A stretch of 64,000 nt of DNA from Eledone cirrhosa (taxonomy: Eukaryota). The notes beneath the pieces were generated by a model. It was not told the origin of the DNA. It did not search any database and saw only the letters and a list, made by a program, of their open reading frames with translations. The stretch spans positions 116,312,001 through 116,376,000 of the forward strand of contig OZ024742.1 of assembly GCA_964016885.1 (NCBI GenBank), in the 5' to 3' direction. The stretch's first letter is position 1, and the number at the start of each line of letters is the position of its first letter. Of the stretch, positions 1-64,000 are shown one piece after another. The position numbers were made by a program, and so were the translations under genes.

Positions 1-1102
1 TTTTCGTGTTGGCTTCGATGCCGGCGAGGACAGCCGCTATTAGCCAGGGAATGTCGATGGCCGGTGGAGCGTGGGTCACCCTGATCTTTACGAGTCTCTG
101 GCCACAATAGCTTGGGACGAGTGTGAAGTCGTCACTTTTTAATGGGGCCATGGAGTGTTCTCTAGCCTCCGCTGGTGTTTCAAAGAACACATCCACGGTT
201 CCATACTTTTGCCCACGTCTGATGTGGGTTTTTCTTGCCCACACATGTCCCAAAGCTTTTTGGATTTGGGACTCGGATGCCCGTTCCACTCGGCGCGATT
301 TTACATTTATTGTTCTATACGACACGGTGCATAGGCGCCGATGCTCCATTTTATTAGGTGGGGGGTGAGGCTGACCCTGTACCCATCTTTCTTTACCATT
401 TGTTTGGCATTTTCTAAATCCTCCTGAGTTACCGTGAAAGCTTCGAACTGTTTTGCTACTATGGCGAAACTGAGGGTCGTTTTTATAATGTCATTGTTGT
501 TGTTGTTGCTATCGTTATTTGTGTTAATATTAATTTTAGTTTCAGTTGTGGTGGTGGTGACGTCAGTCGTCTTTGGTGCGGAAGAGTCCATTTTGCTTGA
601 TTTCATTTCGACATCACGAGTTAATTTATTTTTTTCTTCTTTTGTTTCTGTTGTCGCGGTGGTGGTGGGGGTGGGGGTTGTCGCGGTGGTGGTGCTGGTG
701 GAGGCTTTAACACCTGCAGTCATTGGTAATGGCGGGAAATGAATGTCTGCCTGAGACAAATTTAAAATATTGCTACTGCTTATATTTTTTTTGGTGTTGG
801 CGAACGTAGTAACATTTACAATGGTGGTGTCGGTGTGAGGTGTTAATTTGTGAGGAAGGCTTTCAGCTGTTTGGTGCAGAGGTGAATTAGCCATTTTTGT
901 TCAAAGAAATTTTTTGATAATAATAAAAGTTTAAATTTTGGGCACAAGGCCCCAATCTTTTTGGGTGTCCTTTTCGGAAAACAATGTATGTGCGCTTATA
1001 AACAGTTAACAATAAAATTTTCCATAAATGACAATTTGTAACAAACGGAAATAACAAACCTTTGCGGAGCTCACGATGATACGATTTACTACGTAGGTCG
1101 CC
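1..1102 (-). mobile_element. 5' end (UTR + frameshifted ORF1-like region) of a probable non-LTR retrotransposon running off the left edge
   Basis: ORF from ATG at 894 (Thr/Asn-rich N-terminus) continues, after a frameshift at the G-run near 355-366, as ...NKMEHRRLCTVSYR...GTVDVFFETPAEA...VKIRVTHAPP..., resembling the RRM-like segment of LINE ORF1. The element begins directly next to the (AAT)n tract at 1103-1144. Confidence 0.5.

Positions 1103-1144
<42 letters not shown>
1103..1144. repeat. (AAT)n microsatellite
   Basis: Direct reading. Confidence 0.95.
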
Positions 1145-1145
<1 letters not shown>

Positions 1146-2257
1146 GAATAAGACGCACGAGGTGGCGGAGGTCATGAAATCGCTCCCGTAAGTTTTGAAT
1201 TTTTAACATATTTAAATCATTTCTGAAATAACAACTCTTAGTACAAATGCTACGTAAAGCACCCGGCTTGAGCCCCAAAAAATTCGGACCCAAAATATAT
1301 TGTTATAAGGCTCAAATATTCAAATATTCAACTTTGTATTGTACACTGTATATCCAAAAAAGAAAATGGCTATAAATGGAAGAAGAACCCCCCCCCCCTC
1401 CTCTCCTCTGTCTACACTATATAGAACAGCCAAACTCACGAACACCAGAAACTAGATACACCACCCACCCCATCACCTGTGTACACTAAACACAACAGCC
1501 AGATAACGGCATTTTCACCACCACCGCTCACTACGGCCATCATTACCACCATTATCCCATCACCGCCGCCACCACCCCTTCACTCATTCACTGCTACCAC
1601 CGCTACAGCACCATCACTACAGTAATACGGTCACATCACCGCCACCACTGCCTCGGTATCAACATCACCACCACCACTGTCTCAGTATCGACATCACCAC
1701 GACCACTGTCTCAGTATCGCTACCGCCGCCAGTCAACCACTTCACCCAGCTGGCTGCTGCCACCACATTATAGAATCCCTACTGCTAAAAAAGAGGAAGG
1801 CATCAAAATATATAGATAGACTAAAAAAAAAAAAGAAAAGTAAACAACAAAAACCAAAGCAGCACAGCAACAACAGCAAAAAACGAGAAAAACAAACAGA
1901 GAAAAACAAAAACAAAAACAAACAAAAAAAAAACCCCAAAAACGTAAAGAAAATAAGAATGAAGAGAGAAGCAGGCGGACGGACGGAGAAGAGGGGGGGA
2001 AAACTAAAACTTAAAAAACAAAAACTAAGTCAGACATTCGAACACTACATTACAATGAAACTTATGCTTATTCATTTTTGGGGCCCTTTCTTCCTGTGTG
2101 TTTGTTTGTTTATGTGTGTTCGTATACAGCGTGGTGATAATGCCACACAAGGGCCAAGTGGAATGGCGGATCCACAGATGGCTATGTAACCATACATTCG
2201 CCAATCCTCGATAAGAGTGTTTAAATATCGAACATAAACAGTTCGAATAACGGTGAA

Positions 2258-5200
2258 ATGGAGACTAGAACGTCATGTGACAGACTCTCACCCAACAGGT
2301 ACCCCCTGGCTCAGCAGCAGGAACCTGACTGTCAACCAAATACTGCTGATGTTGGAGGAAGGAGAAGAAGGAAAGGGGCCAGAACCAACTGGACGAAATA
2401 ATTGAATAGAACTGTTATGCAATGTTACCTGAAAAGTAACCCCAAGGAGAGGGGCTACAGGAGACGGATGCATAACATCTGGAACGAGATTGGTTTATTT
2501 AAATTAGATGAACAAAAATTGGCCGGGCAGGCTCGGGTAATAAGAACTAATGGGTGGATAAGCGAGCTGGAACTGGAGGAACTGAGCAGAGAGAATGGCT
2601 TCGAGATGGCGGGTGTAGTATGCCAGACAAGCGAGCCAGTGGGAAATGAAGGTGGAGAGGTCCTGAGAACGGAGGAACCACCCGAAGCAGACAATGATCT
2701 GAATACTGAGATAAATAATACCTGGAACAGAGATACGGCCACTGAGGAGATGAATGCTGACGGGCTAGGACAAGATTCGGTTGACATCCTAAATTTAGTG
2801 GTAGATGAATTGAACAATGATAGTGGGAGACCTATGAACCTAAGATTTGTAGACAGGAAAAAGTTAAAAGAAACAACAGCTAAGGTAAACAAAGTCATCC
2901 CATACCTTGAGGCGAGGAGCCTTCACCAGTGCAACAATATCCTCAAAGCAACAGCAAATACGGTGAGGAAACTACTTGGTATAAAAGCGAGAGGAAACAA
3001 CAGACAAGAAAGAGCAGAGCCGTGGTGGAAGAAGCGACTGAGTGGGCAAATCGGGGAAATGAGAAATGACATAGGAAAGCTTGAGTCACTACTGAATGGG
3101 ACACTCAAAAACATAGGCACTAAAAATAGACTGGAAATAAAATACAAAACTAGGAGGAGAAAGCTAAATATTATCATAGAGGAACTGAAGCAACGCATTG
3201 TAGCAAAGAGTGCAAAAATCAGGCGATACGAGAACAGAGTCAGTCAGTATAAACAGAACCGCATGTTCGACAACAACCAGAAGATGCTGTTTGGACAGCT
3301 TGAGGGGAAAGAAAGAGGCAACGACTTGATCCCTGGGGCGGAGCAAACTTAAACATTCTGGAGAGGAATATGGGAGCAGGATGTTAGACATAATGTCCAG
3401 GCAGGGTGGATTGAGACAGTACAGAGGGAGATCGGTGAGCAGGCACAGCAACAAACTGATTTGAGTATCACAGTTGAAACTCTTAAGGGGCAGGTAAAAA
3501 AACTAACCAACTGGAAATCACCAGGCCCAGATGGTGTGCAGGGGTATTGGATTAAACATTTAACATCCCTCCACCCGAAGCTGACGGCCATGTTCAATGA
3601 CTGCTTGGTGTCGGGTGAGGTGCCAGAGTGGGTGACAAAAGGTACCACAGTTCTGATAATGAAAGACCGAATCAAGGGTAATGATGTTACCAACTATAGA
3701 CCTATTACATGTCTGTCCGTAATGTGGAAACTGTTGACGAGCATTGTGTCTGAGGAAATCTACCATCACCTCCACACAAACAACTTGTTAGCGGACGAAC
3801 AGAAAGGATGCCGAAAGAAGTCACGTGGTACAAAGGACCAGTTACTTATTGATAAGATGGTAATTGGGAATTGCAGGAGGAGACACACAGATCTTGCCAT
3901 GGGATGGATAGACTACAGAAAGGCATTTGACATGCTGCCTCATTCTTGGATCACCAAAAGCCTGGAGATCTTCAGGGTGGCAGATAACATCAGACAGTTG
4001 CTAGGCAGGAGTATGGGGTCCTGGGAGACAGAGTTGACATCAACTGGAGTATCCTTGGGAAGCGTGAAGATCAAGAGAGGTATCTTCCAGGGAGATAGCC
4101 TGTCCCCTCCGTTGTTTGTCCTTGCCCTGATGCCCTTGACCATTATGCTGCGAAAAGTGAGAGCAGGATACAAGTTGGGAAGGGGAGAGCTTACCATCAA
4201 TCACCTCCTCTTCATGGACGATCTTAAGCTCTTCGGAAAGAGTGAGGAGTTGGATGTGCTTGTTGACACTGTCCGTATTTTCAGCAATGATATATGTATG
4301 CAATTTGGTATTAGTAAGTGTGGAGTCATTGTGATGAAGAGGGGTAAGTTGAGCAGAAGTAACGGAATCCAGGTACCAACAGGTGAGATGATAAAGGAAA
4401 TTGACACTGAAGAAGGATACAAGTATTTGGGCGTTCTGGAGGCTGATGACATCAAGAACAAAAAAATGAAGGAATTGATAAGCACTGAATACATTCGGAG
4501 AGTAAGGAGCGTATTAAAATCACATTTAAACAGTAGGGATGCCATAAGTGCAGTAAATTCCCGAGCTGTGTCTATAATTAGGTACAGTGCGGGAATTCTG
4601 AGATGGAATGTTGCTGAACAAAAAGAAATGGATAGGAAGACTAGGAAGCTATTGACTATCTACAACATGTTCCACAAGAGGAGTGATGTCGATAGACTCT
4701 ACTTAAGGAGATCTGAAGTTGCAAGAGGTCTTATCGGCATAGAGGACTGTGTTCAGATGGAGAAAAATAACCTACACAAATACGTGACTGATAGTAAGGA
4801 GCCAATGCTCAGAACTGTACTGAAGGAGGGAACAATAGGCCAGGGGATGTCCAAGGAGGAAATAACATCAAGGAGAAAGAGCAGCCTTAAGGGAAAATCC
4901 CTACATAGTACCTTCTTTGAGAAAACTGAATTTAAAGATCCACAGACATGGAACTGGTTGAAAAGAGGAGACCTTAAACAGGCTACAGAAGGAATGTTAA
5001 TGGCTGCGCAGGAGCAGGCCCTCAACACGAAGTGGTTGAAACACCATATTTACAAGGAGGAGGCTAGCCCACTGTGCAGGGTCTGTGGAGAGAGAGAGAG
5101 GAGACTGTGGCTCACATTGTATCCGAGTGTAAACACCTAGCCCAGACTAACTATAAAGGCTGGAGACATGATGTGATAGGCAGGGTGATCCACTGGCACC

Positions 5201-5745
5201 TATGCCAAGTAAACAATTTACCACATTCTGAGAAGTGGTATGAGCATAAGCCAGAGTCGGTGATGGAAAACGATCAGATGAAGGTGCTGTGGGATTTTAG
5301 GATACAGACGGACAAGAAACTGGAACACAATAGACCTGACCTGGTGGTTTTGGACAAGGGAAAAATATCGTGCCTGATTGTGGATGTAGCCTGCCCATTC
5401 GACACGAGAGTGCAAGAGAAGGAGAGGGAGAAAATTAACCGATACAAGGACTTAAAGTGGGAGGTAAAATGATTTGGAACTGCCATGAGGTCAAAGTGGT
5501 CCCGATTGTCATAGGCGCTCTACGTACTATCTCAAAGAGTTTCTAAGGATAGCTAAAGAAAATTGGTCCCGCCCCGCTTTTTGGAACACTTCAAAAGGCA
5601 TGTTTGCTGGGAACAGCAAGAAGCCTCCGATACGTCCTGAATATCTGAGGCTGCAGGTAGTGGTTTGATATTCATTTCAACAAACTTTCCAGTTAAATAA
5701 CATCAATGACTGAGACTCAAAGAAAAATAATAATAATAATAATAA
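2258..5745 (+). mobile_element. R4/Dong-clade RLE-type non-LTR retrotransposon, near full length, inactivated by stops and frameshifts
   Basis: One disrupted ORF (ORF-track pieces 2402-3352, 3461-5140, 5074-5472; final stop at 5646-5648). RT motifs KSPGPDG, NYRPITCL, WIDYRKAFD, GIFQGDSLSP, HLLFMDDLKLF, YKYLG; CCHC knuckle CRVC..ETVAHIVSEC; RLE motifs RHD, RPDLVVLD, VDVACPFD, EKINRYKDL. Ends in an (AAT)n tract, as expected for Dong elements that target (TAA)n. Confidence 0.92.
3461..5140 (+). pseudogene. Reverse transcriptase domain of the R4/Dong element
   Basis: 559-aa open segment with all non-LTR RT motifs, bounded by an upstream in-frame stop (3350-3352) and a downstream frameshift in a GA run (~5090-5100). 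Confidence 0.9.
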
Positions 5746-5924
5746 TTGTTTCTACTTTAGGCACAAGGCCAGCAATTATTCAGTGCATTACTGGTACTTT
5801 ATTTTATCGACCCCGTAAGGATGAAAGGCAAAGTCAACCTCGTCGGGATTTGAACTCAGATCATAAAGGGACGTAACTATGCTGGAAAGCATGACGTCCG
5901 ACCATCTACCGATACTGCCAATCC
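5743..5924 (-). mobile_element. tRNA-derived SINE (family A)
   Basis: Reverse complement reads ggattggcagtatcggtaga (A-box-like) ... gagttcaaatccc (B box) ... ctttgcctttcatccttacggggtcgataaaataaagtaccag ... ggccttgtgcctaaagtagaaac-(ATT)n. More than 10 copies in the window. Confidence 0.85.
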
Positions 5925-7313
5925 AATAATAATAATAATGGGGCGTCAACATTTTTCCTTCCTCTCTTTAACTCTGTACTTCCTTGACGTCATTAAAAAC
6001 ACTCGTCCTCATATTTTGTTCGCATGTTTTGTTCCATCGTTTGATTAAGGTAATTTCCTAGATAACCGGATAGAATTTCTTTCACAGATGGACCGGTCAA
6101 AGAAATTTTTCAACGTAATAATTTCTCATAGGCTGCACGTTTTCATAAATTTCGCAGAGAAAGAACGAATTAAGTGCAACATAAATAGTATCATCCCACC
6201 AAGTAACAGATCACAAATAATTATTTGGTTAAAGCTATCCAGATATATAGCCGTGTTATCGTTATGCAATTTTGCATCACCAAATGCCCTGTGCTCAATA
6301 TGAAAAGAAGGGAAAACAGCCTTTAAGTAGACTAAGGCTGCCATCTAAAGAAAGATAGTATATACAAGTATTTGAGGATTTTAGAACTGGAAAACATTTT
6401 ACATGCAGAAATGAAAGAAAAGTTTAGAGATATATATTTATATTAAACATGATTAAAATGCTATTCAACGACAATGTATTGTCTTTTAGTCTCAAAATAT
6501 AATTGCTGTAGCGTTTGCCGCTTCTGCTAGTGTTGTTGTTATCTTCTTTTTATTTTATTATTTTTGCCTTATGTTTGAAATATTGGCGGTGGTTTGAACT
6601 CGAATTGACATCTGGCTATTCCATTCAATGGACATCTTGCAGTTGCATTTTACGTATGCGATGAATGGATATTTGCCTCCATTTTTATTATCACTTATCA
6701 ATTATTTGCATTTTAAAATATCGGGGACATATTTCATTTAAAATAGAGACTTTTTAGATAAGGGCCGAATTTTTCAGGGCCGCCACTTTCAATGTATAAA
6801 GTTAGGAATATAATACACAAAAATATAACAATTATGAAAATGCTCTAAGCAATGAAATGAAGAAACTTCATAGAGCTGTAACGATAGATGTTAGGAACGA
6901 TAGAAAGCTAAATATAATTGTAAGAGAAATGGAATTTAGCTTTGATTGGTGACTTTCCTAGTCGTGGTTTACACAATAAAATCACTGGTAGTTGCGCAAC
7001 TTCATAAACGTCAATCACATGACTAAAGAGAAGAAATATGAATTCAAATTGCTATGAGAATGGAAATGTTTATGGAAGTCTAATGGAAGAACCCGAGATG
7101 AAGACGTCGGGCAGAGGAAGTGTAATGGGGGTGGAGATGTTAAAAGCTAACCTCGGGGGATACAGGCGTCCACAGATCCTTATCATGCAGCTGTGCCAAA
7201 AAAATAAAATGCATGTTTTTAACCACAAAAGTGTAAAAGGACGAAATGAAAAGGGTCACAGAAGGACATGGAGCGAAGCATATGATAGCATTAGTAGTAG
7301 TAGAAGTAATAAT

Positions 7314-7682
7314 AATGGTTTCTGATTTAGGCACAAGGCCAACAATCTCAGGGGAAAAGAAAGTCGATTAAATCAACCTCATTCTATTACTGGTACTTTA
7401 TTTTATCGACCCCGTAAGGATGAAAGGCAAAACTAAACTCGGCAGGATTTGAACTCAGAACGTAAAGGATGATAACTCTATGCTACGAACATGGTGTCCG
7501 ACGCTCTATCAATACTGCCAATCCACCGAATTTAATAATAATAATTGTTTCTACTGTTGGCACAAGGCCAGCAATTACGCAGTGTATTACTGGTACTTTA
7601 TTTTATCGACCCCATAAGGATGAAAGGTAAAGTTAACCTCGGCGGGATTTAAACTCACAATGGGAAGGGCCATAACTCTATG
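7314..7682 (-). mobile_element. Two tandem SINE family A copies (7314-7527, 7542-7682)
   Basis: Same ttttatcgaccccgtaaggatgaaaggc core and ggcacaaggcc tail as 5743-5924. Confidence 0.85.
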
Positions 7683-8896
7683 GGTTATTTAATAATAATA
7701 ATAATATTATTTTATTAAGCACAATAATAAATAGAAGATATATTTTTATGCCATTTATGACATATATTTTATCGTTAAAATAAACAGCGGGACAACAAAA
7801 TATGTTTTAAAATGCAATGAACAGAATATGTCCTTAATATTATTTTTTTGAATTTCATTTATACCAATACAATCTATACATTTCTCTAAAGCCTACGTAA
7901 AGTGTGTGTAGAAACAATAAGATTTGATAACAGCATAATACACCTATAGATTTGCTAAAAGCTTCTCTTTTATAGATTTGGTTAACTTTAAAAAAATATT
8001 TAGCTAAATGTGTATTTATCATATCACAAACGTTAGAACTCTATGTCCGTGAATGTTGGCAAAGCCTCCTCAAACGTAAATCAGCAAAAGTATGTAAAGT
8101 TAATCTTAGTCTTAAAACAATATAATAAACAAATACTGCAAGTATATACACTAAAGCCACAATAATTGAACGGAATCTGGTGAAGCAAACGAGAAATGAT
8201 ACAGGTCGACAAAAACTAGCCAACGGCAAGTTTTGTAGAATTGTTTCATTTAATTCAGCTGTTGAGTGAAATAGAGAAGCTAACTAAATGGAGAAAACAC
8301 ACATATATATAGCATGAGTGTGTGTGCGCGTTCTCGTTGTATATGTTTGTGGAACAAACATGCACCAACCATTGGCTTAGCAAAACTTCAAAGTAAACAG
8401 TGACTATTAATAACAATTATATGTACACATACACACACGCACACACACGTTTGTATTGTTGTAAAATGCGGCCCCAACAGCCCGAAGTAGGCAGCTGGGA
8501 AACCGCCAGCCTACCCAGCTAGCCAACTTGCTTAGAATGGAAGAAATAGAGGCACCAGACTGGATATCTTGTGTAATGTTGTTCTTCGCCGCCCTGGTTC
8601 ACGCCGACTATACAATTCACCAACATTACACCGATTATCTTTACCACGCCGTCTTCCTCAGACAGACTGCGCTCGTTGTCAACCTGACACCAACTGCATA
8701 TATGTTCAACTCTACCGGTTTAAATAGTCGACCTCCAGTAAAACGCAGAAAACCCCGTTCATCATGCTTCAAATCAGTCACGTGATCCATTGTTCGATTT
8801 TCCTCGCTTTCTTTTGTAGATCTTAGGAACAGTGTTTCGAATTCAAATGATAAAATGTGCAGTTGATGATTGACTTTACAATCTCCCCCGTAACAG

Positions 8897-8933
<37 letters not shown>

Positions 8934-10044
8934 AGTAATAATAAATGTGAAGACTAAATTCCGAAGAGGTCTCGATAGGGATTATATATATACATATAAT
9001 AAACATATATAGAATAAACACGCAGAGATAATATCTATCTATATATATATATATATATGAGATGAGAGAGTGGGAGTGAGTGGAGAAATAGAGAGGATGG
9101 GGTAAGTGATAGATGTCCTGTCGGTTTTTGGTTATGCAAAAGTACGAAATAGTAATAAACTAGATAGGATCTCCTTCAATGCTAAATTCAAGTAACGAAC
9201 AATATTTCCTGATGACATCTGGCTTACTAATACTATGGTCATGAAGGTTACGTGAGTTATCAATAAACTTTATCCACCTTTGTTTTACCTGTACCATAGA
9301 TCGGCACTTTTCATATTAACTCTATATTGTATTAGTAAGCAGATTTCTTGCCGCAATATTTGAGTTTTCTGATGATATATTGCGCATAATTATTGCTTCA
9401 TCAAAATATATGAAATATTTCAATAATATTTGCTGCTTCGATATTACATTTTAGATGTAACACCTAATCATTCATTTCATTATATTTAGTTTAGCAATTT
9501 CAATTACTTGGGTAAACACTCTAGTTCACCAACTTGTTGTAAATAGAACCCAACTTCTGTTTATAGGTTCTGTTAATGGCATAGTCAGAAAAGGAAGTGC
9601 AGTGCCCTGAAGTTTTCTAAGCATCCACGACAGTTGAGATGAAACGAAATGTCTGTACTCAGGCCAGTGATCCAGGAGGGATTACAATAAAAAAGCAGTA
9701 ATTGTTTTATGTAGGGTTTACTCTATCTATAACGAGATATATTATCAAGAGGAAAAATTAAAAACGTTGTGCCGAAAATGTATCACGTTAAATGTTTTTA
9801 AGCTATAAAATGCATTATAACGTTAAGATATAATATATGATATAATATAATATAATGATAAAATATAATATATAGTACAAAATATATGTAATTTAATACG
9901 ACATGCTATAATAATATATGGAATAAAGTATATAATAACATCTGAAGTTAGCTTAACTTAGTAACTATTAGTCAATTGGAAACCTCTTGTTGTGACTTAA
10001 ATAGAGTGAATAAGAGCATTATTTCTTTGATGTCGCGGTGGTGG

Positions 10045-10225
10045 ATTGGCAGTAACAGTAGAGAGTCGGACGCCATGCTTTCCAGCGTAGTTACGTCCCT
10101 TTACGGTCTGAGTTCAAATCCCGCCGAGGTTTACTTTGCCTTTCATCCTTACGGGGTCGATAAAATAAAGTACCAGTAATGCACTGAGTAATTGCTGGCC
10201 TTGTGCCTAAAATTAGAAACAAATA
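10045..10225 (+). mobile_element. SINE family A
   Basis: A-box-like tggcagtaacagt, B box gagttcaaatcc, conserved core and tail. Confidence 0.88.
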
Positions 10226-10619
10226 TTTCTTTGATGTATCATCTCCGCTTGGCTTAGCCAATTTTACCAGTATTGTTTATTTTTTTTTTTTCTTGGAGGA
10301 CTAGATTGGATAGGATTCACGACATGCGAGAATGGCGAATAAAAATTGAATTTATGGACCATGGTTTATATGAAACATTTTCGATGGAATTGTATAACCT
10401 TGTGTTGTAGAAATGTGTCATTTACACAGGTGAGCTGGCGAATAGTGACTCAACTACGTTTTTTTTCAATCAGCTTAAACTCCTATGCAATTTAAGATAG
10501 GTAAAATGATGAGTGGTTAAATAACAATTAAAATTGTGTAATCATTAGTCGAGGCTATAATAAATACAGTCAGAAGAGGCATCTCTGGAGTGTCGAGTGA
10601 GAGAGAAAAAATGTTCGTA

Positions 10620-11290
10620 AGTTTTGCCTTCGACAGGCAGAGAACGAATTTATGAATTCTCTTTATAAAGCCGAGTGGAAATTAACGAAGAATGCTAACG
10701 GTGTTAATGAGGGAATCGCAATACATCTAATATCAAAATTGCCGTGTGACAAGTATGAGACTGCATGTATTACAGGAAACACTATAGATGTGAGATAAAT
10801 ATTCTAATTAGTGTGTATGATAGAAAATCTGCTAGAATTATAAGCCAGATCTTTCTTACACTACAGCTAGAGTCATTAAACGGATCAAAAATATTCCATT
10901 ATGTTATGCTTGATTTATTAAATTAGATTGAGTGGAGGGTCGGGGTTGGAATTGTTTTAATCACACGTCGGATCCATCAATACCGACACGGTGTTAAACT
11001 ATAACCTTCTTTTCCTTTATTCTGGTATGGTAATCGACGAATCTCCGGTAGACATAACATCTGGAAAGGGAAAAGATGAGTTGCGCATCTTTGTCAACAG
11101 AGAATTTGATATGTTATATATTTTAAAACCAAGGACGAGAACCGAAATCCTGAAAGCAAAAACACATATTGAGGGTTGTGATACGGCTTGTGAAAAAACA
11201 AATCCGGAAATAAAGAAACATAAGTCTGCCATGAGACAATAATTCGGTGAACGGTCAAAACAAAACATCAGTCGCCCTTGATCGAAATAA
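10620..11290 (+). pseudogene. Highly decayed Penelope-like element remnant (RT thumb / GIY-YIG-like)
   Basis: Fragments NEGIAIHLISKLP (cf. PLE N.P.YIH..SNHP) and KTHIEGCDT...HKSA (cf. KTYIG.C.T.FK.R..NHKS). Motif resemblance only. Confidence 0.3.
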
Positions 11291-11525
11291 CGATTTTATT
11301 ACTCAAAGCCTAGCATTAGCCAATATGTATTTTATGCAGTTTAATATAGAATAAAGTACACAGGTTACAATAGCACTCTACAGGTCAATAGATACGAGTG
11401 TACACAAACTCAAGTGTGTGTACACACACATGGTCTAGCACGAATGTGAACAGGTGTTTTTTACAAATTACAATATATTATCGGCAACGCCCTGCATTCT
11501 CCGTAGTGGTGCGTGTGCGATTGTG

Positions 11526-11589
<64 letters not shown>

Positions 11590-11592
11590 TAC

Positions 11593-11640
<48 letters not shown>

Positions 11641-12058
11641 ATTTATATATATATAAATATACATATATACATATAAATATGTGTGTGTATGTGTGTTCAC
11701 AGAGAGGGAGTTGGATAGATCGAGCAATCGATAGATAGATATGTATATATATATATATAAACACGTACAATATATGTGTGTGCGCATATGTATGTAAGAA
11801 TGTCTCTATAGATTTATATATACAGTGATATGTGTTTACGTAGGAATTTCTACACCCTTCCTCCAATTATACGAGTCCGCATTCAGTTGATGTCAGAATT
11901 GTTTTTAATTCTATAGTAAGATAAACATAAATTCTGATTATATACACATAAATATATATGTTAGAATGTGTGTGCGCGTGTGTCTTTACATGCTGTTATG
12001 TGTGTGTGTACGTGTGTGTGTTTGAAAGTGTGGATTCTTGTGTGTGACATGCTTATTT

Positions 12059-12102
<44 letters not shown>

Positions 12103-12240
12103 GTTTGAGGTTCACCACTGTATAGAGCTGGTCTTTTCCGTATGGTCAATCGTAATGTAATAATATAGAGAGTACTCAACGTAAAGCAGTTCAACCGTCT
12201 TTGTTTTTGTAGTTGGTGGTGCTATTACGGAGTTAAATAT

Positions 12241-12402
12241 TATAATGAAATGACAGGAGGCTGGATTTGTGTAAATCCCTTGAAAGATTTATTATACTAT
12301 GATCATTTCAATGACCGGGTTCCGTATGAATCCGGTCATTGAAATGATCATAGTATAATAAACCTTTCAAGGATTTACACAAATCCAGCCTCCTGTCATT
12401 TC

Positions 12403-12408
<6 letters not shown>
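12241..12408. repeat. Fold-back inverted repeat made of the 3' half of a hammerhead module (family of 22088-22145)
   Basis: Near-perfect arms around the imperfect hairpin accgggttccgtatgaatccggt. Each arm carries GAAA-tgatca-TA-gtat-aataaa but no CTGATGA. A further partial arm lies at 12441-12473. Confidence 0.9.
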
Positions 12409-12446
<38 letters not shown>

Positions 12447-12486
12447 GAAATGACAGGAGGCTGGATTTGTGTATATATATATATGT

Positions 12487-13226
12487 ATACAATAGTACAG
12501 CATATTCGAAGTTCGATCAGCAGCCAAGCCAACGAATGCCTTCAGCAGTACAGCCAAGCACTCGACAAGGAATAAACCTCAGAGTAATAACATACAGTTT
12601 AAAGGGCTTTGCAAATTGAAAATAGCGACCGCTAATTTAGCCGCATGATCTGTAGCAAAGAAAGAACTGACTAATGAGAAAAGGAAATACACACACACAC
12701 ATATATATATATACATATAAAAATATACATACATACATATATGCACATATCTGTATATATAACATACCCGGACCGACACTTGGAAATTACTGAACATCCA
12801 AGTGAGGTTTCTGTAAATCCGAAATCAACAAAATCCGCTTGTGGTGTATACAAGTTAGGTTTCTGGAAGATCGAACAGAGGAATTTACTTTCTCAACAGG
12901 CTCTCGTTCTAACCCAGAACCAGGTGTGAAGCACATGTTACTCCAAAGGGAGGTAACCCCGGTTTCTGGCGGTCAATTAAAATATTATGGGCAATGGAAA
13001 AAAATGACATACACATACTGAATTAAGCACTCAATCAGACCGTTATTAAACAAACTTAAATAATTAACCAATCAATGGAATTGTCAAATTAAATTAATCA
13101 ATTAATCATTAAGTCTAGGAAATAGTAATACAATAGTACAGCATATTCGAATCTCGATCAGCAGCTAAGCCAACGAATGCCTGCAACAGTGGAGCCAAGC
13201 ATTCGACAGGGAATAAACCTCAGAGT
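12487..13226 (-). mobile_element. TA-flanked element with ~100-bp terminal direct repeats (12487-12585, 13128-13226; period ~641) containing a variant HHR-like motif at 12952-13041
   Basis: The direct repeat is read directly. Minus strand: ggt-CTGATTGA-gtgcttaatt...aattgaccgcca-GAAA-ccgggg-TT-acc; stem I is only 3 bp. Confidence 0.6.
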
Positions 13227-13301
13227 ATATATATATTATAGAGTAAAATGAGAGGAGGTTGGACAGTTTGTATTCCTTTAGATGTTATTACTGCAAACAC
13301 T

Positions 13302-13353
13302 ACACTATGCTCATCTCAGTAGCCAGGTTACGAATGAATCCGGTTACATCTTC

Positions 13354-13359
<6 letters not shown>
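13302..13359 (-). ncRNA. Degenerate type I hammerhead ribozyme (family of 22088)
   Basis: atac-CTGAAGA-tgtaaccggattc...ctggctact-GAGA-tgagca-TA-gtgt; GAAA has mutated to GAGA. Confidence 0.6.
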
Positions 13360-13444
<85 letters not shown>

Positions 13445-15251
13445 TATATATATATATTTGAAAAAAGCAAAAGAATGACTTCACTTGTAGTTCTAAACAA
13501 TTTGATTTAATTTCATATCATAATATTATGAGTTGGTAGATCTAGTAAATTGTTTGTTAACTTCGGTGGGAATATTTTTTAAAGATTCCTGGTTAACTTA
13601 CTTGGATAACTTTCTCCCATTCGTCGGTGGCGATTGTCAAACTGAGATCAGGTTGTTTGGTAATGTGTGACTCTATATATGAGAGATGTAGATGTGACTA
13701 GGAGGTTGGGTGGGGTGTTAATGAGTGTGGTATTTGATGAAGATTTAAAGGAATTAAAGCATACACATATACACACATGCATATATATATATATACGCAT
13801 ATACACATATATACACATATACACAGAAAATGGGGAATGGTGGCAGCAAGATAACTGATGGGAGTGCTGTTGAGTTTTCTTAAAGAGTGTTTAAGAAAAG
13901 GGCTGTAAAAGTGCCCTCCGGCTGGTTCCATTTGAATAAAGGACCTTTGATAAATATAATGGCAGGATGTTTATCAGATCCGTTACTTATAGCTGAATCA
14001 ACTCTCTTAAATTTATAATGAATACCATCACCAATTTTATATATACGAGTATATATATATATATATATGTGTGTGTGTGAATGATTGCTAAATGAATGTC
14101 CATAGAATTTGTATTCATATCTAATGAGTAAATTAAAATCGATAATGCAAACATAATTTTTGCGTATCGATTACTTTCCATAAAAAGTCATCAGGAATTT
14201 AAAAAGGGAATCAAAATGTTCCATAGAAATGGTGAAGCATAGAGTATGATTAATCTGAAACATGAGACATAACCATAATCATACCTGTTACGTACTCCGA
14301 ATAATATGAAACATTTAGAAAAGTAATGTTAAAACGAAACGAGATATAAAATAGAGGTCAGTAGTCGCTACTATACATGCCGTCTCTAAAGGGACGTTGT
14401 CTGATTTTCTAATCTATTTATAGCAATCATCTGCATTGATAGTAGTATTCTGAGTTTGAGTTTCAAATATGTTCTATGAACATCATAATAATCTGCCAGG
14501 CCTTCGAAAGTTCGAACTTTATATAGGATTTTGATTTCATACAAATATGTTTATTTACCTCCTAATTTAGAGGTGAATGTAGTCAGGGACAGCCGGTATA
14601 TAAAGGATATGAAGTTCAATTATTCATAGTGACCGTTTGCCACATTCAATTCATCTATAAGAGGTACTTCTTTCCCTCTCACATCTTTTTTCGTCATATC
14701 TGTCTCTCCCCCACTCTTCCTTTCTCCTTCTTGCTGCTTCTTTGCTTCTCTTCCTTTTCCCCATGCCCGTCGCTCTTACTTGCCGCTTCCACTTGCTACC
14801 ACATCTGCAGCGCCAGAACTTGTCCTTTCTAGCGACGTCTTAGTGTTGAGCGTACGCATTTTACTTCTCTCTCTGATCTATCTGTCTGTCAAACTAATTT
14901 ATTCGGTTTATCACGCATGCATCATGCCAGCAGAAATATTTATTTTCTACTGCAAGAGCCGGCAATTTTATGTAATCATTTCAAGTTAAATCGTGCGAAA
15001 CTACAGACGGTCTGAGATCCAATGAGGTGAAAGGATGTTTATATGATCTTGTCTCGTTCATTTCCCTCCTTTACTCTTTTCTTCCTATCAATACTGCGAG
15101 CCAACACTGTCTTTTGCGGCAATTTTTACCCGACGGCGTCAATGACTGAATTTTGGTATTTTTACAGCTATTTTTGCGTTGAACTTTTCGCATTATTCTA
15201 TGATTTCTAATACAATAACGGTTCAATCAGATCTTCGAGAAAACTTTGTTC

Positions 15252-15283
<32 letters not shown>

Positions 15284-15299
15284 ATAAACGCACCCAGAC

Positions 15300-15343
<44 letters not shown>

Positions 15344-15871
15344 TTACGTATGTGTGCATGTGTGTACGTATACAATTCAATAAGTACGTATATTAGATTA
15401 ATTAATTATCAATGCCTCTCTCCTTGCGTATTTTATATTCAATTAAAAACGTAATTAAACAATATTGTCTCTCAACAAACAGTTTGAAGAATTTGCTGAT
15501 TTAGAAGCAATCACACCTCATCACAAGCTTATAGGTTGTAAGTAATCAAATGATTCCATTAACACCACAACCTCTCCACCATCTCTACCACCTCTACTGC
15601 CTTCACTTCCGTCAACACCCCTCTAGAATCGGCATTACCCACATATCATGTGAATGGGAAAATAGCGCGACGGAAAAAATTATTTTGTGCTATTTTTCCG
15701 ACTCCGTTCCATCTGAGGTAGATTCCTGCTGAGGAAACTTTGTGTTCATGAATCTGGGGTCAATAAAATAGTGGAGTAACCCAATTCAACCAATTCAACA
15801 TACACCTCCCTAAATTCCAGGCCTGTCTTTCTTAATCATTATTCTAATCTTGAATGGCATTCTCACACACA

Positions 15872-15990
<119 letters not shown>

Positions 15991-16524
15991 GCTATTCACG
16001 GATGGATATATTTTTCACTTATGGTTATCTACACCGAGTTATCTTGAGAAACAGGAGCAGAAAATAAAATATATTATAAGATAACAAAATAATTTAACGT
16101 TAATTTTTATGTCTCAACCAGGCACAGTGCCACCATATTTATGAGAAGAGCAAAGTTGATAATCGCAAATCCATTACGTGATTGATACCTTATTTTATCG
16201 ACCCCGGGCAGATGAAATGCAAAGTTAATCACGATGGGACTTAAAGATGAAAATCAACTTTTTTTATTTTTAAATTGAAATAGTGTATACTACAGAGTCA
16301 AGTTAGGAAAAGGTACGAGTGCGGGATAATGGCATTAGGTGGAACTCTTGAAGACCTTCACCTGAACACGCGTACTGAAAAAAGTACAGAGTGTGCAGCT
16401 CAAGCGGTCTAAAAAATAAAAAAAAACAATGAGAGAATGGTGGGGGATTTAAGGTATATAGCGGTATCAAAATTATGAGATGGAGGTAATATACGTTTGT
16501 GTGTGTATAAATATATATATATGT

Positions 16525-17131
16525 GGTGGCTGCCAACTCGTTTTCGAGTACGGCCACTACTTTATATCCATGTAGGAGAACCCTACCGATGCGCTGAACG
16601 AGTGTGACTTTTTAGTGCAGCCAGCGACTTGAAAACTCTGATACAAACACTACACTTGTGACAATTATTGACACATAGTGCTGGGCCCATGGTACCATGA
16701 GACGACAAGTGCAGAGAGATCTCCAGATATAAAGCAATGCCTGTGCCGTGAAGCTTTTATAGTGAGCAAAGGCACTGCACAAAGCCAGTCCCACTCTCTT
16801 AACAAAGATGATATTTACCAAAAAGAAGAACAAGTCAACATCACTGGATACCATCAGGGTTGCAGGTGTTATATCAGAGTTTACCTTCTCCTAGAATTCT
16901 GCCTTGACAAAGGCTAAGGGGTCATCTCTCCCTGTGATTTTGGATGGCCATTGACTCTTAAGAGCTCCTTTGCCCTTTGACAGGTTTTGTTTTTAGTCCT
17001 GCAGGATATCCCCAGTCACCCTCCTCACAAAGAAACCTTGGTGGGGTTGCCAGTTTAGTCGCCAATGACCCGACCATGAGACAGGTTGTACTGGGATACA
17101 TGTTACCAGTAGCACCAGCTGGTGACCTGAC
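16525..17131 (-). mobile_element. ~600-bp non-autonomous RTE-like element (UTR-like 5' part joined to a LINE 3' end with a C2H2 finger), inserted in (TA)n
   Basis: High similarity to 45787-46391. The minus-strand 3' part encodes [23 protein letters not shown] (C-x2-C-x12-H-x4-H; stop at 16583-16585), typical of RTE-clade ORF C-termini. Confidence 0.7.
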
Positions 17132-17254
17132 ATATATATATATACATACATACATACATATAAACGTATATATACAATACATACATACATACACACACAC
17201 GCAGATGTATAAAGATACAATACATACATAAACACTGATACACACACATACGCA

Positions 17255-17339
<85 letters not shown>

Positions 17340-17459
17340 ATATATATATGCAAAAGAAACCAAAGAACGCTTACATATGTACATTGAGCTAACACAATAC
17401 TGCAATAATACAGTAAGGTGAGTAGGTGTTTATGCACATACGCTCCGCACTTTACGTAA

Positions 17460-17558
<99 letters not shown>

Positions 17559-17689
17559 CATATATATGTGTGTGTGAGTGTGTTTTATGTATTTGCTTTG
17601 AAATAATCTTGGTATGAAATCTTTTGCTGAAACAAGATGCTTCTATATTTTGCCAGTAGATGCACACTCACTAATCGATTCTTATTTGA

Positions 17690-18200
17690 GATGTATTATT
17701 AGTTATTAGTCGACGATAACCCAGTAGGGGAATTAGCCAATTGTTTTCGAAAAGCCTTGGTAAACTGACTCTAGGAATTAAAGTAGTATACAAGCCAGGA
17801 ACTCCCATAAAATCCCTAATCAGTAGGATGCACCTTTTAAAAGAAACTTTCAAATAGGAATTCTATAGTGTGTAGGGAAATCCCACAGTTAAACTGCAAA
17901 ACTAGGAATGTTGTCATTCGGATAAGATGTACAGAGGAGTGCAACAGAAATATGACATTGACATATATAGGAAAGGTAGACCGTAGCGTAGGAGAGAGGA
18001 TAAAGCAAAACTGGCGAAAACTTAAGGAGGGAAAATTCTCGTCAGTGTTAAACTAGCAGGCAAAAGTAGAAGATGGGATCTCGATAGATAACATAGAAGT
18101 TATGATACTATCAACACATAGAACCGACATTGCACTCAGGCAAATTATGAAGGCCTTACACATAATAGAATGTAGACCGAGCCTCAATAGAAAACGCTAA
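17690..18200 (+). pseudogene. Penelope-like GIY-YIG endonuclease remnant
   Basis: NCKTRNVVIRIRCTEECNRNMTLTYIGKVDRSVGERIKQ matches the PLE pattern NC...NVVY.I.C..C....YIG.T.R.L..R..EH; downstream ALHIIECRPSLNR matches E...I....PSLN. Confidence 0.7.
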
Positions 18201-19039
18201 TGGAATAGTAACACCCTCACCACACTAACTAACTACTTAAGACAGAATAAGACCAATGACATGAAAAAAGAAAGATATATATACAAGTAATGCAATACAC
18301 AACCCCTGCTCTCCCAGACCCACAAGACACACAAACAGAGATAAACACATAGACACACATAAAGGACCAATCGCAAACACATAAGCAGAGAAAAAACATA
18401 CGACAGAAAGATATGATATAGTTATCAGAAGACAAAAAAGAATGGGAAACACATACACGGAGAAGAACATCAAAGGGTCATCGAAGAGGCAACCGAATGT
18501 GTGATCAAAGAGCCTTGACAAACTAATAACTAATAACCTGTGTTTTTATTGGCAAAATCACCATACCCAAATATAACAATATATATGTGTGTGTTTGTGT
18601 GTGTGTGCGTGCGTGCGTGTGCGTGTGTGTACATGTGTGTGTATGTGTGTGTACATGTGTGTGAAGCCGAATTGGCAACGTCGCAAAGTTGATGGAAAGA
18701 ATGATTTGTGGTATTTGCTCTGTATCTCTGCGCATTGTGAGTTCAGATCTCACCAAGATCAAGTGAGCCTGCGATCATTTCTTTATTGCTAAAACATTTT
18801 ACCAGTACAGTACAGGATTGATTCCTCCTATACATCTATTTTCCTTATTCATCTCTCACATTATTTTCCCTCTTAAATAAATCTATTAGGTCCTGGCCAG
18901 AGAAGAAATGGTTTCAGTCAGGTTTTAAAAATGCCCAAGAAACAACATATACACATATACACATACGAACATATACACATACATAGACACATACGCACAC
19001 ATACACATATATATATGTGTACATATATATATGTTTAAT

Positions 19040-19390
19040 GTGCTACACGAGAATGCTGAGGTTGACTCTGAACATTAATCAGTATACACTGAGGATGAAA
19101 AATTCAGAGCTGTATGGGAGCATCCCAAAAGTCAGCTCAAAAGTGACACAGAGGAGACTGAAGTTAGCTGGACATGCTCACCGACATCCAGAGTTGACAT
19201 TGCACTCAGTGCTCCTTTGGGAGCCCCTACATGGACACACTAGAAGAGGAAGACCAAGGTTAACGTATGTTGATACCCTAAGGACAGACAGTGGTCTGTT
19301 AGAGATGCAGGACATGGCAGCGATAATGAGGGACAGAGACCGCTGGAGAGACGCCGTCCATGGATCTCGTGAATTTTACCCGCCTTAGAT
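19040..19390 (+). mobile_element. 5'-truncated RTE/RTEX-type LINE 3' end
   Basis: CYTRMLR...RRLKLAGHAHRHPE...[20 protein letters not shown]...MRDRDRWR is the typical RTE-group C-terminus; flanked by (TA)n. Confidence 0.8.
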
Positions 19391-19400
19391 ATATATATGT

Positions 19401-19519
<119 letters not shown>

Positions 19520-19562
19520 TATATACTACGGGTATGTATATATATATATATATATATATATT

Positions 19563-19683
19563 CATGGATGTAATTTTGTGAAGATAATTTGTATACTATG
19601 TGTGTGTATATATATATATATTTAATGATATATATATATACACACACATAGTATACAAATTATCTTCACAAAATTACATCCAT
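19563..19683. repeat. Inverted repeat centred on a (TA)n tract
   Basis: atggatgtaattttgtgaagataatttgtatactatgtgtgtg ... cacacacatagtatacaaattatcttcacaaaattacatccat. Confidence 0.85.
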
Positions 19684-19782
19684 CTTTCTACAACACATAC
19701 GTATTCATACTCTGTCATCCCTGCATACCCATATGCTTCAATATAATTTCATTTCCCGAAAGAACGTATTACTACAAACACA

Positions 19783-19870
<88 letters not shown>

Positions 19871-20125
19871 ATGTATATATATACGTTTTCCTGTGTGTGC
19901 CAATATATATATATGTGTATGTATGCAGGGACGTTTATGTCTATGTGTTTACGAAAGCGTTTGTGTGTGTGTGTTTGCATAATTTAATATAGTTATAATT
20001 GATATATTTATTAATGTTTGCATTGATATAGGGATGTGTGCGGATGTGTTTGTTTACTGATGTTTACTTAGCGGCCTGTTTCAAGTAAACGAATGACTAT
20101 TAGATATCAAAGTCATTTCCAGTCG

Positions 20126-20145
20126 AGTAGTAGTAGTAGTAGTAA

Positions 20146-20225
<80 letters not shown>
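20126..20225. repeat. (TAG)n microsatellite
   Basis: Direct reading; similar tracts at 29372-29500, 32275-32333 and 53995-54093. Confidence 0.95.
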
Positions 20226-20611
20226 TGGACATGAACAAGAACTCTAAAACTGATGAAGAAATAAATATAAAACGTATTTGATGTGGTACCATATTCAAAT
20301 GAGCAAAGGCGTAAATGAAAACCTCTAATTATTATTTAGAAATGGAGTGGAGGAAAAGATAGTTAGAGAGAAGACGACATATTTGTTTTCATGAAAGTTA
20401 CTGTTTGATTTTTATTTGTAGCCTACATTAAATAGTGTCAATATAATAAAAAGTTTCGTGCAATATAAGCTCATCATATTTTATATGTGAGTGTGTGTGA
20501 GTATGTGTGTGTGTATGTGTGTGTGAATACACTAGCATATCAAACATAATTTTCTGGAATTTTATATTTACAAAGGGATATATCAAAAAATGTATTAATG
20601 TTTTCCATTTA

Positions 20612-21010
20612 GGGCGGTGGATTGGCTGTATCGGTAGAGGGTCGGAGGCCATTCTTTTCAGCAAAGAGTTACGGCCCCTTATGATCTGAGTTCAAATCCC
20701 GCCAAGGTTAACTTTGCCTTTCATCCTTACGGGGTCGATAAAATAAAGTACTAGTAATACACTGAGATAATTGCTGGCCTTGTGCCAAAAGTAGAAACAA
20801 TTATTAGCGATAAACGATGAATTCGCAAGACCGAGAGTGAGCGTCGGAGCAGTATCGGTAAAGAGTTGGAGGTCATGTTTGCAGCATAGAGTTATGGCCC
20901 TATACGGCCTGATTTCAAATCCCACCAATTTTAACTTTGCCTCTCATCCTTACGGGGTCGATAAAATAAGGCACCAGTAATGCACTGGATAATTGTGCCA
21001 CAAGTAGAAA
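20612..21010 (+). mobile_element. Two SINE family A copies (20612-20803, ~20848-21010)
   Basis: ggcggtggattggctgtatcggtagag head, gagttcaaatccc B box and conserved core. Confidence 0.85.
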
Positions 21011-21366
21011 AGATGAATTACGTTATGGTTATTTTACATTCAGCGATCAGATCTCGCACTATCAGATATGTAGTTGAGTATGTCTGACCATCTGTACCCA
21101 CATACATACACATACGTAACAAAGGTTGTGTCTTGTCACACAGCCAAGGAGAATAACGCTTAATCTATTGTAAGAAGCTAATTTAATATGAATCAAATGC
21201 CATATACTTCATATGTTTGCATGACCATAGGTTCCGGGGTTTAGTTATGACTCCCACAAAATAGTGGAGGATCTGTTCTAATACTCGCATCTCATAGGAC
21301 CAAATTCTGGATTCCGAAACCTAAGGACATGCATAAAAGCTAATTTATATGAAATTATAATGATAC

Positions 21367-21462
<96 letters not shown>

Positions 21463-22087
21463 AAAAATTAAATTAATTTCCATTTCTTTCGCTGGACGAC
21501 ACTTGGTTAGGAGGTGCTGGCTGGGATTCACATTCGAAGGCTTTAATCTTTATCCCACCCTGATATCTTATTGAGATTAACTTTTTCATATAAGACTCTC
21601 TCTGTAAGTTCATTAAATAATTTTGTTTATTTATTTTCCAATTTTCAATTTATTATTTTTTAATTTAATTTCATCCTATAACTCGTAACATAAGTTTAAC
21701 GTTCCAAATTTCTGTTCACACTTTAGACCATACAGACACCCATTATATATGCCTTTGTTAAAATATAGATTCTTTAGAATAACATTTTACGCGGCGTTTT
21801 CTAGCTTGACTGTAGTGTGACCCTTACGCTGACTTCTTTATTTCTTTTTTCTTCCTTTTTTTTTCTTTCTCTCTTGGTTCCCCTTTTTTATTCTTTAACG
21901 GAGAGGTGGTTGTACATTATAAGCCTTCTCCCCCTCACCAGATGGTCATTAGCAGATCGAGTTGCCATCACCTTCAGGGTGACTGGCCGAGGTGAAGACA
22001 GCTAGTTGGTCAGTCGTCCTCTCTGTCTCTGATTTTTCGGACCCATTGGTTTTTACATATTCCTTTGTTATATTTGTTATATTTCGA

Positions 22088-22145
22088 ATACCTGATGATA
22101 TCACCGGATTCATGTGGAACCCGGTCATTGAAATGATCATAGTAT
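22088..22145 (+). ncRNA. Type I hammerhead ribozyme with palindromic minimal stem III
   Basis: Stem I atac/gtat; CTGATGA 22092-22098; stem II accgg/ccggt; GAAA 22130-22133; stem III tgatca; cleavage triplet AUA; AATAAA immediately downstream. Confidence 0.85.
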
Positions 22146-22184
22146 AATAAACCATTCAAGGATTTACACCAGTCCAGCCTCCTG

Positions 22185-22240
<56 letters not shown>

Positions 22241-22431
22241 GTGTGTGTGTGTGTGTGCGTGTGTGTGTGTGTGTGTATGTGTTTGTTTGTGTATGTGTGT
22301 ATATATATGTACTGGAGTATATATATATATATATATACATTACTCTTTTACTCGGTTACCTGTTCCAACCATCATGATGGGGCATCGCCGTTGGATATAT
22401 ATATATAAGGAGAGACACACATACAAACCTA

Positions 22432-22474
22432 GTCACAGAGGACGTCACATAATGTGTGACGAAAGAGCTTTGAC
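22432..22474 (+). ncRNA. Degenerate type I hammerhead ribozyme
   Basis: gtca-CAGAGGA-c-gtcaca/tgtgac-GAAA-gagc-TT-tgac; core U4 changed to A. Confidence 0.5.
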
Positions 22475-22708
22475 AATATATAACCTGCCAACAAACCGGA
22501 AATGTGTAATAAATTGAAGTAAAACCAGCAGGTGCATGTGCTTATAATAATGACATGACCCTCCCAAGGAATAACAATATTTGTCTCAACACACGTTTTC
22601 AGATAGGGTATCTCGCAAAAAAACACATATATAAAGCAATGGTGTTTCATTTTTCTTTCTCTATATATATATATGTATATATTCCAATCGCTCCTTTTCA
22701 TGTCAGAA

Positions 22709-22787
<79 letters not shown>

Positions 22788-22790
<3 letters not shown>

Positions 22791-23356
22791 GCTAAAGTAC
22801 CCGTCCTTTGGACTGTTCAAGTAGCTTTCGATGTAGCTCATTAAACTAAACAAAGTAAATTTGAATACATAGAAGAAAAGCGTACTTTATGTATAATGTA
22901 TGAACACCAAGCTTGAAACGATAAATTATACAATGTCAAATCTGTAACTTAACTTAGCAATCTGTTGGAAATTGCTGGTTGTGAAATATACAAAATGATA
23001 TTGTTAGTCTCACGGAAGCGTACCTTTTGTTTCAAGTACAAAGAGTAAAGTAAAATCCGAATGAGCCGAATTTTAATAATTAAAATCCCAAAACAAAATG
23101 TTTGACAACATCAAAAATGAGTTACTATTGTATTGACTAAAGATAATTCTTGTTTTATTTAATCACGAAAATTGACACAAATAACCGAAACTTTTTTAAT
23201 GTCTCTAAAGGCCCCAATATCGATCTTTGAAAGCCTTTGTAGATAATGTATAGGTTTTGTGCACGGAGAAGATCTGTAAAAAATGTCAAAGAAATCGCAT
23301 GAATGGTTTAAAAATTGTCCACACACACAGAAAATTCAACTTTATATATATACAGA
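22788..23356 (-). mobile_element. Decayed non-autonomous Helitron
   Basis: Same layout as 37576-38426: minus-strand TC-tgtatatatataaa start, subterminal GC hairpin remnant (cccgtcc/ggactg), terminal CTAG mutated to CTAC. Confidence 0.5.
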
Positions 23357-25057
23357 TGTGTATGTGTGTGTGTGTGTGTGTTTGAGTGTGTGTGCCTGTC
23401 TGTATGTGTCTGTGTGTCTGTGTATGAAGGTATATAGACTACACAATTACACACATCTACTTTTTATTTGAGAAATTTTTTACAAGTATTTTATAATTAT
23501 GTTTAACAATCAGCTATGTTGATCACGTGAATTACGTGACTTCAATATTTCAATATTATAGGAAACAGCATGGCCACACCCCACAGGCTGTAACCAGTGA
23601 AAAACATAAAAGTTCTCTCATAGACAAGATGATATAGTATACTTCATAAGCTATAATCTAATAAGTTTTCTTCGAATTTTTTCTCCTTTACTTCCAACTA
23701 TGTTTTAATATCCTATTAATACCGTGCTGTCTTTCATTTTCAAAAGCTTTGTGGTCTTTCCTTCCCCGTCTTTCAATTGATTAACTCTGTGCTAGACAAA
23801 CGACATTTTTCAGTTAGATAAACAGTCTCCGCAGTGAGTCAAAGGGAAGGAGCCTCTATGTGGTTACTCAATTTGTCAGAAATCGTAGCTAAAATTCCCT
23901 CAAATCACAACTGTCTTTAGATTACAAGGTCTTGTTGATAGTGTGGTACTTGCTACACTATCACTAAAACTGTAATGCAGGGATTATGGATGCAAAGCAT
24001 ACGTCCATAGATTTGTTTGAATAAAAGAGACTGGAACCTGGGATGCCACATGCTGTTTCACGTTCTCCGTCTCCAAATTAGTCGGTTCGAGCACAAACCC
24101 TGATACAGAGGCCCGCAATGCAGATGAGAAGAAGACAAGGAAAGACCGAATCTTGTGCGGCCACTTCCTTTTCGCACAGGTCACCGACTAGACCTCAGGC
24201 GAGCTCCTCCATAAAATCCGAACGTCAACAGCCAACCCGAGGAAGGATCCCCGCGAGATGGTGTAGCCGTTGCAGTGGATTTCGCTGCCCATTATCCACA
24301 AAAATGCCTTTGTAGTTTTGTCCACGGAGAGCAGCTGAAAACGTACCCCGCCCTAGGCATAAAGCCCATCACTCTCTCAGATTCCCCCTCCTTTTCGTCC
24401 GTAGCCCAAGGAATCTTGCTTTTTTCCTCCTTCTGTTTTCATTTATGGCGTTTGTAGTCTTTTCCTCTACTTTCCCATACAGACAGATTTGCTCCTCTTT
24501 AAACCTTTTCTTACTGAATTTTGTTTTCATCTTTCTTTTTCCTATTTTCATCATTGTATAACTTCGTTTGGTAGAATATATTTGACACAATAAACGTTTC
24601 CAACAATAACACCAACAATAACCGGCATTCAATTTTAATAAATTAAACTATCTCCATTCTTTTACTGAATCTCTTTTAAATCCCACACTACTGTCTTCAG
24701 AAAAAAAAGGCATACAGTTATATTGTCTTCGTATCCATGCACATGGTCTTAAAGTCGCTAAAAAACGTTGATCTCCAGTTAAACAAGAGCAACGATGAAA
24801 ACGACAACGTGCACATACACAAACGTTTGTCCTGCTAGAAATATCAGCCAAATATCTATGAATATCACCTTCCTCTCTTAAATGAGAAAATGTCACATTA
24901 AAGTATATAGTATGGCACACAATAACTATAGCGAAATGTTCATGCGTGATAAACACACATATATATATATATATGATTTTATCACAAATGAAAATTTCGT
25001 TTCACTATATATATATATAAATACAGAGAGAGAGAGAGAGTGAGAGTGAGAGAGAGA

Positions 25058-25144
<87 letters not shown>

Positions 25145-25495
25145 TGTAGGAAATAATTCTATTGGCCATTTCAGTTAAGTTTTGGTTTCGGGTTAACACA
25201 AATATCGTTAGCTATAAGTTCTCTTCGTGAGCGGAAAGAAAAGAATAATTCTCCTTTGATGCACACCAACTAATTATGAAACATCTAAACGTAATCTCTT
25301 ACGCTTTTCTGTTTACAAAGAAATATATTAACACTGGTTCTCTTTCCAAAGTGAAGCATATAATTTAACACTGAAGTTACACATACGATAAATGTATTTT
25401 ACTTTTCTCAATATACTATATATATATACATACATACATTCACACATGCACAAATACACGCACACACATACATAAATAAATACACACACACACAT

Positions 25496-25528
<33 letters not shown>

Positions 25529-26282
25529 CATACTTACATGAATAGATATATAAATATAAAGAGAAAGCATGTAACTTATACTTGGTACAAAAAAACAAGT
25601 AAAGTATATAAATACATCCAGATATGTGTAGGTAAAAATAATAGCAGAACCAAATGCAGCCTCACTTATATATTCACTGCGCAGCCTCAGCTGCAAGAAT
25701 CTGAATGACAGACACTTCCAGGCTCGACAATAAAAATGCTGCATTGCGTATAAATAGTGTGGTGAAGAATTCCTCTTGAAACGTAACATGAAAATCAGCT
25801 GCAATAGATGTATCGGCTCCTAAGTAATGCACGCTGAATTGATCATGCTAGGAAAAAAAAAGAAGATTATTATTGATTTCTTGAAAGCTATACAATTTAC
25901 TGATAGCAACATTACTTATGTGTGTGAGTATGTGTGTGTGTGCCAATGACTGTATGTCTGTCTGCATCCATATATATATATGTGTGCATATATATGCATA
26001 CGTAGATATATATGCATACGTAGATAAATATATGTGATGTTAGTGTGTGCGTGTGTTTGCGCGTGTGTGTGTGTGCATGTGTGAGAGAGTGTGTTTTTGT
26101 GAGTGTGTGTTTCTGGGTGTGTGTGCGTGTGTCAATGTGTCTGTTTGTATGTGTGTGGAGTTGCGTGTTTGTACATATGTGTGATACATGGGTACATATA
26201 TAAATTGTCATATAAGTATCCACTCATACATTTACTTTTATAAAACACAGACATAAACTATTTATTGCAATTATATGTGTAT

Positions 26283-26366
<84 letters not shown>

Positions 26367-26413
26367 AATAGTTAGGGGCAAATATCCAAGGGTGAGAGCA
26401 ATGAGAAAAATAA

Positions 26414-26467
26414 AAACAGGCTGAATGAGTTGGGGCAGAGAACCCAACGAAACTTGAGTACCTGTTT
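26414..26467 (+). ncRNA. Type I hammerhead ribozyme with a 1-nt core insertion (CUGAAUGA)
   Basis: Stem I aaacagg/cctgttt (7 bp); CTGAATGA; stem II gttggg/cccaac; GAAA; c-ttga-g; GUA triplet. Lies in a ~125-bp module between two (TA)n tracts. Confidence 0.85.
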
Positions 26468-26521
26468 AATCACTGTTGTAAGAATATATATATATATATA
26501 TATATATTCAGACACACACAC

Positions 26522-26557
<36 letters not shown>

Positions 26558-27605
26558 TAATGTACATATCTATGTATAGTCCTCATAAACCAGGTCGTGA
26601 TGTGAGCTTGCGCTTAAAAAGAAAGCATTCTGTTATTCTTGTATTCTTCATGGTAATACAATGTTACATATATGCATTCAACTTGAATTATTAAGAGACT
26701 TTTTTTCCTATGCAGCAGCCATCTGCTACATGGAGCGAGCTATCATTTATGAAACTGTCGATAAGAATAAAAACTTTCATATGAAGTTGATTTTTTATGC
26801 GACACAAACGCTATTGATTGAAATCTTAAATAGGTTAACACGTCCTTTTTAAGTGTGTGGACATGAATATGTCAGAAAAGAAATCACCTTGGGTGAGAGT
26901 TGTGCATTTGAAATGTATGGAAGCCAGACATAGCAGGGGCAGTCATCTGACATAATCTTACATTTTCTAGTGGTTGTGATTAATTCACTCAAGTTTTCGC
27001 TATTTTTGTATATTCTGTTATATTGCACTACCTTATATGTACTACATGTTTCTGTATATACCCAAAACTCATAGATGTATCATATGTGTTTATCTCGGAT
27101 ATGCAGAATACTGAGTGAGCATTTCGAAATGGGAGTTTGCATTACACATCTGATCTAGGTTAATTGCCAGCAACGTGGGCATATATTTCACATCTATCCT
27201 GAATCATGTTCCAGGACTGTGAGTCAAAGTTTCACATTTGACATGAACCAATTAGCAGTCATGTGGATCATCATTCTACATCCGGCGTGGACAACTTACC
27301 AGGTTTCCTTACACCTTGTTTTCTACATTACACGCTCTTAACAAGGTGGCGTCGGTAATATTATAGTTGTTGGTGTTATTAAGACCCTAGATAATGTTGA
27401 TACCTACAACGAACTGTTTTCTAGCCTAGAACAAAGTCAACTTTATCTGTATCCTAGACTATATTTTCCATTGAGCCCTTCCTATTTTACGACGGTAGGG
27501 TGTATTTTGGATGAGATTTGGTGGTTATTTCTAGCATATAGAGGATCACAAGTTGGTTTGATATGAAACTATTTCGGATATATCGAAGATATCTTTCCTT
27601 GAAAG

Positions 27606-27672
<67 letters not shown>

Positions 27673-27997
27673 GTGTGTGTGTGTCTGTGTGTGCGTGTGA
27701 TACTTGTTATATTTATGTATCAAATGTATAAATAACGGAGTTAAAACTCACATTAATCCCCTATAATCTAATTAGTTCAAGGAGTAGATTCCCAGCTCTT
27801 TATAAATCAACATATAGAGAGAAGTCCACACAGAGATGTGTTTAATCAATTTGATCCCCTATGATTAAATACATATCTGTGTGTACATCTCTCTATATGT
27901 TGATTTACATTTATGTATATATTTATATAAATTATATGTTATTATTTTCCCATTTTACGGCTTTCATTCATTAGACTGTGGCCATGCTAGGACATAT

Positions 27998-28082
<85 letters not shown>

Positions 28083-28164
28083 TATAACGAAGGAAATGTG
28101 GTAAGGAACCAGGTGGACCATAACGCACCAAAGTACTCAATACTTGGGGTAGTAGAGTGGGTAA

Positions 28165-28245
28165 TAGGAACCAGTAAGACCCCGACGGCTGAGCTCAAGC
28201 CGTTCCGACGGGGTCTTACTGGTTCGGGGTCTTACTGGTTCCTAT
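28165..28245 (-). repeat. Fold-back hairpin containing the 3' half of a probable HHR
   Basis: Minus strand GGAA-cggc/gccg-TC-ggggtc. The inverted arm cggggtcttactggttc is present twice in tandem; TA-flanked. Confidence 0.6.
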
Positions 28246-29169
28246 ATATATATATATATATATATATATACTTGTGTGTATTAATGTTTATGTGCATGTG
28301 CGCATGTGGGTCTGAGTATGTGGCTGCGTGTTCATCTTCAATAATTTAGTTTGGCTGTCTGGCTACTGATCTTTAAGATTTGTCGATGTTTCTTTGTTCC
28401 TCTCTGTGCTGTGCATTGTTAAGGATGAGATGCACATTTGCCTGTCAATCATGTAACGTGTGTCATTAGTATTAATAGATACTCTCAGTAGAATAACAAC
28501 TTGACTTTATATAGAATAACAACTTGCTACTTATATTCTACTATATGTCCCAGCTATGTCTCTAAAGCTTCTGGAAACGTCTCTTTATCATATGTGATAC
28601 ATAGATAAATATAATCACACCAACACATATAATTTGGTTGGCTTGTTTCAGGTCGTACACATGTTGTATATTATGTATCGGCTTTTGAATTCTAGGGGAA
28701 TAGTTTACCGGTTAGGGTGCTGATTTCACGATCGGATTTTCGTGAGTCCGGTCCAAAACCGGACGACGCGTTTAGTTCTTAAGCAAGTTACTTTGATTTT
28801 CATTGCTGCAAAACTGAGCTGTACTTGTAATTCGACGCGTCCGGATTATCACCGAAAGTGTCACTCTAATTCTCCCTGAGAAGTATGCTACGCGTGCACG
28901 TTTCAGCCCCTAGCACGTTAATTTCAAGAGAAAGTTCTCCATTTTAATTAACTGGAGCCTTTTGTCGTCCGAAATAATTCACTCCTTTTTAGGACTTGAG
29001 TTCCAATCCAGCCGATCAACTTTATATTTTAACTTCACGGAGGGTGATAAAATTAAGTATCACTCAAGTACTGGAATCGATATAATCGAATTGACCCTCT
29101 CCTCCGTTCGTGGGCCCTATGTTGTTTAATTTAGAAACCTTATTACTATTATTAATTTTGTTTGCGTTA

Positions 29170-29352
29170 GGCAGAATCATTAGAGCATAGAACAAAATGT
29201 GTCCGGCAATATACGTCCTGATCTAAAATCCCACCGAGGTTAGCTTTGTCTTTTATCCTTACGGGGTCGATAAAATAAAGTTCCTTTAATGCACTTGGGT
29301 CGAGTTAATTGGGTTCCCTCCCCCAAAATTACTGGCCTCTTGCCTATTGTAG
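29170..29352 (+). mobile_element. SINE family A (diverged); related copies at ~28950-29140 and ~29848-30048
   Basis: Conserved cggggtcgataaaataaa core and ggcctcttgccta tail. Confidence 0.7.
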
Positions 29353-29371
29353 ATATCATGATCATCGTTAT

Positions 29372-29420
<49 letters not shown>

Positions 29421-29463
29421 GGTGGTGGTGGTGGTGGTGGTGGTGGTGGTGGTGTTAGTAGTA

Positions 29464-29500
<37 letters not shown>

Positions 29501-31059
29501 GAGGAGGAGGAGGAGGAGGAGGAGGAGGATATCTGGTGTAATAAAGAGTCAATGTGATGCTGGCTTGTTCATATAATATGATTTTCCAATTTCACCGAAA
29601 TTACCAAACTACACGCAATATTTACCAAAAGTAGAGACACATCCAGAGAAGTCCTTCAAATTCATGGGATATCAGAAGAAATTAATCGGATAATATCAAA
29701 TCGATTAATGGTTCCATTCTCTTAAATGTAGTTGCAATGAATATAATGAGAAATATGTAATGACAACTACATATGTTTTTCTCAAACTAGCCCATTTAGC
29801 AAATGTGTAACAATGTTTAAATACGATTAATGTATTACGTTTCGTTAGGGTGGTAGATTGTCAGAGTCGTTTGAGCTCCGCACAAATGCTTTTTAGTATT
29901 TGTTCTTTACTTTCTGATTTCATATCAAGCCGAGTTCAAATTTTTCCTTTCGGGGTCGATAAAATAAATACCAGTAAAATACCGGGTCCGATATAATTGA
30001 TTTTTCCGTTTCTTCAAAATTGCTGTACTTGTGACAAAATGAGAAACCAGCAGACGTTTGGTTCTGCTCAAACTACGAAAGAGTAAATTTGTGATAGAAA
30101 CTGTGTTGAAGCGGCTGATTTATGGCGTCCACACGCAACTGTATGATCGTTGGTTCTATTCAACAGAGAGTCAATTGTTGCACGAACTGTCTTCCATGAT
30201 GATCGCGTGTCCATTAAATCATTATGTGTAAAATATGGGGGACTGAAATTATGGGTTAGATTGTCGGTTACATACATGCTCGCCCTCGGACGCAAAGAAA
30301 AATGCATACATGTATAGATGCATATATACATACTTTCATACATAGTAAAACTATTTATTGCTTTAGGATGCATTTCACTCCGGATCATAACTGTCATAAG
30401 ATTTGTGATAGAAATTCTATTAACCTGTCTTACTCCAAATCACCTAACCATGCCATATATATAACCTATATTATTATGAAATAGTTCTAACTGAAATTGC
30501 ATCTAGAGGGACAACTAAACTGTAAAGCGGGAAATGTCTAACTAGTTATATAGTGTATAGATATGAGGTTAGTACATCTTCCACATAAGTTTAACAACTA
30601 ATAGATTCAAGCATAATCATTGCTTTCCATTACAAGTAGGAAGGAATTCAGTATCAACCGACATCTGGAGCTTGAAAGATAGAAACAATTGATATGGCTT
30701 ACATTAAGGAATATTAAAAATATCTAGAATGTTTAACTGTAACAAAATCGCCGAGATATTTATGGAGCTGAAAACTTGTAAAATATTTATGCTAAAAAGT
30801 AGATCTTGCAGTGTTGATTTCAGATTTTGAGCAAAGGAAATACAAAACCTTTTCCTATTATAGCCCAAACTTTACCCAAACAGATGATATTGATCTATAT
30901 ACTAATAGTAAGCAGATGCGGTATGGTTAGACGCTGTGATTAATGAACTATTATTAGTGAGAAGTTGTAATTTGAACTCTCATTGTTCTTTTAGAATTTT
31001 GAATCGTATTTGGAACATATTATCAAAGTGAAAAAATAGCGAATATATATATATATATT

Positions 31060-31174
<115 letters not shown>

Positions 31175-31563
31175 TATGTATATAAATATATATAATTTTC
31201 TATTCGATACACGCGTCTGTATATGTTTATGTATGTGTGTATGTATTTATGTACATGTATGCTTATGTGTATGTGTTCTATATTGTATGCTGGTATAGGC
31301 TTGTGTACACCAACAGTTGAGTATGTAAGTAAATGTATATGCATGTGTTTACGTATATGCACATATATGCATGCGCATACGTAAATGTTCCGGTGACATA
31401 CATGCATATTTGTGTGTATGTCTATATAAGCACGTATAGACACACACACAGAGACACACACACACACACATACATATATATATACTATTAATAATGAGTT
31501 CAAATCTCAGGTAGTCCTTTACAATGAAATAGCTCAAAGAAAGAAGTATTTCTGAGCCGTGTA

Positions 31564-31967
<404 letters not shown>

Positions 31968-32274
31968 ATATATATACATGTATATATATATATATATGTT
32001 GTGGGCGCGCGTGTCTGCCTGTAGGTGTTATACGTGTGGCTATGAGTGTACTATTAGAAATCTGTGTATATATATAATCATATATTGAATAAATGAAGTA
32101 TTACTTATGTCATTAGTACTACAATTAGACCTTTTTTATAAATCTTTATCTCACCCATTAGTTTTTATTCAGATTTTTTATAAACATTCCATATATTATT
32201 TTCATTATTATTAGTAATAGTAGTTGTCATAGTAGTAGCAGCATCAGCAATAGTAGCACTAGTAGTAGTAAGCA

Positions 32275-32333
<59 letters not shown>

Positions 32334-32724
32334 TATAATTATTATCATTATTATTTTATTTAAATTAATAATTAGTTCCTAATTATTAATTTAGTCGAAT
32401 ATCCACTTGACGTAATACATTACACATGCATTTACCTTATAAGTACGTATGCACTAGTTGATGTATTCGTCAAATGACGTAAATTTTGCTAGATGTAATC
32501 TACGTCTTCGTTTGTAGTCGAAGTTCTACATGACGCCCTCTCGTTAATCTTACGTATTTCTAAATTTTGAATACCATATTTGCCCTTAAATATATTGAAA
32601 TGTTTCTATCTACGTCCCTTGATGTTAGAACATCTATGTTCCTGTGATATCTTTAGAGGAGAAATGCAAAGATCAAGTGATTAAATATATAATTTGTTCA
32701 TTCATTTATATATTTGTTCATGCA

Positions 32725-32759
<35 letters not shown>

Positions 32760-32967
32760 TAGATATTAATTCTTTATATATATATATATATATATATAAA
32801 GAATTAATATCTAGTAACATATATATACATACAGATGCATATCAATGCTAGCAAATATATAGGTTTTGTCTTCGTAACATTGTGGTTCAATGCATGGGGT
32901 TGCAGAACAATAATATAAGAGACGTAAAATAAGAAAATTATAAAATTAACTTACTTACTAAAATATC

Positions 32968-33049
32968 ACTTCCAACTAATTAGTTTCTGGAATGGAGTAA
33001 ATATATTTTCCGAAAAGGATATTGAGAAACATTCCGTCGTCAGGGAAGT
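32968..33049 (-). ncRNA. Type I hammerhead ribozyme
   Basis: acttcc-CTGACGA-c-ggaatg...cattcc-a-GAAA-ctaattag-TT-ggaagt: 6-bp stem I, 6-bp stem II base, palindromic stem III, GUU triplet. Confidence 0.88.
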
Positions 33050-33489
33050 CTATTCTCAGCTATGTTTCCAGGCAAAGCGAGGACTCTGGAAACTTATTAA
33101 AAAATAATTCAGAGGATAGGAAATAGCAAAGCGTGGACTGAATTCCTAGCCATTGAGAAAATCACTGCCTCTGCGTCTGTGGCAAATTCAAAAAGAATCA
33201 ATCACGTGACATCGAGGCCAATCAGTGGAAAGTGGTTTGCTAATAAGACAGCGGCCTGCCTACTACCAGTGCAGCAGTCATGGCCAATATTGCTCGACAA
33301 ATAATTTGGAGATAATTATAAAGAATTAATATCTAGTAACATATATATACATACAGATGCATATCAATGCTAGCAAATATATAGGTTTTGTCTTAGTAAC
33401 ATTGTGGTTCAATGCATGGGGTTGCAGAACAATAATATGAGAGACGTAAAATAAGAAAATTATAAAATTAACTTACTTATTAAAATATC

Positions 33490-33571
33490 ACTTCCAACTA
33501 ATTAGTTTCTGGAATGGAGTAAATATATTTTCCGAAGAAGATATGGAGAAACATTCCGTCGTCAGGGAAGT
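33490..33571 (-). ncRNA. Type I hammerhead ribozyme (second monomer)
   Basis: Same core and stems as 32968-33049, 522 bp away. Confidence 0.88.
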
Positions 33572-34026
33572 CTATTCTCAGCTAAGTTTCCAGGCAAAGC
33601 GAGGACTCTGGAAACTTATTAAAAAATAATTCAGTGGATAGGAAATAGCAAAGCGTGGACTGAATTCCTAGTCATTGAGAAAATCACTGCCTCTGCGTCT
33701 GTGGCAAATTCAAAAAGAATCAATCACGTGACATCGAGGTCAATCAGTGGAAAGTGGTTTGCTAATAAGACAGCGGCCATAGCAGCAGTCATGGCCAATA
33801 TTTCTCGACAAATAATTTGGAGATAATTATAAAGAATTAATATCTAGTAACATATATATATACATATATATATATGTAACATATATATATATATATATAT
33901 GTAGGAGGTGACTTTTATTGTAGTACAATAAAGCAATGCAGATATCGGATAAGAAGCACTCTACAGTTTGTAGGACTGGAGTATACATAATATATAAGAT
34001 CAAAAGATGGTTAAAAGAGTTCCATG

Positions 34027-34097
34027 TATTTTATTATGCGCATTTCAAAAACAAGTATCATCATGCAATAATATTTGTGTTTTCATCAGATAAAATA
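34027..34097 (-). ncRNA. Type I hammerhead ribozyme
   Basis: tattttat-CTGATGA-aaacacaaatatt...gatacttgttttt-GAAA-tgcgca-TA-ataaaata (8-bp stem I, palindromic tgcgca). An inverted partial copy starting inside stem II lies at 34146-34230. Confidence 0.85.
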
Positions 34098-34221
34098 GGA
34101 AGACATGATATGAAGGTTAAAAAACACTTGTGAATAGTGCAGTTTATTATTGCATGATGATATTTGTTTTTGAAATGCGCATAATAAAATACATGGAACT
34201 CTTTTAACCATCTTTTGATCT

Positions 34222-34260
<39 letters not shown>

Positions 34261-34273
34261 TATATCTGTGTGG

Positions 34274-34311
<38 letters not shown>

Positions 34312-34339
34312 ATGTGTATATATATTATATATATATATT

Positions 34340-34401
<62 letters not shown>

Positions 34402-34444
34402 TATACGTGGGTATGTATGTGTAATAAACTTTAATATAGTGAAG

Positions 34445-34494
34445 GCTTCTACAGGACTATAACTGTTTCATTCGAAGGAAATCATCAAGAGAGT
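34445..34494 (-). ncRNA. Degenerate HHR (family of 42346); second copy at 35153-35202
   Basis: TTGATGA-tttccttcgaat-GAAA-cag-ttatagtc-ctg-TA-gaagc; core C3 and stem I altered. Confidence 0.55.
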
Positions 34495-34510
34495 GTGATA
34501 TTTATATCTA

Positions 34511-34548
<38 letters not shown>

Positions 34549-34556
34549 AAGTAAAA

Positions 34557-34985
34557 TAAATAAGTCAAATCTTTAAAACTTAGCTTCGTTTATTACTGCT
34601 ATATATATTTCGGTGACAGCCATCTTTGGCTGTGACCTCTTCAGGCAGTCCGAATTAGTGTGGTATAGACTAGTACATATGTTGTTGAAGTGTATCATTT
34701 TGTCAATACTCTGATATGCCCAATTCCTGGTTGGGTTGTTATTTCACTGAGGAACTGGAATCATATGATTCATATGATTCCAGTTCCTCAGTGAAATAAC
34801 AACCCAACCAGGAACTTGGCATATCAGAGTATTGACAAAATGATACACCTCAACAACATATGTACTAGTCTATACCACACTAATTCGGACTGCCTGAAGA
34901 GGTCACAGCCAAAGATGGCTGTCACCGAAATATATATAGCAGTAATAAACGAAGCTAAATTTTAAAGATTTGACTTATTTTACTT
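34557..34985. repeat. Near-perfect ~430-bp palindrome carrying two divergently oriented HHRs
   Basis: Arms meet at ggaatcatatgattcatatgattcc (~34770); the right arm continues as unique module sequence to ~35085. Confidence 0.93.
34889..34943 (+). ncRNA. Type I hammerhead ribozyme (mirror copy on minus strand at 34595-34649)
   Basis: actgc-CTGAAGA-ggtcacagcc/ggctgtcacc-GAAA-tatata-TA-gcagt-AATAAA. Confidence 0.88.
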
Positions 34986-35217
34986 CATTTTACATTACTC
35001 CGGAGTAACCAAACCAACCTGCGCACTTCGTCTAGTGCTCCAGCTTGCATACTGAGGTGTTGGTATACAACCAATATATACTCAATATATATATATATAT
35101 ATATACATATATACGTGTGTATGTGTTTGTAATAATATTTAATATAGTGAAGGCTTCTACAGGACTATAACTGTTTCATTCGAAGGAAATCATCAAGAAA
35201 GCGTGATATTTATATCT

Positions 35218-35298
<81 letters not shown>

Positions 35299-35572
35299 GG
35301 AACAGATGGAAACGAAATTTTATTTCTCATTCTTAATACGGCTGATACCTAAATATAAGTATGTATGCGTACATACATATATGTGTACAGACGCACAGTA
35401 GTATGTATATATATATACATGCATGCATGCATATATATATATATATATATGTACGTATGGGCTTACCGAACATTTCTTATAATGTTCGGTTTGTTTGTAA
35501 ACAAACAGCCTAAATTACGCCGTACAGTGCTCGGTAACCATCGTTGCCCTTTTGTTCAACACCTAAACAGGA

Positions 35573-35615
35573 ACGATGTACTAGTTTCAAGCTTATTAGT
35601 TATCGTCAGCATCGT
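35573..35615 (-). ncRNA. Minimal type I hammerhead ribozyme inside a terminally redundant ~441-bp unit (35295-35795)
   Basis: acgatg-CTGACGA-taactaataagctt-GAAA-ctag-TA-catcgt. Direct repeats aaatggaa...tacggctgatacc at 35295-35356 and 35736-35795. Confidence 0.82.
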
Positions 35616-35789
35616 ATACCTTTCTGTCAGATGATTGAACATCTGAAAATATATACTTTCCTTAAGTATATTAACGGCTGAGCAGCCAAATTTGCATATC
35701 GAGTGAGTGAGGCGGCCGGGCATACCGAAAACGATAAATGGAAAAGAATGAAACGAAATTTCATTTTACACTCTTAGTACGGCTGATAC

Positions 35790-35826
<37 letters not shown>

Positions 35827-35910
35827 AAAGTTCTATTTAAATTGTTGGGATACAACAAGCAAATATTTTTATAACTGATATAAAGCACTCAACAAATATT
35901 TGGAGTAAAA

Positions 35911-36256
35911 ATACGATATTAACAAATGGAAACTATATTTATAAAACCATATTTATTTCATTATACATATTTCAAGGACACCAAGTTAAATTATGGTTTG
36001 CTTTCATCAGATAAAATATAATATAGATCAGTTTTATAAATAAATATTGACATACCCTTAAAGAATGCAACCATTACTGTTGGAAGCTCAACAGTAATGG
36101 TTGCATTATTTAAGGGTATGTCAATATTTATTTATAAAACTGATCTATATTATATTTTATCTGATGAAAGCAAACCATAATTTAACTTGGTGTCCTTGAA
36201 ATATGTATAATGAAATAAATATGGTTTTATAAATATAGTTTCCATTTGTTAATATC

Positions 36257-36260
<4 letters not shown>
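35911..36260. repeat. Near-perfect 350-bp palindrome carrying two HHRs
   Basis: Arms meet at tgttggaagctcaaca (~36085); the right end runs into (TA)n. Confidence 0.93.
36153..36217 (+). ncRNA. Type I hammerhead ribozyme (mirror copy on minus strand at 35954-36018)
   Basis: tattttat-CTGATGA-aag..acca/tggt..ctt-GAAA-tatgta-TA-atgaaata (8-bp stem I with one G.U pair). Confidence 0.82.
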
Positions 36261-36307
<47 letters not shown>

Positions 36308-36450
36308 GTAACATTTTCAAGGCTCGTTAATCATCGTTTTATATTGATGATGTTTCAGTTTCTGTCAGAATCCTTGCATCGATCAAAAAATATCTTGAGT
36401 TATTTGCTTAAGTTCATGCCCATGTCGAATGTGGTAACCTATTTACATGT

Positions 36451-36551
36451 AATTGTTTCTACTTTAGGCACAAGGCCAGCAATTAACCAGTACATTACTG
36501 GTACTTTATTTTATCGACCCCGTAAGGATGAAAGGCAAAGTTAACCTCGGT
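36451..36551 (-). mobile_element. SINE family A, 5'-truncated
   Basis: Conserved core and tail. Confidence 0.8.
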
Positions 36552-37079
36552 GACCTATTTACATGTAATATACTGTAGGAAGGCATGAATATAAGATTGA
36601 TTAAAATTCTTAGTGATGAAGCACCATCTTGGCCGCGGCTAATATCTGTTATTGCTGAAATGTAATAAGTTTCAGTTCTTTTTTTCTTATATCGCAATTT
36701 GCAATTATTCAAACTTTTGTCTGCTACATTACTGCAAATGAGATCGTTATTTCTTTATAATAGGAAAGGTAATGTCAGCTACTACAGAATATGTGATGGT
36801 GTTGTTTTATGTTTTGCTTTGATGTATTTTTAAATGATGTCAACATATTTGTGAGCGTAATTTGTCAAACATGTCAGCATACAAACGGTACATAGCATAA
36901 AGTATTTTTTTCCTAATTTATTTATCTTTTTATTCATTTTTGTACGACGCTCTGTTCACTTTTTTAAAATCTAAATAGTTTTATTAATAAACGTTACATA
37001 CATACATAGAAAGGTTCATACAAACATACATACATACAAACAAACATACAAAATACATAGATGTTTCTATGTTTATTTG

Positions 37080-37116
<37 letters not shown>

Positions 37117-37117
<1 letters not shown>

Positions 37118-37199
37118 CTGACATAGCTGTAAAAGAGGGTGTTTCCATAATTGCAAACGAATTGAATATTATTATTATGTGAAAAACTCAGATTACATT

Positions 37200-37283
<84 letters not shown>

Positions 37284-37297
37284 TGTATATATATATT

Positions 37298-37335
<38 letters not shown>

Positions 37336-37344
37336 AATATATTG

Positions 37345-37393
<49 letters not shown>

Positions 37394-37479
37394 CAAATGT
37401 AATCTGAGTTTTTCAAATATTAATAATAATATTCAATTCGTTAGCAATTTTGGAAACAGACTCTTTTATAGCCATGTCA

Positions 37480-37482
<3 letters not shown>
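37117..37482. repeat. Diverged ~85-bp inverted repeats flanking a ~195-bp (TA)n tract
   Basis: actgacatagctgtaaaagag...ctcagattacattt versus aaatgtaatctgag...ctcttttatagccatgtcagt. Confidence 0.8.
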
Positions 37483-37540
<58 letters not shown>

Positions 37541-37575
37541 TATTAATTGTATATATATATATATTTTATTATTAA

Positions 37576-38426
37576 CTAGCAGTAAAGCCCGGCGTTGCTC
37601 GGGGTCGCTCAGTAGCTGTGTTAAAGTTACAATGTTAAGTTTCTTTCTTGGCTTAAAAACTGTAGTGTCTACTGTGCAGTCTTGCATGTGGTGTTTTTGA
37701 TTAATATTCCTTCAACCAACAATATGCCTTATGAAGTTAAGAAAACATAACGATAACCCGAATATTATAACAAAAGAGGATGCTGGGGATAGAAACTGCA
37801 CTGGTTATTTATTAACAAAGATCGAAAATGTAAACACTGCAACGCAGAGAAAAACATTAGCGTAACCAAATTATCAGTTATGTCTGTCTGCACGCCTATA
37901 TCACCTCTCTGCACGACTATCTGTCTGCACGCGTATATCACCTCTCTGCACGACTGTCTGTCTGCACGACTGTCTGTCTGCACGCCTAACGAAATTTACA
38001 GATACATATATTTTAAATAAACTTATATAATTTTTGCTTTTTTTTTACGAAATATTTGCTTGTTTTACGTAGTCTTTAAATAGACTTGTTTTCAAGTAAA
38101 AATATTGTTTTAAAATGCTTTTAAATGGAATGTATTGTGTTAATGTCATTTTAAACGCTGAGAAAGCCAGCGTAATTTTTTACGTAAGACGCTCAATGTA
38201 AACAGAACAAAGGGAAATAACTGATAACTTACGCTCAAAAATCGATACATTATATTCGATTTCGTCACATAGGGTGGGTCAATTTGAAATTGTTTTTTCC
38301 GATGTCTTCGCTAGGGCTCAACGTACAAGTCTAACAATTTCGGTGCCATTCCGTGAGAGATTCTAAGAGGAGATGTGTGCCAAAAATCGATAGACAGACA
38401 GACAACCACAGTTTTATATATATAGA
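37576..38426 (-). mobile_element. Non-autonomous Helitron
   Basis: Minus strand starts TC(tatatatataaaac) after an A and ends with the hairpin cccgagcaacgccggg followed by CTAG before a T (A|T target, no TSD). Internal tgtctgtctgcacg tandem repeats at 37880-37985. Confidence 0.8.
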
Positions 38427-38575
38427 TTGTATATATATATATACAATTAAATTGCTTTATAACGAGATCAACCAAAACAAATTGAGAGTATGTTATTACA
38501 TCGGGACTTAAAAATAATCTGTTATACTTAACAATTCGTTATAACAGAATTTTACCTGTATATATATATATATAT

Positions 38576-39021
38576 ACTAGACCTGAAAAATGCGCAAGCT
38601 CAAAGGAGCCACATAATGTTATAATATACCTTCAAAAGTGTGGGACTAGAGTTGTTGCTCAAAATTATTGTTATCATTATCTATCGTACCCTCTGTGGCA
38701 TCCTTTTATAAAAAAGACTCTCATAACGAACTCAAGCCGACACGATACTTTTTTGAGCTAATGATCAATATCTCATATTAGATGTTTAGTAATGATTAAT
38801 ACGAAATGCACTTAAACCGAATTCTATATTATAAATTCACTTAAATAATTATCGTGTCGACTTGAGTTGGTTATGAGTCTCTTTGTTATAAAAGGATGCC
38901 ACCGAGTGTACGTTAGATAATGATTAGAATATTTTTGAGCAACAACTCTAGTCCCACGCTTTTGAAGGTTTATTATAACATTATGTGGCTCTTTTGAGCT
39001 TGCGTATTTTTCAGGTCTAGT
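38576..39021. repeat. Inverted repeat, ~170-bp diverged arms with a ~100-bp spacer
   Basis: actagacctgaaaaatgcgcaagctc... versus ...gagcttgcgtatttttcaggtctagt; the right arm is also similar to 50042-50176. Confidence 0.85.
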
Positions 39022-39071
39022 TCAATATCTTTTTTATGCAACGCATATAATAATTCTAGTTAAACATGATA

Positions 39072-39173
39072 TATCTATCTATCTAGGGCGGATAACATTC
39101 CCGATATCCATGGACGAGTTCTCTCCAGCGGTCTCTGACCCTCATTATCGCTGCCATGTCCTGCATCTCCAAC
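39072..39173 (-). mobile_element. Short RTE/RTEX 3' end with (TAGA)n tail
   Basis: Reverse complement matches 19298-19388 ([13 protein letters not shown]). Confidence 0.8.
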
Positions 39174-39711
39174 ATTAAATAAATATATTTTACATAATAA
39201 TTATTTTGGTTGAATTAATAAAAATTAAATATTACATACAAATATTCTAACATAATAATAAAAAAATAATCTAACATAATAATAATAAAATAATCTAACA
39301 TAAAACGAACAATAATATGGACATATATACAAGTAAAAATGATACAACCAATATTATAAGCATGTTATAACGAACTGAAAAACAAATAGTTAATATAAAT
39401 TTTAAAAATCATATATAAATTAACTATATAACTTACCAAAAGGAGAAATACAGGAGGAAGATTCAGAAGCGAAACGATAAGTAAACGCGCAAACTAAGTG
39501 GCGGGTGCTTTTGAGCAACAATTACTCTCATTGGTTGATTAGCCAATACGACGATGAAATTAGCCAATAAGACGATACATTACAAAAGATGTTTGGCAGG
39601 GATCACCACGGCCAGCAAAACCCCTTGAATTTTTAATTCACAAACTACGCATATAGGTCAGAACACGCAGTCTTAAAACATTCTGCTGTTAGTCACTGCG
39701 TGTCTAACAGA
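39174..39711. repeat. Dispersed repeat, copy at 51065-51611
   Basis: Colinear similarity, including repeated agccaat motifs and aaacattctg...gtcactgcgtgtctaaca. Confidence 0.8.
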
Positions 39712-39959
39712 TTAGTAAAAAGGAAAATAAAATGCTGACAAATGTTTCCCAGTGAAAAATAGTTTAATTATGAATAAGTATAAATTAGTAATAAGTATTA
39801 CTTAGTATTCAGTTTTAGTTTTGAGTTTTTACCGGTTGCGCATTTCTTGCGCATAATTTTGAGATGGAGTGCTCGTGATGTTTGCTCTAATCAGATTACT
39901 ACTATATCACAACTCGTGATTTTTGCTCTAATCAGACTATTTTTTAAATATATATATAT

Positions 39960-40643
39960 ATAAAGAATTAGTATATCTACTAACACATTTATACAGAAAT
40001 ATACTTATGCTAGCAAAATATAGGTTTTGTCTTAGTAACTGTGTGGTTCAATACAAGACGTAAAATAAGAAAATTATAATAATTAACTTACTTACTTAAG
40101 TTTCACTCCAACTAATTAGTTTCTGAAAGGGGATATATATAGTGTTCAAAACCATGGAGAATTCATTTCTTCATCAGGGAGTCAATTCTCTGCTAAGATC
40201 CCTGGCGATAGGCGGACGCAGGGATCTCAAGCAAAAATAATTCAGTGAATGGAAAAGGAGCAAGCTCAGACTAAATTTCAAGGCACTGCTATGATTCATA
40301 GTAATATTTTGGCTACTGTCTTTTTAACACCCCACTCCTCACTGATTAACCTCGATGTCATGTGATCGATTCTTTTGAATTTGCCACCGACCGAGAAGGT
40401 AGTGAAATTTTCAGTGTCTTGAAATTTAGTCCGCGCTTGCTTCTTTCCCATTCACTGAATTATTTTTGTTTGAGATCCCTGTGTCCGCCTATCGCCAGGG
40501 ATCTTAGCAGAGAATTGACTCCCTGATGAAGAACGGAATTCTCCATGGTTTTGATCATTATGTATATCTTCTTTCAGAAACTAATTAGTTGGAGTGAAAC
40601 TTAAGTAAGTAAGTTAATTATTATAATTTTCTTATTTTACGTC

Positions 40644-40646
<3 letters not shown>
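39960..40646. mobile_element. Diverged relative of the 522-bp HHR monomer, arranged as an inverted pair
   Basis: Starts taaagaattagtatatctac like the 32796 unit; arms ~40056-40285 and ~40415-40646; (TA)n flanks. Confidence 0.85.
40518..40595 (+). ncRNA. Type I hammerhead ribozyme (counterpart on minus strand at 40105-40182)
   Basis: actcc-CTGATGA-agaa...tttca-GAAA-ctaattag-TT-ggagt. Confidence 0.83.
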
Positions 40647-40685
<39 letters not shown>

Positions 40686-40796
40686 GAATAGAGGTGTGAC
40701 TATATATATATAGTAATGCTCATAAATTTGAAGACTAAAATACAAAGAGGACTCCATAAGGATAAATATATATCAGATATATAAGAACCGTAGAGC

Positions 40797-40898
40797 AAAT
40801 ATTTATTAAAATAACAGATTAAAGTTTAAGCAACGGATCGTTAAGGATGAAAGCAGCGATTCTTTGCTTAAACTTTAATCTGTTATTTTAATAAATAT
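40797..40898. repeat. Short fold-back hairpin next to (TA)n
   Basis: atatttattaaaataacagattaaagtttaagcaa versus ttgcttaaactttaatctgttattttaataaatat. Confidence 0.85.
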
Positions 40899-40904
40899 AT
40901 ATAT

Positions 40905-41043
<139 letters not shown>

Positions 41044-41321
41044 TTTTCTTTAATTCATTTCAATCCTTTTCTAATAAATTTATCCATTCATCTGTCTGAG
41101 TTCTATAATAGTTATTTCCGTTTCATTCCTTCGAAAACTGTTTCCTTGAGAAATCATCACACGATCTTTTCTGAATTTATCGTACGTTATCGTTTTGAGA
41201 CAATAAGATAGGATGTAATTATAATTCCTGCTACCCTAAACTCAAATATTATTTTATCCAATACTTATGAAATAATGTGATATGTACATATACTTACCTA
41301 AAGAAATAAATGATTCTCTTA

Positions 41322-41518
41322 TAGACACAAGGCCAGTAATTTGGGAGAAGGGGAATGTCGATTAAATCGACCCCATTACGTTGCTGGTGCTTTATTTTAT
41401 CGACCCCGTAAGGATGAAAGGCAAAGTTAACCTCAGCGGGATTTTAACTCAGACCATAAAGGACAGTAACTCTATACTTCAAAGCATGGTGTACTACTCT
41501 AGCCATACTGCCAATCCA
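41322..41518 (-). mobile_element. SINE family A
   Basis: Conserved core, head and tail. Confidence 0.82.
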
Positions 41519-42118
41519 AAGAAATGAATTACAAATAAAGAAAGGTCTTTTCTGGACATGTACTATGTGCGTGCAATGTAATTATTGTAAATATAAAGAT
41601 AAATATGTATATATATATATAGATGTGTGGGGTGGGAACGTGTGTGTACAATAAGTATTATGTCTTTTTAATTTAGGTACGAGGCAAGCAATGTGGAGGT
41701 ATGAGAGAAAGTAGATATAGACCGACCTATGGTAGTTTAATTTTAGGGCGCCTGAGAGGATGAACAACCCCCAATAATTTGATACTTTGAATGCTTATTT
41801 CTGTTATAAGTATGGACGATTAACACATGAGGGAGTTGTAGGGACACCGTAGTATCATTTGCCGATTGTTGGGTAATTTAAACTTGAGGAGATTGGGGAC
41901 AGTCGATTTCTTGAAGAGAATGAGTTAGTGATATAGAAGAAAAATTCTCTCTATTATGGGAATGGTACTATTTTTATCAATCACAAAAGGAGGAAAGGCA
42001 AACTTGAACTTATTGGAATTTAAACTTGGAGCATAGATACTCGCAACGAATACACCAAAGCATCTTATCCGACGACTTACGATTCTACCAATATATATAT
42101 ATATATATACACACACAC

Positions 42119-42212
<94 letters not shown>

Positions 42213-42345
42213 GTAGGTCCCGGGTTGAGTCGGGGATAACCACAGTAAGTAAGGTACTCAATACATGGCAGAGTAAATTGTTTTTATTTTATAGAAGGAG
42301 CTTCTACAGGACTAGTACTGTTTCATTCAGATGAAATCTTCAGGA

Positions 42346-42396
42346 AGCTTCCTGAAGATTTCATCTGAATGAAACAGTACTAGTCCTGTAGAAGCT
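42346..42396 (+). ncRNA. Type I hammerhead ribozyme in a perfect palindrome (mirror copy on minus strand at 42299-42349)
   Basis: agcttc-CTGAAGA-tttcatctgaat-GAAA-cag-tactagtc-ctg-TA-gaagct. The palindrome (~42287-42408) is centred on aag|ctt, inside the 5' strand of stem I. Confidence 0.88.
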
Positions 42397-42434
42397 CCTT
42401 CTATAAAATTAAAAAAAAAAAAATAAATAAATAA

Positions 42435-42485
<51 letters not shown>

Positions 42486-42558
42486 CAGATGGTAGCTAAG
42501 AGGATTCCATACGCGGTATGCCGGTTGAGCACTCTATGCTCTTACAGTGCAGAGTATG

Positions 42559-42778
42559 ATATAATATAAAACGAAAAATCAGTGATGCATCTGAACTCAA
42601 TTTATTGTGTGTTACAATTGTTTCCCCGGCCGACAGCTCTAGACGCGATCATTGCGTGGATCACTCTGATTCTGGACCCGCAGATAGATCGCGTCTCGAG
42701 CTGTCCGCCGGCGAAACAATTGTAACACACAATAAATTGAGTTCAGATGCATCACTGATTTTTCGTTTTATATTATAT
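42559..42778. repeat. Fold-back inverted repeat made of HHR 3' halves around a long GC-rich stem II-like hairpin
   Basis: Perfect outer arms carry GAAA-caattg-TA-acacac-AATAAA; the inner hairpin (~42625-42712) is imperfect; no CTGANGA. Confidence 0.85.
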
Positions 42779-42869
42779 ATATATTTGCTGGATAAAGTGT
42801 ATTTATAAATAACAGGAATGCACGAACGGGGGATAATTTCCCTTTCATCAGTTGTCTGCTGGAGATCAT

Positions 42870-42927
<58 letters not shown>

Positions 42928-43131
42928 ATGCGTGTGTGTGTGTGTGTGTGTGTGCGTGTGTGTGCGCGTGTGTGTGTGTGTGTATGTGTGTGTGTGTATG
43001 TGTGTGGTGCGTATGCATGTATGTATGTGTCATGTATGTGTGTGTGTCTAAATTCACACATGACACAGTCACACACATACATATATATAAATATATCTCT
43101 CTCTCTGTCTCTCTCTCTCTCTCACTCTATG

Positions 43132-43169
<38 letters not shown>

Positions 43170-44598
43170 TTTATATATATGTATGTGTGTGATTGTGTCA
43201 TGTGTGAATTTAGACACACACACATACATGCACACATACATACATACATGCATACATATACATACATATATATATATATATGTCCATGATTCCATGATCT
43301 CCAGCAGACAACTAATGAAAGGGAAATTATTCCCCGTTTAGACACACACACATACATGCACACATACATATATACATTCATACACACACATGTGTATATA
43401 TATATATATACACATATATGTATATACACATATATATATATGAATATGAGTCTGTACACACACACACATGTATATATGTCTATGTATGTATGGACGTAAC
43501 GTTTAATTTATATCGAAGTAAATTTCAATGGATATTTAAAATATATATATTTACATAGGTATATTTACGTTTGTTTTATTTTATACATAGTGATTTGTAT
43601 ATTGTGTGAAATTTCTGTGGTTTTAGGTAGGTAGCGGTTCAAGAAGGAATGTTGTTTTCTGCGATCCAAAAAGAAAAAATAAACAAAATTAACCGAATTG
43701 TATAGGAATATAAGATGGAGTTAAGGCATATTTCAAATATTAGAAAATTAGCTTTTTATTATATCAGTAATGCCATTTGGATAATAACTTTTTAATTTTA
43801 TTAAAATGTACACAGTTCTAAACTATCTATTTTACAATTCCCCTACATAATACAGTTTGTAAAGTATACTCGTGCGTAAAACTTTGCACTGTTTCAAAAA
43901 TGGTGTTCATCTTTTACGAGAAAGAAGTATATATAACGAAGAAACACCTTCAATACTAGTATTTACATTTTCTGACTAAATATTAGTATATAAAGTGGTT
44001 AAAAAGTACATATTTATATATTCGTGATATATTGTATACAATTTCAATGGTTTGGGAGAAGGAAGGTCTTGAATAGAGTGTACCAGCTTTCACTGAGCGT
44101 TCGTTAGAGCATTAACGAAGAAAACACCGGAAATTAGAAATTTTAACATGACGTAAATTATCGTGTCATGTAAGCATAGGCAACAGTAGTCGATGCAATT
44201 GCCCACTATGTTATTGTGGTGTTGGAAGTGAGAACGGCGGTGGCAATGTCGGTTATTTAAACATTCTCATACTGCACTTAAACCTCGCAGTTCGCTTCTT
44301 TGTTGTTGCAAACTCGCCTAGAGCTGCCGGTATTTCTTTCGTGTTGACTATATTATTCGTCTGAACATATTTCATTTGCGAAGAAGGATTTAGTTATATT
44401 CTCATACACTATGTATACATATAAATGTATGCATACTGGGAAGGCTATATACGTGTGCGTATATGTGTCGGTATCTGTGCATGTATGTATGAGAAAAATA
44501 TACACACACCCGCACATAAACACATATACAGACACACGCACACACAAACACACAAATGCACGTACATATATATATACGTACATATATACATACACACA

Positions 44599-44629
<31 letters not shown>

Positions 44630-44652
44630 GTATAAGTATATATATATATATA

Positions 44653-44738
<86 letters not shown>

Positions 44739-45118
44739 GTTATATATATGCATGGAATAAACATTAAGACAGTTGTTGCATAATCGTATTCACTGGACTT
44801 TCGCAGACATATTGAACTAAAGTGTTTGCCTATGACATATCAACAGCTTAGCTTAAGTATGTTAAAATGTAATGATGTTCAAGCGGTACTGGTTGGCATT
44901 TTAATAGTCCCGTACCTGCTGCAGTGTCAACAAAATACGTATTACACAATAAATCTGATTATGTAACATCTGTCTTAATGTGTATTATTTACATGGACAC
45001 TCCATCGTCTTTGACGGCCCCCATTATGTTGGGTAGATAAGATCAACATGAGGTGCACTTACCGACTTAGACCTGATCACAAACGAGCCATTTCATCATA
45101 ATTCTACGTGTAAGCATT

Positions 45119-45259
<141 letters not shown>

Positions 45260-45321
45260 GGGGGGGGGTATATGTGTGTGTGTGTGTCTATGCGTGTGTA
45301 TGTATATATATATATATATAT

Positions 45322-45640
45322 GAAGTGATTATAGTGGCTTATATTCTTAAGGTTGTGAGTTTGTTTCTCTGACCGGGCTTTGCGTTGTGTTCTTCAGTAA
45401 GACGCTTTATTTCACGTTGCTGCAGTTTGCTGAGCCGTAGAAATGAGTTGCGTCATCACCGGTGCCAAGTGGGATCGACCATTGCCTTCCCCATGGTCAG
45501 CATCAGTGGCGTGGAGAAGGGAGGGTGGTATGCATGGGCGACAACTAGTATTCTACAAACAAACTGGCCTGGATTTATGCCTGGGAGAGGACATCTCTAG
45601 GTGCAAATATCATGGTCATTCCTGACCGAAGGGGCATTTA
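45322..45640 (+). mobile_element. tRNA-derived CORE-type SINE (family B)
   Basis: Degenerate tRNA head (ggttgtgagtttg), then the CORE-like gttgtgttcttcagtaagacgctttatttcacgttgctgcagt...gtagaaatgag, and a tail ending at (TA)n. Confidence 0.6.
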
Positions 45641-45664
45641 CATATATATATATATATATATATG

Positions 45665-45752
<88 letters not shown>

Positions 45753-45753
45753 G

Positions 45754-45784
<31 letters not shown>

Positions 45785-45786
45785 GC

Positions 45787-46391
45787 AGGCTGCCAACGCG
45801 TTTTCGAGTACGGCCACTACTTTATATCCATGTAGGAGAACCCCTACCGATGCGCTGAACGAGTGTGACTTTTTAGTCCAGCCAGCGACTTGGAAACTCT
45901 GGTACAAACACTACACTTGTGACAATTATTGACACATAGTGCTGGGCTCATGGTACCATGTGACGACAAGTGCAGAGAGATCTCCAGATATAAAGCAATG
46001 CCTGTGCCGTGAAGCTTTTATAGTGACCAAAGGCACTGCACAAAGCCAGTCCCACTCTCTTAACCAAAATGATATTTACCAAAAGCAAGAACAAGTCAAC
46101 ATCATTGGATACAATCAGAGTTGCAGGTGTTATATCAGAGTTTTCCTTCTCCAAGAATTCTGCCTTGACCAAGGCTAGGGGATCATCTCTCCCGGTGATT
46201 TGGGATGGCATTTGACTCTTAAGAGCTCCTTTGCCCTTTGACAGGTTTTGTTTTTAGTCCTGCAGAATGTTCAAAGTCACCCTCCTCACCAAGAATCTTT
46301 GGTGGGGTTGCCAGTTTTCGCCTACGACCCGATCATGGGACAGGTTGTACTGGAATACATGTTACCAGTAGCACAAACTGGTGACCTGACA
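45787..46391 (-). mobile_element. Second copy of the ~600-bp RTE-like non-autonomous element
   Basis: Colinear with 16525-17131, including the C2H2-coding end; (TA)n on both sides. Confidence 0.75.
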
Positions 46392-46395
46392 CATA

Positions 46396-46492
<97 letters not shown>

Positions 46493-46493
46493 G

Positions 46494-46615
<122 letters not shown>

Positions 46616-46728
46616 TATATTTGCTCTACGGTTCTTATATATTTGATATATATTTATCCTTATCGAATCCTCTTTGGATGTTAGTCTTCAAATTTAATAT
46701 TATCTCTCTCTCTATATATAAATAAATA

Positions 46729-49231
46729 ACACGGTTGTGTATGATTGTGTATAGAAGATTATATTAATAAAAGGAATTCCAACCTTGTCTGATTTACTCG
46801 TTTTATTTACAATCGTTTAAAATTTATAATGGTATTAGAATGAAATAGTATGGTAGAATATTAAATGTTAAGTGTTAATTGAACAAGAACTTTCATGATT
46901 TCGCAATCTTCGGGTTCATATCTGTGGTGACAGTCAAGTTTGCAATTTTCAACTCTAATGAGATGGGTAAATTTTTTGCCTTATATACAGTGAAAAGTGG
47001 CTACAGAATGCTAAATGTTGCAAACTGTATTTTGACCAATCGGTGTGTAGTTTCACTGGATTACTAAAGCTGATTGGTTTAGGCGCCACGGTTGGTTGAG
47101 AATGTCTAACGACTACTATTTGACCCAATCCGAAGCATCAATTGTTTTGCTATTTTTAGAAATGTACTCATCACATCAACATCACTTTTATTATTATTAT
47201 TGTTGTTGTTGTTAGTGGTCTTAGTCATAGTCATGGTAGGATTAATACCCCATTATAATTGTTCATCTAGCTTGGATTGGAATTCATCAATAAAATTATT
47301 TTCTTTGATTTTTCTCTTGATTTCACTTGGGCTGTGTAATTTGTATAATGGAAATATAAATATTCTCTGACCACATGTTGCTAGATGGTTACTCAGGGGT
47401 ACCTGACGGACATATGGGTCTCTGATTTGCTGTCGGTATACCCGTGCACTTTCCGATAGTGCATTTCCAGTTTGACCGACATATAGTTCTTCACAATTCG
47501 GGCATTTAATGCAGTAAATTAGATTTCTGCTTTTGCAGTTCATATTTGCATTTGGGAATTTTTTTCAAGTTTTTTTATCATATATTGACCGGTATGTATG
47601 GATTGACATGTGCCACATCGACTATCATTGCATTTAGATACAGTGAATTATTGGTCTTTGTTGTTAAGGTCAAACTTTGCTTTGTTAGTAATTGCTTCAA
47701 ATTTTTCGGCTGTCTTTTACTAAGAGTCAAAGATCGATCTGTGATTAAGCCTTTTAATTCATTACTTTGAGCAATGATCGGTAGGTTTGCTTTGGCAGTG
47801 TTGAAGATATTCTGGTGACATGGGTTGTGTGTCATTATAAATGGTATGACCAGTTCTTGGTTTCTTCTTCCTTGGGTTGTCCTAAGTTGTTGTATATGTA
47901 TTTTTATAACCCGCTATATGCCATGTTCTATAAGTAGAGATGGGTATTTTTGTTTGAGCAAAAATTCTCGCAGTTCTGTTAGGCGTTTGTTCCTGGTATT
48001 CGTATTTTCTACAATGGTACATATTCTTCTGGCTAGGCAGTATGGGATGTTGCGTTTTGTATGAGGTGGATGGCACGACTTAAAATTCAGATATTGATGG
48101 GTGTCTGTGTGTTTATAATATATATCCGTGGTAATGGTGGTGTCGTATGTGATTACCATTATATCTAGGAATGGTAATTTGGTACTACTCATCTCTTTTG
48201 TGAATTGGAGAGATGGGTGTAGATTATTCAGGAGGATATTGAACTCATCCAGAGTATGTAGAGATTCTGTCCAGATGATGAAACAGTCTTCAAGGTATCT
48301 CTTCCAAGATTGTTCAATGTACTTTCTAAAGACAGTACTATATTTTTCCTCTATTTCTTGGTAGAGTTGTTGTTCTAAGTATCCCATTACAGAGTTCGCG
48401 TAAACGGGAGCAAACTTCGTTCACATGTAATTATTTCCATTGAAGAAGAAAGTGTTGTTTTCCAGAATAAATTTGACTGCGTCTAATATGAATTGTGCTG
48501 TGTATCTGGTGGGAATCACTTCTCTATGTTTTTCCACACAGTATTTAACCGCCTTTATTCTAAATCATGTGTAATGTTGGTGTAAAGGCTTACCACATCA
48601 AAACTAAGTAGAAGTGAATTCGTTTCCGTGGTTTTGGGAAGATGGGACAAGAAGTCGATATCATCCCGGATGAAACTGGGTATGTGAATACATAGCGGTT
48701 TTAAAATAATGTCAACAAAATTGCTTAGACGGTGGGTAGGGCATGTTGGACCAGCTATAATAGGTCTAAGTTTTAAGTCTTTTGGGTGTAGTAATTTAAT
48801 GTTCTCACTGTTTTGTTCTTTTACTGCCAGGTGTATTTCTTTTGACTTATGAACTTTCGGTAGGCCAAACAGGTTGCTGGGTTTTGGCTCAAAATTGGTG
48901 ATGTAGTCTCTTTCCTTTTCAGTAAGTGAGTTGTGGTATTTTGAAGCCAGGTTGTTGATCTTCTTCATGATGTTGTGGTCTATATTTGACGGTATTTCAT
49001 GATAGAATGTTGTGTCTTTCAGTTGTTCCTCAACCACATCTTTGTAGTATTCACCATCCATTATTACAGCTGCACCCCCTTTATTTGCTAGTTTAATTAT
49101 TATTGTTTTATCATTTTGTATACGTTTAAGTGCAGACATTTCTGATTTGTTAATGTTTGACCTAACATTAGTATTACGTCTAAGAGGAAATTTAGACAGG
49201 ATGTCAATGTATTGGTCGAGATAGATATTTC

Positions 49232-49235
<4 letters not shown>
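46729..49235 (-). mobile_element. Penelope-like retroelement, 5'-truncated and decayed (RT + GIY-YIG + 3' UTR/pseudo-LTR)
   Basis: IIIKLANKGGAAVIMD, LFGLPKVHK, LRPIIAG, SFDVVSLYTNI, WKRYLEDCF (RY.DD), LPFLDI, TDIYYKHTDTHQYLNFKSCHP, NCKSRNLIYCIKCPNCEELYVGQT (GIY-YIG). 3' non-coding region 46729-47250 has an HHR-like motif at 46880-46918; (TA)n at the 5' junction. Confidence 0.92.
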
Positions 49236-49273
<38 letters not shown>

Positions 49274-49307
49274 TATAAAATAAAAAGATGGTTAAAAGAG
49301 TTCCATG

Positions 49308-49378
49308 TATTTTATTATGCGCATTTCAAAAACAAATATCATCATGGGATGATATTTGCGTTCCCATCAGATAAAATA
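49308..49378 (-). ncRNA. HHR of the 34027 family with a core mutation (CTGATGG)
   Basis: tattttat-CTGATGG-...caaatatcatc/gatgatatttg...-GAAA-tgcgca-TA-ataaaata. Confidence 0.72.
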
Positions 49379-52000
49379 GGGAGACATGATATGAAGCTTA
49401 AAAAACACTTGCGAGCAGTGAAGTTTCAAATCAACATATGAAAAATAAAATTGGAGGGATATATGAGATGGGAAAAAAGGAAAGGAAGGGGGAAAGAAAA
49501 GGTAAGGAAGAGGAAGAAAAAGTATATAAATAGAAGAAAAAATATAATAATAAGGAAAGAATGACGGAGGAGGAGTATAAGAAGGAAGGATGAAAGAGGG
49601 GGAGAAAATGAGTGAGAGAGAGAGAGATAACCTTTAATACTGGGAAACACTGTCTCACAGAGAAAAAATTAAAAAACCCGTTGTAAGATAATACATAATC
49701 TAAAAAAATTAAGAGGTTTATGAATGGTGATGCTTATGATTAAAGAAAAAGGAATTAAGAATACTATTTATTTAAGGTTTATATATATAAAGGGGTTAAT
49801 AATATGTGCGAAAAGGAATTTATTAAAATGTATTATTAAAATAAAATATATTAAGAGGATAAGGTGAATGAAGATAAGGTTAAATGAAATATGAACTTAG
49901 AGGAATTAATTAGGATCCAAATATATATATATATATATTTCCGCACTCCCTCACTGCTTGGTAATGTGGAATATCCGGGCTTCACACCTTTCACGCGTGT
50001 TATTTTTTACATTTTCGAAAGCTGGGTGATTCAGTTCCTTGGAGCAACAAATCTAGTCCCACACTTTTGAAGGTTTATTATAACATTCTGTGGCTCTTTT
50101 GAGCTTGCGCATTTTTCAGGTCTAGTTTACTATTTTTTAAGGCAACGCTTGTAATAACTCTTGTTAAACATGATATATATTAATAATAAATTATCGTAGT
50201 AAGAGCACACAGAAAATTTCGCATACCAACGGATCTGGAGAACACACTCTGGAAGTGAATATGTACCTCCTAGCGAAGATTGGTGTCGATTATCGTCTTT
50301 TTATACGACTTAACAAATCTGTGCACCAAAGTCCGATGCTGCATCCGGAAGTGAAGCATTTTCTCTAGTTTCCATAGTCGATGCAAAGACCGCTTACGAA
50401 GAACATTTTTGTTTTTATAGTAAGCTTTCAATTAAGACTCTATATTATCTTTATTGACAATTCTATACACAGCCTTTCTTTGCAATACCATTTGTCATAC
50501 TTATGTTCAGATATAAATAAGCCAATTTGTGATCGAATATATTAATAATATCAAACATTTTTAAATGCACGTGACACCTGTAGTCGACTATCATAGTAAA
50601 CTAAGTACATTAAATTAAAAATTGATATTTTTGCGAATAAATTTCAAAAGTATGAAATTCTACAATTACAAGGTTATTTTAGAACACAATTTTACAATTA
50701 CAAAGTTATTTTAGATTGAAATTACAAAATGTTACATTACAAAGTTCTTTTTGAATCAAAATTACAAAGTTTACAATCATAATATAACTGCCACATCACT
50801 ATAAATTATCAATTTATTATTGAATATACGCTATCTTGGAGTGTTTTAAAATGTTTTACAAACAAAAATTTACAAACTTTTGTAAAAACGATAGTTTTAG
50901 AAATATTTGTACAAACTTTTACAAACAAAATTTAAAAAAATATATTTTTACAAATCTTTACAAACAAATTATTCTTACACATTTTTACAAAGTGCAGTTT
51001 CTATTACAATCCGAACCCTGCCTATATTCCATTACACTATATAAAGAGGAACAAGATACAAAGATATTAAATAAATATATTTTACATAATAGTTGTTATA
51101 GTTAAATTAATAAAAATTAAATATTACATACAAATAGTCTAACATAATAATAAAAAGAATAATCTAACCTAATAATAATAAAATAATCTAACATAAAACG
51201 AACAATAATATGGACATATAGACAAGTAAATACAATACAACCAATATTCTAAGCATGTTATAACAAAAAAATAGTTAATATAAATTTAAAAATTCATATA
51301 TAAATTAACGATATAACTTTCCAAAACGAGAAAAATATTTTGATGATATACAATAAAATACAGGAGAAAGATTCGAAAGCGAAACGATAAATATACGTGC
51401 AAACTAAACGCTTTTGAGCAACAATTACTCTCGTTGATGGATTAGAAAATAAGACGATGAAATTAGCCAATAAGACGATACGTTACAAAACATGTTTGGA
51501 AGGAATCGCCACCGCCAGCGATACTTCTTGAATCTTTTATTCACAAGCTACGCATATATTGTAAGACATGCAGACTTAAAACATTCTGTTGTTAGTCACT
51601 GCGTGTCTAACATATGTGCTCTTATGGTTTATGGAAATGGTAGAAAGTGTTGTCCACAATAAACAAGTTAATGGCTTTTAGATCTGAAAGAGAAAAGAAT
51701 AACAATGAAGAAAAACGCCAAAGGGTAGTATGGAAAGCTGTTTTGTTCTACAATTATGTAGGAGAATGAAGCAATTCATGAAAACGAAATATGTATACTT
51801 GTAAACGACTACATGGTGCATGGAACATTTACAATTCTGTCCACGTTAAAAGTAAAACCATTCCGTACTAATGCAGTGAAATAATAGATACCTTTCCATT
51901 TAATTCTATGTAGAAATATGTATTTCTACATGGAAATACATATATACAGAGATATAAATATATCTCTATAATCAAATATGTATATATATGTGTGTGTCTT

Positions 52001-52031
<31 letters not shown>

Positions 52032-52179
52032 GTAGGTATGTGTATATATATATATATATATGATGGTGATGATGATGATGGCTGCAACTCGATTACGAAT
52101 AATGCGATCGTTTGATACTTAAGCATGAGCATCACAAATGTGGCTTTTTAGTCCTACTAGAGACTTGCCTATGGCCTGC

Positions 52180-52610
52180 AATACTATGCATCGCAAAAAA
52201 TGTCACATATCAAACGATGCCTACGCTTGAAAATTGTATAAGTGAGGAAAGGCTTTGTACTGGACCAATCTTACTCTTTGAATATCTAATGCATTTACCC
52301 AAAAAGAAGAATTGGTTTCCATCATTGGATGCAAACGAAGGCGCAGTGTGTATATCAGAGTGACTTTCTCCTAGAGAGATTTCTTAATGAAGACTTGGTG
52401 TCTCTCACTCCAAAAAATAAAAGAATAAAATTTCTTGGATAGCTGTTTACTCTCCTAAGCTCATTCGATCTTTGACTGGTTTGTTTTTCATCCTGCAGGG
52501 TGCCCCAAATTATCCTCTTTGGGTTGCCGGCTTAGTTGCCTGAGAGACCCGAACATGCACAGATTGTACAAGTTTACATGTTACCAGTAGAGCTGAAGAG
52601 CGACCTTACA
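52180..52610 (-). mobile_element. Older diverged relative of the ~600-bp RTE-like element
   Basis: Shares ttgactggtttg..cctgcagg, gggttgcc..ttagttgcc and acatgttaccagtag with 16975-17130. Confidence 0.55.
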
Positions 52611-52618
52611 CACACTCA

Positions 52619-52704
<86 letters not shown>

Positions 52705-52949
52705 CATAAATACATGCATACATATAGGCGAACCAATAGTAAGTTAGAGTTGCACATTCAGAATCTATACATATAATATATATGCCAAATTGGCGTATAC
52801 CTTTCTGGGTACTGAATGAACCGGGCTTGTTAAATTAAATCCATCATTAATCGCAACAATTGTTTCTATATTAGGTAAGGGTGGCAAATTTCCAAAAATA
52901 ATAGTAGATCCTCCACTATATATAAATATATATATATATATTTGTTTAT

Positions 52950-52977
<28 letters not shown>

Positions 52978-52985
<8 letters not shown>

Positions 52986-53398
52986 TAAAAGAAATTCCAA
53001 CTTTGTCTGATTTACCCGTTTTATTTACAATCCTTTAAAATGTATAATGATATTAGAAGGAAATAGTATGGTAGAATATTAAATGTTAAGTGTTAATTGA
53101 ACAAGTACTTTCATGATTTCGCAATCTTCAGGTTCATAATGTGTGGTGACAGTCAAGTTTGCAATTTTCAACAGTTGAAAATTGCAAACTTGACTGTCAC
53201 CACACAATATGAACCTGAAGATTGCGAAAGCATGAGAGTACTTGTTCAATTAGCACTTAACATTTAATATTCTACCATACTATTTCATTCTAATACCATT
53301 ATGAATTTTATAGGATTGTAAATAAAACGAGTAAATCAGACAAAGTTGGAATTCCTTTTATTAATATAATCTTCTATACACAATCATACACAACCGTG
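52978..53398. mobile_element. Solo PLE 3' end (pseudo-LTR) in fold-back configuration, homologous to 46729-46952
   Basis: Arms meet at ttttcaacagttgaaaa (~53173). HHR-like tgaac-CTGAAGA-ttgc-GAAA-gcatgagagtac-TT-gttca at 53210-53248 (+), with a counterpart at 53098-53136 (-). Confidence 0.88.
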
Positions 53399-53404
53399 TA
53401 TATT

Positions 53405-53454
<50 letters not shown>

Positions 53455-53456
53455 GC

Positions 53457-53581
<125 letters not shown>

Positions 53582-53628
53582 ATATATATATATATATATA
53601 TACAGACACACACATATGCATACCATAC

Positions 53629-53707
<79 letters not shown>

Positions 53708-53726
53708 CATTTCAAATACAGGGTTT

Positions 53727-53895
53727 ATTCATGGCATTGCGAACTTCCTGAGTCATTGCCCTGGTTAAGTCGAACATATCTACAAGAGTTCGATTAAAAG
53801 AGAGATCAATAACATATGTAGAATAATTAAAATAGTTAGTACTATGATGGACTTAACGTAGGTAGTGACTCAGGAAGGTAGCAATTCAATGACTA
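53727..53895. repeat. Old imperfect inverted repeat (MITE-like or fold-back)
   Basis: ttgcgaacttcctgagtcattgccctggttaagtc versus gacttaacgtaggtagtgactcaggaaggtagcaa. Confidence 0.6.
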
Positions 53896-53994
53896 AAACT
53901 ACTAAATGAATATAAGAATCTATTTTTCTCAATACTTTACTGCTTTTATTTTAAACTTATCTCAAATGATTCATTACTACGATACAACAGAGCT

Positions 53995-54080
<86 letters not shown>

Positions 54081-55699
54081 AGTAGTAGTAGTAGAATCAT
54101 TCACCAGATGGGCATCGGCATCTCAATTTGTTAAAGCAAAGCCATGACATAATATTTTGTTTTCTTCCTGATATAGCGTACCTAGTGTATAAATAACTAT
54201 ATTGTGTAGTGGGCCTTTTTTTTTATTGTTTTCTGTGTTCTTGGTAATACAGTATATTGTGCTTGAAGGGGAAATTCTATTATTACTGATAGTATCAACT
54301 GTTTGGTTTTTCTAGTCATACATTAGTGGAGTTATTATCAAAGGCCTTGAAGATCCGACATTTTATTGTACGTGGGTTTACATTATGGAATGCATGTCTC
54401 CTCTACTTAACAATATTTCGGTGCAGTTTGAGCAAGATTTCCGTGCTATTTCTAACATATCGAACAATCAAATAGTGAGTCTTACATTGGTTTGAATTCA
54501 ATGAATATAGTGAGTATGCAGGAAACACAATTATGTATTTGTGGATTTTCTCAAACGGAATGTTTATACCTTGTCATATAGGAATACGTGAAATAATTTA
54601 TCTAAGAACCTGACTGATGGAGATCAATAATATTATGTATCAAATGAGATCGCGCTAAATCTCTTAACACATACTTTCTTTCATCCATGTTACTTCATAT
54701 AATGACGTATCAGTCGTTCCCGTTGACTTAAATCAACAAAGCACACTGCACTAAACGATAAAAAGTATTCCGCAATCTGCGGGGACTTCAAAGAGATATT
54801 TGGTAGAAATTCTTGCTGGAACAATGTATAACTGAATCCTGTTAGATTCATACTACACACTCCATTGTGAAGATAATAAAAGAAGATAATAGAATAAGTT
54901 AACTACTGTAGTCAAGCATTATCTGTCGACCATTTCACAATCAGGATGAAAAATAATTCGTTTCATGCATCGTAAACATTGCTAGAAAAAAAAATGAATA
55001 AAATAAAGCGACATCATTCTATATGAGGAACAATAGTTATTTCGAAAAGGTATCGACCTGCCCATACAATACTTTACTATTCCGATTTCATTGTTAAATC
55101 TGTTCTCTGAAAAAGATACTACGATGACTATTCATCTGGTGACAATATGTCAAAGATATGCTTCCGTACGCATTCGTTCTATCAATGAAATGTTATTTGA
55201 GGGACTCTTTAGAAATACGTCGTTAGAATAGAATTTGAATCATTGTTACTTACTTTACTTGCAAATATAATCAGGGTGTTGTATTTTATTATTTATTTAT
55301 CTGCAGTCGCCTATTTAAAATGATTGCGTTTTCTTATGTTTTCTTTGCTTTTGTTTAGTTTACTGTATATTTTACGACATGAAAGAAAGTAATTAAATTA
55401 TATCATGTACATTTGGATTTCAAATAACATTGGATTAATTTATCACATGTAATAATGCAGGGGTAAAGAATATATTTCGCTATCATGTGTTTCAGGAATG
55501 GACCACATGCCGAAATGCGCTGATACACTGAACAATTGTTTTATTATTATTTAAATTTTATTCGAGGGCGTTCATCAAATCCACAAACCGTCTTTGTAGT
55601 GCAAGCCATCCATGATTCAATTGGCTCCCTACTCTTGTATAACCAGCATAAGTAGTACTAGGCTTCAATTTATAACCTTCCTATTCAGTAGGCCTAACA

Positions 55700-56040
55700 T
55701 TCTCTTCATAATTTCCTTGTTCCTGTTGTATAATCTTTCTCTCAGACTCCAGCTGTAGAAACGGCTTCAGCTTCTACTCTAACGACCATTTCTTGCTTAT
55801 CTGCAGGTTCCCTTAATAGTCCTCTAATCCGAGATATTTCTACCAAAGTTAACCATCTGTTCTTACTAATCGCCCTCAATTGATTCATTAGATTACTTTC
55901 TGACATCAAAAACATGACCTTTTCCATCAAAATGTACAATATATGTCACCCTACTCCACGTTTTCCCTCCAGTTTTAATCTCTTTCCTGGCATTCAATCA
56001 GCGTAGCTTACTGTTTCTTCGTCCATTTGCGTCTCATGAT
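55700..56040 (-). pseudogene. Remnant of an R4/Dong-like ORF N-terminus
   Basis: RRKWTK...EKVMFLMSESNLMNQLRAISKNRWLTLVEISRI aligns by eye with [33 protein letters not shown] of the 2258-5745 element. Confidence 0.6.
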
Positions 56041-56727
56041 GCACACAGTGTTTGTATGAGTTGCTAACGATGATCCGAGGCCAGATCACTTCCCCTAATG
56101 AGGGTTCCTATCATGCAGAGCAAGCAATCTTCACCGGATGGGATTCCAGCTTCATTCACACCGTTAATTATTTAATTTCTTTTCTTTTTGCATCATGATT
56201 CTATGAAAGTGGTTTGTGGGATTTTTATTGAGATACCATTCTATGTAGCCTGCCTTACTTAGCTAAAGAGTGTTTATTTAATAATTATTATTATATCATT
56301 ATCAACATCTATATATAAATCTATGTAACTCTGTCACAACACGTAAAGAGAGAGGAGTAGTCTGTCTACCTCATACAACTCCTCTCTCCTTACGTCTGAT
56401 GCCTGCTTGAATGTATGTTTGTGTAAAGGAAGAAACTAGAAGTATTCTCTGTGTGTGAAAGAGTGTAGAATTGTGTGTGTGTATGTGTGTGTGTGTGTAA
56501 GAAAGTCGAAGTATGTGTGTGCGTGTGTAGAAGTGTGTAGACGAGAGTGTGTATTTTTGTAAGAGTGTCTGTCTTTGCACATTTATATTTATATACTCAT
56601 ACATATAAATGTGTGTATATATACACATACACACAGAAACACATACATTTACACATACGCGTCAGCGTGTTGAAAAAGCCTACTTAAAGAAATCATATTT
56701 GCCATTATTATCTTTGCCATTATTATA

Positions 56728-57090
56728 GAGAGTCGGACACTATGCTCTGAAGCATAGAGTTACGTCCCTTTATGATCTGAGTTGAAATCCCGCCGAGGTT
56801 AACTTTGCCTTTCACCCTTACGGGGTCGATAAAATAAATTACCAGTAATGTACTGGCTAATTTCTGGCCTTGTCCCTAAAATAGAAACAAGTATTATTGA
56901 ATTGGCAGTATCGGTAGAGGGTCGGATGCCATGCTTTACAGAATAGAGTTACGGCCCTTTATAATCTGAGTTCAATTCCTGCCGAGGTTAACTTTCATCC
57001 TTACGAGGTCGATAAAATAAAGTACCAGTCACACGCAATGGGTCGATTTAATCGACTTTCCCCTCCCCCGAAATTGATGGCCTTGTGCTT
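56728..57090 (+). mobile_element. Two tandem SINE family A copies
   Basis: B box and conserved core in both copies (56728-56890, 56900-57090). Confidence 0.85.
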
Positions 57091-57113
57091 TTGTATCCCT
57101 GTTTCCCGAGCTG

Positions 57114-57164
<51 letters not shown>

Positions 57165-57859
57165 ACTATTGCTGCAACTATTGCTTCTGATGTATGTTGT
57201 TTCTTCTGCGATTGTCACAGATGTTTTACTACTGTTGGGGATCATTGATGTTGTGTTTGTTGTTAATGTTTTCTTTTGTTGTAATAGTGCTGGTGGCTGT
57301 TGAGTTGTTGTTACCCGTCTAATCATCGCTAGTAGTAGTAGTGATAGTTTCTCACATGCTTTCTTTCATTTCGGTCCTGGAACAGTCGTTGTACTAGTGG
57401 AAGGAGCCGTGATGCAGTCGTGCTGGTGGCGGGCAAGGTGTAATGGCAGCGTTGTTGATGCTACAGCAGTAGCGGTGGCTATGTGTGTTGCTGTTGCTGT
57501 TTTTGTATTTTGTAGCCACGACAACGAGGTTTATGTTTGATGTGCTGTATTCTGTAGCCATATGTTTATGTTCAACTTATGATATTGTTACTAGTACCTG
57601 GTAGATAACCTGGCATCTCACCTCCGCTTTCTGCACAACAATTAAACAGGCCATTTTGAAATGTTTCGGAAGATAGAATTTGGAACGGCCCCCATGTGCC
57701 TGTACCATGAGGGAAAATATGTGACCTTTACAAGGTTTGCCTTGTCGTTTACGGAAACCAATGGTTTAACCGATTGGTGTAAATATGCAAAATTGTACAG
57801 TGTCTCGAGCCTCGTCACAAATAGTGCGATACGAAATTTTGTATAATACGTTATGTTGG

Positions 57860-58060
57860 TTTTTGCCTGTAAAATCTGTCCAGCGATTCTTGCCTCAGTA
57901 ATTCTAACCACATGCTCACAGTATCGGACCTGTGATATTTCAATTCGAAAAAGTAGCAGCTCTAGTTGGAGTGTCTCTCTGATCTCCGAGCAACGCATTC
58001 TATATAATAACGATACTGAAAGAAACCCTTCATTACGGCTGCTTGTATTGGCGACAGTAT
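57860..58060 (-). pseudogene. Ancient RTE-clade LINE C-terminal remnant
   Basis: VSLLYRMRCSEIRETLQLELLLFRIEISQVRYCEHVVRITEARIAGQIL resembles RTE ..DR.R..EIR..L.VE.LLL.IE.SQLRWFGHV.RM...R...QIL. Confidence 0.6.
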
Positions 58061-58375
58061 TGGTTCGGTCCTGCCTCACGATTCATGACTATAGGCGTTG
58101 GCACGAATATCGAATTGAAGATAGAGTTATTCGCGGAACTTTACTATTTTCGTGGCAATATACATTTTTTCACGATTTTAAGCACCAAATTATTAATAAC
58201 AATATACCGTATTAACCATCCTAAATTATATGCTATGTTTTGATGCCTGTAAGCATTTCTATCGACAACGTCCAATATTCGCAGTTTTTTACTCTTCGCG
58301 GCTGCTTTAGGAACGTAACCACCACGAATACCAGGGACAACTGTATGTATATATATAGAGAGGGAATTAGAGTTA

Positions 58376-58427
<52 letters not shown>

Positions 58428-58544
58428 CAAATGTATATATGTATATATATTACCTCTAATTACCCCTAAAATAGTCGAATGAATTGAATATATTAAATTA
58501 CAGGTTACTTAGTGTAATTGCTTTCGCAGCTGTTCGAACTGCAC

Positions 58545-58852
58545 ACACACACACTACATGTCCAACGTGTACGCTCATCCACACACACACACTACAAGTC
58601 CAATGTGTACGCTCATACTCACACACACACTACATGTCCAATGTGTACGCTCATACTCGCACACACACTACATGTCCAATGTGTACGCTCATACTCACAC
58701 ACATACTACAAGTCCAATGTGAACGGCCATACTCACACACACTACATGTCCAATGTGTACGCTCATACTCACACACACACACTACAAGTCCAATGTGTAC
58801 GCTCATAGACACACACTATGTGTCCAATGTGTACGCTCATACACACACACAC
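58545..58852. repeat. Minisatellite, ~35-39-bp unit (cacactacatgtccaatgtgtacgctcatactcaca), about 8 copies
   Basis: Direct reading; catg and caag variants are interspersed. Confidence 0.92.
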
Positions 58853-59669
58853 ATCGACAAGCCCAGTGGCAATATAGACAGTGAAACACATGAAACACAT
58901 ACAGTCACACTGATTATAACCTTCCCCAGGCACATATATATACACACACACACACATTAATAACCCGCAGTAACTCACTCACACACACACAGTAATAACA
59001 CATACAGTCACTCGTACATAAGTACACACACAAAGAACATACCTACACAGACACACAACTAAGAAAACACACACCCCTATAAACTCACTTCCGAATTAAC
59101 ATTACACAAACAACACATAAACCGACTTATACTCAAATACACAAACATATAAACACACATACACACTGATAATACAACAAACACACAGATAATACAACAA
59201 ACACACATAGACACAGATAATACACCCAGCCACACCACCTCGGCAACACTAACGTCGCACGCCAGGCTACGTATTTCTTTTTGCTTCACCACTTCACCCA
59301 TCATGATATACCTTTATTTTCAACCACTCTTTGTCCTAACTTTAATCTTTCTTAAGACATGGCTAATGCCCGTTTCGTTCATACTCTTATTCCTTTACTA
59401 ACAAGCATGAAACTAATACGACGTTTGCGTCATTTTATCTCTCGCTTGATTTCGTGATAGCTCAAAGCAAGCTGCATTCAAATCAGGTTGTTTACTCTGA
59501 AGTTAGACATATAAGACCCTGGAGAAAAAATGGACAGCATCGCTACTTTTTCATAGGAAAAAATCCTTTGTTGAAAGTAGCTTACTTTTAGATAACATAC
59601 ATTCAAAATTCTTAATGTGTTCAGTGCTTCGTAAGAAAATACGGTCTATACACACATACCCACCATATA

Positions 59670-60680
59670 TATATATAAATAAAATTAGTGCGAGCCATAA
59701 CTAAATTAAGTTATCGGGACAGAGGAAAGGAAACAAATAACATGGTAATAATTGTTTCTACTTTAGGCACAAGGCCAATATCATGGTAATAATGCAACGT
59801 AAAGAGAGGAAAAGAGAGACAAGTCAATGAATCTTGTGGGCTTAAGTCCGATAAATCAAATGACGAGAAGAAACAGACGGGCCGAGCCACGAGAAAAGTG
59901 AGAGAGGAAGAGTAGCAGAGAGTGAGTGAGTGAAAGTGTGAGGGAGGGACCAGCCAAGAGTCAGTGACCAGCAGCGGGAATGGAGGAAAGCAAGAGGTGA
60001 AGGAGAGATAAGGGGGTGAGAGAAAGAGGATAGCAGTAAGGTGACACAAAAAATACGAAGCACAGCGAAGGGAAAAAATATATGTGAATGAAAAATAGCG
60101 TGTTGCTTTGACGAAGGACATTCTTGTTTCTACGTCTATTTTAATTCATATGTTCATATTCGCAACAACGAAGCACGCCATTTTACATTCACATATTTTT
60201 TTTTTCTTCGCTGTGGTTCATATTTTTTCTGTCACCTTACTGCTATCCTCTTTCTCTCTCCTTCACCTCTTGCTTTCCTCCACTCCCGCTGCTGGTCACT
60301 CACTCTCGGCTGGCCCCTCACACTTTCACTCACCCATCTCTGCTACTCTCCTCTCTCACTTCCTCCCGTCTGACCCACGTGAATTTCTTTCCTCTCTCAC
60401 TTTTCTCGTGGCTCGGACGCTCTGTTTCTTCTCGTCATTTGATTTGTCGGACTTAAGCCCACAATATTCATTGACTTGTCTCTCTTTTCCTCTCTTTAGG
60501 TTGCATTACTATTATGTTGTTTGTTTCCTTTCCTCTGTTTTTCTATGTCCCGATAACTTAATTTAGTTATCGCTCGCACTGATTTTAGGTATCTAGTCTT
60601 TAATGCGAAGAAATACCAACGATAATCAGCAGGCTACTGATGAAGGACATTCCTGTTTCTCGGTCTATTTTTATTTATAT
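59670..60680. repeat. Large diverged inverted repeat (~430-bp arms) plus a direct repeat at ~529-bp spacing; pLTR-like organisation
   Basis: 59675-60105 is the reverse complement of ~60170-60590; tgacgaaggacattcttgtttct at ~60108 recurs as CTGATGAaggacattcctgtttct at 60637; TA-flanked. Confidence 0.75.
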
Positions 60681-61623
60681 ATATATATACATATATATAT
60701 CTGTGTGTGTGTGTGTGTATGTGGGGAGGGTGAGGGTGGGGCTCTGAGTGTATATATATGTGTGTGTGTGTGTAGCACATAAACATTTAGACAAGCCCAG
60801 TGCTTTGCGGTGATGTTATTGTCTACGTTTTGACACCACTTAAGTACATTTCTTGATCATAAAATTGTTTTTCATTTGTAATGTTACATAGTACATAACA
60901 ATGTTATATATTTATGTCTTTGATCACAACCTTCATTTCTTCTCTTCTGTAATATTTTACGCAACAATATTAATATGTTCATTTTGATTCTTTACGTAAA
61001 CATAACTTAATCTTTATTGGAAGCCAATTCAATCAGAAATCCTTTCATTTATTATTCGTGCGTGTTTCGTTGAGTCCTTTCAAATCTATTAAACTATATT
61101 TTTACAATGAATACAAAAATGTTCTTTTGCGAGAATTATCTTTTTCGAAGTAACTATTTGCACTTTAACTATCTAATAGTGAGTGCAATTACCGTACCAC
61201 ATATAATTCATACACGCACATACATACACAAATGTGTATGTATATAAGTGTGTTTCAGTAAGTGTGAGTTTGTTTGTGTACAAATCATACTTCGTAAGTT
61301 TTATATTTACATAACCAATGAAATTATATTACTTCAAAAATGTGGTGTGAAAGGAGATTAATCCCTTTCTCCAAATGGAGAACGTTTTAAAAGAACGCAT
61401 ATCGCGTTATTCTTTGTATAATAGCGACTGGGTTTTATTTGTAAATAAGTTACACCTTAAATAATCTAGTATGCAATACCATATATTTCCTTCTTTTGTA
61501 CAATTTGTCACACAATTTAGCAAATAATTCCTATATGTTGTATTTCCTTCGCATTGGCATGATCATTGAATAAAGGACTCCTCTCAAAATATATTCAAAT
61601 ATCACCGTGGGACTAAGAAATTG

Positions 61624-61842
61624 GGCGGTGAGATTGGGAATGTAAAGTGTTCAAAATATAGCGCATCTAGTGTATCGGACAACATTTCTAGCAATATTTA
61701 GTTAAGGTGATTAACGTTAGATCAACTTTGACTTTCATCCATCCAGGGTCGATAAAATACAGAACCAGTTAAGTATAATCGACTTACTTCTTACCCCAAA
61801 ATGCTAAAATGTTGATCATGTGCCAATGTTAGAAAGAATTAT
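61624..61842 (+). mobile_element. Diverged SINE family A copy
   Basis: ggcggtgagattgg head and ctttcatcc...gggtcgataaaata core. Confidence 0.65.
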
Positions 61843-61989
61843 TGTATAGTAAAATGAGATCAGGAATGGGAAATAGATTTAGATAGTGTGTATGTGATTG
61901 TTTCTGGTACATAATTAAATAGAGATCCATTCTGCTATATGGAAATGAGCAGAGTGACGTATCTTTCCATACTCATTTCCATTTTATTT

Positions 61990-62400
61990 TTAATCCCCCG
62001 CAACATGATCGGAGTTATGCTTCTATATACCCTGTTAAATATGTTTTGAAAGATTATATGTGGCAGAATACTCGCAGAAAGCCTGATTTGATTCCAACCA
62101 AGGATAACGTGTCTATATTAAATCACAATAACTTATAATTAGTTTTAAATTACATATCAACATGCTACTGCATTTCATATTAAAGCTTTATATCGATTTC
62201 AGCCTAAATTTTGATAGTCTTTGCGGAGCCGTTTTATGAAGAATCATAGAATATTATTATGGTATCTCATAAAAGACCAGTAATATCAGTAAATATCTAT
62301 ATTGTGTTGAGTCTGCAATGAAAATAAATTTGAAATGAGTCGTTCTTAATAGAAATCGAGAGGAAATGGAGATGCATTCGTGTCACCACATTACATCCGG
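61990..62400 (+). pseudogene. Ancient non-LTR (RTE-like) RT remnant
   Basis: IDFSLNFDSL..AVL*RIIEYYYGIS*KTSNISKYLY resembles IDFSKAFDSV.R..LW.IM..YGIP.K.INII..LY. Confidence 0.45.
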
Positions 62401-64000
62401 TTTGGCTATTAATGTTTTTTAGGAAGTAATGAAAGGCAGTTTAGAATATATGGATACGATTTGAAGCACGTCTACTCCAACTCTATTCCCATCATAGTCC
62501 AATCTTTTCACAATTTAGTTTTTGTTCTGGTCTATTCTTTCCTTAGCTTAGGTACATTTCATTATATTTTTTTTGTTCAACGGAGCCTTTACTTGATCTA
62601 GCCTTTCATCGACTTAAATCTTTCCCCATTTGTCATTCCTCGGTCTGTTCTCTGTTGTGTTCAGGTTTTCTTCAATGTAGTCATTTCCCTGTCTAATCTT
62701 TCCTCAGTCTAAACATTTTTCTGTCTGTGGTTTTAACACACAAATGAAAAAGAATGCGGTGTTTAAATAGCACAATGGAATTTATTTCTTAATTGTGAAT
62801 TAGTGATCTCCTGTTTCAAAGAATGCCTGTGAATTGCATTCCTCTTCGGCCATTTGCCTTTAAAAGTCGTTCTTGGAAATATTTACATCATCTCTATACT
62901 CAATTGTATAGTTTCAATTAAACTCACATTTAAATTAACATTCCTTATTGTAACATTAATTAGAAAAGTGCGACAATCAGCTTCACTTGTGAAAGAATCG
63001 ATTTACAAATATTCTACAGCACCTTTCAACAAATTGCGTATAGAACAATACAATTTATCTCAAAAATTATTAAAACTCTTGTTTCACTTGTCATTCTGTA
63101 TCAGTTTTAATTTTGGATTAAATTATCCGACTCACCAGACTATAATTTCGTCTTTCTAGTCTTTCGCCAGCTTACTCATACTTTGGTCTAGTCTTATATG
63201 TAGTTTCTGTAAGTGCTGCTTTGCGCTATTCTTCGATTGACTGATTCTTGCTTGAAGTTATCTTGAAGTTATCTTTCCGCAACCTAGGCCTTCCTAGCTT
63301 CTTCTCCGCTTAGACCTAACTGTACTACTTTCCTTTGTCTAAAATCTGGAAAATCATGTAACTATAATACATAAATGTGAGGTAGAGGCAATAAAAAAAT
63401 ATACATAGAAAACTTTATAAACGATAGGAACAGCGGCAAACGGATTAAACCTTCAACACCATTGACAAAATAAACTCCTCTGAACCTGCACTTCCTTCAT
63501 TTCAAATGTTTGGTCAAGCTTGATTCGTGATTCGGACAACCGGGGAAATTTAAAATTTTTTTTTTAGTTTTTGGAGAAATAAAAAGCTGATGTTGCTTTT
63601 GAAATCGTTTATCACCAGGTCAACGCTAATGGAGTTGAGTTATTATCGAAAGCATTCCAGCCGTGATTATCTTGTCTTTTTAAACACTATCAATTAATAC
63701 TTTTCTTGGATGGTTTCCAAGTAAATAAATGTAATACTGAATGACATCTCTTGACTCTGATTATAGTACATGTTATGGTTGTTGATAATGGTTTTGTTTA
63801 CCCGGTAGTTAATCATGGTAGATTGAACCTATGATATCAGGTGTTCTAGCTGTTATCAACACCATCCTGGCTTAAGATTACAATATATCTGCGACTACGT
63901 CATCCTGATGCTGAAGACAAACATTTATTTCCACTCATTTTAAAGAAGAGATTGTAATTTCAGGAAGATATATACTGGATTCAGCTATTTCCTACAGGTC

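Follow-up and report, generated by a model that had tools for sequence, protein, structure and literature searches.

A head-to-head palindrome with its axis on hammerhead stem II, formed by the end of a putatively Penelope-like repeat

Inverted, 5'-truncated pLTRs are standard for EN+ Penelope-like elements (PLEs), as described in PMC8557442, and the palindromes at inverted Penelope junctions were already read in 2013 as the result of self-priming with an antisense template (PMC3846280). In that study it is the antisense template that primes; a nascent cDNA is not made explicit. In the parts of both papers covered here, the junction is not placed on stem II of a hammerhead. The origin of the tandem and inverted ends and of the second strand of PLEs is still an open question (PMC8557442; PMC11167929). 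Hammerheads in the pLTRs of metazoan PLEs include, according to PMC4209133, opposite-strand dual motifs 100–700 bp apart, beside dispersed single motifs from truncated PLEs.

Comparable junctions are described for other retroelements. Snap-back of the cDNA is a named junction class in TPRT by R2 (PMC11371274 and PMC11331408), where the 3' end of the cDNA primes on itself before the 5' junction is formed and yields sequence in antisense orientation. R2 belongs to the non-LTR clade, however, and in these sources the templates were engineered and the class is a minority. During twin priming of L1 and in fold-back duplications (PMC10191854; bioRxiv 10.1101/2024.12.14.628481), inverted sequence likewise arises at integration, from a second primer or from a 3' end annealed to itself.

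The window, i.e. the whole stretch of 64,000 nucleotides of Eledone cirrhosa DNA that was analysed and to which all positions refer, contains at 12241–12408 a head-to-head palindrome made from a hammerhead-bearing repeat of high copy number, namely its 3' end, with the axis on stem II. Its parts, the adjoining pieces and the intact reference copy are as follows:

12241..12313, sense on the - strand: left arm, comprising the 3' part of the module (GAAA half of the core, helix III, cleavage site and 3' end)
12314..12336, sense on the - strand, antisense on the + strand: hammerhead stem II, on the + strand a hairpin of nine pairs, one of them G.T, with a 5-nt loop
12337..12408, + strand: right arm, an inverted copy of the left arm without CTGATGA
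12405..12444, no strand: (TA)20 run, a second axis of symmetry
12441..12473, - strand: third piece, the final ~31 nt of the module in inverted orientation
22088..22191, + strand: intact reference copy, a minimal type I hammerhead and then the 3' end, followed by (TA)n

From 12241 onward, the + strand is the reverse complement of the intact copy at 22100–22195 (88.9% over 99 columns, E 9e-31 for the match within the window), running from the module's 3' end through stem II as the original prediction had stated. The first stem arm (12314–12322), the loop CGTAT (12323–12327) and the second stem arm (12328–12336) follow each other, with the axis at 12325 and the junction after 12336. At this point the intact copy would give gatatcatcag, whereas the letters run on as cattgaaatg. 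The self-copy, which had been proposed to begin here, is evident from the arms, which agree at 79 of 82 columns, and the self-match of E 7e-69 in a search within the window shows that the palindrome did not arise by chance. The right arm contains GAAA at 12341–12344, a T-GATC-A helix III with its palindromic loop, the TA cleavage site and the GTAT strand of helix I. The predicted loss of the catalytic core was confirmed: the CTGATGA half is absent from the palindrome, and no piece of the missing 5' half (21900–22102) was found within 11000–14500. Neither strand of the palindrome holds a complete ribozyme, and the locus is therefore without evident function.

The description of several natural mismatches kept inside, between near-perfect outer arms, stands only in part. 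Stem II shows one natural mismatch, which also occurs in the intact copy and is A.C in the sense RNA and G.T on the antisense strand, together with the 5-nt loop. The remaining two of the three arm differences, a substitution and an additional base, occur only in the outer part of the left arm. Both arms agree with the change 22154 A>T (749 of 761 and 260 of 279 X7 reads), and variants relative to the 22088 copy are common to both arms and the third piece.

The original interval also contained the (TA)20 run and the third piece, which were left unexplained. This piece (12441–12473, 33 nt) is an exact direct repeat of 12241–12273. The complete insert of ~230 nt (12241–12473) thus consists of three pieces with two axes and holds no ORF; both arms stop at the 3' end of the element without entering the flank, and unique sequence resumes beyond. 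By its length of 31–33 nt the third piece would fit a PLE tail, which is optional and measures 30–40 bp (PMC8557442; PMC11167929), and it may represent one. As a separate observation, a direct repeat of 91% over 100 nt (12487–12586 and 13128–13227) lies just right of the palindrome, and its family ends with CAGAGTA.

With the inverted pLTRs of EN+ PLEs (PMC3846280; PMC8557442) the locus shares the head-to-head arrangement with the 3' ends outward, a palindrome or overlap at the junction and the (TA)n context; the third piece is a candidate for the optional tail. It differs in the small insert of ~230 nt, the lack of an ORF and the presence of a third, inverted piece. The palindrome is an instance of this known structure, for which self-priming had already been proposed. 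The new elements are that stem II is recognised as the priming hairpin, apparently in two families, and that a set of palindromes is at hand for testing one-ended against two-ended models; no inverted PLE junction on a hammerhead stem II was found in the literature searched, mostly outside subscription journals. Regarding R2, the sequence corresponds to the snap-back junction as defined in the two sources, although two annealed cDNAs would give the same letters; here, the copy runs to the 3' end of the element, and the mechanism is deduced from the sequence only. Twin priming of L1 inverts a 5' part that is not duplicated, and L1 fold-backs duplicate flanking DNA (same sources), whereas in our case the element's own 3' end was doubled.

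The intact copy reads ATAC CTGATGA ... GAAA T GATC A TA GTAT, with the core in the type I order CUGANGA ... GAAA ... UH (CTGATGA at 22092, GAAA at 22130, TA at 22140). Helix I is formed by ATAC/GTAT, helix II by ACCGG-TTC/GAA-CCGGT and helix III by T-GATC-A with a palindromic loop. This fits a helix I of 4–5 bp, a long helix II and a tiny helix III, and it resembles the short helix I, long helix II and 1-bp helix III with palindromic loop of the hammerheads in PMC4209133. The predicted MFE structure has helices I and II, with a z-score of only −1.1. The conserved G10.1-C11.1 pair is absent; the base of stem II shows T.T, followed by A-T or, in the reads with G at 22100 (662 of 1209 in X7), by G.T. 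Judged from its letters, the module matches a minimal type I hammerhead of the metazoan PLE pLTR kind except for G10.1-C11.1. Self-cleavage of this type would probably take place as a dimer or with the help of protein. Between the end of the motif and the 3' end at 22191 lie ~50 nt. Compared with the type in PMC4209133, the intact copy thus lacks this pair, and the palindrome at 12241 lacks a complete ribozyme. No hammerhead family of Rfam was found for the module among the best 150 of 238 matches. Within the same best 150 matches, those to microRNA and snoRNA families were sub-threshold and caused by the hairpins and (TA)n, and a microRNA reading was rejected. A diverged copy of the family was also aligned:

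13301..13359, - strand: diverged family copy, 78%, found by alignment, with its pairs judged by eye

There, the A-U after T.T at the base of stem II is changed to G-C, and helix I is retained via a G.U pair. The T.T beside the core was observed in hammerhead-like motifs of at least two families (22092–22131, 13301–13359, 42352–42375, 35136–35199 and 34430–34490), two of which read TTGATGA instead of CTGATGA.

The family of the intact copy is dispersed and very abundant, with a RAD depth of ~1000–1300 over 22080–22159 versus 0 at 21840–21879. For this analysis, 2055 contigs (X4) as well as 1967 (X7) and 1860 (X8) RAD reads were aligned to the intact copy at 80% likeness; X1 gave only 11 short pieces and was excluded. 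The 3' end is fixed, since loose ends pile up at 22190/22191 into AT-rich sequence (among the rows listed, with 269 further rows), and the targets are AT-rich or (TA)n. The drop in depth at 22160 likely reflects, at least in part, an end at a restriction site, with a loose end of median 11 nt at 22153, and it was not counted as evidence of tail-less copies. No ORF linked to the family was found within the window; its putative assignment as a PLE-derived pLTR family is for this reason based on its motif, its fixed 3' end and the context of its targets. Patterns of the family gave 0 matches in metagenome and viral contigs, and a scan of viral contigs for PLE proteins found none.

The listings for X4, X7 and X8 show no strand-change joint and no accumulation of ends within stem II. 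This test has low power: the known junction at 12241 was also unlisted, RAD start sites are few (one indel was represented by 51 reads with a single start), the X4 contigs average ~83 nt, and listing required two starts or 50 reads. The result only suggests that stem II is not the dominant 5' boundary of the family. Most family reads depart from the 22088 copy at 22072–22081; 204 and 260 X7 reads have a common alternative upstream sequence, and 156 diverge into mixed AT-rich sequence at 22081, a point 11 nt ahead of the core. The departure is either a common 5' boundary or a break in the alignment.

A chimera formed during amplification or assembly at the natural hairpin is very improbable. 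The 12241 junction is not listed from any of the aligned read sets, with the low power just described, and near-perfect palindromes are frequent in the window (20 local inverted matches), both of which would fit such an artefact. However, the arms differ at the two outer sites, and those of the other head-to-head palindromes differ by ~0.6–12%. Furthermore, contigs of three runs from one sample, which may be the source sample, contain 56–70% of the sampled words of 12200–22199. Together with the end of the inverted copy at the element boundary, the unique sequence that resumes there and the occurrence of such structures in PLEs of other animals, the differences between the arms argue indirectly for a genuine locus.

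When all stops of a cDNA on the intact copy (21900–22170) were compared, the observed junction gave the best unbranched terminal hairpin, with rank 1 of 271, and it also ranked 1 of 98 within the part common to the family; as seen by inspection, ~5 adjacent stops yield the same hairpin product. The unbranched score was chosen because priming requires a simple stem at the end, and with a score that allows branched folds the junction takes rank 50 of 271. Since the locus was picked for its stem II feature, rank 1 of 271 is not an independent test. Likewise, the exact junction is no proof of an exact stop of the RT, because a longer 3' flap could have been trimmed to the stem.

The predicted stability of the stem II hairpin is higher on the antisense + strand (−6.5 kcal/mol as DNA, −12.0 as RNA) than on the sense - strand (−5.3 kcal/mol as DNA, −8.5 as RNA), because the A.C of the sense strand turns into G.T. 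The difference between the RNA forms (−12.0 versus −8.5 kcal/mol) would also favor priming by an antisense transcript that ends at stem II, folds and primes the RT, as was already proposed in PMC3846280 (Arkhipova 2013). We regard this as highly improbable for the present locus; in vitro, the RT of PLEs uses sense RNA and is primed from nicked target DNA (PMC11167929). A DNA-type search found the stretch in no RNA run.

The geometry requires that an antisense strand paired at stem II with itself or with an identical strand. We give about an even chance to the first of these, i.e. snap-back of a single cDNA at stem II during the integration of a 5'-truncated Penelope-like pLTR. The endonuclease of the element would nick an AT-rich site, and the RT would synthesize a cDNA, represented here by the + strand, from the element's 3' end through stem II. 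Its 3' end, either stopped at stem II or trimmed to it, would fold on the stem II complement and be extended on itself, which would produce the right arm; the CTGATGA half would never be copied in this process, which would account for its absence from the insert. The strand would then be joined to the right-hand target end by TA microhomology. The third piece may derive from a further template switch at (TA)n or from abortive priming by the right flank at the tail boundary. The order of events, the polymerase responsible for the extension and the origin of the third piece are all our reconstruction. It speaks for snap-back that, between the arms, the + strand carries stem II in antisense orientation, with the mismatch and the loop of the family. 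The self-priming of a cDNA on stem II put forward in the original prediction is thus in agreement with the geometry and with the best hairpin among 271 stops; it is weakened by the fact that two annealed cDNAs would give an identical product.

Such a pairing of two cDNAs is possible, but we consider it rather doubtful. In this case, both target strands would be nicked, two cDNAs primed from the 3' end would anneal at stem II, flaps would be trimmed and gaps filled, and no hairpin would be needed. In vitro, PAc acts on both strands, which it cleaves and extends; it is a predicted dimer whose two RT start sites bound the tail (PMC11167929). Two-ended priming would account for the fact that the 3' terminus forms the end of either arm. 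It demands, however, that two cDNAs reach or pass stem II, where an intramolecular hairpin should form faster. Moreover, the arms at 12241 do not differ at any of the common family variants listed (126 substitution and 12 indel rows lie beyond the listing). A natural hairpin that can be read from an intact copy makes the question of the PLE ends testable at junctions of the 12241 type, and across thousands of such palindromes, polymorphisms between the arms together with the asymmetry of tails can separate snap-back of one cDNA from two-ended priming.

That self-pairing of the antisense strand is a regular integration step of the PLEs here, which provides the second strand with stem II as the preferred primer, and that the pLTR hammerhead is kept partly for a role at the DNA level that has nothing to do with cleavage, is unlikely. 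If it were true, thousands of palindromes would constitute a major source of long double-stranded RNA in the animal.

The other palindromes of the window bear on these alternatives. Two elements are needed for the comparison:

42555..42781: second palindrome, of another family, apparently centred on a long stem II and without the CTGANGA half
46729..49235, - strand: broken EN+ Penelope-like element with an ORF in several frames and a 3' pLTR with tail

After two TA-rich cases (32707 and 37068) had been dropped from the 20 local inverted matches and 42825 had been merged with 42995, 17 palindromes were examined. A recognisable part of a hammerhead was present in nine of them, five identified by pattern and four by eye. 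Two of these nine, 12241 and 42555–42781, are centred on stem II and lack CTGANGA, the junctions of two more (33982 and 40799) touch the core or stem II and have a spacer, and five turn upstream of an intact core, at distances of 4, 41, 72, 111 and 124 nt. The latter five match the opposite-strand pairs in PMC4209133. Leaving out 12241, only one of eight is centred on stem II (chance probability 0.14–0.34). Stem II is therefore not the general cause of the palindromes in the window, and the proposed general mechanism for inverted PLE ends did not hold, the more so as, among the five that turn upstream, 52978 has no junction hairpin in the intact copy and 40055 fits poorly to one self-copying cDNA.

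The palindrome at 42555–42781 apparently has the same design in a second family and would speak in favor of snap-back. The sequence GAAA C AATT G TA follows at 42713 directly after the inner columns, which show 5 differences in 34 columns versus 1 in 70 outer columns (Fisher p=0.014, with the boundary at GAAA set post hoc). No intact copy of this family was found in the window.

Against snap-back, three further palindromes have to be considered. The palindrome at 40055 (40005–40645) has a 123-nt spacer that belongs to the right arm, while at the outer end of the left arm ~50 nt of additional family sequence are present. A self-copy cannot supply these ~50 nt unless the right arm was shortened later; two separate primings, or a later loss, fit better than a fold-back. 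The palindrome at 52978–53399 has a 1-nt loop, and only its right arm bears a tail, of 31 nt. It derives from the pLTR (46729–46954) of the broken Neptune-like PLE listed above, which is the source family of this palindrome and does not belong to the 22088 family; no terminal hairpin (0 pairs) is found at its junction in the intact copy. The same holds for the long-arm junction of 33982–34236 (cf. 49261–49426; 0 pairs in the intact copy), whose short arm stops inside stem II (rank 4–5 of 171) and is joined, with an overlap of 1 nt, to sequence 70 nt upstream of the core. Two-ended priming would explain the arm-specific tails at 52978 and 40055 as well as the short arm of 33982 ending inside stem II without self-priming.

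Of the 17 palindromes, five were left unassigned. Three more (12424, 19564 and 43034) are centred on (TA)n, which would be expected if the inversion occurred after insertion and without reverse transcription, by a break or slip near (TA)n, folding of the resected end on stem II and extension by a host polymerase. Inverted duplications at small hairpins are known from L1 break ends (bioRxiv 10.1101/2024.12.14.628481), and the triple layout X..X'..X resembles double template switching. For 12241 this origin is nevertheless quite unlikely: the copy halts at the end of the element and not in the left flank, no 5' half of the element was found within 11000–14500, and at least 9 of the 17 palindromes stem from hammerhead-bearing ends, with those ends facing outward. 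At 19564–19683 and 42825–43338, inverted duplications have (TA)n or another simple repeat at their centre, and their arms show no hammerhead; they suggest that microsatellite fold-back acts independently of stem II in the window.

In 6 of 13 palindromes (12241, 28168, 34544, 35911, 42278 and 42555; background 6.4%, P ~8e-5, with the motif chosen after it had been seen), one of the arms has the motif GAGT on its outer side at a distance of at most 14 nt, and the opposite side is usually (TA)n or AT-rich. At the edges of TA runs it occurs in only 5 of 151 cases. GAGT is a candidate for a target signal of the endonuclease. An old inverted repeat of ~900 nt (59672–60595, 356 of 479 columns matching) contains the beginning of a hammerhead-like motif within its spacer; just downstream, at 60638–60688, there is a related one.

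Among 91 PLE loci from other animals, which are mostly short contigs likely broken at palindromes, one clear hammerhead-bearing palindrome was identified (L082), centred ~770 nt upstream of the core. It is a head-to-head PLE palindrome of 2.6 kb (L082:1–2586; 98% identical, 16-nt loop) on a contig filed under a bacterial MAG. The PLE-like ORFs in 16 loci (L076–L091) of prokaryote genome bins look like contamination from host animals.

The window has a GC content of 34% and many (TA)n and (CA)n runs. The ORF at 47253–49235 of the broken EN+ element has relatives with RVT_1 and GIY-YIG domains (best E 2e-67), and many of those that are named come from bivalve molluscs; a Pfam search with four PLE fragments gave no match. 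Beside this element, an ORF in several frames for an RT of the LINE type was detected at 2402–5472 on the + strand (RVT_1, E 4e-20). Finally, the two units of a tandem pair at 32795–33889, of ~520 nt, each carry a hammerhead-like CTGACGA...GAAA on the - strand, which might represent a dimeric arrangement or a pLTR in partial tandem.

Follow-up and report, generated by a model that had tools for sequence, protein, structure and literature searches.

A probable retrozyme-like repeat family in Eledone cirrhosa, with compensatory changes inside and outside its hammerhead motif

A palindrome and a tandem array of the same repeat

Positions 39960-40646 of the window (the whole 64 000-nt stretch of Eledone cirrhosa DNA that was analysed) hold a palindrome of two 5′-truncated arms between (TA)n tracts, rather than the single monomer-type unit described in the original prediction, which a model had made from the letters of the DNA. 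The arms form a 234-nt inverted repeat (40055-40288 and 40412-40645; 94% complementary, 123-nt spacer), each with a type I hammerhead motif, so that the region carries two on opposite strands (Table 1). Both arms have their 3′ ends on the outside, in (TA)n. The left one finishes on the letters that also close the monomer array described below, the right arm stops 58 nt past the predicted cut site, and a one-sided tail of about 90-95 nt belongs to the left arm only. The E-box-like block in the unpaired centre is a putative promoter element.

By sequence comparison both arms are 72-76% identical to the 511-522-bp tandem monomers at 32796-33828, as expected if the locus is a diverged relative of that unit, which had been proposed. 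At least two units stand head to tail there, each with a complete type I hammerhead; the 39960 copy is inverted, not tandem. The two subfamilies (32796 monomers versus 39960 arms) have diverged by 22-28%. The monomer unit is non-coding, with GC under 50%: there is no long reading frame in any of its sense frames, and it has no RT plus GIY-YIG frame, which within the window occurs only in an unrelated remnant at 46724-49235. At 32757-32798, about 20 nt of monomer 3′ end lie inverted beyond the (TA)n tract with 3′ ends facing, the opposite geometry to that of the palindromes.

Table 1. Features of the two subfamilies and of the PLE remnant, in window positions
Feature	Position	Strand	Remarks
Monomer 1, 522 bp, other subfamily	32796..33317	-	Hammerhead 33049-32968; P0 33096-33061; 3′ end in (TA)n 32779-32798
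Monomer 2, 511 bp, head-to-tail	33318..33828	-	Hammerhead 33571-33490; P0 33618-33583; followed by about 30 nt of a third monomer
(TA)n tract, left arm 3′ end	39949..39962	.	Element's last letters TTCTTTAT run into tract; end point as in 32796 monomer
Left arm	39960..40288	-	5′-truncated; monomer positions about 163-522; 72% identical to monomers
Left-arm-only tail	39960..40054	-	Homologous to monomer 3′ end; contains long hairpin at about 39972-40022
A/T-rich conserved block with hairpin, 3′ of cleavage site	40055..40104	-	Letters same in both arms (0/50 differ)
Type I hammerhead motif, left arm	40105..40182	-	Predicted cut between 40110 and 40109; stem II mismatch at 40165
P0 hairpin, left arm, 11 bp, 5′ of ribozyme	40194..40229	-	3 compensatory and 1 one-sided change versus monomers
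Unpaired palindrome centre (upstream part of right arm)	40289..40411	+	E-box-like site 40358-40365; 6-bp mini-hairpin 40289-40301
Right arm	40289..40651	+	Inverted, 5′-truncated; 75-76% identical to monomers
P0 hairpin, right arm	40471..40506	+	Helix comparison
Type I hammerhead motif, right arm	40518..40595	+	Predicted cut between 40590 and 40591; stem II mismatch at 40534
(TA)n tract, right arm 3′ end	40648..40681	.	Sequence
Broken 5′-truncated PLE (RT, CxxC linker, GIY-YIG) with hammerhead-like 3′ repeat	46724..49235	-	Not homologous to monomer

Paired changes within the hammerhead

All four copies keep the type I order CUGANGA, GAAA, UH with stem I open (H being U), and GAAA-ctaattag-TT, which had been noted as conserved, is present in each. 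The claim that the subfamilies differ only at N7 (CTGATGA versus CTGACGA) is right inside the core but not at its edge, where A9 is followed by C (monomers) or A (arms), opposite an invariant A, making a mismatch ahead of the stem II G-C pair. This extra base (C or A) followed by the G-C pair is common to the four copies, as is a second extra A before G12. Core plus stems I and III changed in 1 of 31 columns, as compared to 73 of 331 overall (P 0.002 for the right arm, 0.010 for the left).

The paired stem I indel (acttcc/ggaagt versus actcc/ggagt) is confirmed, with P 0.008 for a same-direction pair, falling to 0.002 when the lost bases are required to pair, under a uniform model of 8 indels in 335 columns; slippage in the TT and AA runs would raise these values. 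Automatic MAFFT alignments put this indel in the wrong place. At the base of stem II, the letters of the reported change (ggaa/ttcc to gaaa/tttc in the 40105 copy) are as reported but its significance alone is weak: when letters of the second subfamily were shuffled among like columns, P was 0.056 for the left arm (5/6 paired, one compensatory change) and 0.006 for the right arm (5/6 paired, two compensatory changes). Across the four copies of this 6-bp base, two of the six pairs changed on both sides and 34/36 cells are paired, each arm breaking one pair, a different one; the shuffle control on the four-row alignment gave 38/500. The stem II interior has indeed diverged in its letters (11 of 31 columns), but TTCTC and a distal hairpin are kept in the hammerhead-constrained fold of all four copies.

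For the monomers the best predicted structure is the hammerhead fold. Neither arm folds in this way, the hammerhead lying 5.2 kcal/mol (40105 copy) and 8.3 kcal/mol above the best fold, with a stem II pair probability of 0.0; by these predictions the 40105 copy, on which the stem II argument was built, has probably decayed. Stem III is a perfect 10-nt palindrome, invariant in the four copies, with a predicted self-dimer energy of -9.0 kcal/mol. The predicted cut-site triplet is GUU, a weak cut triplet, and together with the mismatch that opens stem II it may lower activity. PMC1636495 has no passage on GUU. GAGAA, 5′ of stem I, could form 5-7 bp with UUCUC of the stem II internal loop in all four copies, a possible pseudoknot in place of the usual loop-loop contact; in the best folds, however, GAGAA also pairs elsewhere.

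A stronger signal outside the ribozyme

The strongest covariation lies in the P0 hairpin, outside the ribozyme, and was overlooked in the original prediction. This 11-bp hairpin ends 11 nt ahead of stem I and ranked top in an exhaustive search for helices shared by both subfamilies (88 and 89 helices common to the two). Three of its 11 pairs changed on both sides and one on one side only, yet 43 of 44 cells are paired, the sole break being in monomer 1. At its fixed place P is 1.2e-4 and 5e-5, and a helix of such quality arose anywhere in 7 of 1500 shuffles. On the other side of the balance, some shared helix with at least two compensatory changes came up in 21% of shuffles. Slid registers of P0 pair at 16-53%, versus 98% in register.

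Constraint extends to the other side of the ribozyme as well. The 49 nt 3′ of it are conserved, with 5/49 changes relative to monomer 2, and the fold of the 40055-40104 block has z of -1.4 and -2.8. Both subfamilies have a long hairpin just ahead of their 3′ end (z -3.4 in the left-arm tail, -2.4 in monomer 1); the fold z is -4.4 for monomer 2 and -2.9 for the right arm. Judged from the sequences, the hammerhead is one part of a larger constrained structured RNA, whose covarying unit includes P0 and probably the hairpins 3′ of the ribozyme; P0 and the 3′ hairpins are most likely folding or protein-binding signals.

These results qualify what had been concluded from the stems alone. The case for selection on RNA structure while the element spread holds up, in a comparison of four copies from the window that amounts to two lineages aligned in full, and the stem I indel, stem II and the sparing of the core all agree with it; however, given P0 and the conserved 3′ segment, the ribozyme is not alone in carrying the signal. 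The stem II change of the 40105 copy, offered as the best internal evidence of function, does not carry that weight: it is marginal alone, it sits in a copy that does not fold as a hammerhead, and P0 is the stronger case. Covariation moreover speaks for a kept fold, not for cleavage. That the hammerhead functions by cleavage seems to us only somewhat better than an even bet.

The family in public reads

Public reads were compared over the stretch 39900-40411, in four of seven runs; those of X4 are not taken as evidence of expression. In the 3′ half of the ribozyme, summed X1 contig depth (depth, not copy number) reaches 317,530 (at 40098-40115) and 278,789; the E-box-like block has 113,841 and the conserved A/T-rich block at 40055-40104 is also deep, versus a low of 445-497 at 40152-40205, over the stem II interior and the ribozyme's 5′ half. 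Depth is zero over the flank of the 39960 locus, for which skipped repeats may be the cause. The family is thus large, with subfamilies that share the catalytic 3′ half and vary in the paired periphery. One X4 contig links 40256 to 40405 on opposite strands, which fits a non-inverted copy.

The letter that family reads carry at 40165 mends the pair broken in the left arm (277 of 308 summed X1 depth); the X5 RAD reads are mixed there, 19/63 with the pairing letter and 25/63 with a third letter. This indicates that the left arm's broken stem II pair differs from the family state. Two further stem II interiors appear as loose ends among those listed, at 40135 (13 contigs, agreement 0.77) and 40143 (6 contigs, agreement 0.68); by eye, both close the distal hairpin, and they differ by a C-G to T-A change. 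The read data support kept pairing, though they are not a covariation test, because letters are unlinked between partners. The perfect E-box letter at 40361 is carried by the family reads (109444 of 109747 summed X1 depth).

The 14 differences between the arms (40055-40288 versus 40412-40645) spare the core, stems I and III, the P0 stems and the 50-nt downstream block. They number 0 in 115 constrained positions as compared to 14 in 119 others (P 8e-5 with classes picked post hoc; 0.055 by an unbiased run test), a sparing that is unexplained under neutral decay of both arms and would follow if the left and right arms of the 39960 palindrome came from separate template RNAs, as they may have done. 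Against this, public reads favour the right arm's letter at seven of the 14 differing sites, mostly near 100% (the other seven lie outside the rows listed), which fits later decay of both arms.

Insertion ends and the PLE context

An inverted, 5′-truncated copy, a tail at one end and a (TA)n target are all present at 39960-40651, and these three features are PLE hallmarks (PMC8557442). Within 200 nt of (TA)5 lie 15 of 16 measured hammerhead copies, as compared to 30% of random places, the copies being non-independent and their cut positions set by hand. Tandem and palindromic insertions alike cross the predicted cut site intact, and they end at two fixed points, 58 or about 150-175 nt 3′ of that site.

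The window also holds a PLE remnant (Table 1) whose RT and GIY-YIG have relatives in molluscs; it is for the broken RT frame that the named relatives are mostly molluscan. Within the window, the monomer has no sequence homology to this remnant or to its 3′ repeat, but the remnant is the kind of element that could supply an enzyme. With a CxxC linker ahead of GIY-YIG, it is putatively Neptune-like by the description in PMC8557442. CCAAT and TATA boxes in the remnant are followed by a small hammerhead with a core change, and its 3′ end recurs as a tailed palindrome at 52978-53405 with a 95% match.

Comparison with known systems

Animals are already known to carry such elements. Metazoan non-LTR retrozymes, as described by Cervera and de la Pena (2020, PMC7229834) and Li et al. 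(2026, bioRxiv 10.64898/2026.07.22.740005), likewise consist of non-coding head-to-tail units with one type I hammerhead each, and share the low GC (under 50%), the palindromic stem III and the presence of PLEs in the same genome. The first of these papers defines the class and proposes PLEs as its movers; the second ties Xenopus retrozymes to pLTRs and saw cleavage in one of nine dimers. The axolotl retrozyme hammerhead HHR_Amex2 has a mismatch at the base of helix II, as here. Our unit of 511-522 bp is above the 170-400 nt given in PMC7229834 and within the 51-972 bp of the bioRxiv report. Unlike the retrozymes described in the accessible parts of those papers, it occurs as a palindromic insertion with a one-sided tail in (TA)n and has a covarying hairpin 5′ of the ribozyme. 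It matches the class in its tandem arrangement, its non-coding sequence and its predicted hammerhead.

There are also likenesses to the pLTR hammerheads of EN+ PLEs (PMC4209133, PMC8557442 and PMC11167929): a long helix II of 6-8 bp, a short helix I of 5-6 bp, a stem III that is palindromic, pairs in opposed orientation at spacings of a few hundred bases, and families with compensatory changes. The extra base after A9 before a G-C pair is a partial likeness, since a second extra A stands before G12 here. Inverted 5′-truncated copies, a single-end tail and (TA)n bias are shared too. In contrast to EN+ PLEs, our unit has no RT/GIY-YIG frame, an extra A before G12, a structured stem II interior of about 35 nt, and a tail of about 90-95 nt versus 30-40. 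At both ends a few of its letters match the (TA)n target; the PAc start site has no target homology. PMC8557442 calls hammerhead function in EN+ PLEs unclear, and PMC11167929 reports that internal start sites account for the tail, that both strands are extended, and that hammerhead-dead mutants insert unimpaired in vitro. Pseudoknots and palindromic stem III are treated in PMC3088659, and PMC6962438 counts 235 hammerhead loci in a squid. Compensatory changes between hammerhead families of PLE-related repeats are already stated in PMC4209133. In the literature searched, outside whose scope lie most subscription papers, we found no work that describes the present family, nor any that describes a covarying hairpin next to ribozymes of this type.

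Interpretation

We favour, with a probability of about 75%, a non-coding, non-autonomous, retrozyme-like element of about 520 nt that depends on PLEs, whose RNA fold has been kept by selection while subfamilies diverged, and which inserted as arrays and palindromes. Under such a cycle, tandem copies would be transcribed and the type I hammerhead would cut, probably as a dimer via the self-complementary 10-nt stem III, a step to which we give modestly favourable odds. Monomers would then be circularised, or uncut multimers would serve as template; a circular or uncut template is proposed because the insertions span the cut site, while from a linear monomer that had been cut no more than the 150-175 nt 3′ of the cut could be copied. 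A PLE RT/GIY-YIG protein would nick (TA)n, and copying would start at one of two fixed sites, of which the ends are observed and the enzyme is surmised. The outcome would be either an array of head-to-tail units, as at 32796-33860, or a palindrome of two arms with a tail on one side, as at 39960-40651. The palindrome could arise from fold-back or from priming on both strands, between which the centre of the 39960 palindrome fails to separate, and the 39960 arms would have decayed after insertion.

A different account would make the hammerhead a passenger or a protein-binding fold: the structure, core included, would be selected, cleavage would be dispensable for insertion, and uncut RNA would be the template. 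The strongest covariation does lie outside the ribozyme, insertions do cross the cut site intact, the stem II base is atypical and the cut site has U; core mutants are without effect on PLE insertion in vitro (PMC11167929), and eight of nine Xenopus dimers were uncleaved (bioRxiv 10.64898/2026.07.22.740005). We nevertheless find this account doubtful, as all catalytic core letters are kept, the sole core change falling at the free position N7, and the stem III palindrome is invariant, as a dimeric ribozyme needs (PMC4209133). It is rather unlikely, too, that the units are only the 3′ ends (pLTRs) of an autonomous PLE coded elsewhere and not an independent non-autonomous family. They are built like the 3′ end of the window's PLE remnant, with promoter-like boxes, a hammerhead and an end in (TA)n. 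That 3′ end is itself also found as a palindrome at 52978-53405, and PLE hammerheads are described with a long stem II, a short stem I and opposed pairs at spacings of 100-700 bp (PMC4209133); yet two full monomers repeat head to tail from the same start without a coding remnant. Chance changes in two diverged repeat copies, with no structural selection, would gain from there being two lineages, from the P of 0.056 for the cited stem II change and from slippage in TT and AA runs making a paired indel likelier than the uniform model allows, but are very improbable when P0, stem I, stem II and the core agree in direction, slid P0 registers pair so poorly and family reads restore the 40165 pair.

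The preferred reading of a PLE-dependent, retrozyme-like element can be extended to a bolder form that is probably wrong in at least some part: the hammerhead would make the circle, a PLE reverse transcriptase would be loaded in trans by P0 and the two 3′ hairpins, which would also determine the two fixed start sites, and one family would thereby yield both rolling-circle arrays and PLE-type palindromes. If true, genome sequence would show directly that PLE enzymes act on animal retrozyme RNAs, and the structural handles involved could be named. The role of the hammerhead in PLEs and retrozymes, and the enzyme that moves retrozymes, are still open according to PMC8557442, PMC7229834 and PMC11167929. 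Covariation tests should profit from a family so large and so rich in subfamilies, and P0 beside the ribozyme offers a second element to mutate independently of the catalytic core.

Other motifs and repeats in the window

The window is AT-rich animal DNA with many microsatellites. A scan for the type I hammerhead motif retrieved 15 matches in the 64 kb, as compared to a mean of 0.33 in 30 shuffles. The 15 lie between 22088 and 53248 and fall into about eight unrelated-looking families, most with a self-complementary stem III and several with a mismatch at the base of stem II. Rfam gave no match at gathering score in the window and no hammerhead family among 109 weak matches in 32700-42500; the long stem II insert may explain the missing match. 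Weak Rfam miRNA matches proved to be palindrome centres and microsatellites. Pattern scans for relatives found no loci in metagenome contigs, viral contigs or prokaryote genomes. A second hammerhead family occurs at 34027-34097 (-), 49308-49378 (-) and 36153-36217 (+), its related copies varying in stems II and III.

Further palindromic insertions with 3′ ends outward lie at 34544-34990, 35911-36260, 42278-42417, 52978-53405, 33982-34236 and 12234-12416. Several of the other palindromes have a central spacer of 1-6 nt, which suggests fold-back. Among these insertions, the two arms differ in how far (TA)n lies from the cut site (147/58, 139/48, 93/48 and 177/121 nt, tail and flank not being separated), and the 147/58 pair, in an unrelated family, equals that of 39960-40651. 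Older palindromes, with 72-88% arm identity and no hammerhead detected, are at 59672-60595, 38576-39021, 42559-42778 and 31564-31855. A dispersed repeat family, in which the motif scan found no hammerhead, has many copies in both orientations (5716-5939, 7311-7682, 10037-10227, 20613-21043, 36450-36552, 41305-41529 and 56714-57095). At 2402-5472 (+) the broken frame of a non-LTR retrotransposon includes an RT domain (Pfam RVT_1, E 4e-20).
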